Assembly: GCA_038256975.1 (NCBI GenBank) | Contig: JBBSJU010000002.1 | Location: forward strand, 65,064-129,063 | Source of the DNA: Minisyncoccia bacterium | GTDB taxonomy: Bacteria; Patescibacteriota; Minisyncoccia; Phycocordibacterales; UBA5272 | Length of the DNA stretch: 64,000 nucleotides | Direction of reading: 5' to 3' | Shown: one piece after another, positions 1 through 64,000 of the stretch | Layout of the letters: every line of letters begins with the position of its first letter | Numbering within the stretch: position 1 is the stretch's first letter | The notes under the pieces: generated by a model | Seen by the model: only the letters and a program-made list of their open reading frames with translations | The model's database searches: none | What the model was told of the DNA's origin: nothing | Program-made: the position numbers and the translations under genes

Positions 1-896
1 CAAAAGTTGCCACGAGCGAATCGCTTGCAGCTAAAATTGCTGAATCAAAAGATGAGCAAAAAGTTGAACGGCAAACAAAAGTAAAAATTGATGAGGAGGG
101 AGTTGATTTTCAATCTGTAATTGATGGTTCGTGGCACCGTTTTACTCCTGAGCGAAGTATGCAAATCCAGCATGCACTCGGCGCAGACATATTTTTTGCA
201 TTTGATGAATGCACATCACCCCTTGCGCCTCATGAATATCAAAAGAAAGCAATTGATCGTACCCATAGATGGGCCAAAAGAAGTCTCGATGAGCATCAAA
301 AACTAGGTGCGTCGCATTCAACAGGATTACAGCAAGCACTTTTTGGGGTCGTGCAAGGTGGTTCGTATGAAGATCTTCGTCGTGAATCTGCACGTACACT
401 TGGAGCTATGGATTTCGACGGTTTTGGAATAGGAGGATCATTTACGAAAGACGATATTGGTACTGCAGTGCGCTGGGTGTGCGAGGAACTCCCAGAAGGG
501 AAGCCACGACACTTACTTGGCATTGGTGAACCAATAGATTTTTTTTACGGTATAGAAAATGGTATTGATACTTTTGACTGCGTGTCTCCAACTCGTGTTG
601 CTCGTAATGGTGCGGCATATACATTTGATGGGCGTATAAATCTAAAAAACAAAGAGTACGTAGAGGACATATCTTCAATTGAACCTGAGCTTACAAACTA
701 CACTTCAACATTTACTCGAAGTTATATCGCGCACCTATTGCGTTCAAACGAAATACTTGCCGCGACACTTATTTCAATACACAATCTGCATTTTGTAGTT
801 ACTCTGGTGGCAAAGATTCGGCAGAGTATTTTAGATGGTACTTACACAGAATTCAAAGAGCAATTCCTCAAGCGGTACTATAAGAAAGTTGATTAA
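1..896 (+). CDS. tgt: queuine tRNA-ribosyltransferase (tRNA-guanine transglycosylase), 5'-truncated by the window edge
   Basis: The translation aligns with the Tgt C-terminal half: LLGIGEPID...GIDTFDCVSPTR catalytic region and RSYIAHLLRSNEILAATLISIHNLHF tail. The frame is open from the window start. The usual CxCxxC zinc motif appears replaced (ELTNYTSTFT). Confidence 0.8.
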   Translation, partial: KVATSESLAAKIAESKDEQKVERQTKVKIDEEGVDFQSVIDGSWHRFTPERSMQIQHALGADIFFAFDECTSPLAPHEYQKKAIDRTHRWAKRSLDEHQKLGASHSTGLQQALFGVVQGGSYEDLRRESARTLGAMDFDGFGIGGSFTKDDIGTAVRWVCEELPEGKPRHLLGIGEPIDFFYGIENGIDTFDCVSPTRVARNGAAYTFDGRINLKNKEYVEDISSIEPELTNYTSTFTRSYIAHLLRSNEILAATLISIHNLHFVVTLVAKIRQSILDGTYTEFKEQFLKRYYKKVD

Positions 897-933
897 GCTT
901 GAATTTTGTGTTATTGTAATAATCTCATAACAG

Positions 934-1212
934 TTGCTGGAGAAGGGTATGATTGGGTGGTATGTTCTTTTTGTTGTCATCGGAGGGATTTCTTTTTGGA
1001 CCCTGTGGTATTTTTGGAGGAAGCCCAAGAAGGCTAGATACAAGAAACCCTTACCTCCTGTGTTTGAGCCGGTGATGGGGCAACCCATCGAAATGGGTGT
1101 GGATCCTTTTCTTCCAAAAAAGAAGACCAATCCTTTTGGGGATTCTCAAATTTTGGACGAGCTCCAGCGAAATCCTCCAGACAGACTGGGTCTTGAACCC
1201 ATCGATGATTGA
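934..1212 (+). CDS. hypothetical small membrane protein
   Basis: 92-aa ORF with one N-terminal hydrophobic helix (WYVLFVVIGGISFWTLWYFW). No recognisable family. Confidence 0.35.
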   Translation: MLEKGMIGWYVLFVVIGGISFWTLWYFWRKPKKARYKKPLPPVFEPVMGQPIEMGVDPFLPKKKTNPFGDSQILDELQRNPPDRLGLEPIDD

Positions 1213-1271
1213 TTTCCACGACGCGCTCGGGCAACTTCGCTCGGCGCGTTCTTTATTATTTAAAAATCACA

Positions 1272-1299
1272 TTGACAAAAGCCTATTTTTTGCTATACT
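1272..1299 (+). promoter_or_regulatory. sigma70-like promoter (TTGACA-16-TATACT) upstream of a roughly 210-nt structured leader of murB
   Basis: TTGACA at 1272-1277, a 16-nt spacer, TATACT at 1294-1299. Downstream, a 9-bp stem (GGCTAGCGG 1463-1471 / CCGCTAGCC 1510-1518) ends 4 nt before the murB ATG. Confidence 0.35.
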
Positions 1300-1522
1300 T
1301 CTCAGTGTGAGTGGTGAAAGCTACTCACCAAAAACAAATGAATGTCCGCGTGAGCTCCGCCGCAAGGCGGATTTCGCGTATCCGGGCATTGCTTGACGGT
1401 GTCTTGTAAAAAACTGATTTCTTGTTAGAGTTACAGAAGAGGTTTTGTTTGTTTCTATCCGTGGCTAGCGGCTGCACTCACATTAGGACATTTGTTTTTG
1501 GAGTAGACCCCGCTAGCCTCGA

Positions 1523-2551
1523 ATGGAAATACAGCACGAAGTGTCTCTAAAAGGTCATACGACTTTTAAAACAGGCGGGTTTGCTCGCCTGTTTTGTTGT
1601 GTTACTACGAGAAATGAATTGGAAGGGGCTATAGAGTATGCAGAGATACAAAAGATTCCTTTTTATGTTTTAGGAAGCGGTTCAAATGTTTTAGTAAGTG
1701 AAAAAGGATTTGAGGGACTAGCAATTAAAATTGCGATACAAGGAATTTCTTTTATGGATCATGGCGCTGATACAGTACGTATGTCTGTAGAAGCCGGAAT
1801 GTCTTGGGATGAGTGTGTCCAAGTTGTTGTTGAGCGTGGATTGTACGGACTTGAAAATCTTTCACTTATTCCTGGAACTGTTGGAGCAGCACCAATTCAA
1901 AACATCGGTGCCTACGGAGTCGAGGTGAAAGATTCTATAGAATCAGTTGAGGTTTTTAATATTGAAACAAAATCTTTTGAAACCTTTACAAAAGAAATGT
2001 GCCAATTTGGATATCGAGATAGTCTTTTTAAGAAAAGAGAAGGGAAAAAATATATTGTAGTTGGGGTACGATTTCTTCTCTCTAGAAAAGGAGTACTTAA
2101 AACAGAATACAAAGATGTGCAGAATTATTTTAAAGAAAATGGTGGAGAGGTAACACTTCAATCCGTACGTGATGCAATTATACATATTCGTACTCACAAA
2201 CTGCCAAATCTTGAACTTCTCGGAACTGCTGGTTCGTTTTTCAAAAATCCTGTAGTCAAAAGAGAGGTGATTGAGAATTTGCAAAAAGATTTCCCCCTCA
2301 TTCCTAGCTATCCCACAGAAAAAATTGATTATGTAAAAACCTCCGCCGCTTTTTTGATTGATAAGATTGCTGGTTTAAAAGGTGCACGGGATGGTGATGT
2401 GGGCACGTATCAAAACCAAGCTCTTGTTTTGGTGAATTATGGAAATACTACTGGAGAAGCTGTCCTTGCCTTTGCGCACAAAATTCAAAAAGAGGTTTTA
2501 GAAAAAACAAGAATTGTGATTGAGCCAGAAGTGCAAACACTTGGTTTTTAG
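1523..2551 (+). CDS. murB: UDP-N-acetylenolpyruvoylglucosamine reductase
   Basis: 342 aa. FAD-binding domain signature (FYVLGSGSNVLVSEKGFEGLAIKI) and MurB C-terminal domain. Confidence 0.85.
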   Translation: MEIQHEVSLKGHTTFKTGGFARLFCCVTTRNELEGAIEYAEIQKIPFYVLGSGSNVLVSEKGFEGLAIKIAIQGISFMDHGADTVRMSVEAGMSWDECVQVVVERGLYGLENLSLIPGTVGAAPIQNIGAYGVEVKDSIESVEVFNIETKSFETFTKEMCQFGYRDSLFKKREGKKYIVVGVRFLLSRKGVLKTEYKDVQNYFKENGGEVTLQSVRDAIIHIRTHKLPNLELLGTAGSFFKNPVVKREVIENLQKDFPLIPSYPTEKIDYVKTSAAFLIDKIAGLKGARDGDVGTYQNQALVLVNYGNTTGEAVLAFAHKIQKEVLEKTRIVIEPEVQTLGF

Positions 2552-2661
2552 TAGATTTCTTTTCTATTATCGCACCATTTTTACTCACAGTATTTTTTCT
2601 TTGCCATACCTCGCCCAGCCCAAAGAAAAAACATTGTTCGTTCCTGGTGCAACTAAGGTTT

Positions 2662-3840
2662 TTAATTTATTTGAGTCTCTAAAGAAAGTCTGCCATTTGC
2701 ACGTATTGTCTCTGGCATTGAGGCTTGCATAGCATTTTTAATTTTTAGAAGTGCTGTGATTCCAATCATGAGTGCGTTGTCGGTTGATAAGTGTCGTTCT
2801 GGAATGTAGGCATGTACGCCAAGTTCTGCACACAGTGTTTGAATGTGTTCTCGAATGTATGTATTCGCAGACACGCCGCCGCCAATGATAAGTGTTTGTG
2901 CATTTGTATTTTGTAACGCTTTTCTACATTTTGAAATCAGTACTTCAGTAACAGCGTCTTCAAACTCGCGTGCGATTGCTTTTTTATCATCGTCGCTTAG
3001 AATTTTAAGTTTTTGAGTAAGGTAGAGTACCGCTGTCTTTATTCCAGAGAAAGAAAAATGAAGGTCACCCGAATGAATCATGGGACGAGGAAGTACTGGC
3101 ACTCGGTCGTTTACTAGATTTTCAGTACGTGCTTCTGCTGCGAGTTTAGAGATCTTTGGTCCGCCAGGATATTCAAGTCCAAGTAAGCGAGCTACTTTAT
3201 CAAATGCTTCACCAATTGCATCGTCGCGTGTCTCGCCAATTTTTGCATATGTTCCAAATTTTTCTATGTGGATGAGTTCAGTGTGTCCGCCTGAAATAAG
3301 AAGCGCAAGAGCGGGAAATGAGAGGCTCGGCACCGTGTATCCTTCACTATGTTTTTCAAGTACAGAAGAATAAATATGTCCCTCCATGTGGTTTATTGGA
3401 TAGAGTGGAAGGTTCCAGAGAGTGGAAAGCGCTTTGGCAAAATTAATGCCCACCCAAAGCGCAGGTTCAAGCCCAGGTCCGCTGGTTACAGCTATTGCAT
3501 CTACTGCTGGTTTTTGCCATGTTAAAACTTCAGGGAGTGCTTCAAGGAGTTCTGGTTCTTGGGGAAATAGGGAAATGAAAGATTCGGGCATTGCAATAGG
3601 TGTTCGGAGATTTAAAAGCTTGGCTTCGGTTAATGTTGTTTTGAGAAGTGGTACAAGTGCTTTAGCATGTTCTCGTTTAGCAACGGCGGGAAATACACCA
3701 CCATACTCTTTATGCATATCTATTTGTGAAAGCACTTGATTTACAAGTACGGTAAAAGAAAGAGGGGTAGTATTTCCGCTTGATTCGATAATGCTGAGTG
3801 CTGTTTCGTCGCAGCTTGTTTCAATAGCCAAAATTCGCAT
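2662..3840 (-). CDS. tsaD: tRNA N6-adenosine threonylcarbamoyltransferase (Kae1/TsaD family)
   Basis: MRILAIETSCDETALSI N-terminus, HMEGHIYS metal-binding motif, GGVSAN motif. 392 aa. Confidence 0.85.
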   Translation of the reverse strand: MRILAIETSCDETALSIIESSGNTTPLSFTVLVNQVLSQIDMHKEYGGVFPAVAKREHAKALVPLLKTTLTEAKLLNLRTPIAMPESFISLFPQEPELLEALPEVLTWQKPAVDAIAVTSGPGLEPALWVGINFAKALSTLWNLPLYPINHMEGHIYSSVLEKHSEGYTVPSLSFPALALLISGGHTELIHIEKFGTYAKIGETRDDAIGEAFDKVARLLGLEYPGGPKISKLAAEARTENLVNDRVPVLPRPMIHSGDLHFSFSGIKTAVLYLTQKLKILSDDDKKAIAREFEDAVTEVLISKCRKALQNTNAQTLIIGGGVSANTYIREHIQTLCAELGVHAYIPERHLSTDNALMIGITALLKIKNAMQASMPETIRANGRLSLETQIN

Positions 3841-3973
3841 ATGGGTATACTAGCATAGACTTGTTTTAAAATTTATCTAAAAATACAAATAAAAAAACCT
3901 CATAACGCTGCGTTACGGGTTGCTTTTTGCTCGAACTTTTCGAGCGGTATGTTGGATTCTTTAATCAGTAGGT

Positions 3974-4007
3974 GATCGGCGGCCGGATGATCATCCGGCC
4001 GCCGATC
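3974..4007. terminator. perfect 34-bp GC-rich palindrome (GATCGGCGGCCGGATGATCATCCGGCCGCCGATC) at the 3' side of the GC-rich islet gene
   Basis: Read directly in the sequence. It lies 45 nt downstream of the minus-strand stop at 4052, at the compositional boundary. Confidence 0.5.
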
Positions 4008-4051
4008 AATTGCGAGCTACTTACCATTACTGGTTTTCACCCGCAGTTGCT

Positions 4052-4624
4052 TCAGGACATGCCCTTGGTGGGGATCGGCACGATGCCGACGATGGAGCGG
4101 TTGACCTGCTTGAGCTCGCCGGAGGCCAGGCGCTGGTCGAGGTCGTTGTTCACGGCCAGGAGGAGCTTGGTCTCGTAGGCGAGGCCGCTCGTCTTGTAGT
4201 CGTCGAACGTGACCAGACCGGTCTTCAGAGCGTACGCGTCGATGTCGCCGATGCCGAGCATTGCAGCCTTGTCGGTCACACTGACCACCTCGGTCTCGGC
4301 CAGGCGTTCCGGCGTCGTGACCTTGTGCTTCAGCGCGACTGCCTTCAGCGTGTTGTACTCGGCCTGGTAGCGGACGAGGACCGTCTTGGCGGACGGACCG
4401 AAGAACGTCGCCAGATCGGTGATCGCCTTGATTTCGTCGTTCACCGCGATGGCGACGTTGCTGTCGAGCTTGCCGAAGAGGTTGATGTCCGTGTTCTGGT
4501 TGAAGGTCGTCGCAATCTGCTCGCCACTCACCGTATCGACGGCGACAGCGGCGTTGGCAGCGGTGCCTGCGACAGCCAGCGAGATGGCCATGGCAAGAAC
4601 GATCGTACGGGTGTTCGTCTTCAT
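4052..4624 (-). CDS. secreted protein of unknown function (signal peptide) encoded in the GC-rich islet
   Basis: 190 aa. N-terminus MKTNTRTIVLAMAISLAVAGTAANAAV fits a Sec signal peptide. Codon usage is high-GC, unlike the neighbouring genes. Confidence 0.55.
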   Translation of the reverse strand: MKTNTRTIVLAMAISLAVAGTAANAAVAVDTVSGEQIATTFNQNTDINLFGKLDSNVAIAVNDEIKAITDLATFFGPSAKTVLVRYQAEYNTLKAVALKHKVTTPERLAETEVVSVTDKAAMLGIGDIDAYALKTGLVTFDDYKTSGLAYETKLLLAVNNDLDQRLASGELKQVNRSIVGIVPIPTKGMS

Positions 4625-4887
4625 CGGGTATTTCTCCGTTTTGGGTTGGTTGGTGGCGCCAGCATCGCAATCGACTGTGTCGGTTTAGCGAGTAGCAGGG
4701 TAGGTACCTTAAAAAGATACGCACTCTGCTACTCGCTACTGCCTAATTGATTAAGTGAAAGAGCTAAAAATAAAAACGAGCTCACTTGAGCTGTTGAACA
4801 ATATAGCAGGGTACTAAGTTTTTGTCAAACATTTTATGGACAATCCAAAAATCCGTTGTATTTCAAGGATTAATTAGTAAGAATACC

Positions 4888-4936
4888 GTTTTTATTTGAA
4901 AAGAGGGTGTTTCAACTATCTCGTTGAAACACCCTC
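4888..4936 (-). terminator. intrinsic terminator of the 4942..5142 gene
   Basis: 14-bp stem GAGGGTGTTTCAAC/GTTGAAACACCCTC (4903-4936), followed on the minus strand by UUUUCAAAUAAAAA. Confidence 0.6.
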
Positions 4937-4941
4937 GCTTT

Positions 4942-5142
4942 CTATATGATTTCTTGTACATTGACGACTCCGTTGTTTGTAAAAACCTCCACTTGTTGAA
5001 CTAGATCTTCTTCTGTACCAGTAAAGACCAGAAAGAGCCGTTCTGAATCAAGTCTTTGTCCACCGAGCCCAAGTGTTTGAGTGTCTTCGTAAGCACTTAC
5101 ACAATCCGCCCGTGTCTCAAAATAGGCAATAAAAATCTTCAC
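4942..5142 (-). CDS. hypothetical small protein
   Basis: 66-aa ORF with its own terminator. No recognised family. Confidence 0.35.
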   Translation of the reverse strand: MKIFIAYFETRADCVSAYEDTQTLGLGGQRLDSERLFLVFTGTEEDLVQQVEVFTNNGVVNVQEII

Positions 5143-5221
5143 GACACATCCTCCTTTGGGTTAGCTTAGAAGACCATTCTTATAAGCTAAGAATATAATA
5201 TCACTTATTCAGTTAGAGTAT

Positions 5222-5743
5222 TTACAATTGTGAATCTGTATAAGCATAAGACAGTTTGTTGTATTCATCTGTATGATAAGAGCAAATACCTTTATTATTC
5301 CAAAGTAAGAATTCAGAAATACCTACATCAAGTGCGAATCTGCTACACACGGTGCAATACGGCTCTCCTGACTTTTTTATATTTCCGTCCTTATCAACTC
5401 GAGTGAAATATAATTGAGAACCCTTTAAGTCTTCAGGATTTTTCTTTATTGCATCGAGAATAGCTCTCCATTCTGCGTGCATGCAACAGGTATGATCGTA
5501 TTTTGGTTTTCCTGGAAACTCATAAGTATCCAAGCATGTGCGATTATTCTCGTTATCAAGCGGAGGAGCATTATATCCTTCACCTATAATTTCTCCGTCT
5601 TTTACGATTACCGTTCCACACTTTGCTTTGAGACAAAGAGCTTTCTCGGCGACCTTAGCCGCCTCATTCATCCACTCGATCGCCTGTTCTTCTTCTGTGT
5701 TTTGCAAATATTTCATGGCAGTTTGAATCCCTTTATGGCTCAC
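5222..5743 (-). CDS. CMP/dCMP-type zinc deaminase (dCMP deaminase-like)
   Basis: HAEWRAI (H-x-E zinc/catalytic motif) and PCTVCS (PC-x-x-C) motifs. 173 aa. Confidence 0.7.
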   Translation of the reverse strand: MSHKGIQTAMKYLQNTEEEQAIEWMNEAAKVAEKALCLKAKCGTVIVKDGEIIGEGYNAPPLDNENNRTCLDTYEFPGKPKYDHTCCMHAEWRAILDAIKKNPEDLKGSQLYFTRVDKDGNIKKSGEPYCTVCSRFALDVGISEFLLWNNKGICSYHTDEYNKLSYAYTDSQL

Positions 5744-5768
5744 TCATTTTATCACTTTCTAAAGCTGC

Positions 5769-5858
5769 TGGCGGAGACGGAGAGATTTGAACTCTCGAAC
5801 AAGTTGCCTCGTTGCTTGTTTTCGAAACAAGTGCCTTCAACCACTCAGCCACGTCTCC
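5769..5858 (-). tRNA. tRNA-Ser (anticodon CGA), type II, with encoded CCA
   Basis: Minus-strand sequence GGAGACGTGGCTGAGTGGTTGAAGGCACTTGTTTCGAAAACAAG...GAGAGTTCAAATCTCTCCGTCTCCGCCA. 7-bp acceptor, Ser-type D-loop, anticodon loop UUCGAAA, long variable arm, T-arm GAGAG/UUCAAAU/CUCUC. Confidence 0.8.
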
Positions 5859-5925
5859 AAATTCCATATACGTTATAACAGTTTTATTGTCTTTTTTCAA
5901 AAATGTAGTATATTTGGATGTATTC

Positions 5926-5997
5926 GGCCCTATCGTCTAATGGTTAGGACAGCGGGTTTTCAATCCGTCAATCGGAGTTCGACTCTCCGTAGGGTCA
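5926..5997 (+). tRNA. tRNA-Glu (anticodon TTC)
   Basis: GGCCCTATCGTCTAATGGTTAGGACAGCGGGTTTTCAATCCGTCAATCGGAGTTCGACTCTCCGTAGGGTCA. Glu-like D-arm, anticodon loop UUUUCAA, T-arm CGGAG/UUCGACU/CUCCG. 72 nt, no encoded CCA. Confidence 0.8.
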
Positions 5998-6174
5998 CAT
6001 TAGTATCAATCTTCGAACATATGGTGACGGTCAAGAACGCCTTGCAAAAGCAAGGTGTTCTTGATGTGTGCCTGCCATCACGGTTACCGTGATGGTCGGT
6101 ATCCACAGACACTTGAAGAAAACTCGAATTTCTTTGCTAGGAATGTGTAAGGGTGGTAACCACACCCGCAATCA

Positions 6175-6370
6175 TATGGAGCAACAACAACCAACACCAC
6201 GGAAGGTACATCTTGAAGCAGAACGCGAACGCGCACGTAGAGCAATCCGTGAAGTCATCGACGGATTCGACTCTGTAGAAAAGACAACGTTCCCACCAAG
6301 ACGTCCTCTCGGAAGAGTCAAGAAGTCAGTACCGGCAGCTCCTCTATGGGATGCTTTGATGAAGCTCTAG
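6175..6370 (+). CDS. hypothetical small protein (start uncertain; the listed ORF begins at 6068 but its 5' part overlaps two strong hairpins)
   Basis: ORF 6068..6370. Internal ATG at 6175 (MEQQQPTPRK...). Arg/Lys-rich. No family recognised. Confidence 0.25.
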
Positions 6371-6391
6371 GTGAATTCATTCAGTGATTGA

Positions 6392-6437
6392 CCCCGAAGA
6401 AACCCGCGACGTGTGCACGGGTTTCTTCGGGGTCTTT
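6392..6437. terminator. bidirectional intrinsic terminator between convergent genes
   Basis: CCCCGAAGAAACCCG (11-nt loop) CGGGTTTCTTCGGGG, followed by TCTTT. Confidence 0.6.
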
Positions 6438-6454
6438 AATAAACACAGAAAACT

Positions 6455-7033
6455 TTAACCAACCTGTCTGACCCAATCTCTGGTAATGCTTTCAATTCGC
6501 TCTTGCTCTAATTCAGGTAAGACGTTCGTATGCATGATGATGTTTCTTGAGAGCTCAAGATCATTAAATCTAGAGTTGACCCACGCTTGATCTGGGAAAA
6601 GATCAGAGAAATCTTCCCAGTTTCCAATTATTATCTGAGCCAGATTTCCGAACATAGTATAATAAATTAAAGATGAAGATGAAGACCTTTGCGTGTGGTA
6701 TTTATTTTTTGCTTCCTTTTCTTTTAAACCACTAGCTGCCTTTTTAACTCTTTCAGGAACACATAAATCCCACCAACCTAAACCTTGCCGCTCTGCTAGC
6801 CGAGTAGATATCAGTTCTCTGGCAGAGTTTTCCAAGCAGAAAAAGGCCACATATACTGACGCCATCTTTTCAGCATCATGGACCAGAACTGGATTAAAGT
6901 CATTTTCTTCAATTCTGGCTAACGGGCTAACATCAACATGTAAACCGATTCCCGTGTTTTCCAGCTTTTTCAACTCGTCTTGTGCTAGAAAACCATCGAA
7001 GACTAACCTTTTAAGGTGGCTTATTTTTTTCAT
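6455..7033 (-). CDS. HEPN-motif protein (R-x4-H near C-terminus); putative RNase toxin/abortive-infection effector
   Basis: 192 aa. The C-terminal helix carries LSRNIIMHTNV (R-x4-H), the HEPN catalytic signature. The start codon shares a nucleotide with the stop of the upstream partner at 7033. Confidence 0.5.
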   Translation of the reverse strand: MKKISHLKRLVFDGFLAQDELKKLENTGIGLHVDVSPLARIEENDFNPVLVHDAEKMASVYVAFFCLENSARELISTRLAERQGLGWWDLCVPERVKKAASGLKEKEAKNKYHTQRSSSSSLIYYTMFGNLAQIIIGNWEDFSDLFPDQAWVNSRFNDLELSRNIIMHTNVLPELEQERIESITRDWVRQVG

Positions 7034-7644
7034 TATTCCAATAAGTTATCTCTAATGCTTTTGAAGATAGAATTATAAACACTCACGTCCGTGGTAGCGG
7101 GTAAGTGAATCTGAATGTTGTAATGAAACTCTGCAGGAAGTCCAGAAACAACGAGTGGTTTTTCTTTTCGAATCCCTTCCTCGCTTTCTTTAAAGTCAGT
7201 TTTAATTTCTTTTGGTTGAGGAGAGTCACCAAATTTAGATAATCCAACAAGTGCTTTGAATGTATTGTAATACCGTCCAACAGTCGCCTCATCCTTACCT
7301 GTAATTCGAGAAAATGCCCCCTTTATCTCAACCTCTGATGCCTTATGGATTTCTTGGTCTGTTGCAAATAAATCTTTATATAAATCAATGACTCTTTCGC
7401 CCATTACGTATTGATGTTGAGAGGCATCTTTTAGCCGATCATACGAATCAGTGGGAGTTGCAGCTTCTGTTAGAAAACCTAGTTTCTTTAAAAGAGGAAT
7501 TATGGCTCTATCATTGGAACTACCAAACCCCATTTGCTTAAGAAACTCATTTGTATACTTTATTGGCCTAGCGGCAGCTTTTGCTTTCTGAAAAAAAGCA
7601 GGAAGTCTGTTATTGGAAATAACGTATGGATATGTGTCAGTCAT
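7033..7644 (-). CDS. partner of the HEPN-motif protein (hypothetical; possible antitoxin/sensor)
   Basis: 203-aa ORF that overlaps the downstream HEPN gene by one nucleotide. No known domain recognised. Confidence 0.45.
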   Translation of the reverse strand: MTDTYPYVISNNRLPAFFQKAKAAARPIKYTNEFLKQMGFGSSNDRAIIPLLKKLGFLTEAATPTDSYDRLKDASQHQYVMGERVIDLYKDLFATDQEIHKASEVEIKGAFSRITGKDEATVGRYYNTFKALVGLSKFGDSPQPKEIKTDFKESEEGIRKEKPLVVSGLPAEFHYNIQIHLPATTDVSVYNSIFKSIRDNLLE

Positions 7645-7892
7645 GTTTTATATTTAGACTTATTATTCTATATAATAATCTTATACCTCATAGCAATATA
7701 AATCAATGAGTCAGATATTATGTCAACTATGGGGTGCTGTCCGGTATTGGATTAGTATTTTCACTATTGGAATCAAGTACTTCACGCACTGCAGTTCGAC
7801 ATCTGTCTCGATTAGGTTCACAAATACAAAAAAGAGCTACGACCACAAAGTGCAAAATGGCGATATAATCAGTATATAGCCTTAATTACGTC

Positions 7893-8618
7893 ATGAAATA
7901 CTTTAATGTAACCCAAGAAGAAATCGACTTGAGAATGTTCAATATTTTTGTTGGAATAAGTCTTGGTAACAAATTGCTAACTCCTGAACTTTGTAAACAT
8001 TATGTAGAGTGGGCACACAGAAATACAAAAGATAATTGCGTTATATTAATAGCTGATAAAATAGATGCCGTTAACTGGCAAATTTTTAGAGGGCTTTCTA
8101 GAGAAGAGTCTTTGGAGAAAGTAAAAGATAAAGGGTATGGAATTTTAGGCATGTTTGAAAAAGCAAAGAGAACTCTCGCCAAAGAAAAAGAAGATGCGAG
8201 CTACATTTCCAGGGTACATATTATATTTTGGGAAGATATAGTTAATGAAGGCTATACGGAACTCAGAAAAATATTAAATGATGAATACGAAAATAATTTA
8301 GAATTCAAAGAAAGAGTATTGTATTTTGTGAATAAATACTGCGAACTGAGAGATGTTAGTATTCTGTCAGCCGAAGATAAAGATAAGTTGGCTGGCTATA
8401 TTATTGATGAGTTACCGACGCTAATTGGTGGAATATATTGGGATGAAAAGTTGTATAACATGATATTGTATCCAACATACGTAGACAGCGGGATGAGTGA
8501 ATTTGTTTTAGATATTCGTGGTGGGAAATATTTTCATGCAGATAAATTAAAATTAAGACAAATCTGTGTTCTTGTTGAAGACTATCTAGAAAAACCTAAA
8601 ACTATTGAAAAAGAATAG
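7893..8618 (+). CDS. tRNA-dependent cyclodipeptide synthase (CDPS) homologue
   Basis: 241 aa. FNIFVGISLGNKL matches the CDPS Rossmann pocket motif (AlbC IGISAGN, YvmC VGISPFN; catalytic Ser in G-I-S). GYIIDELPTLIGG matches the catalytic Y-x-x-x-E-x-P block (AlbC NYVLAEAP, YvmC EYVIAELPFFIG). W-A...D-x-I...ID spacing resembles AlbC QWAGQRFERTDVVYVDTHID. Confidence 0.65.
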   Translation: MKYFNVTQEEIDLRMFNIFVGISLGNKLLTPELCKHYVEWAHRNTKDNCVILIADKIDAVNWQIFRGLSREESLEKVKDKGYGILGMFEKAKRTLAKEKEDASYISRVHIIFWEDIVNEGYTELRKILNDEYENNLEFKERVLYFVNKYCELRDVSILSAEDKDKLAGYIIDELPTLIGGIYWDEKLYNMILYPTYVDSGMSEFVLDIRGGKYFHADKLKLRQICVLVEDYLEKPKTIEKE

Positions 8619-8659
8619 ACGCACAATAAAGATTAGAGTGATGTAGTAAAATCAAAACG

Positions 8660-9277
8660 TTAATCTCCGTAGGTACTTCTCACGGCTTCTTTTCCTAATT
8701 GAGTATGTAAATTAATAAGAATTTTATGGTTTGATCCGTAGGACTTTTTTATTTTTGTATTCTGGTCTTCAAAATATTTTTCAGCTTCTTGTTTGGTTTT
8801 AAAAGTTGGTTTTAAAGCAGTCCCACCATTTAGAACGTGTGTTATTTTCGGCATACACTTATCGAGTGTTTTGATAAATTTTGCTTCTTCTGTATCGAGT
8901 GACTCATATTCTTGTATTGTGTTGTGAATCCAAGGGAATACTTCTTCAAATTCTGATGTAATTCTTAGGAGGGCTTCGTGTTCCACCTTGTCTTTCTTTT
9001 TCATTCCTTCATCTGAGATAGTAAGTGTTGGTGTATCACCAGCATATGCTTCGACTAGATCATGAATTAATGCGAACTGAGCAACTTTACCAAGGTCAAG
9101 ATGTGGGGCGTACGAACTTGCAATTGCGCAAGCACAGAGCCCTAACATAATGGTGTGGTCTGTGTCTGATTCAGGAGTTATTCCATCTTCGTGGAAAGTG
9201 ATCCGATTTGTTCTGGCAAAGAAGAGTGAAAGTTGTCCGAGTTCTACAACTTTCCCGGTCATTTTTTCTATATCCAT
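8660..9277 (-). CDS. HD-domain phosphohydrolase, YfbR-like 5'-deoxynucleotidase
   Basis: ESDTDHT (H..HD metal site) and IHDLVEAYAGDTPT. The overall YfbR pattern fits at 205 aa. Confidence 0.7.
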   Translation of the reverse strand: MDIEKMTGKVVELGQLSLFFARTNRITFHEDGITPESDTDHTIMLGLCACAIASSYAPHLDLGKVAQFALIHDLVEAYAGDTPTLTISDEGMKKKDKVEHEALLRITSEFEEVFPWIHNTIQEYESLDTEEAKFIKTLDKCMPKITHVLNGGTALKPTFKTKQEAEKYFEDQNTKIKKSYGSNHKILINLHTQLGKEAVRSTYGD

Positions 9278-9344
9278 CTATTTATACTACGGCATCTCTA
9301 AAAACTCGCAAGTTTCGTTTGCTATACTCTGTTATAATCTATAC

Positions 9345-9737
9345 ATGCCTTCACTTTGGTACGAAATGCTTGTAAAACCTTCCTGGACTCCATCTGGAGA
9401 AACAATTGGGCTTATCTGGACCATTCTTTATCCGATTATTATTTTCTGTTTTCTATGGGTTTGCATAAGGGCATTCAAAGGGCAAATACCAATGATGATA
9501 TTTTGGGTTTTTCTTGTAAATGCGATTGCAAACATTATCTTTACTCCAATTCAGTTTGGACTTCAAAACCTTCCTCTTGCAGCAGTCGATATTCTTGTAG
9601 TCTTAGGTACTATTATTGCCAGCATGGTTCTCATCTTTCCATATTCAAAATTAATTTTTGCACTGCAGATTCCATACTTGGTTTGGGTGTCTATTGCTAC
9701 TTTTTTACAACTCTCGATTACGTGGATGAATAGGTGA
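9345..9737 (+). CDS. tspO: TspO/MBR family tryptophan-rich sensory protein
   Basis: MPSLWYEMLVKPSWTPSGETIGLIWTILYP matches the TspO N-terminal consensus. Five predicted TM helices. The ATG at 9345 was chosen because the upstream part of ORF 9150.. overlaps the HD gene on the opposite strand. Confidence 0.7.
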   Translation: MPSLWYEMLVKPSWTPSGETIGLIWTILYPIIIFCFLWVCIRAFKGQIPMMIFWVFLVNAIANIIFTPIQFGLQNLPLAAVDILVVLGTIIASMVLIFPYSKLIFALQIPYLVWVSIATFLQLSITWMNR

Positions 9738-9738
9738 T

Positions 9739-10107
9739 ATGAAAGACAAGGGTTTTGCAGAGTATGTTGTAGGGGATTTGTTCGGCTATCTCGATGATGT
9801 TTCTGCTCGAGCAATGTTTGGTGGTTATGGAATATACAGAGGCGGGGTAATGTTTGGACTCATTGCTGAAGGAGAGTTGTATTTTAAAGTAAGGGAGGGG
9901 GAAACTAAAAAATATGAGCCTTTTGGCAGTAAACCATTTCACTATAGTCGTAAAGATAAAGGAGCAATTACAATGTCATATTGGTGCATACCTGAAGAAG
10001 TTCAAGAAGATCCTCATTTGTTTCGTGAATTGGCTGAAGAATCCTATGAGTTTGCGCTTGAAAAAGCCGTCAAAAAGAGCTCAAAAAAGAAAGTGGTGCG
10101 GAAGTAG
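9739..10107 (+). CDS. TfoX N-terminal domain protein
   Basis: FGGYGIYRGGVMFGLIAEGELYFKV resembles the TfoX_N domain. 122 aa. Confidence 0.45.
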   Translation: MKDKGFAEYVVGDLFGYLDDVSARAMFGGYGIYRGGVMFGLIAEGELYFKVREGETKKYEPFGSKPFHYSRKDKGAITMSYWCIPEEVQEDPHLFRELAEESYEFALEKAVKKSSKKKVVRK

Positions 10108-10142
10108 AAATAATCGGGAAAATGCGTATAATAGGGAAGTCT

Positions 10143-10229
10143 GGAGGATTGGATGAGTGGTTTAAATCAGCGGTTTACTAAACCGCCGACGGGTAAAACT
10201 GTCCGTGAGTTCGAATCTCACATCCTCCG
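10143..10229 (+). tRNA. type-II (Ser-like) tRNA; a canonical 7-nt anticodon loop UUACUAA gives anticodon ACU
   Basis: GGAGGATTGGATGAGTGGTTTAAATC A GCGGT TTACTAA ACCGC, a 19-nt variable arm, GTGAG TTCGAAT CTCAC, ATCCTCC G. 7-bp acceptor, Ser-type D-loop (GAGUGGUU.AA), perfect T-arm. Confidence 0.7.
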
Positions 10230-10388
10230 CTCGTGTAAAAAAGCCCTAACAAGGGCATTTTTTATTGAGCGGAGGATAGAAAGTGCTTAATGCACTTTCG
10301 TGTGAGATTCGAAAAGCTTTCCGTTATTTGTGAGGAGCTTTACTCCGAACAAATCGGAAAGGTGTACTGCTCCTGTAAGGAGAGAAAT

Positions 10389-10403
10389 TCTCACATCCTC
10401 CGC
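10389..10403 (+). repeat. direct repeat of the tRNA 3' end (TCTCACATCCTCCGC), att-like, copy 2
   Basis: 15/15 identical to tRNA positions 10216-10230. Followed by CTAAGA, as in copy 3. Confidence 0.6.
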
Positions 10404-10468
10404 ACTAAGAACTTAGTATCGGCATGACCCTAGTACCTAAATTCGTAGATTTAAGTTAAAATTAAGCA

Positions 10469-10858
10469 ATGGAAAACCGAAGTTCACAAATTTGGATAGT
10501 ACTCATCGTTATCGCAATTATTGCAGGTGGTGCTTATTGGCTTGGAAATTCTCAAAATACCAACGACCAAACTATTGATGTAAAAACAGACATCTCTATT
10601 AAATCTACGACTGCACAGGTCGGTACTTTTTATGATGGCAAAGATGGTTACTCGCTTTCTATTCCAAGCGGAAATTCTTCAACATGTGTCTGGACGTATA
10701 CTGGAGGAAACGCAGCTATTCCATATTCAGAAACAACATATGCAAGAAGTGCGACTGAAAAACACACTATCTACTCTTATGATTACTACGATTGGAAAGT
10801 TTCTTGTGTAGACGATTTTGGAAATCAGTACACAGGTATATTCCCAAAGATCGAATAA
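10469..10858 (+). CDS. hypothetical secreted/membrane-anchored protein (within att-bounded islet)
   Basis: 129 aa with an N-terminal TM/signal helix (IWIVLIVIAIIAGGAYWLG). Thr/Tyr-rich. Confidence 0.4.
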   Translation: MENRSSQIWIVLIVIAIIAGGAYWLGNSQNTNDQTIDVKTDISIKSTTAQVGTFYDGKDGYSLSIPSGNSSTCVWTYTGGNAAIPYSETTYARSATEKHTIYSYDYYDWKVSCVDDFGNQYTGIFPKIE

Positions 10859-10866
10859 ATTATTTT

Positions 10867-11484
10867 ATGGAAAATAATACAGATGAAATAATCAATTTAA
10901 GCATTGAACAGTTTCAAGAATTTCACGAGAAATTAGGCTCAGAGAATTTCCAGCTCCAGTCTCGAATATTTGAAGATTACGGAAAAAAGAAATTGGATAT
11001 CTATTTTAAATCTATTGGGTTTACCACTGTCGTTATTGGTACAGCAGGACTTATTGCAGGATTCGGATTTACAGCAATCAGTCAAATTCAAAGCGAACTT
11101 CTCTTTTTTGTAGGAGAGGCCCTACTACTGAGTTCTATTTTCTATGGTCTATTCTGGATTCAAAACATATACCAAGGTGAATTTAGATCAATTGAGGAAG
11201 AAATAAAAAGACTCAGGGAGTTTTATGACAAAAGAAATGAAAAGTATATGGTTCTTTACAACGAGTGGATGTCGAAGAAAAGCATCACTAAAAACAATCT
11301 TAAGCAGCTTCAAGAGTTTGAAAACAAATCAATTGATTTGTTTAAGACTCCAACACAGGTTTCTGTTCCAGTCATTTACTCTCCCGTCATGTACGGTCTG
11401 ATGACGTTCGGTGCCGCGGCTCTCTTAGGTTCGTTCTTTATCTACAGTCTGTTATTCAACATTTGTCATCTCTTCTTTCTTTAA
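10867..11484 (+). CDS. hypothetical membrane protein (within att-bounded islet)
   Basis: ORF 10792..11484. ATG 10867 was chosen to avoid overlap. Two to three TM segments, with a coiled stretch between them. Confidence 0.4.
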   Translation: MENNTDEIINLSIEQFQEFHEKLGSENFQLQSRIFEDYGKKKLDIYFKSIGFTTVVIGTAGLIAGFGFTAISQIQSELLFFVGEALLLSSIFYGLFWIQNIYQGEFRSIEEEIKRLREFYDKRNEKYMVLYNEWMSKKSITKNNLKQLQEFENKSIDLFKTPTQVSVPVIYSPVMYGLMTFGAAALLGSFFIYSLLFNICHLFFL

Positions 11485-11746
11485 AGAAAGATATCCCGAC
11501 TCACATGCCTCAGCAAGACACTCCAAAAAGCGCTAGAATATCTTTATAAGGCTTGAGAGCGTGGGTACTGAACTCACATGGCCCGCCAAACCAAAATTCC
11601 ACACTTTCTTTAGGTGTGGAATTTTGTGTTTCAAGCGGTATGACGGCGAGATTCGAAAGCCGGACTGAAGCCACTATATGAGTAAAGCGAATTGTGGCGA
11701 AGGAGGCGGGGTCGCGCAAAATTTGTGAAGCAAATTTATGTGTGAC

Positions 11747-11767
11747 CGAATCTCACATCCTCCGCTC
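11747..11767 (+). repeat. direct repeat of the tRNA 3' end (CGAATCTCACATCCTCCGCTC), att-like, copy 3
   Basis: 21/21 identical to tRNA 10212-10232. It closes a roughly 1.35-kb segment that begins at copy 2. Confidence 0.6.
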
Positions 11768-11794
11768 TAAGATAAGCAAAAAGCAGGTATCTGT

Positions 11795-12382
11795 TTAAGA
11801 AAGGGGTGCAAACAACTGCTTTAATTCTGTATATTTTGCAGGATCTAGTAGTGCCTCATAGAGATTTGGAATAATTTCTTTTTCCATAAACCTTCCATCT
11901 CTACCAATTTGAAGCATCTCGTCAAAACTAACGGGTTTTAGTTCAATCTTTTCTCCGCCATCGAGTGCTTGATCTGCAACTTTTCTGCAACCTTTTGCGA
12001 TAAAGAAGTAAACAACCCAATCAATCTTTGATGTAGGATGAGCTGCCTTCCAAAGTATGTATTCTTTTGCTTCGTATCCAGTTTCTTCGAGAAACTCACG
12101 TTTTGCAGCTTCCAAGATGTCTTCATTTTCTTCTACACGACCTCCACAAGCCCCAATGAAAGGTTTCTTTCCTGGTTGCTCTTGCTCAGTTAATAATATT
12201 TTTCCGTCATCAAGTACTGGAAACACGACTACCGTATCTGGTCGCTTGAGTTTTTCAAATATTTTTGTTGTTCCATCGTACATTAACTGTTGCCATTGGT
12301 AGACATCAAAGATTTTTCCTTTGTAGATACATTCTGCATGACCTGGAATCGGTTGGTTTGAGATTGGGCGTTGGATAGTCAT
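11795..12382 (-). CDS. NUDIX hydrolase (ADP-ribose pyrophosphatase-like)
   Basis: Nudix box GGRVEENEDILEAAKREFLEETG. Confidence 0.8.
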   Translation of the reverse strand: MTIQRPISNQPIPGHAECIYKGKIFDVYQWQQLMYDGTTKIFEKLKRPDTVVVFPVLDDGKILLTEQEQPGKKPFIGACGGRVEENEDILEAAKREFLEETGYEAKEYILWKAAHPTSKIDWVVYFFIAKGCRKVADQALDGGEKIELKPVSFDEMLQIGRDGRFMEKEIIPNLYEALLDPAKYTELKQLFAPLS

Positions 12383-12424
12383 ACTACTTAATTTAATTAT
12401 CTTAGTTATGTTTGTGCTAGCTAA

Positions 12425-13123
12425 TTAAGAACTTTTCTCTATCTCCTCAATTGACTTATTCCTGTGAATTATTTCATCGTTGCGAACTGAAAGGAAAAAT
12501 TCATACTGATTTTTTGGTTCACGTCCGTACCACTTCAAAAAGTCACTATGGATAGATTTGTTTTTAAGTTCATCGCCTCGTTTTTCTAAAAAGCGACTGT
12601 ATTGCTCAAAAGCATGACTTTCGAATAAGAAGTTAAGTTCATACGAGTACCGAGGGTTAATAACGTATAAAAAATATGACGCCCAAAAGTAAAAGAAGGC
12701 AAAAAGCATTGGGATAAGGGTGTGACGGATTATTCCTGCACATTCTTCTTTCTCTGCAAGCTTGGAAATGACGACCACGTGCATCGTCTCGTTATCCTGG
12801 GCTATTTGAGCAAATTGAGCCACATCTGATAGCTGGAGCGCCTTTTTCTCATGAGAGTAAAAAAGGGTTAAAAGAGTGTAAACAGACGAAGCCCAAGAAT
12901 GATAGGGCACACGAGCAATTACTTCAACCGAGCGAAACTTTAAATATGATGGTTCTTTTCCGTACACAAAATTTCCACACCACACAAGAAATTTTCCGAG
13001 TAAGAGCGGTAGCAGACTTGGTTGGTAAGAGTCGTAACTTGTTTTGTATTCTTTGAGGAAAGAATCATCATTAAGTTTTTGGTTGAGCACTTCAAGCTCT
13101 TCGTTGTTTCGCTGTAATTCCAT
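12425..13123 (-). CDS. alternative oxidase / plastoquinol terminal oxidase-like di-iron carboxylate protein
   Basis: Four-helix di-iron ligand pattern: EVIARVP (E), NETMH (E-x-x-H), FESHAFEQYSRFL (cf. AOX LEEEAIHSYTEFL), RNDEIIHRN (cf. AOX RADEAHHRDVNH). Confidence 0.5.
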   Translation of the reverse strand: MELQRNNEELEVLNQKLNDDSFLKEYKTSYDSYQPSLLPLLLGKFLVWCGNFVYGKEPSYLKFRSVEVIARVPYHSWASSVYTLLTLFYSHEKKALQLSDVAQFAQIAQDNETMHVVVISKLAEKEECAGIIRHTLIPMLFAFFYFWASYFLYVINPRYSYELNFLFESHAFEQYSRFLEKRGDELKNKSIHSDFLKWYGREPKNQYEFFLSVRNDEIIHRNKSIEEIEKSS

Positions 13124-13134
13124 ACAAGAATATT

Positions 13135-13635
13135 TTATTGTAAAACGCCTTCATGCTTGAGGAGCCACTCCTTTTTATCAAGACCACCAGAGTAGCCAGC
13201 AAGAGATCCGTCACTTGCAAATACTCGATGACAGGGAACAATGAGGCATACTGGATTTGTGCCGATAGCAGTACCAACGCTTCGCACAGCCTTTTCATTT
13301 CCTGTACGCTTTGCAATGTCTTTATATCGCGCCACCTGACCTACTTTTATTTTTCCCACAGCATTCCACACTGCAATTTGACCTTTTGTGCCCGTGACAG
13401 CAACGGGAATATTTTGAAGTGAATGTTTAGCATCTTTGAAATACTTTTTGAAATCAGTGTCGTACGAACCTTTGGTAACCTGCTTTACTCGATACGTATC
13501 GAGGTGTTTTTCAAGATATTTTTCTACAAGTGTTGCCTGGGTGTCAAAAAATACACCAATTACCTTTTTGTCCTCTCCGTAGAGATAGGTGAGTGGCCCA
13601 ATGGGAGTTGAGATCGTTGATGAAAAAAGTGTCAT
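13135..13635 (-). CDS. ogt: methylated-DNA-protein-cysteine methyltransferase
   Basis: Active-site IVPCHRV motif and C-terminal DNA-binding domain. Confidence 0.8.
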   Translation of the reverse strand: MTLFSSTISTPIGPLTYLYGEDKKVIGVFFDTQATLVEKYLEKHLDTYRVKQVTKGSYDTDFKKYFKDAKHSLQNIPVAVTGTKGQIAVWNAVGKIKVGQVARYKDIAKRTGNEKAVRSVGTAIGTNPVCLIVPCHRVFASDGSLAGYSGGLDKKEWLLKHEGVLQ

Positions 13636-13657
13636 ATTTGTATTGTAGCAAGAGTCT

Positions 13658-15406
13658 TTACATTGTCACCACTTGGCGAGAAATGAGTCGTTTGTACGGC
13701 TCGCATTCTTTTGCAAGTTCTTCGTGTGTACCAATACCTGCAATTTGCCCATGGTCCATAACGATTATTTGGTCTGCATCTCGTACTGTAGAAAGGCGGT
13801 GGGCGATAATGATACCGGTGCGACCCTTGAGGGCATCTTTCATTGCGTCATGGATTAGAGCTTCATTTTCAGCATCGAGGCTACTTGTCGCTTCGTCGAA
13901 GATAAGGATTGAAGGGTTTTTAATTAAGGCACGTGCAATACCAACACGTTGGCGTTCGCCACCAGAGAGCTTCACACCTTTTTCACCGATGATAGTGTCG
14001 TAACCGTGTTCAAGACGATCAAAGAATTGGTCAATGCGAGAAAGTTTCGCGACACGGTCTAAATCTTTTTCCGCTTCAGCCTTCTTTTCCTCTGCGACAC
14101 CGAAAAGAATATTATATTTAAGAGTTTTGTCGAAGAGTTCCACATGTTGTTCTACATAACCAATACTTCTTCGATACTCTTCGAGATTGATGTCTCGTAA
14201 GTCTGTGTCATCAATGGTAATAGAGCCGGACGTTGGGTCAAACGCTCGCAAGAGAAGCTGAATGATGGTTGTTTTTCCAGCGCCAGAGTGCCCAACAAGG
14301 GCATAGGTTTTGCCTGATTCGAATGACAGACCTAAATTCTCTAAAGCTTTTTGTTTTTCAACTCCAGGATAGATAAAGTTAATTTTATTTAGATGAATGT
14401 TCTTAAAGTTAGGATTATAGGGAATAACTCCTGATTTTTCTTCAAAGAGAGGTTTCTCATTGAGTAATCCAAACAACGCAGCAATCTGTGATGTCTGAAG
14501 TAGTATTCGTCTAAAGTATCCATTTACTTCACCGAGGCGGTTGAATACCATGTTGCCCCAGAAAATGATAGGAATGAGTGAGCCCGGAGTCAGAGCTTTT
14601 TGATATACCAAATACAACGCAAGACAAAGGATCCCAACTTTCGCTATGGCTCCAAATAAATCACGTCCGTGCATGACTTGTACATTTTTTATCCATATTC
14701 GCTCACTTTCACGCGCTAGTATTTCCCAGGTGGTCAGCAGATCATTTGAGGTCTGCTTCTCAGTACCGCTCATTTTAATGAGTGTGGCGTAGCGTAAAAA
14801 CTCAGAGTGGTTTTTATTTATTACATCCCACTCGTCATTGTTTTTAGAAACTTTTTTATAAAAACGCGGTGTCCATAAACCAATGAGAGTAAAGGGGACA
14901 CAAATCGTAATGGTGATAAACCATCCCAACAAAGGGTCTATAAAGAAAAACATTCCAATCGCAATAAAGATGAAAAGAAGCGTCGGAATGAGCTCAGAAA
15001 AAAGCATATAAATAGTGTTTTCAAGTGCTGACTCTCCTTTTTGAATAACTGTTTGCTTTAGTCCAGAATGTTTAAGAAGCGTTTGTCCAGCGGGCATATT
15101 ACTCAAGAGCTCGTAGGTTTTTTCTCGAACAGTATGAGGGACTATGTATTCAATTTTCTTAACCTCATATGTTGTTTTGGCATAGGAAAGTAGAATACGC
15201 CCTATTTCTACAGTAAGGAGGAGCCAGACAAGATTGAAAAGTGTGTCGGTGGTTGTTTGGGTAATTAATCCGTCTACCAACTTACCACTTATATATGGAA
15301 AAGCGATACTTGAAAGCTGTATAAGTAAGGTAAGTAAAAAAAGAAAAGAGAGCTCTTTTTTAAATAGTTTTATATAGATTGAGGTTGTTGAGAGAAAATT
15401 TTTCAT
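13658..15406 (-). CDS. ABC transporter, fused permease/ATP-binding (MsbA-like exporter)
   Basis: Six N-terminal TM helices. Walker A GHSGAGKTT, signature LSGGERQRVGIARAL, Walker B ILIFDEATSSLD. Confidence 0.85.
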   Translation of the reverse strand: MKNFLSTTSIYIKLFKKELSFLFLLTLLIQLSSIAFPYISGKLVDGLITQTTTDTLFNLVWLLLTVEIGRILLSYAKTTYEVKKIEYIVPHTVREKTYELLSNMPAGQTLLKHSGLKQTVIQKGESALENTIYMLFSELIPTLLFIFIAIGMFFFIDPLLGWFITITICVPFTLIGLWTPRFYKKVSKNNDEWDVINKNHSEFLRYATLIKMSGTEKQTSNDLLTTWEILARESERIWIKNVQVMHGRDLFGAIAKVGILCLALYLVYQKALTPGSLIPIIFWGNMVFNRLGEVNGYFRRILLQTSQIAALFGLLNEKPLFEEKSGVIPYNPNFKNIHLNKINFIYPGVEKQKALENLGLSFESGKTYALVGHSGAGKTTIIQLLLRAFDPTSGSITIDDTDLRDINLEEYRRSIGYVEQHVELFDKTLKYNILFGVAEEKKAEAEKDLDRVAKLSRIDQFFDRLEHGYDTIIGEKGVKLSGGERQRVGIARALIKNPSILIFDEATSSLDAENEALIHDAMKDALKGRTGIIIAHRLSTVRDADQIIVMDHGQIAGIGTHEELAKECEPYKRLISRQVVTM

Positions 15407-15469
15407 AGTAAATAATAATAAAGAGACACCGCCCCTTATGTGTTAATCCCATAATTGTAACAAAAAGGT

Positions 15470-16393
15470 CTAGCTTGCGTGGAGGGCGAGATAAATGTCT
15501 TCAAGGGCGCGTACTCCATCGCCGGCGGCGATATTGTTTTGGTGATAAAGAACGTCGGTGCAGTCACCAGCGGCCCAGATGCCTAGTACAGAAGTTTTCT
15601 GTGTTCGGGGATCAATTTTAATTTGTCCACCATCTGTCATGTCCACGAGTCCTTTCACAAGGTCTGTTGCGGGAATCTGTCCAATCTCCACGAAAACACC
15701 TCCACAGTCAATGCGATGCACTTCATTCGTAACTGCATCTTTGTATGAAATACCAGTTACAAATTTCTCACCATGAACCTCTGTTGGAATTGCATTTTTA
15801 ATAATCTTAAGATTAGGGTGTGCTGAAAGTTTTTTTACTGTAATTTCATCAGCTCGAAATGTCTCACTTCGGTTGAGTAGGGTAACGCTTTTGCAGTACG
15901 CAAGAAGTTGAGCGGCAGATTCAAAGCCTGCATTTCCACCACCTACTACAACTACGTCCATTCCTGAGAAAAGGGGACCATCACACGAAGCACAATACAC
16001 AACACCTTTGTGTTCGAACGTGTCACTTCCTGGAATACCAAGCTTGCGACGCGCACTTCCTGTAGAAATGAGAATTGTTTTTGACTCCAGCACCTCACCT
16101 GATTCAAGGCTTACTGAAAATCCAGTATCATTTTTTTCTACTTTCGAAACATAAAAGCCTTCTTTAAAAGTCAGGAATTCTCCCTTGTATTCATAAGCAT
16201 GTTTCTTGAAGCTCTCAGCAAGTTCATTACCTCCTATGTGTGGGGTACCAATCCAATTTTGAATGTCAGAGGAAACAGTAGACTGTCCACCCCATTCTTT
16301 GATAACCATACATGTTCTAAGTTGTTTGCGAGCGGCATATACTGCTGCTGCAGTTCCTGCTGGGCCTCCACCAATGATAATAAGATCAAACAT
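15470..16393 (-). CDS. trxB: thioredoxin-disulfide reductase
   Basis: FAD motif IIIGGGPAGTAAAVYAAR, redox CASCDG, NADPH motif VVVVGGGNAGFE. Confidence 0.85.
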   Translation of the reverse strand: MFDLIIIGGGPAGTAAAVYAARKQLRTCMVIKEWGGQSTVSSDIQNWIGTPHIGGNELAESFKKHAYEYKGEFLTFKEGFYVSKVEKNDTGFSVSLESGEVLESKTILISTGSARRKLGIPGSDTFEHKGVVYCASCDGPLFSGMDVVVVGGGNAGFESAAQLLAYCKSVTLLNRSETFRADEITVKKLSAHPNLKIIKNAIPTEVHGEKFVTGISYKDAVTNEVHRIDCGGVFVEIGQIPATDLVKGLVDMTDGGQIKIDPRTQKTSVLGIWAAGDCTDVLYHQNNIAAGDGVRALEDIYLALHAS

Positions 16394-16444
16394 AATGGTT
16401 TGTGATTAGATCTGTTGTTAATAGGGTAATAATACCAAAAGAAA

Positions 16445-17674
16445 CTACTTTCGTCGTCGCAGGAATGCGGGAACTGCACCCCAGTCATCAGTATCGTCTT
16501 CAATAACATTAACCACATCTCCTTGCTTTTGTGTTGAATTAGAGTTTGCTGTGCTTGTTGCTTCTTTTTTTGTCTCTATTTCTTGAACAGGAAGAACATT
16601 ATGAATCTCTTTTCGTTCTAGCTCAGGATTCCTATTAATCGGCTGCTGCATTGATGACTGAATTTGAGAGGCATTCATGTTGCCACCAAAAAGTGGGGTT
16701 GTTCGCTTGTTGCCACTTATCGTAGGGAAGCCAGTTGCGATAACGGTAACCTTAACTTCATCTTTTTTAAGCGTATCGTCTTTGAATGCACCAAAGATAA
16801 TCTTTGCATCTTTGTCGACTGATTCAGTAATAATCTTGGCTGCCTCTTGAACTTCAAAGAGTGAAAGATCATCACTTCCTGAAATAGCAAAGAGTACTCC
16901 GCGAGCTCCATGAATAGAAACATCGAGTAATGGGGAATTGATGGCCGCATGAGCCGCCTCGACTGCTCTGTTTTCTCCCGCTCCTCGCCCTACACCCATG
17001 AGCGCTGTTCCTGAATCTTGCATTACTGCCCGTACGTCTGCGAAGTCAACGTTCATGATTCCAGAGTTTGAGATAAGCTCAGAAATTCCTTCCACTGCCT
17101 GCTTTAATACCTCATCACACATTGCAAAAGCATCTTTAAGGGATGTGTTTTTATCTACTGCTGCAAGAAGCTTGTCGTTCGGAATAACAATAAGAGCATC
17201 AACATTTTGCTCAAGCTCAGCTAATCCCTGCTCCGCGATCTTCATTCGTTGCGCACCTTCGAAGAAGAATGGTTTTGTTGTGACTGCAACCGTGAGCACA
17301 CCTTCGTCTTTAGAGATTTTTGCAATTGTTGGCGCCGCGCCTGTTCCTGTTCCACCACCCATACCACAAGTGATGAATACCATGTCTGCACCCTTCACTG
17401 CATTTTGGATTTCTTCTTTTGTTTCTTCTGCGGAACGTTTTCCTACATCAGGATTCATTCCTGCACCGAGACCCTTGGTGAAGTTTTTACCAATATGAAT
17501 TTTTCGTTCAGCAAGACAATTGTGGAGGTCTTGGACGTCAGTATTTACCGCGATAAATTCTACGTTTTTAACACGCGATTCAATCATGTGATTAATTGCT
17601 CCCTTTCCTGAACCCCCGACACCAATAACTTTAATTCTGGCAAAATTTTCGATTTCTGGATTGATTTTTGGCAT
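16445..17674 (-). CDS. ftsZ: cell division protein FtsZ
   Basis: GVGGSGKGAINHM, tubulin signature GGGTGTGAAP, C-terminal tail. Confidence 0.9.
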   Translation of the reverse strand: MPKINPEIENFARIKVIGVGGSGKGAINHMIESRVKNVEFIAVNTDVQDLHNCLAERKIHIGKNFTKGLGAGMNPDVGKRSAEETKEEIQNAVKGADMVFITCGMGGGTGTGAAPTIAKISKDEGVLTVAVTTKPFFFEGAQRMKIAEQGLAELEQNVDALIVIPNDKLLAAVDKNTSLKDAFAMCDEVLKQAVEGISELISNSGIMNVDFADVRAVMQDSGTALMGVGRGAGENRAVEAAHAAINSPLLDVSIHGARGVLFAISGSDDLSLFEVQEAAKIITESVDKDAKIIFGAFKDDTLKKDEVKVTVIATGFPTISGNKRTTPLFGGNMNASQIQSSMQQPINRNPELERKEIHNVLPVQEIETKKEATSTANSNSTQKQGDVVNVIEDDTDDWGAVPAFLRRRK

Positions 17675-17789
17675 AAAATATTACAATAAACGCACGTGTT
17701 TTTGAATAGCTATATAGTATCAGAAAGGTGTGTCAAGCACAAAAGGATCGGAAGGAAAGAGAAAGATGACATTTTCAATATCTGTGTTA

Positions 17790-18965
17790 TTACGGTAGGA
17801 ACTGTTTGAAGAATTGAATAATTGCTCGGAAAGTCTGAGAGAGTGTTTCCGTAGCGCTTCCAACACGTCCCACCGAAGCGTCACTTTGGAGGAGTGCAAG
17901 CCCACAAGCAACTCCAAGATTTGGATCTTTAATCTTGCCTTTTGTTATGGTTGTAAGCTCTTGAGAGTCTGTGGTTACAGGAATGCGTAAGATATCTTTA
18001 GCAATTTCAAGAATGAGTTTCTGATTAGAGCCACCACCGAGGAGAATGGCACCTGCAGGAAGTAATCCACTACGGTGGATTTTTCGTAACTGCGTATCAA
18101 GGAGTTCAAAAATATCAGTGGTGCGCGCACGGACAATCTCATCTATCTTTCGTTTTGAAACAATGCCTTCGTAGGAACCACGTTTCATTTTTTCTGCGTC
18201 TTCAATAGAAACTTTAAGTCCAAGAGCAATATCGTTGGTGATATCGTTACTTCCTATTTGAACGGTGTGTACGAGAAGGGGAACAGAGTGTTCGTATACT
18301 ACCATGGTCGTTGTCTCTGCGCCGATATCAATAACTGCTGAGCCAGTGGTGCGTTCCTTTTTTGAAAGTACACATAAGCTTGTTGCAATAGGACTTGCAA
18401 TTGTATCGTCCACATCAACACCGAGTGATTCAAAGATTGCGTGGAGCTCCTCTATTTGCTGCTCAGGATAGATAACGAAGAGTGTTTTTACTTCAAGTTT
18501 TCCACCGATGAGACCGAGTACTTTTGCAAGTACGTCTTTATTATCGAGCTTCCATTTTTGTGGAATTACGTGAAGAATCTTTTGATTTTTTTGCTCACCC
18601 AGCGTGTCTTCTGAATTTTGTATAGCACGGTTTGTATCAAGGGTAGTAACTTGGCTATCAGCACGTGTAATTACTGCGTGTCCTGTGCCTTGAATTGAAG
18701 TAAGTCCAAGGCCGTGAACACCAACCACAACTCGAGTAATGGGGTATCCTGACTGTTTGCTTGCAAGAGAAAGCGCGCGCTCTATTGAACGGGTAACATC
18801 AGGAGTTGAATCTATATATCCGCGACGCATCCCATTGTTTTCAACTGTTATGACCGCACGAATGCTTGGATATGTGTCATGTTCGGCACGCTCACCAACG
18901 ACCACTTTTATGTAAGAGGTGCCGATATCAATTCCGGTCACTATAGTCGTATGGGTTCGTGGCAT
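17790..18965 (-). CDS. ftsA: cell division protein FtsA
   Basis: Actin-like ATPase fold (VTGIDIGTSYIKVVVGE..., ILLGGGSNQ). The ATG at 18965 is preferred over the TTG at 18974. Confidence 0.85.
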   Translation of the reverse strand: MPRTHTTIVTGIDIGTSYIKVVVGERAEHDTYPSIRAVITVENNGMRRGYIDSTPDVTRSIERALSLASKQSGYPITRVVVGVHGLGLTSIQGTGHAVITRADSQVTTLDTNRAIQNSEDTLGEQKNQKILHVIPQKWKLDNKDVLAKVLGLIGGKLEVKTLFVIYPEQQIEELHAIFESLGVDVDDTIASPIATSLCVLSKKERTTGSAVIDIGAETTTMVVYEHSVPLLVHTVQIGSNDITNDIALGLKVSIEDAEKMKRGSYEGIVSKRKIDEIVRARTTDIFELLDTQLRKIHRSGLLPAGAILLGGGSNQKLILEIAKDILRIPVTTDSQELTTITKGKIKDPNLGVACGLALLQSDASVGRVGSATETLSQTFRAIIQFFKQFLP

Positions 18966-19032
18966 GTGGAGCAAATTGTTTTAAGTACTTTTGTTCTTGT
19001 TTCTCCATTGTACTCCCTTGTTAGTATCCTTT

Positions 19033-19359
19033 CTAATGAAGACAACTGTGGATGAAGAGAAAAAGAATAAAATCACGATATGAAAGAGAATACTCTTTTG
19101 CTTGTAAACGCATTACTTTAAGTGACATGTAGATCTCACCTGTATTTTGTGAAAGAGGGAATGCTAAGGTGTTCGGGGTGTATAGTTTTTTCCGATGTGT
19201 TTTATTGAGATGCTGGATATTTTTTTCAGTGCTGAATATCAAATGTAACGTGTATTTTTTGCCGAGTATTTTTTGCGTAACATCAAAAAACGGTAAGGAC
19301 GGAATTGTCCCTACCGTTTCTCGAATGATTGTAATTTGTTCTTTCTCTAACGTTGTCAT
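19033..19359 (-). pseudogene. ybeY: ybeY-like endoribonuclease gene, truncated: the zinc motif is interrupted by in-frame stops
   Basis: The N-terminal region matches YbeY (KYTLHLIFSTEKNIQHLNKTHRKKLYTPNTLAFPL). The ORF ends ...IHSCLH-TAG. The same frame continues as K-G-Y-TAA, a degenerate version of HGxLHLxGYDH. It is only 108 aa. Confidence 0.45.
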
Positions 19360-19362
19360 TTT

Positions 19363-19614
19363 TTATCGTCGGCCTTTCTTTTTCGGAGGAGTGAGTTTGC
19401 CGAGCTTCTTTAAGCGGTTGTACGTTTTTGTTCGTCCGATCTTGAGGAGTTTTGCCTTCTTTACTTTGAGAGGAGAAAGTGCGCGTGTAGCATATCGCTG
19501 GCTTCGTTTCTTCGGGATGATTCCTGACTCCTGAACTCTTTTTGTGAATCGTCGAAGTGTACCTGCTGCTGGTTCATTCTGTCCTTGTTTTATTTCTACG
19601 TAAGCGGTTGGCAT
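19363..19614 (-). CDS. rpsU: 30S ribosomal protein S21
   Basis: MPTAYVEIKQGQNEPAAGTLRRFTKRV matches the bS21 N-terminus. Basic C-terminus. The start is taken at the second Met (19614). Confidence 0.7.
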   Translation of the reverse strand: MPTAYVEIKQGQNEPAAGTLRRFTKRVQESGIIPKKRSQRYATRALSPLKVKKAKLLKIGRTKTYNRLKKLGKLTPPKKKGRR

Positions 19615-19722
19615 AAGTAACCATATTTTTACCACATTCACGTTTGTTTTGCAATGATAAAGGGCGTTTAAGTAATGTTATTTGACATTAAGATGGTTTC
19701 TTGAGATGAATGAGGATACCCA

Positions 19723-20181
19723 ATGTTGGGTGTTCTTTTGGAGTTTGTCATGATAATCCGTAGAGGTGATATGGGAAACGGCGCTACCCTCTCCCTTGAG
19801 GCGTGTGGGCAAGGAAACTACTTGATCATGGCTGGTAGTGGATCAAGGAATGAGCTTGGTGAATATCGTTTTGTCGAATTCACCAGAAGTGGCTCCAAAT
19901 CACCGGAGACATGCGGGGTATTGGCTGTACTGCGACAACAGTTGATGTTTTGTGGGCAGGAGGATCGTCGAGGCATTATTTCTTACGAGACAGAAGGAGG
20001 GTGTCTTCAGGTTATGCAGGATAAGGATGGGGATGAGTATGTGCGCACTGTTGGTCTGGGTGTTGATACCGAAGTACGTCCTCTTCGTCTCACACCACAA
20101 AATACCTCGGAGTTAGTTCGGGAAACCATCATTAACCTCCTTCATGCAATGAGGGTAGATGAAGGTAAATACCCACAATGA
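19723..20181 (+). CDS. hypothetical protein (moderately GC-enriched)
   Basis: 152-aa ORF with its own downstream terminator. No family recognised. Confidence 0.4.
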   Translation: MLGVLLEFVMIIRRGDMGNGATLSLEACGQGNYLIMAGSGSRNELGEYRFVEFTRSGSKSPETCGVLAVLRQQLMFCGQEDRRGIISYETEGGCLQVMQDKDGDEYVRTVGLGVDTEVRPLRLTPQNTSELVRETIINLLHAMRVDEGKYPQ

Positions 20182-20203
20182 ATGAAATGTCTGCAGAAAC
20201 AGA

Positions 20204-20240
20204 AGAGCCCACGATGGTCGTGGGCTCTGTTTATTTTGTC
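20204..20240. terminator. bidirectional terminator between the 19723 gene and hisS
   Basis: AGAGCCCACGA tgg TCGTGGGCTCT, then GTTTATTTTG. Confidence 0.6.
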
Positions 20241-21538
20241 TGATGGTCTTTGAGGTGTTTAATGTAATCGCTTAGTTCATCAATCTTTACTGTTTCTTGA
20301 GATCTGTTTTCCATATCGCGCACAATTACTGAGTGTTCCAGCGCTTCCTTTTGTCCAAAAATAAGTACGTAAGGAATACCAAGTTTCTCTGCAATGCCAA
20401 GCTGACTACCCAGACTGTCTTTTGAAATCGATTGCTCAACAGGGATGCGTGCTTTCCGCAAGATTTCCAGTACCGCAAGACTCTTTAACTTTGCTTCAAA
20501 ACCAAGCTGAACAAAAAATACTTTCGGCTTCTTCATGATTCGTGGGGCGAGGTTTTTGAACCACGGACGTTCAACGATTCTATCCATGCCGAGTGAGCCA
20601 CCAACGGCAGGGATGTCTTTTTTAGAACCAATCATTTTACCAAGGTAATCGTAGCGTCCACCAGCTGCAATAGTTACCAGACTTCCATCTTCAGTCTTTT
20701 CCATTATTTCAAACACGGTGTGAGTGTAGTAGGAGAGACCACGTACCAAAAGTTTGTCGATTTCGTAGGTGATGCCCATATCATCGAGGTATTGGAGCAC
20801 TTCTTTGAAATGTTTTTTACCAGAGCTTGAAAGGAAACTTACTGCATCTGGCGCACCTTGGTTTATTTCTTTCGTAACGGGGTGTTTTGAGTCGAGGATA
20901 CGAAGTGGGTTTGTTTTGAGCCGCTCTTGGTCTACTGCTGGTAAGTCTTTGAGATGTTTTTTGTAGTAGTTAGTAAGTGCACGAATATATGCAGGACGAG
21001 ATTCTTTATCACCAATTGAGTTTATATTAACAATTAAATCTTTTGCGCCCGCTTCAGTAAGTACGGTATAAATAGTCTTGATAATGAGAGCATCTAAAAT
21101 ACTGCAATCACTTCCGAGTGCATCGACGTCAAATTGATAGAATTGGCGATAGCGTCCTTTTTGCGGATTGTCATGACGGAATACGGGGCCGGAGTGATAA
21201 AGAAGCACGGGCTGGGGAAGTGATTGCATGCCGTGCTCAATGTATGCACGCATAAGCCCTGCGGTTTGTTCTGGTCGCATAGCGAGGTGGTCACCACCTT
21301 TTGTTTTTAAGGTGTACATCTCTTTGTCGATAATATCTGTGCCAACACCAACAGCTGACGTAAATGTATTTTCGTGTTCAAGGATGGGGGTCTCTATTGG
21401 TTTAAAACCATAGTACACGGAAACTTCTTGTGCTTTTTCAAAAAGTCCTTGAAATTTGTAGTAGGCATCTCCAATAATGTCGCGTGTTCCTTTTGGAGAT
21501 TGAAGTGAATTTACATTCTGTGTGTTTTCTTTTGACAT
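20231..21538 (-). CDS. hisS: histidine--tRNA ligase
   Basis: Class II aaRS motifs and anticodon-binding domain. The N-terminus resembles HisRS (GTRDIIGDAYYKFQ...). Confidence 0.85.
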   Translation of the reverse strand: MSKENTQNVNSLQSPKGTRDIIGDAYYKFQGLFEKAQEVSVYYGFKPIETPILEHENTFTSAVGVGTDIIDKEMYTLKTKGGDHLAMRPEQTAGLMRAYIEHGMQSLPQPVLLYHSGPVFRHDNPQKGRYRQFYQFDVDALGSDCSILDALIIKTIYTVLTEAGAKDLIVNINSIGDKESRPAYIRALTNYYKKHLKDLPAVDQERLKTNPLRILDSKHPVTKEINQGAPDAVSFLSSSGKKHFKEVLQYLDDMGITYEIDKLLVRGLSYYTHTVFEIMEKTEDGSLVTIAAGGRYDYLGKMIGSKKDIPAVGGSLGMDRIVERPWFKNLAPRIMKKPKVFFVQLGFEAKLKSLAVLEILRKARIPVEQSISKDSLGSQLGIAEKLGIPYVLIFGQKEALEHSVIVRDMENRSQETVKIDELSDYIKHLKDHQTK

Positions 21539-21579
21539 AGTGTATACCAACTCTTCTACATATCGATTACTGTTTCAGT

Positions 21580-22272
21580 TTACGGGGTTTTAGTTAAAAC
21601 GTCCACTGAGCCAGGAAAAAGTGATATCTGGGTGAATGGATAGAGGCGTACGAGCGTTCTTCCAATGATTTGCGTTCGTTTAATGGGGCCGATTTGCCGT
21701 GAATCAAGGCTCAGTGGTCGATTGTCTCCCATCATGAAGTATTCATCTGCGCCGAGCGTCAAAACCTTTTTTGTTCGCCCGTCTGTATTTTTAATGTACG
21801 TCTCATTGAGTATAAGCCCTTCAGGATGAGTATTGTTTGTAACGATGGTGGTTGTGCCATCAATAGTGATCTGTTCTCCTGGAAGCCCAATGATCCGTTT
21901 AATGAGGTATCGGTTGCCATTTTCTGGACCAGATTTGAATACTACTACGTCACCACGTTTAGGTTCTTCCAAAAAAGTGTATGAGAATCGATCGACAATA
22001 ATGTAATCGTATGGTTCAAACGTCGGTACCATCGAAGTTTGCTGTACGAGAAATGGTTGAATAAGGAAGGTTTTAATAATCGTAAAGAAAAATCCAACTG
22101 TCGCAATAAAACGGAGCACTTCTTGAACCTTTGCGTACCATGCCGCACGTCGTGCCACAGCGCGTTCCTCCTTTGTTTTCCTCAGGTTGTATAAAATAAA
22201 AAAGAACTCAAGAATCTGATCTGCTATCCAGTCCAGGGGGTTTCGCATAAAATATTTTCTATAGTGTATCAT
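21580..22272 (-). CDS. lepB: signal peptidase I
   Basis: N-terminal TM anchor, SMVPT (catalytic Ser box), LIKRIIGLPGEQI, GDNRPLSLDSR. Confidence 0.8.
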   Translation of the reverse strand: MIHYRKYFMRNPLDWIADQILEFFFILYNLRKTKEERAVARRAAWYAKVQEVLRFIATVGFFFTIIKTFLIQPFLVQQTSMVPTFEPYDYIIVDRFSYTFLEEPKRGDVVVFKSGPENGNRYLIKRIIGLPGEQITIDGTTTIVTNNTHPEGLILNETYIKNTDGRTKKVLTLGADEYFMMGDNRPLSLDSRQIGPIKRTQIIGRTLVRLYPFTQISLFPGSVDVLTKTP

Positions 22273-22280
22273 AGAAGAAT

Positions 22281-22871
22281 ATGATAATCGTTGGGCTTGG
22301 AAATCCTGGGAAAGAATATGAATCTACACGACATAATGTTGGGCGAATTGTTGCGAGCTATGTTGCCAAACTAACCAAAGCTGATGTTTTCGAAACTGAC
22401 GGCATGCTTCGAGCGCAGAAAACAAAAACAATGATTGCCGATAAAAAAGCAATAATTGTGCTCCCAGATACTTTCATGAATCTTTCCGGGAAAGCAGTTG
22501 GTCCTTTGATTAAGTCGCCTAAAGATTTAACAAAATTAGTTGTTATGTATGATGATCTTGATCTTGCTCGGGGGACCTTCAAGATTTCTTTTAATCGCAG
22601 TTCTGGTGGGCATAACGGAGTTCAGTCGATTATTAAAGCAGTGAAATCCGAGGCCTTTATTCGGGTTCGGGTTGGGATTTCGCCAACAACAACGGGAGGT
22701 AAATTGAAAAAACCACTTGGTGAGGAAAAAGTAGGCAAGTGGATTCTTGGTGTTATGAAAGACGAAGAAAAAGATGGACTGAAAAAACTTTCAAAAACGG
22801 TCCTCCAGGCTCTCGAAATGATTGTTGAAGAAGGTTTACCGAAAGCAATGTCAATATACAATGGGAAGTAA
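22281..22871 (+). CDS. pth: peptidyl-tRNA hydrolase
   Basis: MIIVGLGNPGKEYESTRHNVG N-terminus and the overall Pth fold signature. Confidence 0.85.
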   Translation: MIIVGLGNPGKEYESTRHNVGRIVASYVAKLTKADVFETDGMLRAQKTKTMIADKKAIIVLPDTFMNLSGKAVGPLIKSPKDLTKLVVMYDDLDLARGTFKISFNRSSGGHNGVQSIIKAVKSEAFIRVRVGISPTTTGGKLKKPLGEEKVGKWILGVMKDEEKDGLKKLSKTVLQALEMIVEEGLPKAMSIYNGK

Positions 22872-22891
22872 AAAAGGGGCTATTTCAAAAA

Positions 22892-22977
22892 GAAGGTTTT
22901 AAGAAACACGCATAAAATTCTGGTGAATTTTTGCTACGCTCGCTCCGTCGAGTCTGCGCAAGTTTCTTAAAACCTTC
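22892..22977 (+). repeat. structured repeat element copy 1: 16-bp closing stem around a conserved roughly 54-nt core, 20 nt downstream of the pth stop
   Basis: Stem arms GAAGGTTTTAAGAAAC (22892-22907) and GTTTCTTAAAACCTTC (22962-22977). The core contains the palindrome AAATTCTGGTGAATTT. The core is about 85% identical to the reverse complement of 27572-27626. Confidence 0.6.
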
Positions 22978-22996
22978 TTTTTTCAACTCAAATAAT

Positions 22997-23030
22997 AAAA
23001 CCACCGATTTGGTGGTTTTATTATTTATTT
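22997..23030. terminator. bidirectional terminator between pth and rpsA
   Basis: AAAACCACC gattt GGTGGTTTT, then ATTATTTATTT. Confidence 0.65.
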
Positions 23031-23040
23031 CAGAAAAAGA

Positions 23041-24177
23041 TTATTCTTTTGAAATGTAGGTGAGCGTCATTCGCTGCTCTTTCGGTTCAAAGAATGTGAT
23101 TGCAAAGTCGTATACTTTTCCAAGCCCGAGTGATGATTTCATTTTTTCTTCACTTGCAAACTCTGAAATGTGTACAAGGCCGGCCACTCCTTCATTGATA
23201 GAAGCAAGCGCGCCATGTTTATTGAATTTAATCACAACACCTTTTACAATATCTCCTTTCTTGAATTTCTTTTCTGCTTCAAGCCACGGGTTTACAGTAA
23301 GGGCTTTTACAGAGAGTGATACTTTTCCATCCTTTACTTCGATAATACGGGCCTTTACTTTGTCACCGACTTTGAAAAGCGTCTTAGGGTCATCAATAAG
23401 TGACCATGACATTTCAGAAATATGGATGAGTCCTTCAAGTCCGTCTTCGAGTTCTACAAAAGCGCCAAATTCCACAACACCAGTTACCTTACCTTCAACT
23501 TCGTCACCAACGGCATATTTGTCCATAACCTCTGTCTTCTCTTTTCCGTCAACATCTTTTTCAGAGAAAATGAGCTTACCTTCTTTTGGCATTGCACCAA
23601 TGACGCACACAGAAATACGTTTTCCAATAAGTTTCTTAAGTTCTCGCAAGATTTTTTCTTTGTCGCCATCCATAACGCGAGGGTAGTTCTCGCTCTTAAG
23701 TTGTGATGCGGGAAGGAATCCAGCCACACCTTGCCAGTCAAGAATAAGTCCACCTTTATTTGCCTCTTTGATAACAAGATCAAATACGGTTTTTGCTTTA
23801 ATAGCTTCTTCGGCGTCACTCCACATCGCGGCCTGCTTTGCCTCTTTGAGTGAGAGTTCTACATGACCATTTTCATTTTCAGTTTCAATGATCTTCGCTT
23901 TAATAGCGTCACCAACGTTTATCTTTTTAATAACATCGCGAGCTTGGATGAACTCTGTTCCATAAATGATACCAACCCCATGAATACCAAGGTCAACATA
24001 GATTGCTGACTTCTTGATAGATACTACAGTGCCGTCTACAACGTCGTCTGCTTTGAGGCGATGAGGAGCTGTGTGAACTGCATTTTTAAGTTGTGTGTTA
24101 TTTGCGTCACCGTAAATGTTTGCGTTTTGTAATTCTGGTTTCATAAATATTAATTTGTGTTCTTCATTATTAAACAA
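23041..24177 (-). CDS. rpsA: 30S ribosomal protein S1 (four S1 domains)
   Basis: Repeated S1 OB-fold motifs (GTVVSIKKSAIYVDLG..., GKVTGVVEFGAFVEL..., GVVIKFNKHGALASI...). Confidence 0.8.
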   Translation of the reverse strand: MFNNEEHKLIFMKPELQNANIYGDANNTQLKNAVHTAPHRLKADDVVDGTVVSIKKSAIYVDLGIHGVGIIYGTEFIQARDVIKKINVGDAIKAKIIETENENGHVELSLKEAKQAAMWSDAEEAIKAKTVFDLVIKEANKGGLILDWQGVAGFLPASQLKSENYPRVMDGDKEKILRELKKLIGKRISVCVIGAMPKEGKLIFSEKDVDGKEKTEVMDKYAVGDEVEGKVTGVVEFGAFVELEDGLEGLIHISEMSWSLIDDPKTLFKVGDKVKARIIEVKDGKVSLSVKALTVNPWLEAEKKFKKGDIVKGVVIKFNKHGALASINEGVAGLVHISEFASEEKMKSSLGLGKVYDFAITFFEPKEQRMTLTYISKE

Positions 24178-24370
24178 AAAAATTCCTCAGGAAAAAGGAA
24201 TTGAGCTTTTTTCCTGCACGAGATGGATTTGCCTTGTCAGAAAGGGAAGAAGGGCAAATGGTTACAAGCTCGTGTTTGTTGTTAATTTGAAATGAACTCG
24301 GTAATTAAAGCACAGCTTCTAATAAAAGGCAACAAAAAAACCGCACATAGTGCAGTGTTTATTCTGAATT

Positions 24371-24401
24371 CCTCAGCGCGGTCCCCATGACCGCACTGAG
24401 G
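24371..24401 (-). terminator. hairpin (CCTCAGCGCGGTC..GACCGCACTGAGG) downstream of the GC-rich islet gene pair
   Basis: Near-perfect 13-bp inverted repeat just past the stop at 24409. A T-rich run follows on the minus strand. Confidence 0.45.
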
Positions 24402-24408
24402 AAGATTC

Positions 24409-24642
24409 TCAGGCAAGAATCAGACTCATTCGCTGATCCTGACGTTGCCCTGCGTTGCGTTGACGGGCTTCTTGGGTCAGGTTTTTCAGTGCCGCTTGGC
24501 ATCGCTGTCGATCATCAGCAGGGATCTTTCCTTGCAGGGCAGCATTCAGCCTTGCTGAACTCTCCGTGATCGTAGACATAGGGGTCTGTCCATTTACCGT
24601 GCGACCCTCGCGGATCGCTTGATTGAGAAGTTCGCGACTCAT
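24409..24642 (-). CDS. hypothetical small protein (GC-rich islet), translationally coupled to the upstream gene by an ATGA overlap
   Basis: The internal Met of ORF 24409..24750 sits exactly at the stop of the upstream ORF. The minus-strand sequence reads ATGA at 24639-24642. Confidence 0.4.
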   Translation of the reverse strand: MSRELLNQAIREGRTVNGQTPMSTITESSARLNAALQGKIPADDRQRCQAALKNLTQEARQRNAGQRQDQRMSLILA

Positions 24643-24908
24643 GCTTGTACTCCTTGCTGTTGGAACGAAAGTGCCCGTGCCGGGCGTTCCGAGGATGTAA
24701 GTCCCCGTCGTTGCATTTCCAATTTCAATACCAGACGATGAGCTTTCCACTCACGTAGAGTTTCGCTGGTGAAGCCCTGGGCGCCAGCATTTGCTTCGTC
24801 AATCTTGTCGTCGAGCGCACGATGCGCTGCGACAATACGGCTATCCGGCATCGCACCGGAAATATTTTGTGCGACACTCACAGCGCTTTCGATGGAGATG
24901 TTCGACAT
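24639..24908 (-). CDS. DUF465 (YdcH)-like small protein (GC-rich islet)
   Basis: 89 aa. AAHRALDDKIDEA...ETLREWKAHRLVLKLEMQRRG resembles the coiled DUF465 pattern. High-GC codon usage. Confidence 0.4.
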   Translation of the reverse strand: MSNISIESAVSVAQNISGAMPDSRIVAAHRALDDKIDEANAGAQGFTSETLREWKAHRLVLKLEMQRRGLTSSERPARALSFQQQGVQA

Positions 24909-25058
24909 GATTACCTCGTGAGCCCCTTTTGAGTAAACTACAATGTATTCGGGCTTTTAAATACAGAGTAGTCTTTATAAAGAACAACCTTTCCTTTATA
25001 CTACTAAACTCATTTTTGTAAAGGCTACTGTCCCCAGGTTCCTTGATACAATTAACGC

Positions 25059-26036
25059 ATGAAAAAGATTGTGACAATCGGTGGTGGTACCGGAAGCTTC
25101 ACTATTCTCTCAGGGCTCAAGGATATTCCTGACGTGCAAATTACTGCTGTTGTTTCTATGTCCGATGATGGGGGTTCTACAGGTGTTCTTCGAGACGAAC
25201 TCGGGGTGCTCCCTCCTGGAGATGTGCGACAGTGTTTAATCGCACTTTCTGAACATTCGGATATCGTTCGAAAATTAGTGGGATATCGTTTTGAAGAAGG
25301 AGGTCTCTCGGGTCACAGCTTTGGAAATATTTTTCTTGCGGCACTTGAGAAGGTGACAGGAAGTTTTATAAAGGGGATTGAAGTGGCAAGCGACATCTTA
25401 AAGGTTCGTGGGTCCGTTATTCCCGTAACGGATGATAAGGCTCATCTTTATATCACACTCGAAGACGGAACTCTTTTAAAAGGTGAGAATGCAATTAATC
25501 ACGCCGACATGCAGGCGGGCGGGGTTGCAAATATATATTATGAAACTAATGTTGTACTTAATGCCCGTGCGCATGATGCTATAGAGGACGCAGACGTTAT
25601 TATTCTCGGCCCAGGAAACTATTACTGCTCAGTACTTCCTAATATTGCGGTTTCTGGTATGGTTGAGGCTTTACAGAAAACAAAAGCTAAAATTATTTTT
25701 CCTATAAATCTTACAAACAAAAAAGGCCATACATTGTATTGGACTGCAAAAGGCTACGTTGAAGATATTGAACGGTATCTCAAAAGACCGCTTGATATTG
25801 TTTTGGTGAATAGCCTTCCACCATCGAAAGAACAGTTGGAGAAATATGAGCTTCAAGAGGGAGATGGGGTGCTTGTTGTCGACGATCTTCCTACGAACAA
25901 GAAGACCGTTCGATTACCGCTTTTATCTCAAGGGGCAGTTTCTTTTCAGAAGGCAGACGTTATTGCTGAGAGCCGGAGTTTTATTCGTCACGACAGCACT
26001 CTTCTTGCTCAAGCGATACAAGATTTGTTGAAGTAA
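25059..26036 (+). CDS. yvcK: gluconeogenesis factor YvcK/CofD-like (UPF0052)
   Basis: MKKIVTIGGGTGSFTILSGLK...TAVVSMSDDGGSTGVLR matches the YvcK N-terminus. Confidence 0.8.
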   Translation: MKKIVTIGGGTGSFTILSGLKDIPDVQITAVVSMSDDGGSTGVLRDELGVLPPGDVRQCLIALSEHSDIVRKLVGYRFEEGGLSGHSFGNIFLAALEKVTGSFIKGIEVASDILKVRGSVIPVTDDKAHLYITLEDGTLLKGENAINHADMQAGGVANIYYETNVVLNARAHDAIEDADVIILGPGNYYCSVLPNIAVSGMVEALQKTKAKIIFPINLTNKKGHTLYWTAKGYVEDIERYLKRPLDIVLVNSLPPSKEQLEKYELQEGDGVLVVDDLPTNKKTVRLPLLSQGAVSFQKADVIAESRSFIRHDSTLLAQAIQDLLK

Positions 26037-26084
26037 TAGTGCAGATGTACTTTTTCACGATTTTGACTTAGAATCCAAGGACAT

Positions 26085-26104
26085 GCCGGGGTGGCGAAAT
26101 TGGT
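26085..26104 (+). repeat. 20-nt duplicate of the tRNA-Leu 5' end (decayed tandem tRNA copy)
   Basis: GCCGGGGTGGCGAAATTGGT is identical to 26179-26198. The following 70 nt retain CACTTGCC..CAAG of an anticodon arm but cannot fold into a tRNA. Confidence 0.5.
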
Positions 26105-26178
26105 CAAAACGAACAATTGTCACTTGCCGGCAAGTCGGATGTTTTAACTCAAAACATCTGTAGATAAAAATAAATAAC

Positions 26179-26260
26179 GCCGGGGTGGCGAAATTGGTAG
26201 ACGCACTTGCCTTAGGAGCAAGCGAGGTGACTCATGGAGGTTCAAGTCCTCTCCCCGGCA
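26179..26260 (+). tRNA. tRNA-Leu (anticodon TAG), type II
   Basis: GCCGGGGTGGCGAAATTGGTAGACGCACTTGC CTTAGGA GCAAG, long variable arm, GGAGG TTCAAGT CCTCT, CCCCGGC A. Confidence 0.85.
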
Positions 26261-26279
26261 CAAAAAATAAAAAACAAAA

Positions 26280-26305
26280 AAAGAGTGCGCGCACTCTTTT
26301 TTTGT
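26280..26305 (+). terminator. intrinsic terminator after tRNA-Leu
   Basis: AAGAGTGCGCGCACTCTT followed by TTTTTTG. Confidence 0.6.
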
Positions 26306-26336
26306 TTGTGATAAAATCTGTTCAACCCGTACCAAT

Positions 26337-27506
26337 ATGCCACCAACACACGCAAAAAATCCATACGAGAATGCAATCTTTTGGGTTGATGTTGAGAAGA
26401 TTGTTCCAAATCCGTATCAACCTCGGCGTGAGTTTGATGAGCAAGCACTCAAAGAACTATCTGATTCAATTAAACAATATGGGATTTTACAACCACTTGT
26501 TGTTTCGCGTATTGAAAACTGGAATGAAGATGGAAGTTTGAATGTAAGCTACGAGCTTATTGCAGGTGAACGTCGATTGCGAGCATCAAAATTAGCTGGA
26601 CTCACACAGGTTCCTGTACTTATTCGTGTTGGTGATGACTCTCGTGCAAAACTCGAACTTGCTATTCTTGAAAACTTACAACGTGAAGACTTGAATCCTG
26701 TTGATCGCGCCAAGGCATTCGCACAACTTTCATCTGAGTTTAATTTAAAGCACGGTGAGATTGGGCAAAAGATGGGAAAAAGTCGGGAATATGTTTCAAA
26801 TACATTACGACTTCTTACTCTACCGGAAGATGTGTTGAGTGCACTTGCCACAGGAAAGATTTCAGAAGGGCATACTCGGCCGCTCATGATGCTTATCGAT
26901 CGTCCTGAAGAGCAACTCACCTTGTTTAAGGAAATGCTTTTACGAAAGATGACGGTGCGTGAAGCTGAAGGCATTGCACGACGGATTGCGTATGACAAAG
27001 TGCGCAAAAAGGATCGCTTCTTTGATCCAGATATCGCTGAAATTGAAGGCTCACTTGCTGAAACGCTGGGTACTCGAGTACATATTGAAAAGAGGGAAGT
27101 TGGTGGAAAAATCTCAATCGACTTCTTCTCATATGAAGAGTTGCAATCTATTTTAGATCACATCAAAACAGGAGCTCCTGTTTCAAAATCAGGCATGCGC
27201 GAAATGATTGATAGGGTGAATCCAAAAGGTATGATGGCAGCCAGCTCTGTGATTCCTGCGGTTGCTCAAGATGTTGCCCCAGAGCAAACAATTGTTGAAG
27301 CACCTCTCGAACATCCGATGGTTGCCACAAATACAGTTGTAGAAACAACACCTCTTGAAAACGCTTTGCCTGTCGAGCATCCAGTGTATACAGAAAGTCT
27401 TGAGCAAGAAGAGAATCTCATTGATGATAGATCAAAAGAAGAAGTTAAAAAAGAAGAGAACACAGATGATCCTGACCTATATAACATTAATAACTTTGTT
27501 GTTTAG
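26337..27506 (+). CDS. parB: ParB/Spo0J-family partition protein with extended C-terminus
   Basis: ParB box ELIAGERRLRASKLAGL and an HTH region. 389 aa. Confidence 0.75.
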   Translation: MPPTHAKNPYENAIFWVDVEKIVPNPYQPRREFDEQALKELSDSIKQYGILQPLVVSRIENWNEDGSLNVSYELIAGERRLRASKLAGLTQVPVLIRVGDDSRAKLELAILENLQREDLNPVDRAKAFAQLSSEFNLKHGEIGQKMGKSREYVSNTLRLLTLPEDVLSALATGKISEGHTRPLMMLIDRPEEQLTLFKEMLLRKMTVREAEGIARRIAYDKVRKKDRFFDPDIAEIEGSLAETLGTRVHIEKREVGGKISIDFFSYEELQSILDHIKTGAPVSKSGMREMIDRVNPKGMMAASSVIPAVAQDVAPEQTIVEAPLEHPMVATNTVVETTPLENALPVEHPVYTESLEQEENLIDDRSKEEVKKEENTDDPDLYNINNFVV

Positions 27507-27513
27507 ATAAATA

Positions 27514-27546
27514 AAAATACCGCCTCAAGTGCGGTATTTTTATTTA
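27514..27546. terminator. bidirectional terminator between parB and gatB
   Basis: AAAATACCGC ctcaagt GCGGTATTTT, then TATTTAT. Confidence 0.65.
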
Positions 27547-27552
27547 TCCCAT

Positions 27553-27645
27553 ACACACTAGTTTAGAAATGCCTTGCGCAGGCGGGCAGTCGAGCGGAGC
27601 AAAAATTCACCAGAATTTTATGCGTGCATTTCTAAACTAGTGTGT
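27553..27645 (-). repeat. structured repeat element copy 2 (inverted): 19-bp closing stem around the conserved core, 20 nt downstream of the gatB stop
   Basis: Arms ACACACTAGTTTAGAAATG (27553-27571) and CATTTCTAAACTAGTGTGT (27627-27645). The reverse complement of core 27572-27626 matches 22908-22961. Confidence 0.6.
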
Positions 27646-27665
27646 ATTTTGGATGAGAGAGCGTG

Positions 27666-29081
27666 TTATTTACTCAACTCTTCTTTCAACAATTCTTGGA
27701 ATAGCCCCGGATTACCGGATCCCTTAGATGCTTTCATACATTGCCCCACAAAGAACATCAAGATGCTTTCTTTTCCTGACTTAAATTCAGCAACTTGATT
27801 TGGGTTTGACGCAATTGCTTCACGCACAAGAAGCCGGAGAGCCTCAGGGTCATTTTTCTGAATGAGGCCATGCTTTTCTGCGAGTTCTTTTGGAGACATT
27901 TTTTCACCTTGTACAAGCATTGCAAGAATATCTTTCGTACCTCGACTTGAAAGTTCGCCCTTGTCTGTCATAAGGAATAATTCTGTGAGTGCTTCAGCAG
28001 ATGGAAGTCTTGAGCCTTCTTTTTGTAAGAGGCCAGGAATATCCACGGTGAGATAGTTTGCAGCTGTTACGAGCATCTCTTTTTTGTTTGAGATACCGGT
28101 GATTGTGTCAAAAAGAACCCCATATACTTCATCAGAAACCAACTGTTCAGCTGTTTCTGATTTTAATCCCAAAGCTTGCAAGCGTACTCGTTTCTGCTGT
28201 GGAAGTTCTGGAAGTTCTGAGCGGATTTTTGCTACATTAAATTCTGGTACTTGTGAGAGATAGAGTTTAGGTAGATCTGGGTCAGGGAAGTAGCGGTATT
28301 CTTCAGCAGTTTCTTTTTTACGCTGACTGAACGTTGTGTTTGTGCTGTCATCCCAGCCGCGCGTCTCTTTTACAAACGGAACACCATTTTCAATCATTTC
28401 AATTTGTCGTGCTGTTTCGTATTCGATGGCTTTTTCTACTGATCGAAATGAAGCAATATTTTTTACCTCAACATATTTTGAAGCGGGTTTATTTGGATCT
28501 TCCGAAACAGAAATATTTACTTCGATGCGCATCTGGCCTTTTTCAATATTTGCATCTGAGACACCAAGTGTCCGTAAAAGAAGCTGTAGTTCACGTGCGA
28601 AATTTCCGGCCATTTTGGCGTTTTTAATTACTGGCTCTGTTACGAGTTCCATGAGGGGAACACCGGCACGATTGAAATCAACAAGTGAAGAGCCTGTTCC
28701 GTGAGAAGATTTTGCGGTGTCTTCTTCAAGGTGAATACGAGTGAGTTTTACTCCCGCTAGTTCGCCACCAGAGACCAGAGGATATTTATACTGACTAATC
28801 TGGTACCCTTTTGGAATATCTGGGTAAAAATAATTTTTACGATCAAATTCAGTAAAGTCAGGAATGATGCCATTAACAGCAACGCCCACTGTAATAACTT
28901 TCTTAATTGCTTCTTTGTTGGCGACAGGGAGGCTTCCAGGCTGGGCAGTACACACAGGACAAACATTTGTGTTCGGTAGCTCATTATCTGGCTCATTTTT
29001 ACATCCACACCACATTTTTGAGGCGGTTTTGAGTTCGGTATGGACCTCGAGTCCAATGGTTGTGTAATACTCCTTTGACAT
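27666..29081 (-). CDS. gatB: Asp/Glu-tRNA(Asn/Gln) amidotransferase subunit B
   Basis: MSKEYYTTIGLEVHTELKT... GatB N-terminus and the C-terminal YqeY-like domain. Confidence 0.85.
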   Translation of the reverse strand: MSKEYYTTIGLEVHTELKTASKMWCGCKNEPDNELPNTNVCPVCTAQPGSLPVANKEAIKKVITVGVAVNGIIPDFTEFDRKNYFYPDIPKGYQISQYKYPLVSGGELAGVKLTRIHLEEDTAKSSHGTGSSLVDFNRAGVPLMELVTEPVIKNAKMAGNFARELQLLLRTLGVSDANIEKGQMRIEVNISVSEDPNKPASKYVEVKNIASFRSVEKAIEYETARQIEMIENGVPFVKETRGWDDSTNTTFSQRKKETAEEYRYFPDPDLPKLYLSQVPEFNVAKIRSELPELPQQKRVRLQALGLKSETAEQLVSDEVYGVLFDTITGISNKKEMLVTAANYLTVDIPGLLQKEGSRLPSAEALTELFLMTDKGELSSRGTKDILAMLVQGEKMSPKELAEKHGLIQKNDPEALRLLVREAIASNPNQVAEFKSGKESILMFFVGQCMKASKGSGNPGLFQELLKEELSK

Positions 29082-29203
29082 GAAGGTAGTATAGCAAAAA
29101 GGTGCTTATTTAATAATAAAGATTAGGTGTTTGACTAGTGTCTATTTTAATGTTAATGAATTAAGGTAATCACGGATGGTCCGTGAAGGGAAAAGGAAAA
29201 AGA

Positions 29204-29782
29204 ATGAAGCTGATCTTTATTGTGCTGCTCTCTGTACTTTCCAGTTCTGTATTTGCTGGCGGTGGCAACGTGCAGTTTCTGTATGCCACTGATCCAGGAG
29301 CTACGGTTACTCCGGAGTATCTCTGGAAAGGTGAAAATTGCGGAGGTCTCAGTTTTGTGGACCTCTACGAAGATTCCAGGTTTTTTACGAACAATGTTAT
29401 CGACTGCGCAGTCTCCGACAATTTCTTCGTTGGTACTGAGCTTTCCGCAAACAATCGTGGAGAGACCGCCAAGCTCGGTATCGGAAGATCTTTTTCCGTT
29501 CCGGGTATGAAGGTCTTCCGGGTCACTGCGTATCCTGGTGTTTGGAGTGAGTTTGGCGACCAGCCGCAAGTGAAATTTGTTTGGTTGACCAATGATTGGC
29601 AGCTGACCGACACCTTAGCGATGTATTCCACTGGCTTTTTTCGCGCCAGAAAAGATGCTCCAGATCTCTATCAGCCGCAGGTGTGGCTGAAGAAGGAGGG
29701 GATAAATTTTCAGCTTGGATGTGAGGTGCTGGGAGTTGGTAATCACTCTGATTTCCAGATCGCCATCAAATATGTGTTTTGA
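29204..29782 (+). CDS. secreted beta-rich protein with an OMP-like C-terminal beta-signal (…FQIAIKYVF)
   Basis: Signal peptide MKLIFIVLLSVLSSSVFA. The last nine residues alternate hydrophobic residues and end in Phe. Confidence 0.45.
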   Translation: MKLIFIVLLSVLSSSVFAGGGNVQFLYATDPGATVTPEYLWKGENCGGLSFVDLYEDSRFFTNNVIDCAVSDNFFVGTELSANNRGETAKLGIGRSFSVPGMKVFRVTAYPGVWSEFGDQPQVKFVWLTNDWQLTDTLAMYSTGFFRARKDAPDLYQPQVWLKKEGINFQLGCEVLGVGNHSDFQIAIKYVF

Positions 29783-29803
29783 TGCGCCAAAAGATGAATG
29801 GTA

Positions 29804-29830
29804 AAGGCCCGATGAGTCGGGCCTTTTATA
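29804..29830 (+). terminator. intrinsic terminator
   Basis: AAGGCCCGA tgag TCGGGCCTT, then TTATAAT. Confidence 0.6.
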
Positions 29831-29868
29831 ATGTCGAACATTTTTAATAATCTAGGTATAATGTATCA

Positions 29869-30897
29869 ATGAAAAAAATTCGAGTAGGAATCAATGGATT
29901 TGGTCGCATCGGCCGAGCCTTTTTACGGGTTGCACACAAAAATCCTGAGATAGAAGTTGTTGCAGTAAATGATCTTGGTGATGTCCATAACCTTGCGTAT
30001 CTTTTGCAATACGACACCGTATATCGAAATCCTGGTTTTTCTGTTGCTGTATCTGCAGATGCAAAATCAATTCTTGTTGATGGTGCACCCCTTACATTTC
30101 TTCAAGAAAAAGATCCAACTCTTTTACCGTGGAAAGCTCTTGATATAGATGTTGTTGTTGAGTCTACCGGACTTTTTGCAACATACGAAAAATCTCAAGC
30201 TCATATTCAAGCGGGTGCAAAGAAAGTCGTTATCTCAGCTCCCGCAAAGGGTGATACTGGTAGTGCGCAAGGTGAAACTATTTTGATGTCGATTAATGAA
30301 GAAAAGTTTGGCACGTGCGATATCACTTCAAACGCATCATGCACCACAAATGCCGCTTCACCACTCATCTCTATTTTAGATGAAGCGCTTGGTGTAGAAA
30401 AAGCAATTCTAAATACTGTTCATGGCTACACAGCAAGCCAAGGAATTGTGGATGGTCCAAACAAAAAAGATTTTCGAGAGGGCAGAGCTGCGGCGATGAA
30501 TATTGTTCCATCATCAACTGGTGCTGCTATTGCGGTTACTAAAGCATTTCCAAAATTAGAAGGACTTTTTGATGGTATTTCTATTCGAGTTCCTGTTGTT
30601 GCTGGCTCTATTGTTGATATTACTTTTATTGCAAAGCGAGATACAACCAAAGAAGAAGTAAATGCTATTTTAGAAAAAGCAGCTAAGAGTGAAAAGTGGA
30701 ATAAAGTTTTCTCAGTGACGCACGATCCAATTGTCTCAACAGATATTCTTGGAGAAAGCCACGCTTCAATTGCGGATTTGGAAATGACGCGAGTTGTTGG
30801 AGGAAACTTAGTAAAAGTTTTAGGATGGTATGACAATGAAATGGGGTATACATACACACTTGTGGATCATGTACTGAAGACAGGGAAGACTATTTAA
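29869..30897 (+). CDS. gap: glyceraldehyde-3-phosphate dehydrogenase
   Basis: INGFGRIGR NAD motif, catalytic ASCTTN region, 342 aa. Confidence 0.9.
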   Translation: MKKIRVGINGFGRIGRAFLRVAHKNPEIEVVAVNDLGDVHNLAYLLQYDTVYRNPGFSVAVSADAKSILVDGAPLTFLQEKDPTLLPWKALDIDVVVESTGLFATYEKSQAHIQAGAKKVVISAPAKGDTGSAQGETILMSINEEKFGTCDITSNASCTTNAASPLISILDEALGVEKAILNTVHGYTASQGIVDGPNKKDFREGRAAAMNIVPSSTGAAIAVTKAFPKLEGLFDGISIRVPVVAGSIVDITFIAKRDTTKEEVNAILEKAAKSEKWNKVFSVTHDPIVSTDILGESHASIADLEMTRVVGGNLVKVLGWYDNEMGYTYTLVDHVLKTGKTI

Positions 30898-30960
30898 TTT
30901 TTGACAAAAGATAGTTCGAAGTGTCTAATACAGGAAGTTGCTCTTTGAGTTTGTTCAAAT

Positions 30961-31012
30961 GTGGTCATAGCGAAAAGTTGCTTACAAATAGGCTATTCTT
31001 CGCTATGACCAC
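30961..31012. promoter_or_regulatory. 14-bp inverted repeat (GTGGTCATAGCGAA ... TTCGCTATGACCAC) with a 24-nt spacer, in the gap--31049 intergenic region
   Basis: Read directly in the sequence. It could be a terminator for gap or an operator-like site. Confidence 0.3.
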
Positions 31013-31048
31013 ACTAGGTCTTGGTTCTTCCTCGGATGAGAGGGAAAA

Positions 31049-31747
31049 ATGGGCAAATTAGCCCAAGGGGACACGGTTATGAATGAATTCGCAATCGCAG
31101 ATGTATTGCCTGGCAAACTGAACGCATTGGTGAAAAATATCATGCTTCAGACCGGTGAGACTGACCCGAATAAGGCAGTCAAACTTATCAACTCGGGCAA
31201 GTGGGTTGCTGCAGAGTGGGACCGTTCGTGGCACCGAGAAAACGGCCTCATTCGATTCTCGGTTGGACCTACGGATGGAGCTACGAGTGATCAATTGGTG
31301 TCTCGTCTGGAGGCGAGGAATGTCTTGAGTTTCGCTGATCAAGGATTTTACTCAGGGTGTGAGTCAAGCAAAGGAATTGTGACCGAAATCGCGGTCCTTC
31401 CAGGCACTCTTTTTCCCCACAAGAAGCCGAGAACAAATAACTTTTTGACTGAGGTAAAAAATCGTGGGCTCTTGAAGCCGAGCCGAAAAATAGCTTTTTT
31501 GATCGCTGAAAAGTTCACACATAATGAGATCAAAGCTATGGGATTAGGCTACATTATTGTAATGCCTGGGTCGATCGAGTGTCTCCCAGATTTCGGTCGC
31601 CATCCAGAAACGTTTTCTGTGGCGCGTGTTCCGGAGTCTGGATCTTTGGCTCTTACGGATCTTACCAACACTCTGGTAGCAGACTCTTTAGGGTGGGATC
31701 GTGAAGATTGTGCGTTTGCATTCACGGTTTCAGAGCGCCAGCTCTAG
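31049..31747 (+). CDS. hypothetical protein (moderately GC-enriched)
   Basis: 232-aa ORF. No family recognised. Its own terminator follows. Confidence 0.45.
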   Translation: MGKLAQGDTVMNEFAIADVLPGKLNALVKNIMLQTGETDPNKAVKLINSGKWVAAEWDRSWHRENGLIRFSVGPTDGATSDQLVSRLEARNVLSFADQGFYSGCESSKGIVTEIAVLPGTLFPHKKPRTNNFLTEVKNRGLLKPSRKIAFLIAEKFTHNEIKAMGLGYIIVMPGSIECLPDFGRHPETFSVARVPESGSLALTDLTNTLVADSLGWDREDCAFAFTVSERQL

Positions 31748-31770
31748 CTCTGGGGTTGCAAATAGTCGAT

Positions 31771-31803
31771 ACCCCGCTGTGTCTTGCAGCGGGGTTTTGT
31801 TTT
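31771..31803 (+). terminator. intrinsic terminator
   Basis: CCCCGCTG tgtcttg CAGCGGGG, then TTTTGTTTTG. Confidence 0.65.
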
Positions 31804-31839
31804 GTCGAATATTTTTTATGAACCAGGTATAATGGAAAA

Positions 31840-32295
31840 ATGAAAATCTTTCTCTCGTCAGATCATGCTGGATTTGAACTTAAAGAGCGGGTGGAGAAAT
31901 ATCTCCTCTCACTTAATCACGATGTGCAAGATTGTGGGGCAGAAACATATATTGAAACCGATGATTATCCAGATACTATTTCACCTGCAATAGAAGCACT
32001 TATTCAATTTGGAGTTGAAAATGCACGAGCCATTATTTTTGGTGGTTCAGGGCAAGGCGAGGCAATTATCGCAAACCGATACCACGGGATTCGTGCAGGG
32101 CTCTACTACGGGGGCAACTTAGACATCGTGCGACTTATGCGTGAACATAACAACGCAAACGTACTTTCGCTTGGCGCACGCATGATGCGGTTTGATGAAG
32201 TTCAGGCTGCGGTTGATATTTTTTTGGATACTCATTTTTCAACAGAGGAACGTCATGGGCGTCGCATTGCAAAAATTGATGCTATTACAAAATGA
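31840..32295 (+). CDS. rpiB: ribose-5-phosphate isomerase B
   Basis: MKIFLSSDHAGFELKE N-terminus (RpiB/LacAB family). Confidence 0.85.
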   Translation: MKIFLSSDHAGFELKERVEKYLLSLNHDVQDCGAETYIETDDYPDTISPAIEALIQFGVENARAIIFGGSGQGEAIIANRYHGIRAGLYYGGNLDIVRLMREHNNANVLSLGARMMRFDEVQAAVDIFLDTHFSTEERHGRRIAKIDAITK

Positions 32296-32984
32296 GTATG
32301 CACATTATTCCCGCAATTCTGCCCGAAAATTTTGAAGAAATAGAAAATAAAGTTGCACGTGTGGCTAAGTTTGTACCTTGGGTCCAAGTAGATCTCTGTG
32401 ATGGTAAATTTGTGCCATCTCAAACATGGCCATACAATGATGGTGGTTTCGAAAATATTCCACAAGATACTGAGCTTCCTTTTTGGCAGGATATAAACTA
32501 TGAATTTGATTTGATGGTTGCTGACCCAGTGTTCGCTGTTGAAAAAGTAATGGAGCTTGGTGGCATGCGTGCTGTGCTTCATGTGGGCTCGGCAAAAGAA
32601 GATGAAATGCTGAAAGCGCTTCGTGCGCTTGAGCACTACGATATGGAAGCTGTACTTGCGATAGATAACAATAGACCTCTCGAAGAGCTCTTTGCACTCC
32701 TTGATAAAGATCATCAGGTACACGCTGTGCAATGTATGGGTATAGAGCGACCCGGATTTCAGAGGCAGTTATTCGATGAGCGAGTTCTCGGAAGAATTAA
32801 ACTGATTAAAGAAAAATATCCCGAGATGACTGTTTCTGTTGATGGTGCTGTAAACGAAGAAACAGCACATCTTCTTGTTGAAGCAGGAGCAGATAGACTT
32901 ATTTCTGGTAGTGCAATCTTTGAGTCAGGTGATTCCCTTGGTACAATAAAGAAGTTAGAACGATTGTTCAATACTACCCAATAA
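32292..32984 (+). CDS. rpe: ribulose-phosphate 3-epimerase
   Basis: IIPAILPENF..VDLCDGKFVP N-terminus and C-terminal SVDGAVN...GADRLISGSAIF. Confidence 0.75.
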   Translation: MSMHIIPAILPENFEEIENKVARVAKFVPWVQVDLCDGKFVPSQTWPYNDGGFENIPQDTELPFWQDINYEFDLMVADPVFAVEKVMELGGMRAVLHVGSAKEDEMLKALRALEHYDMEAVLAIDNNRPLEELFALLDKDHQVHAVQCMGIERPGFQRQLFDERVLGRIKLIKEKYPEMTVSVDGAVNEETAHLLVEAGADRLISGSAIFESGDSLGTIKKLERLFNTTQ

Positions 32985-33835
32985 TGATGCAAACCCTTAC
33001 TGATGAAAAAATAGAAATGCTTACACAGAAAGCGAATGATATTCGTCAGTCGATAATCAAAATGCTTGTGGAAGCGGGAAGCGGACACACTGCCGGACCT
33101 TTAGGTATGGCTGATATTTTTACCGCGCTCTATTTTTATATTATGCATCATGATCCACAGAATCTTACGTGGAAAAATCGTGATCGACTTATTCTCTCAA
33201 ATGGACATATTTGCCCAGTACTCTACGCAACTATGGCACATGCCGGATACCTTCCAGTTGAAGAGCTTCAAACGTTGCGTAAGTTTGGGTCAAAACTTCA
33301 GGGGCATCCACATCGAGAATATTTTTCTGCACTTGAAACTTCATCAGGTCCGCTCGGATCTGGACTTTCGCAGGCAGTAGGTATGGCGCTCGCTGATCGG
33401 TTAGATAATGGCATAAAGTCATCAGTATTTTTTTATACAATGCTCGGCGATGGGGAATTAAATGAAGGACAAGTGTGGGAGGCGGTACTCCATGCAGGGA
33501 AAGAAAAGTTGCGGAACATTATCGCAATTGTTGACCGTAATAACATCCAGATTGACGGGTATACCGAAGATATAATGCCTCTCGAGCCCCTTGCGGATAA
33601 ATGGCGAGCGTTTAATTGGCATGTACAAGAAATAGACGGACACAATTTTCAAGATATTATTTCTGCTGTTGGCGAAGCGCAAGCGGTATTTGATCGACCG
33701 TCTGTCATTATTGCCCATACTATTCCTGGCAAAGGAGTAAAGATGTTTGAGAATGATTACAAATGGCACGGTATGCCTCCAAACAAGGAACAGGGTGCGC
33801 TCGCAATTGAGGAATTAAAAAAGATGAATAATTAA
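32984..33835 (+). CDS. transketolase, N-terminal (TPP-binding) subunit
   Basis: GSGHTAGPLGMADIF, GDGELNEGQVWEA. Confidence 0.85.
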   Translation: MMQTLTDEKIEMLTQKANDIRQSIIKMLVEAGSGHTAGPLGMADIFTALYFYIMHHDPQNLTWKNRDRLILSNGHICPVLYATMAHAGYLPVEELQTLRKFGSKLQGHPHREYFSALETSSGPLGSGLSQAVGMALADRLDNGIKSSVFFYTMLGDGELNEGQVWEAVLHAGKEKLRNIIAIVDRNNIQIDGYTEDIMPLEPLADKWRAFNWHVQEIDGHNFQDIISAVGEAQAVFDRPSVIIAHTIPGKGVKMFENDYKWHGMPPNKEQGALAIEELKKMNN

Positions 33836-33838
33836 TTT

Positions 33839-34042
33839 ATGAAAACAATAAAAACAATCATTGGCGGGATTTTTCTTTTTGGTGGAATCGTCGTGTTTCT
33901 TTGGGGATTGTACGCATTCATTCCGTCTATCTTGGGAATGAACGCTGAGATATCTTTTGCGGGAGCAATTGCAGGAATTGGCTTTGTAGCAATCCTTGTG
34001 GGTGCGGTTTCATTCTGGATTGGAAAGACGCTTCTCAAATAG
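33839..34042 (+). CDS. hypothetical small membrane protein (2 TM)
   Basis: 67 aa, two hydrophobic helices. It sits between the transketolase halves. Confidence 0.35.
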   Translation: MKTIKTIIGGIFLFGGIVVFLWGLYAFIPSILGMNAEISFAGAIAGIGFVAILVGAVSFWIGKTLLK

Positions 34043-34090
34043 CTTTTCTTGTGTGTTTCTAGTGTTTTGGTGGTATAATTTGAGGCACAT

Positions 34091-34423
34091 ATGCAATTAT
34101 TTTTAGACATCGTATTTCAATTAAGTGTTTTCGCGGTAAATATTCTTTTACCACTCTCACTTGCGCTTATAATCGTTGGTTCCGCACTTCTACACAGAAG
34201 TATTTTGAAATCAGCATTCTTCTCAGGAGTTGCTGTTGCGGTTTTTTATCTTATTATTTTAGGTGTTCAAATGAAACAAATTGCTGATTCTGGAACAGCA
34301 CTTGCTGATGTTTTTGCAAACGTACAGGGTGTTATTGGCCTTGTGCTCACTATTGTACTTCCGATCATTATCGGTATCATTGTAGCGATTGTAAGTAGTC
34401 GTCGTTTCAAGAAGATTGTTTAA
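34091..34423 (+). CDS. hypothetical membrane protein (3 TM)
   Basis: 110 aa, hydrophobic. Confidence 0.35.
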   Translation: MQLFLDIVFQLSVFAVNILLPLSLALIIVGSALLHRSILKSAFFSGVAVAVFYLIILGVQMKQIADSGTALADVFANVQGVIGLVLTIVLPIIIGIIVAIVSSRRFKKIV

Positions 34424-34448
34424 TAAGAGTTTAATTAAAAACAAAACG

Positions 34449-34478
34449 ACTCATTTGAGTCGTTTTGTTTTTTGTGAT
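34449..34478 (+). terminator. intrinsic terminator upstream of the transketolase C-half
   Basis: AAAACGACTCA tt TGAGTCGTTTT, then GTTTTTT. An extended -10 (TGATATACT, 34480-34488) follows. Confidence 0.6.
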
Positions 34479-34506
34479 GATATACTAAGAATAATACAAA
34501 GCCTGT

Positions 34507-35469
34507 ATGAAAATAAACTCGTCGGATGTTCAATACGCTCCTATTCGTCAAGGGTTTGGCGAAGGGTTGCTTGAGGCAGGAGAAAAAGATTCTCGCATTG
34601 TTGCTTTATGTGCAGATTTAACCGATTCGACTAAAATTTCTTTATTTAAAGAAAAATTTCCAGAACGTTTTTTTGAAGTAGGAATCACAGAACAAAATAT
34701 GTCAGGAGTTGCTTCAGGGATGGCGGCTATGGGTAAGGTTCCATTTATGGCGTCCTACGCAATGTTTTCTCCTGGGCGGAATTGGGAACAAATTCGCACC
34801 ACTATTAGTTATAATGATGTAAATGTAAAAATTGTCGGCGCCCATGCGGGAGTTTCTGTCGGTCCAGATGGGGGTACACATCAAGCTATTGAAGACATTG
34901 CTCTCATGCGGGTTCTTCCACGAATGACTGTTGTGGTTCCATGTGATGCTGTTGAAGCAAAAAAGGCCACACTCGCTATTGCTGAAACAGTGGGTGCTTC
35001 GTATATTCGTCTTGGTCGTGAAAAGACTCCAATTGTTACTGACGATGCAACTCCGTTTGTACTAGGAAAGGCGTATACGATTTTTGAGTCAGAGGTGCGG
35101 AATGACGCAAAGAAGGTCGGAATCATTGCGTGCGGTACGCTTGTGTATCACGCAATCGGTGCAGCCCAAAAGTTGGAAGAAGAAGGATGTGAGGTTGCGG
35201 TTTTAAATCTTCACACAATTAAGCCTCTTGATGCCGAAGCGGTTCTTTCTTTTGCAAAACGCTTCGAAAAAATTGTCACCGCAGAGGAACATCAGGTTGC
35301 GGGTGGTATGGGAAGTGTGATCGCAGAATTCTTGGCTCAAAATTATCCTGTGCCAATGCGATTCATTGGTATACAAGACAAATACGGACAATCTGGTACC
35401 CAAGACGAACTTTTCAAACACTATAAACTTACCGCAGATGATGTTGTCAGAGCGGCAAAGGAACTTTAG
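34507..35469 (+). CDS. transketolase, C-terminal (pyrimidine-binding) subunit
   Basis: GITEQNMSGVASGMAAMGKVPF, the transketolase central/C-terminal domains. Confidence 0.85.
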   Translation: MKINSSDVQYAPIRQGFGEGLLEAGEKDSRIVALCADLTDSTKISLFKEKFPERFFEVGITEQNMSGVASGMAAMGKVPFMASYAMFSPGRNWEQIRTTISYNDVNVKIVGAHAGVSVGPDGGTHQAIEDIALMRVLPRMTVVVPCDAVEAKKATLAIAETVGASYIRLGREKTPIVTDDATPFVLGKAYTIFESEVRNDAKKVGIIACGTLVYHAIGAAQKLEEEGCEVAVLNLHTIKPLDAEAVLSFAKRFEKIVTAEEHQVAGGMGSVIAEFLAQNYPVPMRFIGIQDKYGQSGTQDELFKHYKLTADDVVRAAKEL

Positions 35470-36295
35470 TTTTTAACTGAAGCAGTGTGGCGTATACAGG
35501 CTCAAGGCTTCCGTCATCCTCAATAACAAGGTCAAACTTTTCTGCAAATCTTGGAAGTAAATCTATCTTTTCCTCTGGATCTTTTTCATTGAGAAGCCCT
35601 ATCCGAACTATGTGATGGTGATTCTGATCCAGTACCATCCTTGCATCGCTAAGTGAATCGCCAAAAAGGAGCACATCTTTTCTTTCAAGAAGTTTTTTGT
35701 GTGTTTCGGGAAAAGATTTCAATATATTTTCATCTTTATTAAGTGCGTGAATGAGTGGGGGAATGTATGAGCTAACAAGATCATCTTTATATTCAAATCG
35801 ATTAGAAATGATAGTTACATTTTCAAATAAAATACTGTGACGCTCAAGAAAAGATCGGATTGAATCAAACCCTGTGCCAGATGCTGAAAAAATAATTATC
35901 GGAATCTGGTTTTCTTTTGCAAAACAAAACAAATTAACAACTCCTTCTCTAACAAGAAGACTCTTGTGGTACGATACTTCGTGGATGTTTTTTTGAGAAA
36001 GTTTATGTTTGATGAGTAATTGAATGTGTTTTTGCCACCACTCTTCCATTTTCTGCGTCTTTATTTCCAAAGGAATACTGGGATCAAGTTCAATAGGTTG
36101 GTATGTAGACATTAAAGCATGTGCTTGTTTTGAGTACTCTTCGTTTAGAATATTTTCATTTCTAAAAATGGAAATAATGGAAGGGGTTTTTACTATCCCG
36201 TTATATTTTTTGTTTATTGTTCCATCAAAGTCAAAAATGAACGCTACTTTCTCCGAGTGTATTTTTTTAATTTTTTCTTGGAAAGGAGTGTTCAT
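35447..36295 (-). CDS. HAD-superfamily pyrimidine 5'-nucleotidase (UMPH-1-like)
   Basis: DFDGT (HAD motif I) and FGDSLSD (motif IV). 282 aa. Confidence 0.55.
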   Translation of the reverse strand: MNTPFQEKIKKIHSEKVAFIFDFDGTINKKYNGIVKTPSIISIFRNENILNEEYSKQAHALMSTYQPIELDPSIPLEIKTQKMEEWWQKHIQLLIKHKLSQKNIHEVSYHKSLLVREGVVNLFCFAKENQIPIIIFSASGTGFDSIRSFLERHSILFENVTIISNRFEYKDDLVSSYIPPLIHALNKDENILKSFPETHKKLLERKDVLLFGDSLSDARMVLDQNHHHIVRIGLLNEKDPEEKIDLLPRFAEKFDLVIEDDGSLEPVYATLLQLKTKVPLPL

Positions 36296-37290
36296 TATTG
36301 TATTTCTTGAGGTTTATAGTTTTCAGGTGTTGAACGAAGGAATTGTTCAAGTTCTTCTCTGGTGAGTAATCCCTTTTGTGCACCAACATACTGTACAACT
36401 GAAGCGGAGTTTACTGGCGCCCACATAATAGCCCCAAGTGGAGTAAGTCCAAGCGCCAGTGCCGAAACAAACGTTGAGGCAAAGGAATCTCCTGCACCAG
36501 TGCGTTCAAGGGGTGGTTTTGCGTCAGGGTAGGGTGGCATAAAGTAACTCTTACCTTCAGCCAACATATATGCACCACGCTTACCATCAGTGATGACAAC
36601 TATTTTTGGTCCGCGTACATGGATTGACTTCAAGAGATCCGGAACAGGTGACGTAGTGTCTCCAAGTAGTCCCTGGGCTTCTTCAACATTACAAACAAAT
36701 ACCTCTGTGCGTGCGTATAAGCTCTTGAGTCGGTCCAAACCAAGTTTTAGTTGGTAAGTACCAGGTTGGAAAGCAAGCTTCACACTCGGGTGTTTTTGAA
36801 GGTAGTCAGTAATGGTGTCGTGAAAATTTTCTGCTTCTTCGGCAAAAGAACTTAAGTACATCCATTTTGGGGCTGCGAAGTGAGCGGGAAGGTTGTATGT
36901 GTAGGCTTCGTGTTTGATAAGAATCGTTCGTTCATCCTGAAACCAAAGTACGTAATGATAATTTGTTTTCTTGCCTTCATGCCGAACAATGTATTCAATA
37001 GAAACATTGTCGTCTTTTAGGTGGGTTATACATTTATCAGCATACATATCATCTCCAATATTTGTAATCAAGGCAGAAGAAAGTCCGAGGCGTGCGGCTG
37101 CAACGCTTGCATTTGCTGAATTACCTACAGCGGGGAGTTCGTATACTGCTTCATATGGAATTTTGGTTCCAAAATCTAGACAAAGTTTGGCATTTTTTTG
37201 ATTTGCATCATAGTGCACCTCTGCTTCCTGTAGGTGAATAAAGGCATCAATTACTGTGTCGCCAATAGCTACAAAATCGTATTCTTTCAT
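36295..37290 (-). CDS. PfkB-family carbohydrate/nucleoside kinase
   Basis: N-terminal GDTVIDAF and C-terminal GAGDSFASTF (PfkB signature 2). Confidence 0.75.
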   Translation of the reverse strand: MKEYDFVAIGDTVIDAFIHLQEAEVHYDANQKNAKLCLDFGTKIPYEAVYELPAVGNSANASVAAARLGLSSALITNIGDDMYADKCITHLKDDNVSIEYIVRHEGKKTNYHYVLWFQDERTILIKHEAYTYNLPAHFAAPKWMYLSSFAEEAENFHDTITDYLQKHPSVKLAFQPGTYQLKLGLDRLKSLYARTEVFVCNVEEAQGLLGDTTSPVPDLLKSIHVRGPKIVVITDGKRGAYMLAEGKSYFMPPYPDAKPPLERTGAGDSFASTFVSALALGLTPLGAIMWAPVNSASVVQYVGAQKGLLTREELEQFLRSTPENYKPQEIQ

Positions 37291-37294
37291 GGTT

Positions 37295-37927
37295 CTATTG
37301 TACCGTACGTTTGTGTATTTTTACTATCTTACGCGACCCTCTGAAAACCACGGAAATCATATTGCCAAGTGTTTGTAGGTGTTGCAAATAAAGAGCTTCC
37401 GTTTCGACACCAATCCGGAGTCTTTTTAAGAGTTCCTCTCGAGTTTCTTCCCCCTGGATGTCTTTCAGGATTGCCTTTTTAATAGCCTCCGGGCTTTTAA
37501 TTGCGTACAATACCTGACCACCATTTTTAGTTATACGCATAAGTTCTGACAAAGCTCTTTCGGTTGATGCAGCAGGGCTACTTAAAAAAATTCCATGGAG
37601 TACATTCCGAGAGAGGGTGATGTCAAAAAGATTATCGCCGTACGGAAGAGCTTGGATGTCTCCATGTGTGAGGTATGGATGATTTGGGGATGGTGTTGAG
37701 ATATTAAAATCTACTCCATAGGCGTGGTCATTTCCTAATGTTTTTTTGAGGTACTGTACAAATTCACCTGCCCCTGCACCGACATCAAGAAGGACAGCTT
37801 CTCCGAGTTCTTTTTCAGAAATAGAAAAATCATCCTGGTATTGTTCGAAGGTAATTTTTAACGCAAGAGAGGTTTTCGATTCTTGCGCGAGATGATGTTG
37901 TTCTATGAGATGCTCAACGCTTCGCAT
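37295..37927 (-). CDS. class I SAM-dependent methyltransferase
   Basis: VLLDVGAGAGEF (motif I). Confidence 0.6.
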   Translation of the reverse strand: MRSVEHLIEQHHLAQESKTSLALKITFEQYQDDFSISEKELGEAVLLDVGAGAGEFVQYLKKTLGNDHAYGVDFNISTPSPNHPYLTHGDIQALPYGDNLFDITLSRNVLHGIFLSSPAASTERALSELMRITKNGGQVLYAIKSPEAIKKAILKDIQGEETREELLKRLRIGVETEALYLQHLQTLGNMISVVFRGSRKIVKIHKRTVQ

Positions 37928-37939
37928 TCAAATAGTATA

Positions 37940-39385
37940 CTATTTTCCGTCAAGAAAGTTTTGAATATGTCTTCGGGCATCATTTGTTTTTACATACTCG
38001 AGCCATTTGCGAGTTGGTTTTGCGCTTTCTTTTGTTTCTATCTCAACAATATCAGAGCTTGTAAGTGGGGTAGAGAGCGTTGCCATTTTTCCATTTACCT
38101 TCACCCCCGCTAAATGACTTCCTAAATCAGAGTGAATGGCGTATGCAAAATCAATAGGGGTTGCACCACGAGGAAGGTCAACCACTTCACCTTTCGGCGT
38201 GAGAACAAACACTCGTTTATCAAACACCTCAGCTTTGAGTATATTCATGAGCTCGTGAGATCCAACATCTTCTTGCCAGTGGAGTAATTGCTGTACCCAC
38301 GTGGTATTTTTGGCAATTTCTTTAGAGATATTATCTTTACCAACTTCTTTGTACATCAAGTGGGAAGCGATACCAAGTTCGGCTTCGTCATGCATTTTCT
38401 GAGTACGGATTTGTATTTCCACCGTGCTTCCGTCTCCCGTAAAAATAGTTGTATGGAGACTTTGGTAGCCGTTTGGTTTTGGAACCGCGATGTAGTCTTT
38501 AATGCGGCCAGGAATTGGTCGCCAGTTTTTATGGATAACACCAAGAGCTCGATAACATTCTTCAGGCGAGTCTACGATGATACGAATTGCGATGAGATCG
38601 TAGATTTTATTAATATCCATGTCGTATCGCTCCAACTTTCGCCACAATGAATAGAGGTGCTTTGCGCGGTAACTAATCGAAGTCTTGATGTTTTGTTCTG
38701 CAAGCTTCCGTTTTAGTTTCCGGAACATTTTCTGGACATGTTCATCATCATCTTGTTTACGTGTCTGCAAAAGTTTAACAACTTTTTTATAATCATTCGG
38801 ATATACGTAAGGAAAGGCGTAATCTTCGAGCTCTCCTTTCATTTTTGCAATTCCAAGTCGGTCAGCAAGACGTGCGTGGATTTCAAGGGTCTCAACCGCA
38901 ATACGCATCTGTTTTTCTTTTTTAACGAACTCAAGAGTTTGAATATTGTGAAGACGGTCAGCAAGTTTGATAATCACAACACGGATATCTTTCGCCATTG
39001 CAATAAAAAACTTTCGGAGCGATTCCACGTGTCGTTCAACTCCTTGGTATTTTAATTTTCCAAGTTTGGTGACACCTTGTACAAGGAAGGTGATGTCTTC
39101 TCCAAATTCTTTTTTGAATTCTTCTTCAGTAACTTGCGGACAGTCTTCAAGCACATCGTGGAGCATGGCGGCACAAATGGTGTGACTGTCTATGTTGAGT
39201 TCAGCTACGTTTTTTGCAGTTGCAAACACGTGGTTAAAGTATGGTTCACCATTTTTTCGTTCTTGACCCTCGTGAGCCTTTTTTGCAAAATGGTATGCCT
39301 TTTCAATGAGTGCAATCTCAGAGAGCTTCTTATCCTTAAGAAGGGGTTTTAATTCGGAAAAAGGTTTCGTTGGTATGGTTGCCAT
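37940..39385 (-). CDS. rel: RelA/SpoT-family (p)ppGpp synthetase/hydrolase (short form: HD + synthetase + TGS)
   Basis: HD motif AAMLHDVLED, synthetase domain (YQSLHTTIF..), TGS domain (VFVLTPKGEVVDLPRGATPIDFAYAIHSDLG). Confidence 0.85.
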   Translation of the reverse strand: MATIPTKPFSELKPLLKDKKLSEIALIEKAYHFAKKAHEGQERKNGEPYFNHVFATAKNVAELNIDSHTICAAMLHDVLEDCPQVTEEEFKKEFGEDITFLVQGVTKLGKLKYQGVERHVESLRKFFIAMAKDIRVVIIKLADRLHNIQTLEFVKKEKQMRIAVETLEIHARLADRLGIAKMKGELEDYAFPYVYPNDYKKVVKLLQTRKQDDDEHVQKMFRKLKRKLAEQNIKTSISYRAKHLYSLWRKLERYDMDINKIYDLIAIRIIVDSPEECYRALGVIHKNWRPIPGRIKDYIAVPKPNGYQSLHTTIFTGDGSTVEIQIRTQKMHDEAELGIASHLMYKEVGKDNISKEIAKNTTWVQQLLHWQEDVGSHELMNILKAEVFDKRVFVLTPKGEVVDLPRGATPIDFAYAIHSDLGSHLAGVKVNGKMATLSTPLTSSDIVEIETKESAKPTRKWLEYVKTNDARRHIQNFLDGK

Positions 39386-39432
39386 TTCTTATATACAACC
39401 ATCTTATAGCGAAGAAGACAAGTATTTCTTAA

Positions 39433-41850
39433 TTATCTTTTTCTGCGTGTACTTGCAGAATTAATAATGTCGATAACTTCATCAAGACTTATTGTCTCAA
39501 CATTCATGCTGTCAGGAATATAAATACGCTGCAAACCCTGCTTTACAAAGAATCCTGACTTTGAGTTCAAGATTTGAATTTCACGTTTTGTTTTTGGATG
39601 AATCCCAACAGTACGCACAAGTGTTGCACCTTTTGGCAATGCTTTAGGTGTGTTTAAAAGTACCACTGCTTGCTCAAGGGTTATGGTGTATGCATCGAGT
39701 GGTTTTTTGATAGATCTAAATTCTCGGTTACGTCCAACGTATGGCCCAAAGCGTCCGTTGTTTGCAATGATAGGTTCTCCTGTTTTTGGATCTGTGCCCA
39801 AATCGCGTGGAAGCTCAAGAAGTTTAATCGCCATTTCAGCAGTAAGATCTTCTGGCTTGAAACGCGGAGGAAGACTTGCTCGTTTTGGCGTAGGCACTAT
39901 TGGCGCTGCGACTTCATCTGCAACTTTCTTTTTCTTTCCTTTTACTTTTGGTTCTTTATTAGGACTTTTGCCAAGTTGCACGTATGGTCCAAAACGTCCC
40001 GTGAGAAGATAAATAGCTTCGCCTGTTTTTGAATCGAAAGCAAAAGGTTTTTCTTCACCAACTTCCTGACCATCAAGCGTCAGTGCGCCTGTACATTCTG
40101 GGTATCGAGAACAAGATAAAAATTTCCCACTTTTACCGAGCTTGATAACCATGTCACTTCCACAAATAGGGCATCGAATAGAAGCGTCTGCTTTTCCTAA
40201 ATCAGTTGCTTTGCCCGCACTCTTATCTTTCTCTTTTACATCTTTAAGAAATGGTTTGTAAAACTCTTCGAGAGTTTTTCTGTATGTGCGTGTGCCGTTT
40301 GCAATTTCGTCGAGCTCGTCTTCCATTTCTGCGGTAAATGAGTCGCTGATATATTTTCCAAAGTGTTCTTCAAGGAAACTACTCACTACATCGCCGGTGT
40401 CAGTGGGGAAGAGTGTTTTACCTTGTTTCTCCACATATCCACGTTCTTCGATGGTAGAGATGATAGATGCGTATGTAGAAGGTCGTCCAATACCACGCTT
40501 TTCAAGTTCTTTAACCAGTCCTGCTTCGGTATAACGGCTCGGTGGTTCTGTTTGTTTTTGTAACGATCGAAGTTCAAGAACTTTCAAAGCATCTTGTGCT
40601 TTGAGTGCGGGTAATTCAACATCTTCACCCTTACCATCTGGATCAGCAAGCAACCATCCTGGGAAAAGAGTAATCGAGCCGTTTACAGAAAAGTTTGGAA
40701 TAGTTTCTTTGCTTCCAACGACATTGGCTGAAATTTTTGTACGTAACACTTTTGCGTCACTCATTTGTGAAGCAAGTGTTCGTCCCCAAATGAGTCCGTA
40801 GAGTTCTTTTTCATCATCAGTTGCACCAGCATGCCCTACACTTGCATGTGTTGGCCGAATTGCCTCGTGGGCTTCCTGAGCATTTTTTGATTTTGTTTTG
40901 TATTGTCGAACTTCAAGATAGTCTTTGCCAAATTGTTTTGTAACAACGCTCGCTATTTCTGCAACTGCTTGGGCTGACATGTTGGTACTGTCGGTACGCA
41001 TGTAAGTAATGAAACCTTTTTCGTACAACTTTTGTGCTACGCCCATGGTACGTGATGGTGAGAATCCTAAACGTGAACTCGCTGCTTGTTGCAAAGTAGA
41101 TGTAGTAAATGGAGCCTTCGGACTTCGCTTTGCTTCGCTCTGGGACACGTCCACTACATTCCAATCGTGTGCGTTTCCAATATTAAGGATGCGGGCAACC
41201 TCATCTTTCGTTTTTGGTTCTTCGTCGCACGTAAGTGTGAGCTTTATTTTTTTTGCTGCAGTTGTTTCAAAGTCGCCATCGAGTACAAAGAAAATTTCAG
41301 GAATGAACGCGCGAATTTCTCGTTCTCGTTCCATGATGATACGCAGTGCAGGGGACTGCACTCGCCCAGCCGAAAGTCCATAACGTACTTTTTTCCAGAT
41401 AAGTCCAGAAAGGTCATAGCCCACCAATCTATCAAGAACACGACGCGCCTCCTGAGCTTCTTTCAAGTTCATGTCAATTGCGCGAGGATGCTTGATGGCT
41501 TCAAGCACTGCTTCTTTCGTGATCTCATTAAATGTCACACGTTCTGCGTCTTTCAGGTCGCAGGCTTCTTGTATGTGCCATGCAATCGCTTCGCCTTCTC
41601 GGTCGGGGTCGGTTGCTAAAAGCACTTGGGATGCCTTTTTTGCAAGCTTTTTTATTTCAGCAACTACCGCGTCTTTTCGAGGAGAAATCTCATATGTCGG
41701 AACAAAGCCAGCCTCAATATCAATAGCTTGCTTATTAGATTTAGGAAGATCCCGAACATGCCCAATGCTGGCACGTACGGTATATTCGCCATCGAGATAT
41801 TTTTCGATAGTCTTGGCTTTAGAGGGAGATTCTACAATTAAGAGCTTCAT
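39433..41850 (-). CDS. topA: DNA topoisomerase I
   Basis: Toprim N-terminus MKLLIVESPSKAKTIEKYL..., catalytic Tyr region, C-terminal zinc ribbons. Confidence 0.9.
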   Translation of the reverse strand: MKLLIVESPSKAKTIEKYLDGEYTVRASIGHVRDLPKSNKQAIDIEAGFVPTYEISPRKDAVVAEIKKLAKKASQVLLATDPDREGEAIAWHIQEACDLKDAERVTFNEITKEAVLEAIKHPRAIDMNLKEAQEARRVLDRLVGYDLSGLIWKKVRYGLSAGRVQSPALRIIMEREREIRAFIPEIFFVLDGDFETTAAKKIKLTLTCDEEPKTKDEVARILNIGNAHDWNVVDVSQSEAKRSPKAPFTTSTLQQAASSRLGFSPSRTMGVAQKLYEKGFITYMRTDSTNMSAQAVAEIASVVTKQFGKDYLEVRQYKTKSKNAQEAHEAIRPTHASVGHAGATDDEKELYGLIWGRTLASQMSDAKVLRTKISANVVGSKETIPNFSVNGSITLFPGWLLADPDGKGEDVELPALKAQDALKVLELRSLQKQTEPPSRYTEAGLVKELEKRGIGRPSTYASIISTIEERGYVEKQGKTLFPTDTGDVVSSFLEEHFGKYISDSFTAEMEDELDEIANGTRTYRKTLEEFYKPFLKDVKEKDKSAGKATDLGKADASIRCPICGSDMVIKLGKSGKFLSCSRYPECTGALTLDGQEVGEEKPFAFDSKTGEAIYLLTGRFGPYVQLGKSPNKEPKVKGKKKKVADEVAAPIVPTPKRASLPPRFKPEDLTAEMAIKLLELPRDLGTDPKTGEPIIANNGRFGPYVGRNREFRSIKKPLDAYTITLEQAVVLLNTPKALPKGATLVRTVGIHPKTKREIQILNSKSGFFVKQGLQRIYIPDSMNVETISLDEVIDIINSASTRRKR

Positions 41851-41958
41851 AACTTACTATTCTATAGTATACATGCTGTTTTATTGCAAGTTTCTTGTTT
41901 TTGAAAACACCTCGTTTGCATACAAAGTGGAAGAAAAATAATGATATAATTAAAAATA

Positions 41959-42399
41959 ATGAATACAAATAGTGTGACCACTGAAATGGAAGATATAAAA
42001 ATAAATGTAAAGTTAAAGATTTCAGCACTATGGATAGCTATGCTATTTGTCTTTGCATATGTGGATATTTTTGCATTTTATAAACCAGGAATTATTGAGG
42101 GGATACTGGCGGGGAAAGTAGCTATTTTCGAGGTTAATCAAATGTTCTTGTTCTTCACTACGCTGTACATTTTGATTCCAAGCATGATGGTTTTCCTTTC
42201 TTTAGTATTAAAACCTAAAGCAAATCGTATCACTAATATCATAGTAGGTACGTTGTATGCTGTAAGTATTTTAGGTAGTTGTATAGGAGAAACATGGGCT
42301 TTCTATATATTCGGCAGTATTGTAGAAATTTTATTACTATTATCGATTGTTCGTTACGCATGGAAGTGGCCCAAACAGGAAAGTTCCAGTAGTTATTAG
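41959..42399 (+). CDS. hypothetical membrane protein (4 TM)
   Basis: 146 aa, hydrophobic. Confidence 0.4.
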   Translation: MNTNSVTTEMEDIKINVKLKISALWIAMLFVFAYVDIFAFYKPGIIEGILAGKVAIFEVNQMFLFFTTLYILIPSMMVFLSLVLKPKANRITNIIVGTLYAVSILGSCIGETWAFYIFGSIVEILLLLSIVRYAWKWPKQESSSSY

Positions 42400-42577
42400 T
42401 CGATGGGTTAAGTTAAATAGAGAGTAAGAGAGATCACTGTTAACGCGGTGGTTTTTCTTTTATCCTTCAACCCCCGATTCAAAGGATATATATGTCGCTA
42501 AAGATATACTGCACGCGAAATTTGTGTCAAGGGCTGTTCTCTCACCTAAAATACGCAAAGATTTTATGGAAATGTTA

Positions 42578-42606
42578 TTGACAATGTACACTTGTCATGT
42601 TATATC
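42578..42606 (+). promoter_or_regulatory. promoter P1 (TTGACA-17-TATATC) overlapped by an operator-like inverted repeat TGACAA-N7-TTGTCA
   Basis: TTGACA at 42578-42583. The IR TGACAA (42579-42584) / TTGTCA (42592-42597) lies inside the spacer. Confidence 0.5.
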
Positions 42607-42657
42607 AGGTATGGTAGGGTGTAGGGGATAAGACCTTGTACAGAGAAGAAACCGGCA

Positions 42658-42666
42658 TGGTATAAT
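42658..42666 (+). promoter_or_regulatory. extended -10 element (TGgTATAAT), promoter P2 of the phd/doc operon
   Basis: TGGTATAAT read at 42658-42666. The ATG of the small ORF lies at 42681. Confidence 0.45.
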
Positions 42667-42680
42667 CTATATTAAAGAGT

Positions 42681-42848
42681 ATGACAACACTTGCCTTAAA
42701 CAACACTGAGAAGAAGCGCCTCAAAGTTCTTGTCAAAAAAGGCTACACGAATCTTCCTAAAAAAGAAAAAAAGGAAGCTATCACTTTTATTGCAAAAGAT
42801 TTTTCTACACGCTTTGAAGGTGTGATGAAGAAATTGGCGAATGCATAA
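42681..42848 (+). CDS. putative Phd-like antitoxin (55 aa; below the ORF-track cutoff)
   Basis: Manual translation MTTLALNNTEKKRLKVLVKKGYTNLPKKEKKEAITFIAKDFSTRFEGVMKKLANA. The stop TAA (42846-42848) overlaps the doc start (ATGCATAA). Confidence 0.5.
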   Translation: MTTLALNNTEKKRLKVLVKKGYTNLPKKEKKEAITFIAKDFSTRFEGVMKKLANA

Positions 42849-43266
42849 AGTAATCTACGTAGATTTAGATGCTGTACTGTTGATGATAGAAGTCATCGGA
42901 GACTATCCGCATCAAATGCTCGGCAAGTACATACCTAACATTGACCAGTACTGGATTGAAAACGTCGGTTCATCTATCGAGCGAGCATACTTCGTTTGCA
43001 GTTCACAAGGATTGGATAAGTATGAAGTTGCTTCTAGAATATTCTATAACATCGCTAAAGGGCATTTTACGGGAGACGGCAATAAAAGGTCTGCGTTAAT
43101 ATGTACGTATGTTTTCTTAATGTTTAATAATTTGTTTATAGCAGATCCAAATATGGTATACGCATTTGCACGTAGAGTGGCACGATCGAAAGGGTCAAGA
43201 AAAAGCGCTTTCTGGTTAAGAGAGTGTGCTAAGTTCTTTAAGAAGAACTCTTCAGAGATTCAATAG
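42841..43266 (+). CDS. doc: Doc (death-on-curing) Fic-family toxin
   Basis: Fic/Doc motif HFTGDGNKRSAL (H-x-F-x-D-G-N-K-R). 141 aa. Confidence 0.8.
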   Translation: MHKVIYVDLDAVLLMIEVIGDYPHQMLGKYIPNIDQYWIENVGSSIERAYFVCSSQGLDKYEVASRIFYNIAKGHFTGDGNKRSALICTYVFLMFNNLFIADPNMVYAFARRVARSKGSRKSAFWLRECAKFFKKNSSEIQ

Positions 43267-43448
43267 TTTACTTACGGTAGTGGCATAATTAAGCGTCGCA
43301 CATCCCCCATTCGACGAATGTTAGCGTCGCAAAAGATATATTGTGCGACACTATATTAAATTAACAAAGCCCCGCTTTATCTTACTTTGAGCTATCACTT
43401 TGATTGGCCAGTAAAATATTTGACGGGGCTATTTTGTTCGCACTTCCC

Positions 43449-43796
43449 TCATGCCGTGGAGGCGATAGGTGTGCCAGTTTTGTGGATGTAAGATGTCAAC
43501 CGTTCGAACATCGCAGTGTAGAAGTCTTCGTTGCACCTCCAGGAGCAAACTTGACTTGACACCTCCGTCAGCCTGTCAACAACAAAGCCGTACGGAAGGG
43601 TTACTTTTTTGCAACAAGCGCAAGGGTTCATTGGTACTACAAACTCCCCTGCGCCGCTCCCCTGCTTCTGTTTGAAGGGAACTACATTTCCCTCTTTTTG
43701 GTCAGGCTGTTTTCCTCGGGACTCCTGCCGAGGATTATCGAGTCGTCCATATCCTGCGTTTGAGGCCTTGTTCTTTCTTTGAGGCTTCATACCCAA
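43449..43796 (-). CDS. hypothetical protein: basic disordered N-terminus and a Cys cluster (CACC..C.W.C)
   Basis: 115-aa ORF, moderately GC-enriched. Its 5' end overlaps the alternative upstream start of the helicase ORF. Confidence 0.35.
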   Translation of the reverse strand: MGMKPQRKNKASNAGYGRLDNPRQESRGKQPDQKEGNVVPFKQKQGSGAGEFVVPMNPCACCKKVTLPYGFVVDRLTEVSSQVCSWRCNEDFYTAMFERLTSYIHKTGTPIASTA

Positions 43797-43867
43797 TCTC
43801 CTCTCTGTTGATGGGTACTTATAGTTCTATCACGGAAAGTCTAAGTTGCAAATTGAGTTATACTCTT

Positions 43868-45547
43868 ATGTACATGACCCAGGAAGACGCTTTATCTATT
43901 TTAAAACTTGGACATTCTGTATTTCTGACAGGTGGCGCTGGCTCTGGTAAAACTTATGTACTAAACGAATATATTACATGGCTTAAGTCGCACGCTATTG
44001 CAACTGCTATTACTGCTTCCACTGGAATCGCCGCAACACATATCGGAGGTACTACCCTTCACTCTTGGTCTGGAATCGGAATCAAAGATCGACTCACCGA
44101 ATATGATCTTGATGAATTAGAGCAAAAGAAAAATCTATATACACGATACAAAGGCACCCAAGTGCTTGTTATTGATGAAATCTCGATGCTTCATGCTCAT
44201 CGGCTCGATATGGTTGATTTGGTTGCGCGAACTATTCGCAAAGACAGTCGTCCATTTGGTGGTATGCAGGTGGTGTTTTGTGGAGACTTCTTTCAGCTTC
44301 CTCCGGTGAGTAGAAATAAGGAAGTGAGTATAAATGATTTTGCATTTAATGCGAAAGTTTGGAAAAAACTAAATCCTGTTGTTTGTTATCTGACTACTGA
44401 GTATCGTCATACCGGAGACAATCTTTCTTTGGTTTTACGAGACATGCGTTCAGGCACTCTTGAAGATAATTTAAAACGCACACTTGTGGGTTCAACAAAA
44501 AAGAGTGTTGCTCACATTACTCATACAAAACTCTACACACACAATGAAGATGTTGACCGTATTAATAATACTGAGTACGCGCAAATATCTGACGAGGAAA
44601 AAGTTTTTGAGATGAAGACAAAAGGTAAAGCAAATCTTGTTGATAGTCTGATACAGAGTTGTCTTGCACCAGAGACTTTAAAACTTAAAATTGGCACAAG
44701 AGTTATGTTTGTAAAAAACGATCAAGGAAAGCGATATAACAACGGTACGCTCGGGGTTGTTATAAAGTTTACCAATCTTGGCTTCCCTATTGTAAAAACA
44801 GTCTCGGGGCCTGAATTGACGGTCACAGAAGATGCTTGGAGGATAGAAGAAGATGGAAAAGTGAAGGCGGAAATAAAGCAAATTCCATTGCGATATGCCT
44901 GGGCTATTACCGTGCACAAATCGCAAGGAATGACGCTTGATGCTGCCCAGATTGACCTCTCAAAGACATTCACGTTCGGAATGGGCTATGTTGCCCTTTC
45001 ACGTGTGCGAACCATAGAAGGCGTTGAGCTTTTAGGTTTCCATGATGATGCGCTCCTTATGCACCCAGAAATTTTAACTCTTGATAAAGAGCTCCATGCG
45101 AAATCTGTTCGGGCACAAAGTGCATTAGAAAAATATTCTACAGCTGAGCGTATAAAACTTCACGAGGCTTTCATTACTCGTGCTTACGGCAGTATCGAGG
45201 AGCAAGAAGAATCTCAAAGTGAACACGAAGAAAAAGTTCCTACTCGAATGATTACAAAAAAATATCTTGAAGAAAAGCTATCTCTCCAGGAGATCGCAGA
45301 AAAAAGAGACCTAACTCCAGGAACAATTATTTCCCATATTGAAGATCTGGTAAAAGAAGGAGTCAACCTTAATATAAAATATTTACTCACCCCTATTCCC
45401 CACCATAAAATAATCTCCGGAATCATTACAAAAAATCCTGAAGCAAAACTCACAGAAATTATACAACTGTGTAAATCTAAAAAAGTTGAAACTTCTTTTG
45501 AGGATATTCGATTGGTTCGTGCTTATTTAATTAGTACAAGAATCTAG
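43868..45547 (+). CDS. Pif1/RecD-like ATP-dependent DNA helicase with C-terminal HTH domain
   Basis: Walker A FLTGGAGSGKTYV, Walker B VLVIDEISML, Pif1-type motifs (WAITVHKSQG). C-terminal LSLQEIAEKRDLTPGTIISHIEDLV helix-turn-helix. The start is taken at the internal ATG 43868. Confidence 0.7.
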   Translation: MYMTQEDALSILKLGHSVFLTGGAGSGKTYVLNEYITWLKSHAIATAITASTGIAATHIGGTTLHSWSGIGIKDRLTEYDLDELEQKKNLYTRYKGTQVLVIDEISMLHAHRLDMVDLVARTIRKDSRPFGGMQVVFCGDFFQLPPVSRNKEVSINDFAFNAKVWKKLNPVVCYLTTEYRHTGDNLSLVLRDMRSGTLEDNLKRTLVGSTKKSVAHITHTKLYTHNEDVDRINNTEYAQISDEEKVFEMKTKGKANLVDSLIQSCLAPETLKLKIGTRVMFVKNDQGKRYNNGTLGVVIKFTNLGFPIVKTVSGPELTVTEDAWRIEEDGKVKAEIKQIPLRYAWAITVHKSQGMTLDAAQIDLSKTFTFGMGYVALSRVRTIEGVELLGFHDDALLMHPEILTLDKELHAKSVRAQSALEKYSTAERIKLHEAFITRAYGSIEEQEESQSEHEEKVPTRMITKKYLEEKLSLQEIAEKRDLTPGTIISHIEDLVKEGVNLNIKYLLTPIPHHKIISGIITKNPEAKLTEIIQLCKSKKVETSFEDIRLVRAYLISTRI

Positions 45548-46122
45548 TCTTCAGAGAATTGAATATTGAACTTTTTATCTTTAAGGCGCGCAGAAAGTTT
45601 TGTGATGGTTGAGAGTAAAATTGCTGCGGAGTCACCCTTGTTTTCCTTTGTGATATGAATTGAAGCAACGGGCTCTTCCCCGACTAAATATATTAGTTCC
45701 CCACATCTTCTTTTGTCGACTATTGATTTAAGTATAGACTTTTCTCTGTCTGATAATGGCGCAGATTCGAGATAACTGTAAAAAATTGGCACAGCATTTT
45801 CTTTGTTTTGTCTGCCATGTATAAACTCAACAAATCCTGTCAGTGGAAAATGTGCCTCCGTCATTTGCTTCATTTTTTTGAAAAGAGTTCTCACTGTCTC
45901 ATCTGCTGATGTTGTGTCAGCCACTCCAACAATTTCATAGTATGCTTGTTTAATTTGTTCAGATGTAGCTGAGGTGGTCTGAACAAGCCACGCTAACTCT
46001 TCAAACATTTTTTGGTCAGGAGTAAGTGGTTTTTTATCCTGTATATTTTGGATTAAACTTTCGAGCATATTTTTCTGGGACTCTCTCATTATAACGTCCA
46101 AACTAACTTTCTCAAAAGACAA
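45544..46122 (-). CDS. hypothetical protein, third gene of the EVE-DUF45 operon
   Basis: 192 aa. No recognisable domain. It begins 11 nt after the stop of the DUF45 gene. Confidence 0.45.
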   Translation of the reverse strand: MSFEKVSLDVIMRESQKNMLESLIQNIQDKKPLTPDQKMFEELAWLVQTTSATSEQIKQAYYEIVGVADTTSADETVRTLFKKMKQMTEAHFPLTGFVEFIHGRQNKENAVPIFYSYLESAPLSDREKSILKSIVDKRRCGELIYLVGEEPVASIHITKENKGDSAAILLSTITKLSARLKDKKFNIQFSED

Positions 46123-46133
46123 GAGACGGTTTG

Positions 46134-46670
46134 TTATTTAAATTTAGATATGACGTGATCTCGTGTTTCAAATCTCCGTTCTTTGTAGTCTGGAATGGTA
46201 CGAGAAACTAAATTCCAAAAACTTTTTGAGTGATTGAATTCCCCGAGATGACACAGTTCGTGCACAACAATATAATCTGCTAGGTGTTCTGGAAGCAGTG
46301 CTATTTTGTAGTTGAAATTTAAATTCCCTTTTCTTGAACAGCTCCCCCATCTTGTTTTCTGTTGTCGAATAGTTATGGCATTCCATTTGTATCCGTACTT
46401 TACATTGAAGTGCGTAAGACGTTCTTCTATAAATGTAAGTGCTTTTATTTTTAATGCAGCAATTTCTTTTCTAGAGAGTACAACCTTTGTGATTTTTGGA
46501 TATTGTTCCATCAGCTTCACTTTCTTTTGTATCCAGTTATTCTTGTCTTGAAGAAATTTTTCTACGACAGACGAATTTACGTTTTTAGGTACAGTTACTA
46601 CCACTTCCCCGCCTGGTTGGATGCGAATGCGAAGATATCGCGATGTAGGATGTATTTTTATTGTATACAT
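46134..46670 (-). CDS. DUF45 / YgjP-like zinc metallopeptidase (M48-like; UTP pyrophosphatase family)
   Basis: TRWGSCSRKGNLNFNYKIALLPEHLADYIVVHELCHLGEFNHSKSFWNLV is the diagnostic WGSCS...HELCHL...H block. Confidence 0.75.
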   Translation of the reverse strand: MYTIKIHPTSRYLRIRIQPGGEVVVTVPKNVNSSVVEKFLQDKNNWIQKKVKLMEQYPKITKVVLSRKEIAALKIKALTFIEERLTHFNVKYGYKWNAITIRQQKTRWGSCSRKGNLNFNYKIALLPEHLADYIVVHELCHLGEFNHSKSFWNLVSRTIPDYKERRFETRDHVISKFK

Positions 46671-46671
46671 C

Positions 46672-47148
46672 TTATGTATTTCCTAAATCAATGATTCGAT
46701 TAAAATGAGCAGAGCTTACTGATTGAATTGAAAGTCGAGACCCTTTCCGCGCCAACATGATTCCTGCTAACTTGTGGTCCCTCTTTATTTCTTCCAATGA
46801 TACTGCTCGTGCAAGTTTTTTGACGAATGCAAAATCTACACATTCCCAGATAGGTTTTTCTTTTGTTGATTTTGAATCAAAGTGTTCATCCTTGGGATTA
46901 AGAGCACTTGCATCTGGGTGTGACTTGCTTACCACTTTTGCTATGCCGTAGACTCCTGTAAGTTTGGTGCTTGAGTGATAAAAGAGGGCTAAATCCCCCA
47001 CTTTCATTTGATCTCGCATATAGTTGCGGGCTTGGTAGTTTCGCACGCCGTTCCAAGGGGTTTTCTTGTCTTTCTTAAGATCGTCTATGGAATAGCAATC
47101 AGGTTCGCTTTTGATAAGCCAGTGGTTCATAGAGTATTTGACAATCAT
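46672..47148 (-). CDS. EVE (PUA-like) domain protein
   Basis: MNHWLIKSEPDCYSIDDL... is the EVE N-terminal consensus. The true start may be the Met at 47130. The stop abuts the DUF45 start. Confidence 0.7.
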   Translation of the reverse strand: MIVKYSMNHWLIKSEPDCYSIDDLKKDKKTPWNGVRNYQARNYMRDQMKVGDLALFYHSSTKLTGVYGIAKVVSKSHPDASALNPKDEHFDSKSTKEKPIWECVDFAFVKKLARAVSLEEIKRDHKLAGIMLARKGSRLSIQSVSSAHFNRIIDLGNT

Positions 47149-47187
47149 ATCATTGAGGGTTGCCTATTGACGCACTATGATTATGAT

Positions 47188-47215
47188 TTGACAGAGCAAT
47201 TAATTAATGTAATAT
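47188..47215 (+). promoter_or_regulatory. promoter TTGACA-16-TAATAT driving candidate ncRNA 1
   Basis: TTGACA 47188-47193, 16-nt spacer, TAATAT 47210-47215. Confidence 0.55.
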
Positions 47216-47221
47216 GATATC

Positions 47222-47545
47222 CAGCTAGTTGATGGGTAAACATTCTTGGTGCAGATGCTTGGTCAGAAGATCGAGAGTAGCTGCGAGTTCAGGGGAAGTC
47301 ACAATGGACTCCTCACAACTCAGCCAGTCGTAGAGGTTTACTATCGAAGTTGGCGGAATCCGCTTCGGAGTGGGATGAAGTAGGTGTTTAAGGTTTGCCC
47401 CATGCAGCCTAAGACGCCGAAATAACATTTGGAGGAAACATGCACCGGGCTTGCGCACTTTGTCGCTTGGCGGGAATTGTTAACATTCGCCCTGATACTA
47501 GCTGCTCCACGCCGCCGTGCTCACACTCGGCGGATTTTCATTTTC
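47222..47545 (+). ncRNA. candidate structured sRNA 1 (about 320 nt, GC-richer than surroundings), class unknown
   Basis: Bounded by the promoter above and an intrinsic terminator. The ends pair (CAGCTAGT at 47226 with ACTAGCTG at about 47497). Internal hairpins include CGAAG..CTTCG. No convincing ORF with an RBS. Confidence 0.4.
47512..47545 (+). terminator. intrinsic terminator of candidate ncRNA 1
   Basis: CCGCCG tgctcacact CGGCGG, then ATTTTCATTTT. Confidence 0.6.
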
Positions 47546-47553
47546 CGAGAATG

Positions 47554-47582
47554 TTGACAGTTTGTTATGCATGATGTACTCT
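47554..47582 (+). promoter_or_regulatory. promoter TTGACA-17-TACTCT driving candidate ncRNA 2
   Basis: TTGACA 47554-47559. The -10 hexamer is weak. Confidence 0.4.
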
Positions 47583-47587
47583 AATCT

Positions 47588-47855
47588 TTGGTTGATTCAG
47601 GTAGAGCATTCGCACTATTGCCCGGGGGCAATACGTTTAGTTAAGTCGTGTTCATACCGATTCGAATGGGATGTATACACCATGGTCGATAGAGCGGTTG
47701 AGATCCCTCTGGGCTTTCCTGCAAATATCCCATGAGACCAGCGTGCGCGCGAAGTTGCGCTGCAAAGGTTTGTGTCCATTCACCTGAATCAACCTTCTTT
47801 TCTTTGGTAGTGGGAACTGCCTTGCCTCGCTGCTGACCACAGCGAGGCTTTTTTA
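47588..47855 (+). ncRNA. candidate structured sRNA 2 (about 270 nt) with a 13-bp terminal closing stem, class unknown
   Basis: GGTTGATTCAGGT (47590-47602) pairs with ACCTGAATCAACC (47782-47794). Internal hairpins include TATTGCCCGGGGGCAATA. It shares the 5' motif ATTCAGGYAGAGCAT with candidate 3. It ends with the terminator at 47824-47855. Confidence 0.45.
47824..47855 (+). terminator. intrinsic terminator of candidate ncRNA 2
   Basis: CCTCGCTG ctgaccac AGCGAGG, then CTTTTTT. Confidence 0.65.
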
Positions 47856-47884
47856 TTGACGTAAAAGAAAAAAGTCGATAGTAT
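47856..47884 (+). promoter_or_regulatory. promoter TTGACG-17-TAGTAT driving candidate ncRNA 3
   Basis: TTGACG 47856-47861, 17-nt spacer, TAGTAT 47879-47884. Confidence 0.5.
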
Positions 47885-47890
47885 ATGACT

Positions 47891-48054
47891 ATTCAGGCAG
47901 AGCATGTGGTTGAAGTAGCGCGCGTACCTCCCCCGGTTCGCCACGTATTCCCCACATGGAACCCTTGTGAAGATTATCAGGGGTTCGCCTGAACCTCATC
48001 TTGCATACTATTGATGGCCTTATCTTCCTCGGGTCATCCCCGCCCGAATCAGGG
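47891..48054 (+). ncRNA. candidate structured sRNA 3 (about 165 nt), class unknown
   Basis: Starts ATTCAGGCAGAGCAT. Internal pairings (CATGTGG/CCACATG; TTCAGGC/GCCTGAA). Ends with the terminator CCGCCC gaatca GGGCGG TTTTTT (48030-48053). Confidence 0.45.
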
Positions 48055-48081
48055 CGGTTTTTTATTGTATTGTGAAATCTT

Positions 48082-48483
48082 TTAGAGTGTAAACAGTAAT
48101 TCAAAGTTAGTTTTAATTCCCGCTTCTTCGGCAGTGCCTTCGTCCACACTTCTTTTCTTGAGAATCATTTTTCCATTTTCTTTAAATACACCAATTTCAG
48201 TTCCGCCTCCTGCCCACCAGCAAAGAATTCCAGATAATTCTCCAGCTTCAAGTTCTGTGGGTTGTACAGAAGCACAGGTTCCATCATGCGTACCCGCATC
48301 AGAGTCTTTTCCATTGACACTAACGGTTACTTTTGTTTGCGGAGGATTCACTCCTTCGGCTTCTTTTGTTTCAAATGACCAGGTAATTGCAATAGGTGCG
48401 GGGTTTTGTTTTTGTTGATAATTGAAGCATAAATAAATACTTGCGATGACAACTAGGAGAATGACGGTTGCTTGTTTGTACAT
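48082..48483 (-). CDS. hypothetical secreted/membrane-anchored protein
   Basis: 133 aa with an N-terminal hydrophobic helix (ATVILLVVIASIYLCF). Confidence 0.4.
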   Translation of the reverse strand: MYKQATVILLVVIASIYLCFNYQQKQNPAPIAITWSFETKEAEGVNPPQTKVTVSVNGKDSDAGTHDGTCASVQPTELEAGELSGILCWWAGGGTEIGVFKENGKMILKKRSVDEGTAEEAGIKTNFELLFTL

Positions 48484-48584
48484 ATACTAAACTATAGCGT
48501 AGTTGGGTCGATAAGGTAAAGAAATAAATATAAAAACTCGCGGCCACTGTGGACCGCGAGCACACTCACCCCGAAAAGGAGGCC

Positions 48585-48989
48585 TTATTCGAGTTTTTTG
48601 TAATCTTGGCACTGTACATACAACTCATCGCAACGTGCCAAAATTCGAAGAAACGTCGGGTCTTCTCGAAGTCCCGACAGAATGCGGATAACTGGGACCA
48701 TCAAGGGTGGTCCATGAGAAATTTCCAGCTCCGCAAAATCGTCCGTTGACATCTGTTTTTTTCGATGGATGCCGACTGAAGTAGTCAGGCCATCCTTCAT
48801 CCAGCGAATACTCCCTGTTTCGCTAAATGACCCCATGAATAGGGCGTTAGGCACTTTCAGGGACAGCCTTCCAACCAACTCTAGAAACAACGCATTAGGT
48901 ATCTCGTGGGCGTTCACTATTAGCTCCTTCTCACCCCAAGCCAATCTTGGGTACAGGAGTAACATACCACATATATATGCACAGGTCAA
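48585..48989 (-). CDS. hypothetical protein
   Basis: 134-aa ORF. No family recognised. Confidence 0.3.
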   Translation of the reverse strand: MTCAYICGMLLLYPRLAWGEKELIVNAHEIPNALFLELVGRLSLKVPNALFMGSFSETGSIRWMKDGLTTSVGIHRKKQMSTDDFAELEISHGPPLMVPVIRILSGLREDPTFLRILARCDELYVQCQDYKKLE

Positions 48990-49012
48990 TAGTCACTTGA
49001 TTTTGGTCTGGT

Positions 49013-49927
49013 TTAGATAATTTTAGTCACTCGTCCACTCACCTTTGGAAATTCACCTTGAGTATTGTTGCATTCTTTGCAGTACACCATGCCATCATAT
49101 TTTGAAATACAATCATCACAACAAATAAATTGAAGATGACATTCATCGTCGGCACAGTTCTCTACTCGTTCAGTAGTGTTTAAACAGATTGAGCACTTCC
49201 CTATTACGTCGCGTTCACCAGGCTTACAAAAATCCATTTTCTTTCGTTTATCAAATACATATAGAGTTCCTTCAAAATCTTTTCCAGGATACTTTTCCAT
49301 GTAGCTTACAATTCCACCATCTAGTTGGTAGACATCTTTAAAACCCTGCGTCTTTAAATATTGAGATGCTTTTTCACATCGTACACCGCCAGTACATACC
49401 GTAAGCACGGTTTCATTTTTATGGACTTTTAATTTTTCAAGTGATGCAGGTAAATCACGAAAGTTCATCGTTTCTGGATCAACAGAATCTTTGAATGTTC
49501 CAACGCCAATCTCGTATGAATTACGCATGTCTATAACCTTGAAACTTTTTCCTTCACGATACCAAGTATGTAATTCTTCTGGTTTGAGATGTGTCGCGGT
49601 TTCTTTTTGAGGGTTAAGTTCTACGTCGGTAATTTTAGTGGTTACTATTTCTGGGCGTACTTTTATAGAAAGGCGCGGAAAGGTGTCTTCTGGACCGGAG
49701 CTCTTTTTCCAATGAATATCGGTAAAATGTGGAATCTTTTTCATCTCCTCGATGTACTGCTCCGTTGCTTCTTTGGTCCCGCCTACGGTACCATTTATGC
49801 CTTCGTGCGCGACAATGATACGTCCTTTCAGGTTAAGGCGTTCACAAAGCTCTCTCTGGGCATTTTTAAGAGCCTCAGGATCAGTGATGGTTGCGTATTT
49901 GTAATACAGTAAAATTTGGAAATCCAT
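49013..49927 (-). CDS. trhO: rhodanese-domain tRNA uridine(34) hydroxylase (YceA/TrhO, UPF0176)
   Basis: YYKYATITDPE N-terminus, rhodanese active-site CTGGVRCEKAS, C-terminal Cys-rich tail. Confidence 0.8.
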   Translation of the reverse strand: MDFQILLYYKYATITDPEALKNAQRELCERLNLKGRIIVAHEGINGTVGGTKEATEQYIEEMKKIPHFTDIHWKKSSGPEDTFPRLSIKVRPEIVTTKITDVELNPQKETATHLKPEELHTWYREGKSFKVIDMRNSYEIGVGTFKDSVDPETMNFRDLPASLEKLKVHKNETVLTVCTGGVRCEKASQYLKTQGFKDVYQLDGGIVSYMEKYPGKDFEGTLYVFDKRKKMDFCKPGERDVIGKCSICLNTTERVENCADDECHLQFICCDDCISKYDGMVYCKECNNTQGEFPKVSGRVTKII

Positions 49928-49966
49928 ATCAACAGCTTATCCAGAAATATAGCAAAAAAGTAAAAA

Positions 49967-51370
49967 TTGCCCAAAAATGGGTGTGCTAGTATTGGATACA
50001 TGCGAGGCACTACTCCGTTTGTTGATAGAATTCCACCACAAGATTTGGAGGCTGAAAAAGCGTTACTTGGTTCTATTATGCTTCGACCGGATGTGGTGTT
50101 TGATGTGCTCGATAGTGTTGAAGCGGAATCTTTTTATTCTGAACGTCACCGTGTTATTTTCAAAGCGATGTTTGAGCTTGCATCTAAGCGTGAACCAATT
50201 GATCTCCTTACAGTGACTACAAAACTTCGCGAGCAAAAAGAACTTGAAGGCATTGGCGGTACTCCATACGTAAGCGAACTTTTAAATACCGTTCCTTCAG
50301 CTACAAATGTGGATTATTATGCTGAGATTGTTCGCAAGAAGGCAGTTTTGAGAAACCTTATCAATGCTTCTCATCATATTGGCGAACTCGCCTACAGTGA
50401 AGAAAAACAACTTGAGCATGTACTTGAAGAAGCCGAGAAGCGAATGTACAACATTACAAATATTTCCAAGGGTCAGAAGTTGGAAAAAATTGAAGATCTT
50501 CTTGATGACGCATGGGATCGCTTTGAGAAACTTCAACAATCAGGACAACAAACACGTGGCGTACCAACAGGGTTTGCTGAAATTGATAATAAGCTTTCTG
50601 GTTTTCAAAAAGCAGACTTAATTATTCTTGCCGCTCGCCCTTCCGTTGGTAAAACCTCTCTTGCGCTCGACTTTGCCCGACATGCTGCGGTAAAAGAAAA
50701 TATCCCCGTGGCCATCTTTTCGTTAGAAATGAGCAAACAGCAACTTGTTGATCGTATGGTCTCTGCGGAGTCGCACGTAGACTCATGGAAGTTGCGCACA
50801 GGCCGTCTTTCTTTGGATGAAGACTTTACACGGCTCCAAGAAGCGATTGCTCGTCTTGCGAAGGCTCCTATCACTATTGATGATCAGGCTGGTAACTCTA
50901 TTATGCGCATGCGAAGCGTGATGCGGAGATATAATTCTCAACACCCCGATGCCCCTATTGGACTTGTTGTTGTGGACTACTTACAGCTTATGACGACTGC
51001 TAAAAATTACGATAACTTAGTAAATCAGGTTACGGAAATTTCTCGATCATTGAAAGGCTTAGCGAAAGAGTTTGATGTGCCTGTGATTGCCCTCTCACAG
51101 CTTTCTCGTGCTGTAGAAGCTCGTGGTGGTAAACCTCGACTCTCTGACCTTCGTGATTCTGGTTCCATTGAACAAGATGCTGACGTTGTTGCCTTTATTC
51201 ACCGTGAAGACAAGTATCAAGATAACCCAGAAAAGCCAAACATCGTGGAAATTTTAATTGAAAAACATCGAAATGGTCCAACAGGAAAAGTTGAATTATA
51301 CTTCGATGATAAGAAGACAAGTTTCTTGAGTATAGAAAAAAGCGACTTCACTGCGGGTGCTTCATTTTAA
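49967..51370 (+). CDS. dnaB: replicative DNA helicase
   Basis: N-terminal IPPQDLEAEKALLGSIML, Walker A ARPSVGKTSLAL, RecA-like C-domain. The start may be the Met at 50000. Confidence 0.85.
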   Translation: MPKNGCASIGYMRGTTPFVDRIPPQDLEAEKALLGSIMLRPDVVFDVLDSVEAESFYSERHRVIFKAMFELASKREPIDLLTVTTKLREQKELEGIGGTPYVSELLNTVPSATNVDYYAEIVRKKAVLRNLINASHHIGELAYSEEKQLEHVLEEAEKRMYNITNISKGQKLEKIEDLLDDAWDRFEKLQQSGQQTRGVPTGFAEIDNKLSGFQKADLIILAARPSVGKTSLALDFARHAAVKENIPVAIFSLEMSKQQLVDRMVSAESHVDSWKLRTGRLSLDEDFTRLQEAIARLAKAPITIDDQAGNSIMRMRSVMRRYNSQHPDAPIGLVVVDYLQLMTTAKNYDNLVNQVTEISRSLKGLAKEFDVPVIALSQLSRAVEARGGKPRLSDLRDSGSIEQDADVVAFIHREDKYQDNPEKPNIVEILIEKHRNGPTGKVELYFDDKKTSFLSIEKSDFTAGASF

Positions 51371-51373
51371 TCT

Positions 51374-51982
51374 ATGGATCCTATTGAAAAATTATCAGAA
51401 GAGTTCACAAAGTTTCCTGGTATTGGGCCACGTCAAGCGCGACGTTTTGCCTACTATATTCTGTCACAATCAAAAGAGTCTCATGAATCTATTGTCAGCG
51501 CTATGAGTGTATTACGAAGAGATGTTGCGCAATGCCCATCGTGCTTCGTGTATTTTACTCGGCGTAATAATGAGGCCGAGTGTTCTGAATGTCGAGATCC
51601 TCGGAGGAATAAAACTACGCTACTTGTTGTTGAAAAGGACATTGATTTACAGACCATTGAAAAAAGTCGAGTTTATGACGGCCTTTATTTTGTACTCGGT
51701 GGGAGTGTCCCATTACACGAACAAACTCCATCATCAAAGGTTCGTATTCAAGAGTTAGTTCGTCGGGTTAAAAAACTTGCTGAAACTGGTTTGCAAGAAG
51801 TTGTTGTTGCTCTCGCTGCAACACAAGAAGGTGACCACACATACAAGTATATTCAAACCATTCTTGGGCAATTAGTCCCAGCTATCAAAGTGAGCATTCT
51901 TGGACGAGGACTTTCTACTGGTACGGAGATAGAGTATGCCGATCCGAGTACCCTTTCACAAGCTCTCTCAAATAGAAAATAA
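51374..51982 (+). CDS. recR: recombination protein RecR
   Basis: FPGIGPRQARRFAYYIL HhH, C4 zinc finger CPSCF...CSEC, Toprim domain. Confidence 0.9.
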   Translation: MDPIEKLSEEFTKFPGIGPRQARRFAYYILSQSKESHESIVSAMSVLRRDVAQCPSCFVYFTRRNNEAECSECRDPRRNKTTLLVVEKDIDLQTIEKSRVYDGLYFVLGGSVPLHEQTPSSKVRIQELVRRVKKLAETGLQEVVVALAATQEGDHTYKYIQTILGQLVPAIKVSILGRGLSTGTEIEYADPSTLSQALSNRK

Positions 51983-52012
51983 AAATCCCGCAAGCTGCGG
52001 GATTTTTATTAT
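51982..52012. terminator. bidirectional terminator between recR and rplU
   Basis: AAAATCCCGCA agc TGCGGGATTTT. Confidence 0.65.
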
Positions 52013-52323
52013 TTGATTGAGTCAATTTTTACTTTTACGAAAAGTTGTCGATGACCATTCTTCTTTTGGTATCGGCTTTTAGCTCGATATTTTAAAACGA
52101 TAACTTTGTCAGCTCGCCCAATTTCCTCTACCGTTGCTTCAACCTTTGCTCCCTTCACGTACGGCGCGCCAATAGCTGTAGTAGATCCGTCTACGAGAAG
52201 TACTTTGTCAAAAGTTACTTTATCCCCCACTTTTTGGGTATCTGAAAGCTTCTCAATTTTAATAGAGGTGCCTGGGGCAACCTTGTATTGCTTTCCGCCT
52301 GTTTCGATTACTGCAATTTCCAT
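52009..52323 (-). CDS. rplU: 50S ribosomal protein L21
   Basis: MEIAVIETGGKQYKV...KVLLV...GHRQ. Confidence 0.85.
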   Translation of the reverse strand: MEIAVIETGGKQYKVAPGTSIKIEKLSDTQKVGDKVTFDKVLLVDGSTTAIGAPYVKGAKVEATVEEIGRADKVIVLKYRAKSRYQKKNGHRQLFVKVKIDSIK

Positions 52324-52428
52324 AAGTACCTATAATACCTTATTTTTTGCCTTTTGCAAGAGTTCTTGCCTTTGACAAAAGCCTGTCGATTTGTAGTAAT
52401 TAGAGTATTGCAGACAGAGGGGAATTTC

Positions 52429-52938
52429 ATGGAGACAAAACAAAAGAGTCTTCTCGTTCTGGACTTTCAAAACTTGTGGCGAACTATGGGCAAGAAGCTA
52501 CCGCTTGCTGAGGTAAGGAATAAAATTGAGGCCAAGCAGCATGCGCACGTCTCAATGGCAACAATCTTTCTCGCTCAGTATTTCGTAGCGGAGAGAGGTA
52601 GTGTTTGGGAGAGAAAGCTTTACGAAGATGCTGAACGGTTTGGTTTTGAGGTGAGGGTTGTTCCTCGTCCTTCTGTTTGTCAGGAAATGGATTTTGTTGA
52701 TATTGCAATAATGGATTATTGCAGACAGAAAGCGCCGGAAATCAAGTCTTTGATTATTGGGACGGGTGATGGAGACTTTAAACCAATTTTCATTGACCTG
52801 CGCGCACGCGGGATTGAAGTTTCATTGGCGTATTACGATATGCCCAGCATCAATCTTTTACGAGTTGCAAGCCATCATTTTCAGCTTAAGGCTGGATGCA
52901 TGTGTCAAAATAGGAAGCGTTTTTTGTCTGGACGTTAA
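52429..52938 (+). CDS. NYN-domain (LabA-like) protein
   Basis: VDIAIMDY...LIIGTGDGDFKPIFIDLRARGIEV matches the NYN/LabA core. The start is taken at METKQKSLLVLDF. Confidence 0.55.
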   Translation: METKQKSLLVLDFQNLWRTMGKKLPLAEVRNKIEAKQHAHVSMATIFLAQYFVAERGSVWERKLYEDAERFGFEVRVVPRPSVCQEMDFVDIAIMDYCRQKAPEIKSLIIGTGDGDFKPIFIDLRARGIEVSLAYYDMPSINLLRVASHHFQLKAGCMCQNRKRFLSGR

Positions 52939-52965
52939 CGCGTCGCCCCAACCTAGGGCGACGCG

Positions 52966-53625
52966 TTATTTTTTTGAGCTATTTTTCCACTCTTCTATTT
53001 TTTTATGATCACCTGAAAGAAGAACATCTGGGACTTTGTATTTTTTATTTTTCCAAACAAATGTTTCTGGTCGAGTGTATGTTTCGTGAGCTGATATTCT
53101 ATTTTCTTCAGGTGAAAGATTATTACCAAGAACGCCGTCTATATGGCGTGATACGGCATCAATTACAATCATCGCAGGTAACTCCCCTCCCGTGAGTACA
53201 TATTCACCAATACTCCACTCCTCTGCTTTGAGAATCTTTTTTACTCGAGCATCAACACCTTCATATCTACCGCAAATAAGAATAATGTCAGTTATTTTTT
53301 TTGTGATAAGTTCACGAGCAATAGTATTTGTGAATTGTGTTCCTCCAGGTGAAAAAATAATTGTTTTAACTTTTGTCTTTTTGTAGCGAACAATCTTTTT
53401 TTGTATTTTTTCGACTGCACGCAAAATAGGATCCGGCGTCATCACCATTCCGGGTCCTCCGCCATACGGCCTGTCGTCTACTCGTTTCCACTTGTCCTTA
53501 CTTTCAGCGCGGGGATTATAAAAGAACCACGACACTTTTTTTGCTTCCTTTGCACGCTTTAAAATTGAGTCGGAAAGGTACGACTCAAACATGTTGGGAA
53601 AAAGGGTTATAACGTGAAAACGCAT
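52966..53625 (-). CDS. trmD: tRNA (guanine37-N1)-methyltransferase
   Basis: MRFHVITLFPNMFESYL, DDRPYGGGPGMVM. Confidence 0.85.
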   Translation of the reverse strand: MRFHVITLFPNMFESYLSDSILKRAKEAKKVSWFFYNPRAESKDKWKRVDDRPYGGGPGMVMTPDPILRAVEKIQKKIVRYKKTKVKTIIFSPGGTQFTNTIARELITKKITDIILICGRYEGVDARVKKILKAEEWSIGEYVLTGGELPAMIVIDAVSRHIDGVLGNNLSPEENRISAHETYTRPETFVWKNKKYKVPDVLLSGDHKKIEEWKNSSKK

Positions 53626-53677
53626 ATATTTCCCTACTATACACAAAAACCACCTTTTTGTGGTGGTTTTTGAGGGT

Positions 53678-54001
53678 TTAAAGGCCTTTAATTTCTTGCA
53701 TTACCTGCTCTACCGTGGGTACTTCTGGAGTTGTTTGTTTGGCTACCGTTCTTTCGCTTCCAGCCGGCTCGTTAATCTTAAGGTTTACTCGCGCGTTGTT
53801 TTTCATTCCAACGACTCGGAGAATGGTACGCAACGCTTTCGCTGTTGCCCCTTCTTTTCCAATGACCTTGCCCATATCAGCAGGATTGATATCAAGAGTA
53901 AGGAGTACTCCCATCTCATCAACTTTTCGAGCTACTTGTACATCATCCGGATTGTCTACTAATGCCTTTACTACCGTTTCGAGAAATACTTTGTCTTCCA
54001 T
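53678..54001 (-). CDS. KH-domain RNA-binding protein (YlqC/UPF0109-like)
   Basis: MEDKVFLETVVKALVDNPDDVQV...MGKVIGKEGATAKALRTILRVVG. The start is taken at the internal Met to match family length. Confidence 0.55.
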   Translation of the reverse strand: MEDKVFLETVVKALVDNPDDVQVARKVDEMGVLLTLDINPADMGKVIGKEGATAKALRTILRVVGMKNNARVNLKINEPAGSERTVAKQTTPEVPTVEQVMQEIKGL

Positions 54002-54115
54002 AGGGTTGTGTATGTTATAGAGCGTTTGTAAGCACGCGCTTACGCAGTACATAATATCTTGCTCACGTGCTTTGGTCAAACAAAAACATCTGCGCGAGGC
54101 AGATGTTCTGGAGAT

Positions 54116-54406
54116 TTATTTTTTCTTAACTTCTTTTTTCTTTGAAGGGAGAAGGTTTCGCTTTTTACCTTCGATAACACCCTTGTTTATAAGGAGATTA
54201 AATACAGTATCAGATGGTTTTGCACCAACAGAAAGCCAGTGTTTTACTCGTTCTACATTTGGATTAAACACGCCCATTTTAACATTGTATGTTCCAACGG
54301 TTTCCACCGCCTTTCCTGACTGAGCTGCGTTCTTTGAGTCAGTTGCAACAAGCCGAAAGTGCGGGTCGTTTTTTCGTCCTATTCTTTGAAGTCTTAGTGT
54401 AAGCAT
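54116..54406 (-). CDS. rpsP: 30S ribosomal protein S16
   Basis: MLTLRLQRIGRKNDPHFRLV. Confidence 0.85.
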   Translation of the reverse strand: MLTLRLQRIGRKNDPHFRLVATDSKNAAQSGKAVETVGTYNVKMGVFNPNVERVKHWLSVGAKPSDTVFNLLINKGVIEGKKRNLLPSKKKEVKKK

Positions 54407-54428
54407 GGGTTATAAAATACCTGAAAAT

Positions 54429-56381
54429 TTACTTTGAGTCAATAACACGAGCGTAATCAATAAGGCGCTCCTCGATATTTACCCCCTTGACCTGAATCTT
54501 CATTTCATCACCTAATTTAAAGATTTGTCCACTATTCTCTCCATAAATGAGGTCTTTCTTTTCATCATACATGTAAAAATCAGACCCAAGATCACGGAGC
54601 TTTATCATTCCCTCGCATTTTGTGGCAGAATCCTCAACGTAGATTCCCCATTGTGACACACCAGAGACAACCCCATTGAATGTCTGACCTATACGGACTG
54701 ACATATAGAGTACCTGCATGTATTTTACAGAACCTCGTTCAGCATCAGCAGCCTCTTTTTCTCGGAATGAACAATGTGCACAAAGTTCTTCGTAGAATTT
54801 TTTAGCCGAAGCTTGGGTACGTTCGCCTGCTAAATATACCGCAAGAAGTCGATGCGCCATAGTGTCTGGATAGCGACGAATGGGCGAAGTAAAGTGTGAG
54901 TAAAAATCAAATGCAAGCCCATAGTGACCGACATTATCGGTACTATATATCGCTTTCTGCATTGCTCGAGTTACATATACCTGCAAGAGTCCACCCTCTT
55001 TTGTTCCTTCAAGCGAAGAAAGAATTTTATTTATATCTTTTGATGGCACAAGGCCGTTGGTGAAATTAATAGGATGCCCGGCATTCCGTAAAATATTAGC
55101 AAGCTTGAGCATACGATCTTCGTCTGGCTCTGGATGGACGCGGTATATGAAAGTATGTTCTTGTGGGTTTGGAAGATTTGAAACGTATGTTGCAACACCT
55201 TTGTTTGCAGAGAGCATCCATTCTTCAATCATTTTATGTGTGTCACCGCGAACTTTTTTATAAACAGAAACAGGAAATCCTTTATCATCAAGTTTGAATT
55301 TCACCTCTTCTGTCTCAAGTGAAAGAGCTCCATTTTCAAAACGACGTTTTTGGATTTTTTTCGCTAAAACATTCAGCGTATTGAGTGCTTCATAATGAAG
55401 TCCACCGCCGGCATCTAAAATTTCCTGCGCTTCTTCATAGGAGAATCTTTTTTGAGAATGAATCACTGATCGCCCAAACCAGCTTCCCACCATTTCCGCA
55501 TTTTCATTTACCTCAAAGACTGCGCTAAACGTAAGACGATCTTTTCCTTCTACTAAACTACAAAGATTATTTGAGAGCACTTCAGGAAGCATGGGAATGA
55601 CACGGTCTACAAGATACACCGATGTTGCACGAAGTTTTGCTTCTTTATCGAGTGCAGTACCTTCGCGGACATAGTGGGACACGTCGGCGATATGAACTCC
55701 TACTTCATAATTTCCATTTGGAAGTTTTTGGAATGAAAGTGCATCGTCAAAGTCTTTTGCATCAAATGGGTCTATGGTGCAGGTCAGTACATTTCTAAAA
55801 TCTCTTCGATCCTTGAGGTCTTCTTCAGTGATACCTTTTTCTTCAATTTGTCGTGCTTCTTCCTCTACGTCTATAGGAAAACTAGTGTTAAAACCTCGCT
55901 CAAGCGCGTATGCCGAGACTTCAGCGTCGTTGTTGCCCGGTTTACCTAAGACAGTGTGTATTGCTCCCCACGGGCTTTTTTTAGAGTCAGTCCACTCAGT
56001 GATTTTTGCGAATACTTTTTGCCCCGCCTCCGCACCATTGAGCGCAGATTCTGGAATCATGATTTCCGTGTACATTTTTGCATCCTGGGCTTTTACAAAG
56101 TACACCCCTTTTTCTTTGAAAAGAGTCCCTGCAAAACCATGTTTGCTTCTACGAATAACCTCAAGTACTTCTCCGACAAATTGCCCAAACTTATTCTTAC
56201 CTGTTATTTTTACTCGTACTGCATCACCGTGAAGGGCTGTGTTGAGATCGTGTTGCGGTATTTCAACACTTTGTTCAAGGGTGAGCACTTTTACAAACCC
56301 AAAACCTTTTGTATTGATCCCAATTGTTCCTTCGAGTTCATCGCCGTATTGTGGAGTGATGAATGATTGTGTTTTGGCCAT
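54429..56381 (-). CDS. rnr: ribonuclease R / exoribonuclease II family (RNB + S1)
   Basis: Cold-shock-like N-terminus, RNB catalytic region (HYGLAFDFYSHFTSPIRRYPD), C-terminal S1. Confidence 0.85.
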   Translation of the reverse strand: MAKTQSFITPQYGDELEGTIGINTKGFGFVKVLTLEQSVEIPQHDLNTALHGDAVRVKITGKNKFGQFVGEVLEVIRRSKHGFAGTLFKEKGVYFVKAQDAKMYTEIMIPESALNGAEAGQKVFAKITEWTDSKKSPWGAIHTVLGKPGNNDAEVSAYALERGFNTSFPIDVEEEARQIEEKGITEEDLKDRRDFRNVLTCTIDPFDAKDFDDALSFQKLPNGNYEVGVHIADVSHYVREGTALDKEAKLRATSVYLVDRVIPMLPEVLSNNLCSLVEGKDRLTFSAVFEVNENAEMVGSWFGRSVIHSQKRFSYEEAQEILDAGGGLHYEALNTLNVLAKKIQKRRFENGALSLETEEVKFKLDDKGFPVSVYKKVRGDTHKMIEEWMLSANKGVATYVSNLPNPQEHTFIYRVHPEPDEDRMLKLANILRNAGHPINFTNGLVPSKDINKILSSLEGTKEGGLLQVYVTRAMQKAIYSTDNVGHYGLAFDFYSHFTSPIRRYPDTMAHRLLAVYLAGERTQASAKKFYEELCAHCSFREKEAADAERGSVKYMQVLYMSVRIGQTFNGVVSGVSQWGIYVEDSATKCEGMIKLRDLGSDFYMYDEKKDLIYGENSGQIFKLGDEMKIQVKGVNIEERLIDYARVIDSK

Positions 56382-56403
56382 AATTACCCCTTAGTATACC
56401 TGA

Positions 56404-57459
56404 TTATTGATTTATCAATTCCTCCAGTGTTTCCGACACATTTACTAGACCTCCTTTTTTAATGTTATTCACAACACTGTGAATAATAGCACCGCCAAGT
56501 AAGCAGAGTGTCTTTTCTATTTCAATGGGTGTAAGTTCGTATTTGTTGCCTTTAAAAGTAATTGGAAATCCATTATTTACGAAAGTTATGTTTTTATACA
56601 AAACATCTTTATGAATTTCATCACCAGTACGAAATGGTGACACAGAGAATTCTCTGTCAGAAGAAGAAACGCTTATCAAGTATATATTTTTATTAGAGAT
56701 AAGTTTATAGATTTCCTCTTTTGATAATATATTTGATCCGGTGGCACCAACTATAACATCGGGTTCTTTATCTAAAATAAAAGAAATAAGTTCTTTGTGT
56801 CCTTGTTTTGTATCAAAACCAACAACGTTAAAATTATTTTGTTTGAAAATCTCAAAAATTGCTTCTCCAATAGGCCCAAGACCGACAATTAGTATTGCTG
56901 GCTTATAAACTTTCTCTGATAAGTAATCATTTATCCTTTCAAAACACAATCGAGCAATAAGCGGACTTTCTTGAATTAATTTTATTGATGATCTGGCAAC
57001 ATTTATGACAGGAAATGAAGGTTGACTATTCTCAAGTTTTCTGAAACCAGAAGATGTCTGTTCAACGGCAAAAAGTATATTCTCTCTTTCTTGAAATACT
57101 TTTATAAGTTCTGCACCATCATCAAGTAAAATAACTTCTGCTTTTTCTGGTATTACTTTTAATAAATTTTCACAGTTATTCCTGTGTTCTTCATCAAAAG
57201 AGGATCCTAGAAACTTTGGCTGTATAACAGTTACACCTATTTTTTCGATCTCTTTTACTACATTTTTGTTCGTAGAATATGCCTTACCGAGAAGAATTAT
57301 TTTTGTAGGTTCAAATCCAAAATCAATAAGTAATTCAAACATTTTCAACTGTGGTCCAAGAATGTGCTGACAACAAACAAGATAGACATTAGATATATCC
57401 TTCTGATGATTTTTGAAATGTTTAAAAACTTTATTTAATAATGGATATTGATAACTCAT
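56404..57459 (-). CDS. Rossmann-fold NAD-binding protein with an S-adenosylhomocysteine-hydrolase-like layout; function uncertain
   Basis: ILIVGLGPIGEAIF (GxGxxG) followed by VGATGSNILSKEE...NKNIYLISVSS parallels the AdoHcyase NAD domain (VTTTGC..IVCNIGHFD). 351 aa, which is shorter than canonical AdoHcyase. Confidence 0.3.
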   Translation of the reverse strand: MSYQYPLLNKVFKHFKNHQKDISNVYLVCCQHILGPQLKMFELLIDFGFEPTKIILLGKAYSTNKNVVKEIEKIGVTVIQPKFLGSSFDEEHRNNCENLLKVIPEKAEVILLDDGAELIKVFQERENILFAVEQTSSGFRKLENSQPSFPVINVARSSIKLIQESPLIARLCFERINDYLSEKVYKPAILIVGLGPIGEAIFEIFKQNNFNVVGFDTKQGHKELISFILDKEPDVIVGATGSNILSKEEIYKLISNKNIYLISVSSSDREFSVSPFRTGDEIHKDVLYKNITFVNNGFPITFKGNKYELTPIEIEKTLCLLGGAIIHSVVNNIKKGGLVNVSETLEELINQ

Positions 57460-57472
57460 ATAATCCCATATT

Positions 57473-59755
57473 CTATTTCGCGTATGCGTTTGCTTCGTCG
57501 AGTTTTACTGAAAGAATACGTGAAGATCCGTCAGCATCAAGGGTTACGCCATAGAGTGAGTGCGTGCGGGCCATTGTTTCTCGATTATGAGTGATCACAA
57601 TGAGTTTTGAATGTGCACTGAGCTCATTTAACACTGCGCCGTATTTCTTAGCGTTTGACTCATCAAGTGCGGCATCTGTTTCATCGAGAATCAAAAATGG
57701 TGGCGGATTTACCTGAGAAAGTGCAAAGAGAAGTGCAATTGAGGCGAGCGCCCTTTCTCCACCGGAGAGCATGGCAATATCTTTCACTTTTTTATGAGGA
57801 AGCGACACAGTCACATCAATGCCAGTTTCTGTTTCCTTTTCTGCATCATCTACATCTTCTTCCGTGTCAGATTTTCTTTGACGTTTTTCTTTCTCAATCA
57901 AATCAAGCTTTGCTTCCCCGCCTCCAAACATAGTGTGGAAGAATTTTTGGAAATGATTGTTAATAGTTGCGAGACCTGTTTCAAATTGTGTCGCCAGAGT
58001 TGTGCGGAGTTCCTCCATGACTTGCTCTAGTTTTTCTTTACTTGTTTCAAGGTCTCGGATTTCGTTTGATAAAAATTCATCACGCCCACTTACTGATTCA
58101 TATTCTTTTGTCACCTCGTCAACATTCACGAAGCCAATGTCTTCAATGCGAAGTTTGAGACGTTCGATCTTTTTTCGGTGTTCGTCTTGTGTGTGAGGGT
58201 CAAAAGGGGTAAGGGTGGTGTTTTTGTATTGTAAAACAGATGCTCCAATGAGTACGGACGCTTCGGCAAGCTCAGCTTCAAAGCGTTCTTTTCGTTCGCG
58301 GAGCTGGGTTATTTTGAGCTCTGTAAGAGAAAGTTTTCCTTGGAGTTCTGCTTGTAGACGTTCAAGTTCAAAAACTCGACGTTCGTCTACGAAAGCATTT
58401 TCTTTGTACGAATCTTTTGCTTCCTCTGCTTGTTTCTTTTGTGCGAGTGCTTTTTCAAGCTCATGCGTGATACGTGTTTGGTCTTCAGTGGCCACACGTA
58501 AGTCTTCTTTGAGTTTTTGGACGGAAAGAAGTAGTTCCTTAGTGTCTACTTTTTGAACAGCAGATTGTGTATGTGGAGCATTCTCTAAGAAAGACTCAAA
58601 AGAATGAAGACGTGCTTTGAGTAAGTTGAAAAGCGCAGGAAGCTCTTGAAACTCTTTGTGTTCATAACGCCAAATAACCTTTTCGTGTATTTCTTTAATA
58701 GATGAAGCAAATTCCGCAACTTCTTTTTTTGAAACGTGCCCATCTTCGCTCAGTTGTATTTTCTCCGCTTCCCCACTGTGTGTTTTTTCGATATTTTTTT
58801 CTAAAATACGAAGCTCTGTTTCAAGCGAAATAACAGAACGAATAATGATATTTTTTTCCTGTTCATATTTTCTAATTGCTTCCTCAGCCCGAACTAAGTT
58901 CGTAGTTATTTCTGTTGGAAGCGCTACCTGTTTTTTGTTCGTATGTTCGGTGATTTCTTGAGTGATTTTTCCGAGCTCTTTTTTAAGACCCTCAAATGTG
59001 TGCGGCTCTTTAGACTCTAGATCATGAATATACGCTTCTTCTTGTGCGAGATAGGTGTGATAGAGACCCGAAAGCTCACTCCGAAGCTCTGTCCCCTTTT
59101 GAACTTTATCAATTTGTTTTTTGAGAAATTGTACGTGCGGGGCTATTTCACGGCGACTTATTTGTGCCTCGCGCATGTTTTCAAGAACTGTCGCAAGCTT
59201 TTTTTCGCTTTCTTTGAGACGCCACTCGTAGATACGCAGACCAAGCGCGTCCTGAACCATTTCCTTACGCTCTTTTACCGATGAGTGCAGTACCCTGTCG
59301 GCTTCGCCTTGAGAAATAATGTGGTGATGGGATGTGCCAATGTTGTTATGTGCAAGGAGTTCCTGAATGTCCTTCAAGCGCACTTTCGTACCATTGATTG
59401 AGTAGTCGTTTGTTCCATCAGCAAATATTTCTCGCCCGAGCACTATTTCAGGAAAAGATGCATAGGTAGAATCGTTTGTGTCTTGAGCATTATTTTTGAA
59501 GGTAAGATCGACTCTCGCGCGTGACATCTGCCCTAGACCTTTAGAGCCTTTAAAGATGAGGTCACTGCCTGTTTTTCCACGCATTGATTTAACTGATTGC
59601 TCGCCAAGTACAAACCGAAATGCTTCAGCAACGTTTGATTTACCCGATCCGTTTGGACCCACGATTCCTGTCACCGAACTATCAATACGAAATGTCGTTT
59701 TTTTTGCAAACGATTTAAATCCAGTGAGTTCTATTTTCGTGAGTTCCATGATCAA
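57473..59755 (-). CDS. SMC-family chromosome segregation ATPase, short form (760 aa, no evident hinge)
   Basis: N-terminal Walker A GPNGSGKSN, long coiled-coil middle, C-terminal LSGGERALASIALLFAL, and LILDETDAALD. Confidence 0.7.
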   Translation of the reverse strand: MIMELTKIELTGFKSFAKKTTFRIDSSVTGIVGPNGSGKSNVAEAFRFVLGEQSVKSMRGKTGSDLIFKGSKGLGQMSRARVDLTFKNNAQDTNDSTYASFPEIVLGREIFADGTNDYSINGTKVRLKDIQELLAHNNIGTSHHHIISQGEADRVLHSSVKERKEMVQDALGLRIYEWRLKESEKKLATVLENMREAQISRREIAPHVQFLKKQIDKVQKGTELRSELSGLYHTYLAQEEAYIHDLESKEPHTFEGLKKELGKITQEITEHTNKKQVALPTEITTNLVRAEEAIRKYEQEKNIIIRSVISLETELRILEKNIEKTHSGEAEKIQLSEDGHVSKKEVAEFASSIKEIHEKVIWRYEHKEFQELPALFNLLKARLHSFESFLENAPHTQSAVQKVDTKELLLSVQKLKEDLRVATEDQTRITHELEKALAQKKQAEEAKDSYKENAFVDERRVFELERLQAELQGKLSLTELKITQLRERKERFEAELAEASVLIGASVLQYKNTTLTPFDPHTQDEHRKKIERLKLRIEDIGFVNVDEVTKEYESVSGRDEFLSNEIRDLETSKEKLEQVMEELRTTLATQFETGLATINNHFQKFFHTMFGGGEAKLDLIEKEKRQRKSDTEEDVDDAEKETETGIDVTVSLPHKKVKDIAMLSGGERALASIALLFALSQVNPPPFLILDETDAALDESNAKKYGAVLNELSAHSKLIVITHNRETMARTHSLYGVTLDADGSSRILSVKLDEANAYAK

Positions 59756-59761
59756 TCTTGG

Positions 59762-60343
59762 TTACATTGTATCAAAAGTACCCCTTTTGTTTTTAATAAA
59801 GAGCATAAGGATAATAACAAGCAAAAGTGTTGTGATTGCCATGAATGGAATTGTGATGAATCCATACTCAAGAATTTCTGTTTGGCTACACGAAGGAAGA
59901 ATTGCATTTGCGCTGCAAGGCACAAGTCCGTCTGCTGTACTTTGAGAACCATACATTGCAATCATGTGGATTATCCAGTGGTATATAGAGACAAGGAGTC
60001 CTGCACTTGCAAGTAGGATAATATACGGTTTAATCAGTTTTTCTTTTCGCCACGCAGCAACACCCAGAAGTAAAATCATTGGATATATTGCAATTCTTTG
60101 ATACCAACAAAAATCACATACCGCAAAAAGATAAAGGTTTGAATACGTAAGTGCGCCAAAGGTGGCAAAGAGACTGATAAGAAAAGCAAAAACAAGCGCA
60201 TTCTCATTCAATTGTGCCCGTACCCATTCGGTATACGGTAATACGTAGCTAAAGCGGAAGATAAAAAGGATAACAATAAGTGGAATGGACAAGAGTACTA
60301 AAGTACTCACAATGTCAGTAAATAACGCTTCAGGCATATGCAT
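59762..60343 (-). CDS. disulfide bond formation protein B (DsbB/BdbC family)
   Basis: CDFCWYQRIAIYP matches the BdbC C-x-x-C-W-Y-Q-R motif. Four TM helices and a second Cys pair. The start is taken at the internal Met to avoid overlap with the divergent gene. Confidence 0.6.
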   Translation of the reverse strand: MHMPEALFTDIVSTLVLLSIPLIVILFIFRFSYVLPYTEWVRAQLNENALVFAFLISLFATFGALTYSNLYLFAVCDFCWYQRIAIYPMILLLGVAAWRKEKLIKPYIILLASAGLLVSIYHWIIHMIAMYGSQSTADGLVPCSANAILPSCSQTEILEYGFITIPFMAITTLLLVIILMLFIKNKRGTFDTM

Positions 60344-60403
60344 GAAGTATACCGCTATAATGCAAAAATTTACAGCGGGAACTTTTTCCAGTATAAAGAA
60401 ATT

Positions 60404-61165
60404 ATGAAAATAGGATTTGTTGGAAAAGGTGGCAGTGGAAAGTCGACCCTCTCGACCCTTTTTGTGAAGTACCTTGAGCAATCTGGGAAAAAGGTTCTAG
60501 CTATAGACGCTGACTACAACATGGACCTCACTAATAATCTCAAAGGTCCAAAAGAGATGTGTTTTATTGGTGCAGGAATGCCGGACGTCTTGGCGCACAT
60601 AGAAAAAGGATACAACACTGCTCATGTGCATGGTCCGGAGTGTAAACATGAACACGAATTACTTGTGAGTCCTGAGTTCGCACTTTCTCCTCTTGATGCT
60701 GTATCTGAAAAGTATTCTTTTCCAGTAAGTGAGCATGTGCGTCTTATGAGTGCGGGGCCTATTACCAAGGCTATGCTTCAGTCGCAAAATTGTAATCATG
60801 AGCTTATTGAAGCACTCAAAGTATATCTTCCCTTTTTGAAATTACAAGAAAATGAGTTCGCTGTTATTGACGAGCGTGCCGGTATTGATGGTTTAAGTAC
60901 AGGAGTAACAAGTGGTTTTGATGTTGCAATTGTAGTTGTTGAGGCCACAGAAAACAGTATGCGAGTGGGAAAACAGATTATTGATCTCCTTGAATTTTTT
61001 GGCACCAAGTATTTATTTGTTCTGAATAAAGTTGTTGATGAAGCGAAAGAGGTGGATATGTTTATAGATTTTTACAAAAATGTTCCCGACATTATTGTGC
61101 CGTTTGAACGCGAACCAGGACTTACTTTTGCGGAAAAGATTTTAGAGAAAGTTAGACGAGAATAA
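60404..61165 (+). CDS. P-loop ATPase of the MinD/ParA/Mrp/CooC superfamily
   Basis: Deviant Walker A MKIGFVGKGGSGKST. Walker B region VIDERAGI. Confidence 0.6.
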   Translation: MKIGFVGKGGSGKSTLSTLFVKYLEQSGKKVLAIDADYNMDLTNNLKGPKEMCFIGAGMPDVLAHIEKGYNTAHVHGPECKHEHELLVSPEFALSPLDAVSEKYSFPVSEHVRLMSAGPITKAMLQSQNCNHELIEALKVYLPFLKLQENEFAVIDERAGIDGLSTGVTSGFDVAIVVVEATENSMRVGKQIIDLLEFFGTKYLFVLNKVVDEAKEVDMFIDFYKNVPDIIVPFEREPGLTFAEKILEKVRRE

Positions 61166-61220
61166 AAGGAGTACATAATTGACACAGCGATATATTGTGT
61201 TATAGTGTCTTTTATCCGCA

Positions 61221-61463
61221 ATGACGCGGTGTAAAGAGGTCTTTCCAATGAAAACTTTCAGTAAAATTTTCGTGGTTGCCGGGCTGTTTGCTCTTACTTT
61301 CATCCTGGTTTCCAGTGGTTACGCAATTGTTTCCGACCGTAGTTTTTTCGCCGCTGCTGGCACAGTTGCCCTCTGGCTGTTCACAGCTCTGGCTTTCTTG
61401 ACCCTCTTTTTTTCCACCTGGCTGACAACCACAGACGGTCGCCGCGCCGCTTTGGGGCTGTAG
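61221..61463 (+). CDS. hypothetical small membrane protein
   Basis: 80 aa, two TM helices. Confidence 0.35.
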   Translation: MTRCKEVFPMKTFSKIFVVAGLFALTFILVSSGYAIVSDRSFFAAAGTVALWLFTALAFLTLFFSTWLTTTDGRRAALGL

Positions 61464-61465
61464 CC

Positions 61466-61858
61466 ATGGACGATTACATCGGGCGTCTTATGGAAGCCAA
61501 AAGTTCACACGAGACTCAGAGTGTTCTGGTTTACATCACCACTTCCGGTGATGTAAATGATCCAGACCTCCTGTTCAACGCCCTTCTCTTTGGTTTTCGA
61601 CTTCGTGAAAACCAAAAGCGTGGTGCAAACAAAATGTTGATCATGCCTGAAAAAGTATTGATTAACCTCGGTTGTAAGATAATTGAAAAGACGCAGTCAC
61701 CTTTTCACCTTGTGGATCTTATGGAAAAGGTCCCGATCCTACAGGATCTGGTGGTTGATAAGTTTAAAAAGGTCATACCTTTCACGAGTCAGTTCGTGAA
61801 GGAAATGATTTTGGAAAATCGACACCTTCGGCCAGAGCTAAAAAGGATGTTCAGGTAG
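61466..61858 (+). CDS. hypothetical protein
   Basis: 130-aa ORF, 2 nt after the previous stop. Confidence 0.35.
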   Translation: MDDYIGRLMEAKSSHETQSVLVYITTSGDVNDPDLLFNALLFGFRLRENQKRGANKMLIMPEKVLINLGCKIIEKTQSPFHLVDLMEKVPILQDLVVDKFKKVIPFTSQFVKEMILENRHLRPELKRMFR

Positions 61859-61867
61859 GTGCCTTCC

Positions 61868-61906
61868 GCCCCCAACACAAGGATGTGTGGTTTGGGGGTT
61901 TTTTGT
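61868..61906 (+). terminator. intrinsic terminator
   Basis: CCCCCAACACA...TGTGGTTTGGGGG, then TTTTTTG. Confidence 0.55.
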
Positions 61907-62097
61907 AATTAAAATAATCAGATATAATAAACATGACGATATGAATACAAACCTCAGACTCGCTACCTCCTTAATAGTTGTTACTTCTGCACTTTACGGC
62001 GTGTACATATTTATTCAGTAATTTTTTAGTCGATTTCCTTCCAGGATTTTTTTAAAGGTGTACAATAGTAGTAGGCGGTTTCGCCTTCATAATATAT

Positions 62098-62532
62098 ATG
62101 TCTTATTTAGCGCGTTTTCATAATAAAAGTACAGGACTTCTTCTTATCCGAATAGCTCTTGGACTTGTGTTTGTGTATCATGGATGGGGAAAGGTATCTG
62201 ATATGTCTATGACTATCGGATTTTTCGGATCTCTTGGGCTTGCGCCAATTTGGGCGTACGTAACAGCTTGGGTAGAGCTCCTCGGCGGACTCCTCATGCT
62301 TGCGGGCGTTTGGGTGCGTGAAGTAGCAGTTCTTTTTGTTATTGTAATGCTTGTTGCTATTTTCAAAGTTCACTTGGCAAATGGTTTTAACTTTATGCAG
62401 GGTGGGTATGAATTTCAACTAGTTCTCCTTCTTGCCTCACTTGCGATGGTGTTTACAGGTGCTGGAAAGTACGCCTTTTTGAAAAGCAAATCGTGTCCAA
62501 ACTGCAAAGACGGTGTGTGCATGTGTAAGTAG
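62098..62532 (+). CDS. DoxX-family membrane protein with C-terminal Cys-rich tail
   Basis: LLIRIALGLVFVYHGWGKV (DoxX). Tail CPNCKDGVCMCK. Confidence 0.65.
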   Translation: MSYLARFHNKSTGLLLIRIALGLVFVYHGWGKVSDMSMTIGFFGSLGLAPIWAYVTAWVELLGGLLMLAGVWVREVAVLFVIVMLVAIFKVHLANGFNFMQGGYEFQLVLLLASLAMVFTGAGKYAFLKSKSCPNCKDGVCMCK

Positions 62533-62554
62533 TTTTTCAAGTAGTGTAAAAAAT

Positions 62555-62586
62555 AAAATCCGCAAGCAGCGGATTTTATTTTTTTA
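62555..62586. terminator. bidirectional terminator
   Basis: AAAATCCGC aagca GCGGATTTT, then ATTTTTTT. Confidence 0.65.
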
Positions 62587-62593
62587 ACTTACT

Positions 62594-63388
62594 CTACTTT
62601 GAAAACCAGGGAACGAAAGCGTTTGTTTTTCGTGTATACGTTTGATATTCAGAATTATTTCTATATTTTGCTTCAAGCATTGGTACACCTGAGACAAATC
62701 GTAAAAGAAAGGTAATGAGAATAGGACTTAAAAATACAATTGGCCAATACACAATACCCACTACCATGAGTGCCATTCCCCACCAAATGAGTGACTCCCC
62801 AAAGTAGTTTGGATGACGAGAATATTTCCAAAGTCCGGACTGCAGTATTGTTTCATTATCCTTTCTGTATTTCAAGAAAGTATCAAGCTCTTCATCACTA
62901 CGGGCTTCGAAGTAAAATCCAAGACAGAAAATAAAAAGTCCAAAAAGATTCAGCAATGAGAAAGATTCCGAAGAAAGCGTATTTGCAAAGATAATAGGAA
63001 GTCCTACTATACCGATGATAATTCCCTGGAGAAGATATATCTGCAAAATACTTCGAATATGAAAATAAAGTTTCCCGTATTTTGTCCAGGCATTTCTCCA
63101 CGTTTGATAGCGAAAATCTTCACCCTTATGTCTGTTACGTCGATAGATGCGAATAGAAAGCCGACTTCCCCACACTATCGTACAGAGTGTGATGATACTT
63201 GCGCGTAAATCTTGTGGAATATCTGAGCAAAAGTAGGTATATGTTGCGAGTGCAATAAAGCCTATTCCATAAGCAACATCCATAACAGAATTATCTTTCT
63301 TTGTGAGTGCGTAGAGCCATGTAGCTACGAGTACCACAGCTACGGCTTTCATTGAAAAAAGTACAATTTGAAGAAGTTCTATTTGCAT
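62594..63388 (-). CDS. ICMT/DUF1295-family membrane methyltransferase-like protein
   Basis: SGLWKYSRHPNYFGESLIWWGMAL C-terminal motif. Multiple TM helices. Confidence 0.6.
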   Translation of the reverse strand: MQIELLQIVLFSMKAVAVVLVATWLYALTKKDNSVMDVAYGIGFIALATYTYFCSDIPQDLRASIITLCTIVWGSRLSIRIYRRNRHKGEDFRYQTWRNAWTKYGKLYFHIRSILQIYLLQGIIIGIVGLPIIFANTLSSESFSLLNLFGLFIFCLGFYFEARSDEELDTFLKYRKDNETILQSGLWKYSRHPNYFGESLIWWGMALMVVGIVYWPIVFLSPILITFLLRFVSGVPMLEAKYRNNSEYQTYTRKTNAFVPWFSK

Positions 63389-63488
63389 GAATATATTTTA
63401 TCACGTACGGAAAGAAATTATTGTATTTATGGTGAGAAAACCACAAAAATACATTTAAATGCCAACATAAAATTATGGAATAGGTACA

Positions 63489-63516
63489 TTGACAAATATA
63501 CTAAATATGATATAAT
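63489..63516 (+). promoter_or_regulatory. consensus sigma70 promoter TTGACA-16-TATAAT
   Basis: TTGACA 63489-63494, TATAAT 63511-63516. GGAGG at 63573, just ahead of the ATG at 63580. Confidence 0.55.
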
Positions 63517-63579
63517 GCAAACAAGGCTAAAGAAAGCCTCGATCGTTGAAAACCCACATCAACTCGCGCCCGGAGGCGC

Positions 63580-64000
63580 ATGAAAATGACGACTTACAAG
63601 TATGAAGATGAGCATTGGAAAGCAGGTTGCAGTGTACTCTTTATGCATCTCGCAATCATCATCGTGGGCACCGCTATCCCCGTTTTGTGGTTTAGCTTGG
63701 ACGGCGACCTCTGCTTTCTGATTTCTATTGTGGGAGCACTTATACACTTTGTGATGAGAAGGAAGGAATTTCGTTTCGAAGTTCCTGAAAATTCCTCCTA
63801 TCTTGTGACATGGGACGAGAAGCTTTATGCTGCTGGTCCTGGGGTCTGGTGGAAAAGCATGGGTGCTGATGTCAAGGAAGACAATAAATTTTCGAAGGAA
63901 CGGAAACTGACTACTGGAAATGACACTATTCCTTGTAAGGATGGTGCACGTATTGAAGCAAAATACGGTATTCAGTGGTCTACGGTCGATGCAGCGATTT
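63580..64000 (+). CDS. membrane protein, possibly SPFH/band-7-like (3'-truncated by the window)
   Basis: MKMTTYKYEDEHW..., one TM helix, then TIPCKDGARIEAKYGIQWSTVD, which resembles the SPFH pattern. Open to the window end. Confidence 0.3.
   Translation, partial: MKMTTYKYEDEHWKAGCSVLFMHLAIIIVGTAIPVLWFSLDGDLCFLISIVGALIHFVMRRKEFRFEVPENSSYLVTWDEKLYAAGPGVWWKSMGADVKEDNKFSKERKLTTGNDTIPCKDGARIEAKYGIQWSTVDAAI

Follow-up and report, generated by a model that had tools for sequence, protein, structure and literature searches.

Atypical GC content is the usual heuristic by which foreign DNA is recognised. Lawrence and Ochman are said to have put forward an amelioration model for acquired islets of this kind. 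The locus described here, from a genome of Candidatus Paceibacterota, has in common with such islets that it is a short, sharp, atypical segment near tRNA genes and that it is horizontally mobile. It differs from them in that there is no donor lineage and that the members of a clade share the locus at a conserved, syntenic position. The heuristic fails in this case: a surplus of 55 points in the GC content of third codon positions (GC3) is native, conserved, and maintained in a background that is AT-biased and saturated.

Another group of related systems is formed by hypervariable loci at which alleles are replaced between conserved flanks. The pneumococcal comC/blp pherotype loci, the staphylococcal agr groups, and pilin and surface-antigen loci belong to this group. 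Like them, the islet has divergent alleles at one site between conserved arms, an allele phylogeny at odds with the backbone, and a product that is exported (apparently so for the islet). Its codon composition, however, is far from that of the genome, its arms are structured UTR RNA, and its host is a member of the CPR.

Several bacterial mRNAs are stabilised by 5' or 3' hairpins. These include the messages of ompA (5' UTR), Bacillus aprE, cryIIIA (STAB-SD), S-layer proteins (long 5' UTRs), cry1Aa (3' retroregulator), and hok (5'–3' fold-back). The islet shares with them a strong promoter, a 5' hairpin, a GC clamp hairpin before the terminator, and possibly 5'–3' complementarity. In the known examples the stabilising elements are restricted to the UTRs and the coding codons are normal, whereas the islet differs in its coding sequence (CDS).

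Integron cassettes resemble the islet in being small single-ORF units with an imperfect hairpin of ~55 nt that are swapped between genomes. Their attC sites are found 3' of the ORF, and what is conserved in them is the structure, not the sequence. In the islet, by contrast, the hairpin is 5' of the ORF and conserved in sequence, and a promoter and a terminator are both part of the unit. Neither IntI, in a Pfam scan of the neighbours, nor a pair of GTTRRRY R'/R'' (RYYYAAC) core sites was found at the islet.

Finally, recombining bacterial genes have higher GC3 and use codons that are not optimal for the host, a pattern linked to GC-biased gene conversion (gBGC; Lassalle et al. 2015, PMC4450053). 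The islet likewise has higher GC3 than its non-recombining neighbours, mostly at synonymous sites, but it is a single gene, lacks a gradient into the flanks, and carries strand- and context-specific signals.

Organisation of the locus

The window, which is the whole stretch of DNA that was analysed (64 kb), contains the following features around the islet. They are given in the direction of transcription, followed by two overlapping reading frames.

4800-4828, minus strand: near-consensus sigma-70 promoter (TTGACA, 17-nt spacer, TATATT, extended -10 TG; 11 of 12 matches)
4764-4792, minus strand: small hairpin GCUCAAGUGAGC, then a U-run, where the transcript is predicted to start
4744-4756, minus strand: 5' box, complementary to the 3' box
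4684-4739, minus strand: conserved leader hairpin of ~24 bp, with covariation
4625-4683, minus strand: allele-specific GC-rich spacer with a small hairpin; strong Shine-Dalgarno GGAG ~9 nt before the ATG
4052-4624, minus strand: CDS of 190 aa with a signal-peptide-like N-terminus, GC3 0.895
4011-4045, minus strand: 3' UTR element 1, made of a P1 stem, a GAAA/AGUAG internal loop, and an inner hairpin P2 with a GNRA tetraloop
3973-4008, no strand: perfect GC-rich palindrome of 36 nt (18-nt arms, no spacer), 3' clamp hairpin
3960-3972, minus strand: 3' box, complementary to the 5' box
3891-3945, minus strand: small hairpin GCUCGAAAAGUUCGAGC (3929-3945), then an intrinsic terminator (stem 3901-3917 and U-tract)
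2662-3840, minus strand: tsaD (GC3 0.29), a conserved neighbour that anchors the synteny on the downstream side
4010-4750, plus strand: antisense ORF of 246 aa in the exact-complement frame, a by-product and no gene
4017-4724, minus strand: overlapping long ORF, spurious

Several of these features had been pointed out in an earlier note on the window. Its 190-aa ORF is a real gene, and its perfect 34-bp palindrome is the core of the 36-nt one. The second hairpin that it placed at 4688-4740 lies at 4686-4738, with 25-nt arms that are 84% complementary, and corresponds to the leader hairpin. The imperfect inverted 12-mers that it saw at the edges are there as described, the right-hand one being the 5' box and the left-hand one the 3' box. 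The two long overlapping ORFs were rightly called spurious; they arise because codons ending in A are nearly absent.

The promoter is kept in 9 of 11 aligned leaders. In the alignment of the leader hairpin, 94.6% of the cells are paired and 9 of the 24 pairs show compensatory changes, a result matched by none of 500 shuffles. Element 1 of the 3' UTR is 100% paired, with compensatory changes in 7 of 10 pairs, and among the 9 full-length loci that were folded, 8 have the inner hairpin with its GNRA cap. The locus contributes two new RNA structural motifs that are well supported. Searching 3800-4900 against Rfam 15 gave no family match, only sub-threshold hairpins of the miRNA type, and a scan at the Rfam gathering threshold returned only tRNAs. 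When the hairpin arms were used as a probe, no match was found in viral contigs; the only other sequence to appear was L017, an unrelated, repeat-made hairpin between fliC and fliD in a high-GC genome.

The site of the palindrome holds a perfect stem of 12-18 bp in every lineage, although the sequences are unrelated. The perfect palindrome of the window and the hairpin shared by L010 and L013 differ by a 1-nt deletion. At the other end of the transcript, the hairpin at 4764-4792, whose 28-mer occurs once in the window, is a candidate 5' protective stem-loop or attenuator.

Relatives have a complementary pair of boxes at the same two positions. The two boxes form a perfect 14-mer complement in L015, and one A:U to U:A swap is seen between lineages. 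Pairing of the 5' and 3' boxes stays suggestive, because it is energetically significant in L015 only. Taken alone, the edge 12-mers are short enough to have arisen by chance; the pair in relatives is their equivalent at those positions.

A MITE or IS element was considered and rejected: the leader motifs occur once in 64 kb, they are found at the same site in all relatives, and no direct repeat flanks the boxes.

Composition of the islet

The jump in GC content that the earlier note had judged by eye is present in sliding windows. Windows of 200 nt across 4001-4700 have a GC of 0.595-0.645, compared with a mean of 0.410 for the 64-kb window (standard deviation 0.057 in 150-nt windows) and 0.41 for the host genome. 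The islet (3970-4740) has a GC of 0.60-0.65, or 0.62 against 0.41 in the comparison with the host, and is the sole stretch of more than 250 nt within the 64 kb with a GC of at least 0.55.

The description as a GC-rich islet needs one correction, which is that the surplus is almost entirely at third codon positions. For the ORF at 4052-4624 (minus strand), the three codon positions have a GC of 0.58, 0.40, and 0.895, and the last value lies far above that of 50 other ORFs in the window (GC3 0.336±0.054; z=10). The base most depleted at third positions is A (0.03, against 0.32 in the background). There is also a strand asymmetry, with C (0.56) more frequent than G (0.34) and T (0.08) more frequent than A (0.03). 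GGG and CGG codons are avoided, and CTG, GTC, TCC, ACG, and GCC, which account for 6-15% of their families in the host's codon usage, are dominant.

The non-coding spacer at 4625-4683 is GC-rich as well (0.58). The edges of the islet are sharp, and tsaD shows no GC3 gradient in five genomes: mean GC3 is 0.35 in its first 40 codons and 0.28-0.42 deeper in the gene. Two further small exported proteins in the window have a mildly raised GC3.

A maintained equilibrium at a native locus

GC3 is 0.71-0.93 in 9 of the 11 members of the family, on contigs with a GC of 0.36-0.44. A comparison of the window with L011 serves as an example. The islet genes retain a four-fold site identity of only 0.37, with a GC3 of 0.89 and 0.87. 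Across the same split, dS is 1.1-1.25 in tsaD and 1.5-1.65 in murB, and the GC3 of both genes is 0.25-0.29. Since nine members keep their GC3 though synonymous sites in tsaD and murB are saturated, the GC3 of ~0.9 (against 0.34) is an actively maintained equilibrium, confined sharply to the cassette. The islet has not been ameliorated despite saturated neutral divergence, so its GC-richness is being kept up rather than left over from a donor. Polarised substitution counts give an equilibrium GC3 of 0.7-0.97 in most lineages, these counts being too small to be decisive. GC3 is relaxed in L016, which is intact, and in L018, which is frameshifted, and the two can serve as natural controls.

The gene order in the clade is tRNA cluster, islet gene, tsaD, murB. 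Every locus that reaches far enough has tsaD next to the islet gene. The earlier note had suggested looking for presence or absence of the islet in relatives, and the gene was found upstream of tsaD in all seven gene-bearing loci surveyed (the window, L003, L010, L011, L013, L016, and L018). In four lineages, tRNA-Val(GAC) lies directly upstream of the promoter, with tRNA-Ser(CGA) nearby. All relatives with visible flanks are in AT-rich DNA. The locus is native to a Paceibacterota clade and vertically syntenic within it.

Exchange of alleles

The allele tree of the islet does not match the genome backbone. Between the window and L010, for instance, dS is 1.70 in tsaD and 0.036 in the islet gene. 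The converse is seen between L010 and L013, where the flanks are 96-100% identical and tsaD has a dS of 0.13, while the alleles are only 47% identical in amino acids. L006 and L007 have an identical CDS with two differing variants of the 3' UTR.

The 5' crossover maps to 4684-4703, which forms the leader hairpin's 3' arm. At the 3' end, the crossover lies at or just past the stop codon. The interior (spacer and CDS, ~4040-4700) acts as an allelic cassette whose deeply divergent alleles are swapped via the conserved UTR arms; the mosaics come from a few metagenomic contigs, for which strain-level switching by the assembler is a remote possibility, but the segments shared at the junctions are only ~13-20 nt. 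Contigs that contain only the cassette, from five samples, end at the arms, which is only suggestive of coexisting alleles.

The earlier note had seen a compact, horizontally acquired cassette. The compact unit does move horizontally, but the foreign source falls away: what moves are alleles, swapped at one conserved locus between related Paceibacterota. The most likely route would be DNA uptake followed by homologous recombination, and a TfoX homologue, which bears on competence, is encoded nearby. Balancing or diversifying selection on the exposed protein would then keep many alleles. The locus joins extreme synonymous bias, demonstrable allele swapping, and covarying UTRs in one 0.7-kb unit.

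The encoded protein

The islet gene has a dN/dS of 0.13-0.47 and is under purifying selection. The indels seen when the ORFs are aligned come in multiples of 3. The product is a fast-evolving protein of ~160 mature residues with a signal-peptide-like N-terminus.

The Sec signal peptide proposed in the earlier note fits a rule-based check of 12 members and is best called putative. The N-terminus has a net positive charge in 11 of the 12, the hydrophobic 12-mer has a mean Kyte-Doolittle value of 1.8-2.8, and A-x-A-type sites are found at residues 24-29. The window also contains a gene for signal peptidase I (21580-22272).

Sequence searches of Pfam, NCBIfam, PHROGs, and the PDB gave no family for the 190-aa protein. 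Its AF2 model has a pLDDT of 82.8, with the putative signal peptide forming strands beta1-beta2 at a pLDDT of ~72. Foldseek searches of the PDB and BFVD match this model to DnaQ-like DEDD 3'-5' exonucleases (RNase T, Pol III epsilon, and the exonuclease domains of family B polymerases) with a TM-score of 0.5-0.59. Identity to these enzymes is only ~10%, however, with no match at the level of sequence, and the fold match uses the signal-peptide-like N-terminus as strands beta1-beta2. None of the acidic motifs Exo I (DxE), Exo II, and Exo III is conserved in the islet family. The first 22 residues contain neither D nor E in 10 of the 12 members and DxE in none, and the family has no invariant acidic residue anywhere. 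An apparently exported, lineage-specific, and fast-diversifying protein may matter for the surface or host interactions of uncultured Paceibacterota.

What keeps the GC content high

The best explanation, held tentatively, is that of a native allelic cassette whose GC content is kept up by selection on the transcript. In this model, selection against A/U-ending codons and A/U runs would maintain the GC state. The outcome would be a heavily structured, RNase-resistant, and long-lived mRNA, which would serve to make an abundant protein in a ribosome-poor cell. Weak selection at each site would become effective through the frequent recombination at this locus.

The sharp GC edges with no gradient into tsaD, the GC-rich spacer, and the depletion of A at third positions speak for selection of this kind. 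Further evidence can be sought among the A/U-ending codons that are left. Runs of A/U are avoided beyond shuffles in all 10 members compared, with a mean z of -1.41 against -0.17±1.16 in background genes, a modest effect in family members that are not independent. The GC-ending codons shift the predicted folding stability from -0.26 to -0.38 kcal/mol/nt. Against the model, no specific RNA structure was found in the CDS beyond that of synonymous shuffles (z -1.7 to +0.3). L011 carries a second module (L011b), which consists of the same leader hairpin, a GC-rich ORF of 30 aa, and a GC-rich 3' UTR; the 30-aa peptide matches none of the other sequences in this comparison. Selection at each site for a bulk property of the RNA should be very weak, which counts against transcript selection, as does the lack of such a bias in ribosomal-protein genes of this genome; the literature searched offered no precedent for the proposed mechanism.

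Two further ideas were tried and rejected. Generic translational selection was rejected because the genes for GAPDH, L21, and S16 of the same genome are not GC3-rich. Avoidance of UpA was rejected as a special signal because it is generic in this genome.

The main alternative to transcript selection is gBGC at a recombination hotspot, in which heteroduplex would be repaired with a bias from AT to GC so often that all unconstrained sites would be driven to a high-GC equilibrium, without benefit to the cell. This reading is somewhat less likely, and several observations speak for it. Recombination at the locus is demonstrated directly, and the segment that is swapped is the GC-rich one. Enrichment is seen at synonymous sites as well as in the non-coding spacer, and the gene uses GC-ending codons that are seldom used by the host, as in Lassalle et al. 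2015 (PMC4450053). The model agrees with a CDS that has no specific RNA fold, and it needs no fitness effect at individual sites.

What tells against gBGC is partly a matter of scale. The GC3 excess of +0.55 seems far above the differences reported for bacteria; the genome-wide GC differences seen by Lassalle and colleagues are reportedly far below that of the islet. Conversion tracts within a species should also reach the flanks, but no GC3 gradient extends into tsaD. Furthermore, where alleles with a divergence of 35-60% are swapped, the interior is replaced as a whole, and hence no heteroduplex would form in it. Finally, the strand asymmetry at third positions, the avoidance of GGG and CGG, and the context-dependent avoidance of A/U runs point to selection. 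Transcript selection against A/U-rich stretches is slightly favoured over gBGC.

It is unlikely, though worth considering, that hairpin-led, GC-armoured expression cassettes constitute an undescribed class, in which the UTR elements would define both an exceptionally stable processed transcript and the exchanged unit. If this is true, the GC-rich body would be selected because it helps the message to last, or to spread, in episymbiotic cells that have few ribosomes. If the locus is instead seen as a case of gBGC, it would be the most extreme single-gene, recombination-linked GC enrichment known in prokaryotes, and the old debate between gBGC and selection could be put to a direct test at one locus. 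In either case, it provides a compact natural system in which gBGC can be separated from selection on mRNA in bacteria.

Other explanations

Codon usage could also act on translation rather than on the stability of the message. In Streptomyces, translation is subject to bldA/TTA control. In a mirror image of that system, G/C-ending codons that are rare in the host would tie the translation rate of the islet gene to particular tRNAs; alternatively, slowed elongation would help co-translational export. The five host-rare codons that dominate the gene, the adjoining tRNA-Val(GAC) and tRNA-Ser(CGA), and the mildly raised GC3 of the two small exported proteins in the window all suit this idea. It is nevertheless improbable. 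The non-coding spacer and the 3' UTR of L011b are GC-rich too, and NNC and NNU codons are read by the same GNN tRNAs, so that most of the bias creates no dependence on one tRNA.

A site-specific mobile cassette is more improbable still. Here the leader hairpin and the inverted boxes would be recombinase sites, similar to those of attC, IS200/IS605, or REP/RAYT elements, and GC-richness would be a property of the cassette pool. It is true that one crossover falls within the 3' arm of an imperfect hairpin of 55 nt, that inverted boxes bound the unit, and that L011 carries two hairpin-led modules in tandem. However, no integrase, transposase, or reverse transcriptase was found in the scanned flanks of the window or among the genes called in L011, L016, and L018. 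Likewise, there is no gene for a diversity-generating retroelement (DGR), other retroelement, or recombinase nearby, and the CDS has no repeat copy. The hairpin is 5' of the ORF, conserved in sequence, and provided with its own promoter, whereas attC sites are 3' of the ORF. The unit occurs once per 64 kb and always at the same chromosomal site, and ordinary homologous recombination would itself be expected to place crossovers in conserved arms.

The earlier note regarded the islet as foreign high-GC DNA and expected a high-GC proteobacterial or actinobacterial match. A recent import from such a donor, not yet ameliorated, would account for the atypical composition with its sharp edges, for a codon usage like that of high-GC bacteria, and for the tRNA genes that adjoin the locus in relatives. 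The homology searches make it very improbable. About 12 related protein clusters exist among 15 billion proteins, those with visible flanks all in AT-rich DNA; HMMER found only 9 clusters among 1.84 billion representatives, and a profile search of 5.8 billion proteins added none. Plasmids and phages gave no match to the islet protein, nor did scans of JGI metagenome contigs and IMG/VR. No homologue is thus found outside the AT-rich clade, in which the same locus and GC contrast are present in genomes with saturated housekeeping dS. Four-fold sites have been randomised and yet are GC-rich, and no integrase or other mobility gene lies nearby.

Dual coding, in which the antisense ORF of 246 aa (4010-4750, plus strand) would encode a second protein and be held open by the GC3 bias, is hardly credible. 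The exact-complement frame is indeed free of stops in all 10 GC3-rich members and has 9 stops in the relaxed L016. It is open because TTA, CTA, and TCA codons are absent, and avoiding these three would suffice without avoiding all A/T-ending codons. The first antisense position, which is the third sense position, shows the lowest conservation, with an identity of 0.56-0.62 where the other positions have 0.70-0.82, there is no conserved start codon or Shine-Dalgarno sequence, and the composition resembles antisense read-through of GC-rich DNA.

An assembly chimera, the other possibility raised in the earlier note, in which a fragment of a high-GC organism was joined into a Paceibacterota contig, has next to no probability: the composition does switch abruptly at hairpins, which can confuse assemblers, but the AT-rich leader and GC-rich CDS form one expression unit with promoter, Shine-Dalgarno, and terminator, the order promoter, leader, GC-rich gene, UTR, tsaD is shared by at least 8 contigs that are independent of one another and differ in sample and assembler, and identical AT/GC/AT transitions are seen again in separate assemblies (L001-L003, L010-L013, L015, L016, and L018).

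A GC-rich gene in AT-rich DNA

Among hypervariable allele-replacement loci the islet is an unusual variant, set apart from the others by an extreme GC3 bias that is under active maintenance and by new covarying motifs in its untranslated regions (UTRs).

Sliding-window analysis bears out the abrupt compositional jump that an earlier note had judged by eye. The GC of 200-nt windows across 4001-4700 is 0.595-0.645. The mean is 0.41, and elsewhere in the window 0.55 is not reached by any stretch of more than 250 nt. The one gene thought plausible there, a 190-aa ORF at 4052-4624 (minus strand), is present. Its orthologues have dN/dS of 0.13-0.47, and every indel in their alignment is a multiple of three, as befits a real gene.

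The GC1/GC2/GC3 values of this ORF are 0.58/0.40/0.895. Across the 50 other ORFs of the window GC3 is 0.336±0.054 (maximum 0.51), which places the islet gene at z=10; its GC excess falls on synonymous sites. Base frequencies at third positions are C 0.56, G 0.34, T 0.08 and A 0.03 (background: A 0.32, T 0.35, C 0.18, G 0.16). AAG, CAG, TTC, TAC and AAC are each at 100% usage, and GTC makes up 63% of valine codons, versus 10% in the host background.

The long overlapping ORFs noticed from the sequence do occur, as by-products of this bias. In 10/10 GC3-rich relatives the exact-complement antisense frame lacks stops solely because TTA, CTA and TCA codons are absent, and the fastest-evolving codon position is the sense third, that is, the antisense first. 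Dual coding is therefore rejected.

A native locus

The islet also occurs in related genomes. In every relative with visible flanks, a GC-rich gene again lies within AT-rich DNA: GC3 is 0.80, 0.93, 0.79, 0.87, 0.83, 0.86, 0.71 and 0.85, on contigs of 0.36-0.44 GC. The syntenic order is tRNA genes, promoter, leader, islet gene, tsaD and then murB (convergent). In the window, the neighbours are tsaD (2662-3840, minus strand), murB, a 66-aa ORF, a deaminase and a HEPN_Swt1 protein. Four lineages have tRNA-Val(GAC) immediately upstream of the islet promoter (L001 420-494, L002 244-318, L003 48-122 and L016 233-307); the 66-aa ORF and the deaminase sit at this place in the window.

The key test is a comparison with L011, a relative with two hairpin-led modules. 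Between it and the window, dS is 1.1-1.25 in tsaD and 1.5-1.65 in murB, with four-fold identity of 0.36-0.47 and GC3 of 0.25-0.29. The islet gene is equally randomised (four-fold identity 0.37), yet its GC3 is 0.89 and 0.87. Over such divergence, leftover DNA from a high-GC donor would have ameliorated, so a GC3 of about 0.9 is an equilibrium that a directional force maintains. Polarised counts of substitutions are small and imply, for the most part, an equilibrium GC3 of 0.7-0.97. Two members are natural relaxed controls: that of L016 is intact with a GC3 of 0.45, and that of L018 (356-1006) is frameshifted, with 116 aa in frame, the C-terminal part in the +2 frame and GC3 down to 0.56.

These observations contradict both origins proposed in the earlier note. 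Import of foreign high-GC DNA does not fit four-fold sites that are randomised but still GC-rich, nor the GC contrast and synteny shared with relatives, and the same recurrence argues against an assembly chimera. The expected match in high-GC proteobacteria or actinobacteria also failed to appear. Protein searches found a tiny family, with AT-rich flanks where visible: 5 matches in 5.8 billion clusters, and 9 clusters in 1.84 billion representatives by exhaustive HMMER. A profile from 12 sequences gave no additional members, and there were no matches in JGI metagenomes, IMG/VR, plasmids or phages. The sole source annotation is “hypothetical protein [Minisyncoccia bacterium]”.

Exchange of alleles

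L010, a Candidatus Paceibacterota MAG and GTDB species representative, encodes a protein 99% identical to the islet product. Its flanks are 72-87% identical to those of the window (tsaD nucleotide identity 0.777, dS 1.70), whereas from ~4703 to ~3830 identity is 93-100%, with 7 differences in the 573 nt of the CDS (dS 0.036). The converse is seen between L010 and L013, another contig with the islet gene. Here the flanks are 96-100% identical (dS 0.13 in the first 51 codons of tsaD), whereas identity across 4683-4038 is just 34-68%, with 47% amino-acid identity between the alleles. Diverged backbones thus carry a near-identical allele and one backbone carries very different ones, so the GC-rich part of the islet behaves as a recombination unit.

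The upstream crossover lies within 4684-4703, which is the 3' arm of the leader hairpin, and the downstream one at the stop codon or just past it. A second junction gives further support: contigs from five samples share an identical CDS, but L006 and L007 differ at 7/36 nt straight after it. These cassette-only contigs also terminate at the conserved arms, the pattern expected when assembly graphs branch at points of backbone divergence.

These data come from metagenomic contigs, in which the sequence common to both sides of the junctions is ~13-20 nt. Typical assembler k-mers should exceed this length, which makes assembly switching an unlikely source of the mosaic pattern. Of the compact, horizontally acquired cassette first suggested, the horizontally exchanged unit stands; it is native to the clade, and neither foreign high-GC DNA nor a chimera. 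One public assembly is adapter-contaminated: at L005 1-42, an Illumina TruSeq adapter is fused to the gene's leader at the contig start.

The genes near the locus include no recombinase, integrase or reverse transcriptase. A homologue with the TfoX N-terminal domain (competence regulator) is conserved nearby in both the window (9739-10107, plus strand) and L011 (2307-2675), which would fit allele exchange by natural transformation. The simplest mechanism would thus be that DNA is taken up and then recombines homologously with the conserved arms.

The expression unit

The leader is far more conserved than the islet CDS. The unit consists of the following features, none of whose leader or 3' UTR elements matches Rfam.

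Promoter: TTGACA-17-TATATT with an extended -10 TG; 11/12 positions match
Small 5' hairpin, then a U-run: in the leader, after the promoter
5' box: after the small 5' hairpin; complementary to the 3' box
Leader hairpin, 24 bp: after the 5' box; 94.6% of cells paired, 9 pairs with compensatory changes
GC-rich spacer with a Shine-Dalgarno sequence: between leader hairpin and CDS
3' UTR stem with GAAA/AGUAG internal loop and GNRA-tetraloop inner hairpin: 3' of the stop codon
Perfect GC hairpin, 12-18 bp: in the 3' UTR; sequence unrelated from lineage to lineage
3' box, small hairpin and U-tract terminator: in the distal 3' UTR

Covariation in the leader hairpin is attained in 0/500 shuffles, and slid controls collapse. 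In the window its arms, already noticed as a second hairpin 5' of the gene, are 25 nt each (4686-4710 and 4714-4738). The 3' UTR stem element is 100% paired, with compensatory changes in 7/10 pairs, and an inner hairpin with a GNRA cap occurs in 8/9 full-length loci folded. The perfect palindrome reported as 34 bp is a 36-mer (3973-4008); a 1-nt deletion distinguishes it from the hairpin of L010/L013. Pairing of the 5' and 3' boxes is suggestive only: a perfect 14-mer in L015 (z=-3.5), 7-9 bp elsewhere and one A:U to U:A swap.

L011 carries a second hairpin-led module (7800-8210), located between the islet gene and tsaD. Its parts are a separate TTGACA promoter, the same leader hairpin (7879-7942), a GC-rich ORF for a hydrophobic peptide of 30 aa (MKKNSFVQCGISGTFAISTAGLGAHAIIAG, 7997-8089), a GC-rich 3' UTR and a terminator. 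No other sequence compared here contains the peptide. The design of a hairpin plus GC-rich body is therefore not restricted to a single protein.

In a high-GC genome, an intergenic fliC-fliD long hairpin of GAGTAGCAGAGT repeats (L017, JADMIO011683281.1, 2190-2246) resembles the leader hairpin arms, apparently by chance. The 66-aa ORF (4942-5142, minus strand) is followed, just past its stop codon, by a 14-bp hairpin (4903-4936), probably a terminator that separates this ORF from the promoter of the islet.

Maintenance of the high GC content

The slightly favoured explanation, held tentatively, is selection at the level of the transcript. Such selection would hold GC high, and high recombination would render it effective. 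Several observations count for it: the GC edges are sharp, tsaD lacks a GC3 gradient, non-coding parts of the transcript body are GC-rich too, and A is the most depleted third-position base. The remaining W-ending codons (A or T) avoid A/U runs beyond the expectation from synonymous shuffles in 10/10 members (mean z -1.41), an avoidance absent from ordinary genes (z -0.17±1.16). Avoidance of UpA is a general trait of this genome. With the GC codon set, predicted folding stability is ~50% higher.

GC-biased gene conversion is an alternative only slightly less likely than transcript-level selection. It would account for the coincidence of the GC-rich unit with recombination. Recombining bacterial genes are reported to use codons non-optimal for the host, as the islet does (PMC4450053). 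The islet CDS lacks a specific RNA fold, and a bulk RNA property should give weak per-site selection, which also favours conversion. A genome-wide response to translational selection is rejected, since normally highly expressed housekeeping genes lack the bias (GC3 of GAPDH 0.24, L21 0.35, S16 0.30).

The protein

Searches of sequence families gave no match to the islet protein. The N-terminal segment has the features of the proposed classical Sec signal peptide in 12/12 members. An AF2 model from 12 sequences (pLDDT 82.8) matches DnaQ-like exonucleases in Foldseek, with TM 0.5-0.59 and ~10% identity. This model takes the signal-peptide-like segment, which lacks acidic residues in 10/12 members, as strands beta1-beta2, and no Exo motif is conserved among the 12 members; DEDD family membership is therefore not supported. 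The dN of the islet protein is ~4x that of tsaD, which together with allele swapping is consistent with an exposed protein on which diversifying or balancing selection acts.

Two other small ORFs, 29183-29782 and 61221-61463 (both plus strand), have signal-peptide-like N-termini, no match in Pfam, and GC3 of 0.51 and 0.55 versus a background of 0.34. They hint that the bias may weakly reach other exported proteins.

Other features of the window

A second, milder GC-rich patch (0.55-0.57) at 24376-24925 (minus strand) holds two small ORFs of ~80 aa each. A HEPN_Swt1-like protein and a DUF5343 protein adjoin at 6455-7033 and 7033-7644 (both minus strand) and may form a toxin-antitoxin or defence module. 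At 7893-8618 there is a weak, sub-threshold match to cyclodipeptide synthase.

Follow-up and report, generated by a model that had tools for sequence, protein, structure and literature searches.

A DUF5343/HEPN gene pair of the PADLOC PDC-M34 type as a candidate abortive-infection or toxin-antitoxin module

Two adjacent minus-strand genes, here called A and B, lie in a tRNA-flanked tract of the window (the whole stretch of 64,000 nucleotides that was analyzed). The first-pass annotation had proposed that they form a candidate abortive-infection (Abi) or toxin-antitoxin (TA) module with a HEPN effector. The features of the locus are listed below.

5769-5858, minus strand: tRNA-Ser
5926-5998, plus strand: tRNA-Glu
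6068-6370, plus strand: convergent ORF on the 3' side of gene B
6390-6434, no strand assigned: inverted repeat (perfect 17-bp arms, 11-nt loop) in the gap that separates gene B, on its 3' side, from the convergent ORF
6455..7033, minus strand: gene B (192 aa, ATG start), Swt1-like HEPN protein, PADLOC PDC-M34B, predicted RNase effector
7031..7035, minus strand: A/B junction TAATG, base 7033 belonging to both the stop of A and the start of B
7033..7644, minus strand: gene A (203 aa, ATG start), DUF5343 protein, PADLOC PDC-M34A
7645..7892, minus strand: divergent AT-rich intergenic region 5' of A, common to the CDPS-like gene, with TTGACA present
7893-8618, plus strand: CDPS-like ORF, weak match to PF16715 (E 2e-5, 24.9 bits, under the gathering score of 27)
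10143-10230, plus strand: tRNA-Ser

The gene layout that had been described, with two ORFs overlapping by a single nucleotide and tRNA genes on either side, was borne out. The junction was read directly from the sequence, and the one-base overlap between the stop of A and the start of B fits translational coupling. The pair has the small, translationally coupled bicistronic organization expected of type II TA systems. The adjoining gene that had been called CDPS is present as an ORF, but its profile match is weak and stays below the gathering score. A domain scan of the ORFs near the pair identified an HD_3 protein, TspO and TfoX_N; neither a recombinase nor another defense gene was found near the pair in the ~19 kb of scanned ORFs. 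The window copy is placed among metabolic genes, outside any RM, BREX or DISARM system.

A functional tie between the pair and the CDPS-like gene was considered and rejected, as a CDPS gene was found nearby in only one other locus (L005), at 32% identity. The L005 genome resembles a relative, and the CDPS neighbor is therefore better explained by a shared ancestry of the neighborhood than by function. A TrxR-FtsZ-FtsA block lies within ~10 kb of the pair in both the window and L005. Between the two, the proteins of the pair are 57% and 64% identical, FtsZ 58% and TrxR 61%; the pair is not oriented in the same way with respect to FtsZ in the two.

A bidirectional terminator had been claimed on the 3' side of the pair. 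The hairpin itself is real, with its perfect 17-bp stem and an RNA folding energy of -39.8 kcal/mol (z -6.45). However, it carries no T/U run on its minus-strand side and only TTTAAT on its plus side, and it was not called by the terminator scan, so that the term "bidirectional terminator" was an overstatement. It is probably a transcript-end hairpin lacking a clear U-tract. On the other side of the pair, the divergent region 7645..7892 presumably contains its promoter; the promoter scan called no consensus sigma-70 site on the minus strand there. Comparison of the regions upstream of A in 61 loci uncovered no operator or promoter motif common to them, only A/T-rich k-mers exceeding shuffled controls, and a promoter-like block, TTTACtTTTTGACA, that was limited to a subgroup of close relatives. 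This lack of a conserved operator motif is an observation that speaks against an autoregulatory role of A and against the TA/Abi model. Positions 6300-7950 contained no family of tandem repeats, only scattered two-copy matches, and the Rfam matches at the locus were tRNAs only. On these two grounds, an RNA antitoxin (type III, ToxIN-like) or a riboswitch was rejected.

The protein encoded by gene B was matched by Pfam PF18731 (HEPN_Swt1) with an E-value of 3e-10 and 40.8 bits (gathering score 27.5), with aa 63-192 aligned to profile positions 2-115 of 115. The motif LSRNIIMH, which had drawn attention to the gene, occupies residues 161-168 (R163-N164-I-I-M-H168) and is the sole R-x4-6-H of the protein. 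A lone R-x4-H in 192 aa could be a chance occurrence, but the invariance of R163, N164 and H168 in 57/57 paired homologues, together with a Pfam match that passes the gathering score, indicates that this one is more than chance. E107 is kept in 56/57 of the same homologues, and E68, N69, R72, R116, R155, D158 and E160 are also invariant (57/57).

In the AF2 model (pLDDT 84), B is all-alpha. Helix H2-26 is followed by a variable loop and then by H48-83, H94-109, a partly helical insert (110-148), H149-169 and H174-190, the HEPN core being formed by residues 48-190. R163..H168 are positioned at the end of H149-169, the penultimate helix and not the last one as had been annotated, and E107 is within helix 94-109. 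The passages on HEPN topology in Anantharaman et al. 2013 (PMC3710099) describe a core of four helices in an up-down arrangement, with inserts that often separate helix 2 from helix 3; the predicted topology of B and the site of its motif fit that description point by point. The motif thus falls within a predicted all-alpha fold at the canonical HEPN position, even if a structural search with the model returned no significant match to a solved HEPN. We detected 391 homologues of B, nearly all of ~192 aa and 56-69% identical, with named examples in Nitrospinae, Ignavibacteriae, Alteromonas, Gracilibacter, Pirellulales and Pyrinomonadaceae. B is, at the sequence level, a small Swt1-like member of the HEPN superfamily whose R-N-x3-H signature is intact, and we infer that it acts as an RNase effector under the control of A.

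Gene A had been described as having no recognizable domain. This did not hold, as the protein matches Pfam DUF5343 (PF17278) with an E-value of 2.7e-39 over aa 6-138, the only Pfam family found at E <= 1 and with no nucleotidyltransferase family among the matches. Three segments can be distinguished in A: a winged-helix-like plus helical domain (1-140), a variable disordered linker (141-170) and a conserved tail (171-203; FHYNIQIHLPATTDVSVYNSIFKSIRDNLLE). The AF2 model (pLDDT 80) consists of H11-23, H32-37, H44-55, a beta hairpin at 58/64, helices over 66-134 and a tail helix at 187-201, with pLDDT below 50 for residues 145-167. In this model, the H11-23/H32-37/H44-55/hairpin 58-64 arrangement resembles a winged helix-turn-helix. 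Foldseek gave non-significant matches for A, headed by winged helix-turn-helix regulators (GntR/FCD, DtxR-type and NsrR) and the winged-helix region of DEAH helicases. We take this resemblance as a lead only; neither structural nor profile comparisons linked A significantly to a known DNA-binding family.

Conservation is very uneven along protein A. Over 57 sequences, the mean fraction of the majority residue was 0.66 and 0.64 in the N-terminal domain, 0.22 in the linker and 0.83 in the tail, the last 33 residues being the most conserved segment and the linker, whose length also varies (P0386 is an example), the least. The tail consensus is FHYNIQIHLPATTDxSVYNAIFKSL, and its FHYNIQIHL part, which is unpaired in the monomer model, shows the hydrophobic-polar alternation of an exposed beta strand. 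A total of 544 homologues of A was found, of ~200 aa and 50-62% identity, including proteins of Candidatus Thorarchaeota, Candidatus Zambryskibacteria, Mucilaginibacter and Nitrospinae. A profile search retrieved 2,410 clusters (50% identity) at E <= 1e-3 and 193 at E <= 1e-30, and the best 150 clusters are almost all of ~205 aa with the tail.

To collect loci, we combined a genome-contig scan (3 loci, single-protein query) with a metagenome scan, which yielded 86 B-anchored loci, 72 of them with room upstream. A homologue of A was found directly upstream of B and on the same strand in 71 of these 72, and the five A-anchored look-ups all showed a HEPN_Swt1 gene directly downstream (5/5). The conservation of the two genes as neighbors, on which the initial proposal had been made to depend, is therefore nearly complete. 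The distance from the stop of A to the start of B ranged from -8 to +15 nt in all 65 non-redundant loci, with overlap in 21/65. Pairwise identities of A and of B are correlated (Pearson r = 0.73, 57 pairs), matching the prediction of co-inheritance as a unit. Taken as a whole, A-B is a coupled, mobile cassette whose two genes, with A preceding B, travel together from one genome to another. Mean identity is ~52% for A and ~60% for B; such parity between the two proteins would be unusual if A were a labile type II antitoxin, which is a point against the TA/Abi model.

Our analysis of the 109 ORFs neighboring the pair (the two nearest per side in 31 loci, Pfam and PADLOC) found no conserved third gene. 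These ORFs matched 102 different Pfam families with a maximum recurrence of four, namely integrase with four and DNA methylases, ResIII, ParE and Septu PtuA/PtuB with two each. ORFs of 437 aa downstream of B in two loci (L012 and L022) were considered as a third component and rejected, being mutually unrelated. A swap of the partner was seen in a single locus, L003, where a distant B-like HEPN protein (37% identity; PDC-M34B E 4.5e-44) follows an unrelated zinc-ribbon protein in place of DUF5343. Its neighbors there, an AbiLi-like ATPase and a trypsin-like protease, make up a defense island with it.

The genomic settings of the pair are diverse. In a Zambryskibacteria MAG (L087), GmrSD+HNH, EcoRI methylase and T5orf172 genes lie upstream, and a large serine recombinase lies directly downstream; a recombinase of the same kind is present in L090. 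L004 has IS21 and IS110 copies on both sides as well as DUF4062 and patatin genes, and HsdM and HsdS are directly upstream in L052. Solitary insertions of the cassette among housekeeping genes were seen in L089, L093 and L095 and in L092, which belongs to a cultured carrier, Mucilaginibacter sp. RB4R14. Many copies, that of the window included, are among housekeeping genes with no defense gene nearby, another observation that goes against the TA/Abi model. In 72,556 plasmids there was one partial match each for A and B, and phage genomes, viral contigs and PHROGs gave no match to either. The spread over Thorarchaeota, Zambryskibacteria, Bacteroidota, Nitrospinae, Planctomycetota and Alteromonas at similar sequence identities fits horizontal transfer.

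This two-gene kind is already known, as it is catalogued in PADLOC, and the window holds a further copy. A matched PDC-M34A (PDLC04589) with an E-value of 1.8e-63 (aa 1-201 against profile positions 1-207 of 208), and B matched PDC-M34B (PDLC04592) with 6.4e-65 (aa 1-192 against 1-191 of 192). Given that both models are matched over their full length by adjacent genes on the same strand, the window locus is, by profile, a member of PDC-M34 and hence of a type already listed as a phage-defense candidate. Along with the HEPN_Swt1 match, these assignments uphold the proposal of a HEPN effector in a candidate Abi/TA two-gene module, the activity itself being predicted.

In Payne et al. (bioRxiv 10.1101/2024.01.29.577857), a "guilt-by-embedding" screen collected cassettes nested in BREX, DISARM or RM type I loci and produced 145 phage defense candidates, of which PDC-M34 is one. 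Supplementary table 8 of that work lists CAS_00130, FAM_01148>>FAM_01657, with a count of 97 and the entry "Assign as candidate PDC-M34." The window pair is identical to PDC-M34 in architecture, gene order and adjacency but differs in lying outside RM/BREX/DISARM. Our literature search found no report of a PDC-M34 test, and no mention of PDC-M34, DUF5343, PF17278 or PF18731 at the full-text level. A cold-seep study assayed eight PADLOC candidates, and PDC-M34 was not among them (10.1101/2024.09.26.614923).

Several known systems are comparable to the pair. The HEPN-MNT type II/VII TA systems (Shewanella SO_3166/SO_3165; Aphanizomenon) likewise consist of a small R-x4-6-H HEPN RNase and a co-transcribed controlling partner in a two-gene mobile cassette. 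However, their partner is a minimal nucleotidyltransferase, whereas that of the window is DUF5343, and the window HEPN falls in the Swt1/Abi2 branch and not in the MNT-associated one. As A has no nucleotidyltransferase match of any kind, identity with HEPN-MNT was rejected and neutralization of the AMPylation type is not expected.

Closer in sequence are the Abi2/AbiD/AbiF and Swt1-like HEPN proteins, which belong to the same HEPN clade as B according to the parts of Anantharaman et al. that treat this clade (PMC3710099). There, catalytically intact Swt1/Abi2 HEPN domains of bacteria are described in RM operons, with predicted roles as defensive RNases; the passages on prokaryotic Swt1-like HEPN make no mention of DUF5343 as a partner. 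Among the papers retrieved, this 2013 survey alone deals with Swt1-like HEPN domains of prokaryotes. B is small and paired, unlike the larger, single-protein AbiD and AbiF. B as an Abi2/AbiD/AbiF protein was rejected, since no Pfam Abi_2 match was obtained at E <= 1; the distant variant of L003 gave a weak one (E 0.009). From its sequence, B belongs to the bacterial branch of the Abi2/Swt1 HEPN clade that is predicted to be catalytically active.

In RnlA-RnlB and LsoA-LsoB, a HEPN-containing RNase toxin is restrained by a labile antitoxin protein until phage infection activates it, and the model that we propose for the window pair has the same control logic. These systems have no sequence relationship with the pair and their partner families are unrelated to its own; RnlA is multi-domain, and the toxin gene comes first in rnlAB whereas it is second here.

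We tentatively favor a model, which may well prove wrong, where the pair is an abortive-infection or TA-like defense system in which A restrains the HEPN RNase B until phage infection releases it. HEPN RNases are generally metal-independent, dimeric endoribonucleases, and B would be a metal-independent endoribonuclease acting as a dimer. In the uninfected cell, A would keep B inactive, the strand-plus-helix tail of A docking on the HEPN protein. Phage infection would then lead to the loss, the titration or a conformational change of A, and the freed B would cleave cellular or phage RNA (tRNA, mRNA or rRNA), stopping growth and phage production. With its winged-helix-like N-terminus, variable disordered linker and short conserved tail, A would be built like a type II antitoxin or regulator. 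This predicted build, the invariance of the B signature, the obligate pairing and the mobile or defense context of some loci support the TA/Abi reading.

The same evidence has to be weighed under other explanations. A could be a sensor and activator instead of an antitoxin: its winged-helix-like domain would sense phage nucleic acid or protein and switch on a latent HEPN RNase via the tail, B alone being harmless. We consider this, the main rival, rather unlikely. A is larger than B and equally conserved across phyla, as befits a sensor more than a disposable antitoxin; the zinc-ribbon partner swap in L003 is what interchangeable sensor modules would produce, and the absence of a conserved autoregulatory operator points the same way. 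However, the swap is limited to one locus, and the coupled, regulator-first order, with a putative DNA-binding domain and a disordered C-terminus, is the classic antitoxin layout. Distinctly less probable is a plain type II TA addiction or stress module, which would stabilize its host mobile element or island or induce dormancy, with no dedicated anti-phage role. The small, coupled two-gene cassette, the serine recombinases and IS elements that adjoin several loci, the ParE-type TA genes among the neighbors and the fact that PDC status is a prediction only would all be consistent with such a module. Addiction modules are usually common on plasmids and phages, whereas this pair is near-absent from the plasmid collection and absent from the phage and viral ones. 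The discovery of the family inside RM, BREX or DISARM loci and the many copies that are solitary chromosomal insertions also argue against addiction.

A housekeeping or regulatory role in RNA processing, with B as an RNA-processing or RNA-binding factor, A as a transcription or RNA-binding partner and vertical inheritance of both, appears very improbable. The ~60% identity across phyla is unusually high for a conflict system and the flanks are often housekeeping genes. The proximity to TrxR-FtsZ-FtsA common to the window and L005, with a pair about as diverged as FtsZ and TrxR, would also suit vertical descent, but the differing orientation relative to FtsZ does not. The flanking genes vary between loci, recombinases, IS elements and RM genes recur nearby, and similar identities across so wide a range of taxa fit horizontal transfer better.

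If PDC-M34 works as a defense or toxin module, an uncharacterized partner family would be added to the HEPN RNase systems. That family is broad (~2,400 DUF5343 clusters at 50% identity), ranging over bacteria and at least one archaeal MAG, reduced CPR-type genomes included. This particular copy adds little beyond one more example, as the biology of PDC-M34 is not specific to the window. It does show that the cassette can stand by itself, with no other recognizable defense gene close by, where the genome context is small, AT-rich and CPR-like. The very clean architecture of the family makes sharp experiments feasible.

The three-part build of A could also have a more general meaning, even if we hold this to be rather unlikely. 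DUF5343 would be a tethered-peptide regulator in which a winged-helix sensor is joined by a variable linker to the near-invariant 33-residue tail; by inserting into the HEPN dimer or bridging it, the tail would gate its RNase on a phage nucleic-acid cue, while other tails would lead to non-HEPN outputs. If true, this would be a modular sensor/tether/effector logic not yet described for HEPN defense systems. The tail may be the HEPN-specific part of A, an idea with which one counter-example locus, L097, agrees; that the tail-HEPN link depends on one locus is itself an observation against the TA/Abi model. A subfamily of DUF5343 proteins (P0334, P0390) keeps the N-terminal domain and has a different C-terminus, and in L097, the single locus read for such an alternative tail, no HEPN gene lies downstream.

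The genes around the DUF5343/Swt1-like HEPN pair (the PDC-M34 cassette, gene A followed by gene B, which encodes a predicted RNase) were explored in the window and in related loci fetched from other genomes. The following features were found near the pair in the window:

7893-8618, plus strand, CDPS-like ORF of 241 aa adjoining the pair
5222-5743, 8660-9277 and 11795-12382, all minus strand, nucleotide-metabolism enzymes flanking the pair
4052-4624, minus strand, ORF of 190 aa with a signal-peptide-like N-terminus (MKTNTRTIVLAMAISLAVAGTAANA)
6068-6370, plus strand, putative ORF of 100 aa convergent with the HEPN gene

The CDPS-like ORF matches PF16715 weakly (E 2e-5, below the gathering score) and is 32% identical to the CDPS gene of a second locus, L005 (GCA_964350985.1; 12239-12925, minus strand), found ~3.6 kb from the PDC-M34 pair of that locus. 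The two loci also have in common a TrxR-FtsZ-FtsA block (window 15470-18974) with 58-61% identity, located within ~10 kb of the pair. The two genomes are probably related, with the pair lying in the same broad, rearranged neighborhood in both, and the presence of CDPS near the pair in each probably does not reflect a functional link between CDPS and HEPN.

The three flanking enzymes are of the dCMP/cytidine deaminase-like, HD_3 (YfbR-like 5'-deoxynucleotidase) and NUDIX hydrolase types, and nucleotide depletion is a phage-defence route of some enzymes of such types. The 190-aa ORF is covered by a sharp GC spike, with 61% GC in window 4001-4500 versus ~38-45% on either side. Overlapping long ORFs, typical of GC-rich inserts, were observed on both strands of the segment 4001-4624, which may be foreign DNA. 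The putative 100-aa ORF, with a GC content above that of its surroundings, is separated from the HEPN gene by the 17-bp hairpin (6390-6434). No Pfam match was obtained for either the 190-aa or the 100-aa ORF.

Evidence bearing on mobility came from other genomes, where a large serine recombinase gene was found directly downstream of the pair:

L087, 11202-12662, recombinase with Resolvase, Recombinase and Zn_ribbon_recom domains
L090, 11336-12889, recombinase with the same three domains

Because such a recombinase adjoins the pair in these two unrelated genomes, we suggest that the cassette is sometimes carried on integrative elements. The nearest relatives of the window cassette (L007, L016, L089, L091 and L088) share a block, TTTAC(T/A)TTTTGACA...AAAG, upstream of gene A, which may be a promoter or operator that moves together with it. 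In the window, TTGACA is present but the full block is not.

Departures from the usual pairing were also observed:

L097, 456-1145, P0390, member of a DUF5343 subfamily with another C-terminus
L003, 4958-6540, distant module variant of two genes overlapping by one base, in a Chitinophagaceae MAG

In the first case, shared by a second protein, P0334, the FHYNIQIHLP tail of gene A proteins is replaced by a conserved C-terminus, HPLIEGLLRELPP...WLEIAE.AFRLMY, and no HEPN gene lies downstream in L097, the single locus read. In L003, the B-like HEPN protein (263 aa) carries an N-terminal extension of 80 aa, and a 263-aa double-zinc-ribbon protein takes the upstream place of DUF5343. Genes for an AbiLi-like AAA_21 ATPase and a trypsin-like protease border this zinc-ribbon/HEPN module, which may represent a sister system not yet catalogued.

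Follow-up and report, generated by a model that had tools for sequence, protein, structure and literature searches.

A 241-aa open reading frame (ORF) with an ATG start lies on the + strand of the window (i.e., the whole stretch of 64,000 nucleotides that was analyzed), exactly where a preliminary description of this DNA had placed it. That description proposed that the product is a homolog of tRNA-dependent cyclodipeptide synthases (CDPSs), encoded between a HEPN module and an HD hydrolase in the vicinity of tRNA genes. The gene order agreed with this account; genes for a HEPN_Swt1-type protein and a DUF5343 protein lie upstream, and a gene for an HD_3 protein lies downstream. The features of the locus are as follows.

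5769-5858, - strand: tRNA-Ser(CGA)
5926-5998, + strand: tRNA-Glu(UUC), with its 3' end marking the left boundary of the variable segment
6000-8660, no strand: strain-variable segment of 2.66 kb, from the 3' end of tRNA-Glu to the HD_3 stop codon
6068-6370, + strand: 100-aa ORF (GC content, 50%), a putative gene inside the variable segment
6390-6434: perfect 17-bp inverted repeat, 3' of the 100-aa ORF
6455-7033, - strand: HEPN_Swt1-type protein, PADLOC PDC-M34B match, cargo of the variable segment
7033-7644, - strand: DUF5343 protein, PADLOC PDC-M34A match, cargo of the variable segment
7645-7892, no strand: divergent intergenic region of 248 bp between the DUF5343 gene (-) and the CDPS gene (+)
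7893-8618, + strand: CDPS gene, XYP subfamily, 241 aa (identified by ORF, HMM, fold, and residues)
8660-9277, - strand: HD_3 phosphohydrolase, a backbone gene convergent with the CDPS gene
9345-9737, + strand: TspO/MBR
9739-10107, + strand: TfoX_N
10143-10230, + strand: tRNA-Ser(ACU)

The CDPS of the window is not truncated, its relatives being 233 to 248 aa long. Its gene has a GC content of 31.8%, compared with 41.0% for the window (z = -2.0), and ranks second lowest among the 69 window ORFs of at least 100 aa, in agreement with the earlier remark that it is AT-rich. The GC3 value is 27% (z = -1.1). The 248-bp region upstream of the gene contains a sigma-70-like match (TTTATA-18-TATAAT; 7647-7676), to which we assign only a putative promoter role; the promoter and terminator scans performed no better than on shuffled sequence. 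No Shine-Dalgarno sequence was evident before the gene. An Rfam search detected no RNA leader, such as a T-box or riboswitch, ahead of it; only the three tRNAs passed the thresholds.

The housekeeping genes of the window include those for TopA, GatB, DnaB, RNase R, RelA/SpoT, and SMC. Past a few near-identical metagenomic relatives, the identity of GatB to its homologs reaches a plateau at ~61%, and the named sources are Candidatus Pacebacteria and Candidatus Nomurabacteria. The relatives of an ABC transporter encoded in the window are named Minisyncoccia, Paceibacterota, and Patescibacteria. Judging from these relatives, the host is a CPR/Patescibacteria bacterium, as the preliminary description had suspected in calling it CPR-like.

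We assessed the family membership of the 241-aa protein using profile, sequence, and structure comparisons. The NCBIfam model TIGR04539 (tRNA-dependent cyclodipeptide synthase) matched residues 11 to 180 above its cutoff (47.3 bits versus 45; E = 1.8e-12). The Pfam model PF16715 scored 24.9 bits (E = 2e-5), narrowly missing its gathering threshold of 27. A search against the CDPS HMM had been proposed as a check on the preliminary description, and its outcome did not refute that description, with one caveat: the Pfam score of the window protein itself fell short, but the TIGR04539 cutoff was passed, and 42 of the 43 aligned clade members matched PF16715 at an E value of ≤1e-3 (best, 3e-14). 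A database entry identical to the window protein (P0001) has a precomputed PF16715 match. In a phmmer search of PDB sequences, the window protein matched the series of structures of ParcuCDPS (7QAQ etc.) over residues 8 to 216 (E = 7e-17). A profile of the clade found the same series at 3e-29, and all 17 of its PDB-sequence matches with E values of <0.01 were CDPSs.

CDPSs have a single-domain Rossmann-like fold related to the catalytic domains of class-Ic aminoacyl-tRNA synthetases. An AlphaFold2 model of the window protein, built from the 43-sequence alignment, had a mean pLDDT of 92.3 and a pTM of 0.88. The 50 best Foldseek matches of this model in the PDB were all CDPS structures, with ParcuCDPS first (TM, 0.72/0.78), followed by YvmC, BtCDPS, Fdum-CDPS, Rv2275, and AlbC; the fold is therefore the class-Ic-like one that a CDPS should have. 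Sequence identity to any characterized CDPS in these matches was just 21 to 25%.

The catalytic residues of AlbC are S37, which lies in the G-x-S-x-G-N loop and forms the aminoacyl-enzyme, together with Y178 and E182. The XYP subfamily is defined by Tyr-Pro at AlbC positions 202 and 203, and NYH enzymes have Tyr-His. In HMMER and MAFFT alignments, S23, D55, Y169, E173, and Y193-P194 of the window CDPS align to S26, D58, Y167, E171, and Y191-P192 of ParcuCDPS. Two of the signature blocks named in the preliminary description were thereby located on catalytic residues, i.e., the G-I-S-x-G-N block (VGISLGN; residues 20 to 26) with the catalytic Ser23 and the Y-I-I-D-E-L-P-T-L-I-G block (residues 169 to 179) with Tyr169 and Glu173. 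Asn26 corresponds to AlbC position 40. The remaining block, described as a W-A..D-x-I..ID segment, is present in its letters (W40-A41 followed by LIADKID at residues 52 to 58) but is loosely defined; the relevant residues here are L52 and A54, which belong to pocket P1, and D55. Because Pro rather than His follows the second catalytic Tyr at positions 193 and 194, we assign the window CDPS to the XYP and not the NYH subfamily.

The active site of ParcuCDPS consists of S26, Y167, E171, and Y191, plus D58, which is hydrogen bonded to the serine, and activity was lost or strongly lowered in mutants of S26, D58, Y167, or E171 (Sutherland et al., PMC7613923). S23, Y169, E173, and Y193-P194 are invariant in the 43 homologs and at 29 independent loci. 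D55 is conserved at >90%, with Asn at 2 of the 29 loci (L006 and L029); the same Asp-to-Asn change inactivates ParcuCDPS (PMC7613923). The gene is under strong purifying selection, with a dN/dS of ~0.04 (Nei-Gojobori) against an 85%-identical homolog. This measure was usable only against L028 and L007 because dS was saturated for every other homolog. On the basis of the family models, the modeled fold, and the aligned residues, we consider the window protein to be an intact CDPS with predicted activity, as the preliminary description had proposed.

The reaction can be outlined from the mechanism established for the family, which we infer for the window CDPS. An aminoacyl-tRNA would bind and pass its aminoacyl group to Ser23, positioned by Asp55 as in ParcuCDPS, and the side chain of this first residue would occupy pocket P1. 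A second aminoacyl-tRNA would then supply the residue for pocket P2. Tyr169 and Glu173 would help to form the dipeptidyl-enzyme, and Tyr193 would assist cyclization to the 2,5-diketopiperazine.

We mapped the two substrate pockets of the window CDPS through ParcuCDPS, using the published definitions in AlbC numbering (P1, positions 33, 35, 65, 67, 119, 185, 186, and 200; P2, positions 152, 155, 156, 159, 204, 206, and 207) (Gondry et al. 2018, PMC5816076, Supplemental Data Set 4). The mapping returned the published motifs both for ParcuCDPS (GAYAWELY/FEWKYTR) and for KKQ51042.1, which is locus L020 (FGLPWMLL/IENSGSK), and is validated by this agreement. For the window CDPS, P1 consists of F19, G21, L52, A54, W113, T176, L177, and I191 (FGLAWTLI), and P2 begins with F145, K148, Y149, L152, and T195 (FKYLT). 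The last two P2 positions are not fixed, since the register after Tyr-Pro differs between our alignment and the published one; they read VD without gaps or SG in the MAFFT alignment, and ID in the published motif of OHB23997.1. The pair of FGLAWTLI and FKYLT occurs exactly in 23 of the 43 clade members, and the others differ by one or two residues.

OHB23997.1, a Parcubacteria entry in the 2018 catalog (Gondry et al.), has the same P1 and the same FKYLT as the window CDPS and, by its published motif, belongs to the same clade. The table that lists it (Gondry et al. 2018, PMC5816076) gives it directly after CDPS 91. No activity has been reported for it, and among the papers searched, none mentioned OHB23997 or its motif and none characterized the clade.

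Among characterized CDPSs, CDPS 91 has the P1 nearest to that of the window CDPS (FGLAWSLL versus FGLAWTLI), with six of the eight positions identical and conservative changes (Ser to Thr and Leu to Ile) at the other two. This XYP enzyme from Methylovulum miyakonense produces cFF (51%), cFY (36%), cFL (8%), and cFM (3%) (PMC5816076). Its P2 (LNYSTYA) is dissimilar to that of the window CDPS, its host is a gammaproteobacterium, and its motif has no formally defined specificity group. The residues that select His in ParcuCDPS (Y55, E174, and Y189) are L52, T176, and I191 in the window CDPS. Val or Leu at these ParcuCDPS positions turned the enzyme to Leu or Phe (PMC7613923). Given the differences from ParcuCDPS, a His-containing product is not expected. 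The hydrophobic P1 almost matches that of CDPS 91, and we therefore predict that the first substrate carries Phe or a different large hydrophobic residue. This prediction is made by analogy of pocket motifs, and the second (P2) residue of the product cannot be predicted; pocket-based prediction is also weaker for XYP enzymes, of which 73% are predictable (Gondry et al. 2018, PMC5816076).

ParcuCDPS (CDPS 90; Parcubacteria bacterium RAAC4_OD1_1; PDB 7QB8 and the 7QAQ series) is the best match of the window CDPS in both sequence and structure. The two share a CPR host, the XYP subfamily, the catalytic residues (the Ser-Asp dyad among them), and a similar length, but they differ in both pockets, including the His-selecting residues. 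CDPS 90 makes cyclo(His-Pro) and cyclo(His-Glu) (cHP and cHE; Gondry et al. 2018, PMC5816076), was crystallized and re-engineered in 2022 (PMC7613923), and was used in biocatalysis in 2024. AlbC, YvmC, and Rv2275 share the fold (Foldseek TM, 0.59 to 0.77) and the Ser/Tyr/Glu/Tyr catalytic logic with the window CDPS. They are NYH enzymes of the albonoursin, pulcherriminic acid, and mycocyclosin clusters, respectively, and their pathways are defined by adjacent tailoring genes (cyclodipeptide oxidase [CDO] or P450), which the XYP enzyme of the window lacks.

One alternative is that the fold has been kept while cyclodipeptide synthesis was lost or gave way to another aminoacyl-tRNA-dependent reaction (e.g., deacylation or use of another acceptor). 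The subthreshold Pfam score and the low identity to characterized CDPSs are compatible with this idea, as are the two loci with Asn at Asp55; in addition, ParcuCDPS, the nearest solved relative, itself departs structurally from other CDPSs (PMC7613923). Yet the window CDPS has every residue known to be required, all of which except Asp55 are invariant in the clade, and the gene is strongly constrained. The sequence and structure matches are all to CDPSs, and CDPS 90 and CDPS 91, which belong to the same super-clade, make cyclodipeptides. We therefore regard a lost or altered activity as improbable and prefer to view the window protein as an active synthase.

We next consider how the gene came to lie at this locus. 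Related contigs were found through the ABC-transporter gene at 13658-15406, which has orthologs that are 91 and 90% identical on L030 (a 176-kb NCBI contig; GCA_031973375.1) and L031 (a 40-kb contig), respectively. In blastn comparisons, the backbone was collinear with the window at nucleotide identities of ~84% (L030) and 77 to 80% (L031). Window positions 8661-10230 (HD_3, TspO, TfoX, and tRNA-Ser) correspond to L030 15363-13757, and positions 5841-5999 (tRNA-Glu) correspond to L030 15646-15488 at 99% identity. Between these blocks, ~124 bp in L030 replace positions 6000-8660 of the window; the L030 contig ends 49 bp beyond the tRNA pair. Both junctions are sharp: the alignment to L030 is perfect as far as the final base of tRNA-Glu, breaks down there, and starts again at the stop codon of HD_3, the protein product of which has 85% amino acid identity in L030. 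L031 has, between tRNA-Glu and TspO, a gene for an Exo_endo_phos protein and an ORF of 154 aa, and HD_3 is absent. No CDPS, HEPN, or DUF5343 homolog was detected by tblastn in contigs L030, L031, and L032.

The same site beside a tRNA gene is thus filled differently in each of three relatives, which supports a horizontally variable tract. It is strongly supported that the CDPS gene is accessory and lies on a variable slot abutting tRNA-Glu, and the accessory tract beside tRNA genes envisaged in the preliminary description is borne out, as a horizontally variable one, by these comparisons. The synteny comparison is what carries weight here. Low GC content is a family-wide trait: the CDPS gene has a lower GC content than its flanks at 23 of 25 loci (mean difference, -6 points), with flanking GC contents of 25 to 57%. 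Since low GC content is common to the whole family, it does not by itself point to a recent gain. No integrase, transposase, other mobility gene, or target-site duplication flanks positions 6000-8660, and no attachment-site-like repeats flank them; the sole exact repeat (15 nt) belongs to the other tRNA-Ser slot. Because neither an integrase nor a flanking repeat was found, how the event took place, and in which direction, is inferred. The CDPS gene probably arrived in the slot, alone or together with the PDC-M34 candidate defense pair.

The clade is large. Among clusters at 90% identity, 129 matches had E values of ≤1e-3, and many of these were named "tRNA-dependent cyclodipeptide synthase" (NCBI and JGI); a profile search of 1.84 billion representatives at 50% identity returned 509 relatives at E values of ≤1e-3 and 70 at ≤1e-30. 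The closest CDPS homologs are encoded in unrelated neighborhoods: the gene for the 85%-identical one is flanked by genes for malic enzyme and adenine glycosylase, and that for the 74%-identical one by genes for MGMT and UDG. Across CPR, CDPS identities reach a plateau at 65 to 73%, which exceeds that of GatB and fits lateral spread.

We also weighed the possibility that the CDPS gene is ancestral and vertically inherited, with deletion accounting for its absence from sibling genomes. This history would agree with the lack of an integrase, transposase, or direct repeat flanking the segment, with a low GC content that is intrinsic to the family, and with the wide distribution of the clade in Patescibacteria. 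It is very unlikely, however, in view of the three contents of the same slot in three related genomes, the unrelated contexts of the two nearest homologs and the broad range of host GC contents (25 to 57%), and the higher plateau of CDPS than of GatB. The data favor an accessory gene gained by lateral transfer.

We examined the neighborhoods of the window CDPS and its relatives. The preliminary description had noted no adjacent CDO, P450, or methyltransferase and had called the gene a stand-alone CDPS, and both points held over a wider range: none of the three enzymes, nor a 2OG oxygenase or prenyltransferase, is encoded within ~5 kb of the window CDPS, and no neighbor family is conserved across 27 CDPS loci, except between two near-duplicate contigs. 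Pfam searches at 19 further loci, covering 149 ORFs no more than 4 kb from the CDPS gene, found no P450, nitroreductase-type oxidase, or 2OG oxygenase. The commonest Pfam families among these ORFs were generic, i.e., GNAT (5), SAM methyltransferase (4), metallo-beta-lactamase (3), and SET (3). The CDPS is stand-alone in this clade, with neither a tailoring enzyme nor a recurrent partner at 29 related loci. With no tailoring enzyme, a bare cyclodipeptide would be the end product.

Two candidate partners were rejected. A NUDIX gene is adjacent to the CDPS gene at L003 and L004 and lies ~3.2 kb from it in the window, and an AOX-like gene lies near it in the window and at L028; neither recurred across the 29 loci. 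The AOX-like gene is, moreover, part of the backbone in L030, where the locus has no CDPS. We treat both neighbors as coincidental. At L003, the CDPS gene lies near PemK, rve, and SocA_Panacea matches.

Within the variable segment of the window, the DUF5343 and HEPN proteins matched PDC-M34A (E = 1.8e-63) and PDC-M34B (E = 6.4e-65) in PADLOC, respectively, and the CDPS had no PADLOC match. The GC contents of the pair are 37 to 39%, compared with 31.8% for the CDPS gene, from which the pair is divergently transcribed. None of the 29 other CDPS loci contained a DUF5343 or HEPN homolog. We rejected the idea that the CDPS works together with the pair because of the missing PADLOC match and the absence of the pair from the 29 other loci, and we treat the two as separate cargo in a shared hotspot. 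It is accordingly extremely unlikely that the CDPS is a component of HEPN/DUF5343 (PDC-M34) defense, e.g., an effector draining or modifying aminoacyl-tRNAs during phage infection, even though the three genes share one 2.66-kb segment, the two neighbors match PDC-M34, and other CDPS loci such as L003 lie among toxin-antitoxin or mobile genes; no neighbor is conserved at those loci, and the orientation and GC content of the CDPS gene set it apart from the pair.

Taken as a whole, the profile, model, pocket, and synteny comparisons make it very probable that the gene encodes an active stand-alone XYP CDPS, with Phe or another large hydrophobic residue as the predicted first residue, and that it is an accessory member of a clade moving between CPR genomes.

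The occurrence of a CDPS in a CPR bacterium, which the preliminary description considered unusual, proved to have ample precedent. More than 10 CPR CDPSs and one from an uncultured archaeon were cataloged in 2018 (Gondry et al., PMC5816076), with entries from Parcubacteria, Microgenomates, Moranbacteria, Kaiserbacteria, Buchananbacteria, Azambacteria, Zambryskibacteria, Ryanbacteria, Andersenbacteria, and Kerfeldbacteria (PMC5816076, Supplemental Data Set 4); one of the CPR enzymes, CDPS 90, has been characterized, and the clade of the window CDPS comprises >100 clusters at 90% identity. That CPR bacteria have CDPSs was known before, as was the basic chemistry of these enzymes, and the finding is therefore incremental; the window gene adds another member, and the product is the new part.

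Besides being abundant, the clade is strongly constrained and moves among CPR genomes. Because the biosynthetic capacity of CPR bacteria is minimal, any small-molecule product is a candidate mediator of the episymbiotic lifestyle. A broader reading, which is speculative and in our view unlikely, is that the FGLAWTLI/FKYLT clade is a laterally circulating, untailored CDPS of ultra-small episymbionts, with cousins in DPANN archaea. Its product would then be a previously unassigned diketopiperazine, probably with Phe or Leu, that might be a signal or weapon directed by the symbiont at its host or at competitors; on another version of this reading, the consumption of charged tRNAs might matter in conflict with phages or competitors, given the defense-type variable slot. 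The pocket of the clade differs from that of the sole characterized CPR enzyme, and the product of one member would serve for the whole clade and test pocket-based prediction for XYP enzymes.

The 2.66-kb variable segment (window positions 6000 to 8660), which lies between the 3' end of tRNA-Glu and the stop codon of the HD_3 gene, is common to the gene for the tRNA-dependent cyclodipeptide synthase (CDPS) and to a DUF5343/HEPN_Swt1 gene pair (6455 to 7644, - strand). These two genes match components A and B of PDC-M34 (E = 1.8e-63 and 6.4e-65), a PADLOC candidate defence system.

Across the tRNA-Ser(CGA)/tRNA-Glu(UUC) pair, on its far side, positions 4010 to 4750 of the window have a G+C content of 59.5%, versus 41% for the genome, and several frames are open. 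This stretch is probably foreign DNA, and its likely gene is as follows.

Likely gene in the GC-rich stretch
4052 to 4624, - strand, 190 aa, signal-peptide-like N-terminus, no Pfam family

In the related contig L031, which lacks a CDPS at the locus, positions 16829 to 21749 past the tRNA-Ser/tRNA-Glu pair encode BNR/sortilin and DUF305 proteins, a P-type ATPase carrying a metal-binding domain, a metal-sensing repressor, and a large serine recombinase; the region is a mobile metal-resistance element occupying the same tRNA hotspot as that of the window. In the sibling genome L030 (GCA_031973375.1), the 176-kb contig stops 49 bp past the tRNA pair (15830 to 15879), on the border of the variable region, which is consistent with an assembly break at a strain-heterogeneous hotspot.

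A second variable slot (10231 to 12440) lies directly 3' of another tRNA-Ser (10143 to 10230, + strand); in the window it holds a NUDIX gene and two ORFs for membrane proteins, and in L030 a GNAT acetyltransferase gene. The last 15 nt of this tRNA gene (10216 to 10230) have an exact copy 173 bp downstream (10389 to 10403), a repeat that looks like an integration scar. The tRNA carries the anticodon ACU (loop TTACTAA) in place of the usual GCU, and ACU is kept in all three related genomes (also L030, 13757 to 13844; L031, 14130 to 14219). Apart from tRNA-Arg(ACG), bacterial tRNAs seldom carry A at the wobble position. A gene with a cytidine/adenosine-deaminase fold is located nearby (5222 to 5743).

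Both DPANN archaeal MAGs (Woesearchaeota and Nanoarchaeota) and CPR bacteria encode relatives of the CDPS with 31 to 41% identity (loci L013, L015, L018, L019, L022, L024, L025, and L027). All catalytic residues are kept in these relatives, several of which have in common a distinctive motif of the first substrate pocket (P1), FGLAWI[IL]H. A similar P1 motif, FGLVWILH, is present in the "uncultured archaeon" AQS34941.1 of the 2018 catalogue (Gondry et al., PMC5816076). On one Victivallales MAG contig (L014), two CDPS paralogues are located approximately 6 kb apart (7863 to 8657, + strand; 14458 to 15189, - strand).

Within the window's own clade, the CDPSs of L006 and L029 have Asn at the position of Asp55, and the other members have Asp. 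The equivalent substitution in the characterised Parcubacteria enzyme, ParcuCDPS D58N, reduced activity to below 1% (Sutherland et al., PMC7613923).

In a distant CPR/DPANN clade, the CDPS gene is abutted or overlapped by a small SET-domain gene at three loci and likewise by a GNAT acetyltransferase gene at two.

CDPS-abutting SET-domain or GNAT genes
L021, 8650 to 9111
L023, 3194 to 3682
L015, 3813 to 4247
L014, 8744 to 9196
L025, 7552 to 7989

These genes may represent partners or tailoring enzymes that have gone unrecognised in that clade; the window's own clade has none of them. Genes for alternative-oxidase-like (PF01786) di-iron proteins are present in the window (12425 to 13123, - strand), at the CDPS locus L028 (5775 to 6461), and in L030 (12284 to 12976), all of them CPR genomes. 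In the window and L028, this gene lies within a few kilobases of the CDPS gene; it is probably part of the backbone because L030, whose corresponding locus lacks a CDPS, has it too.
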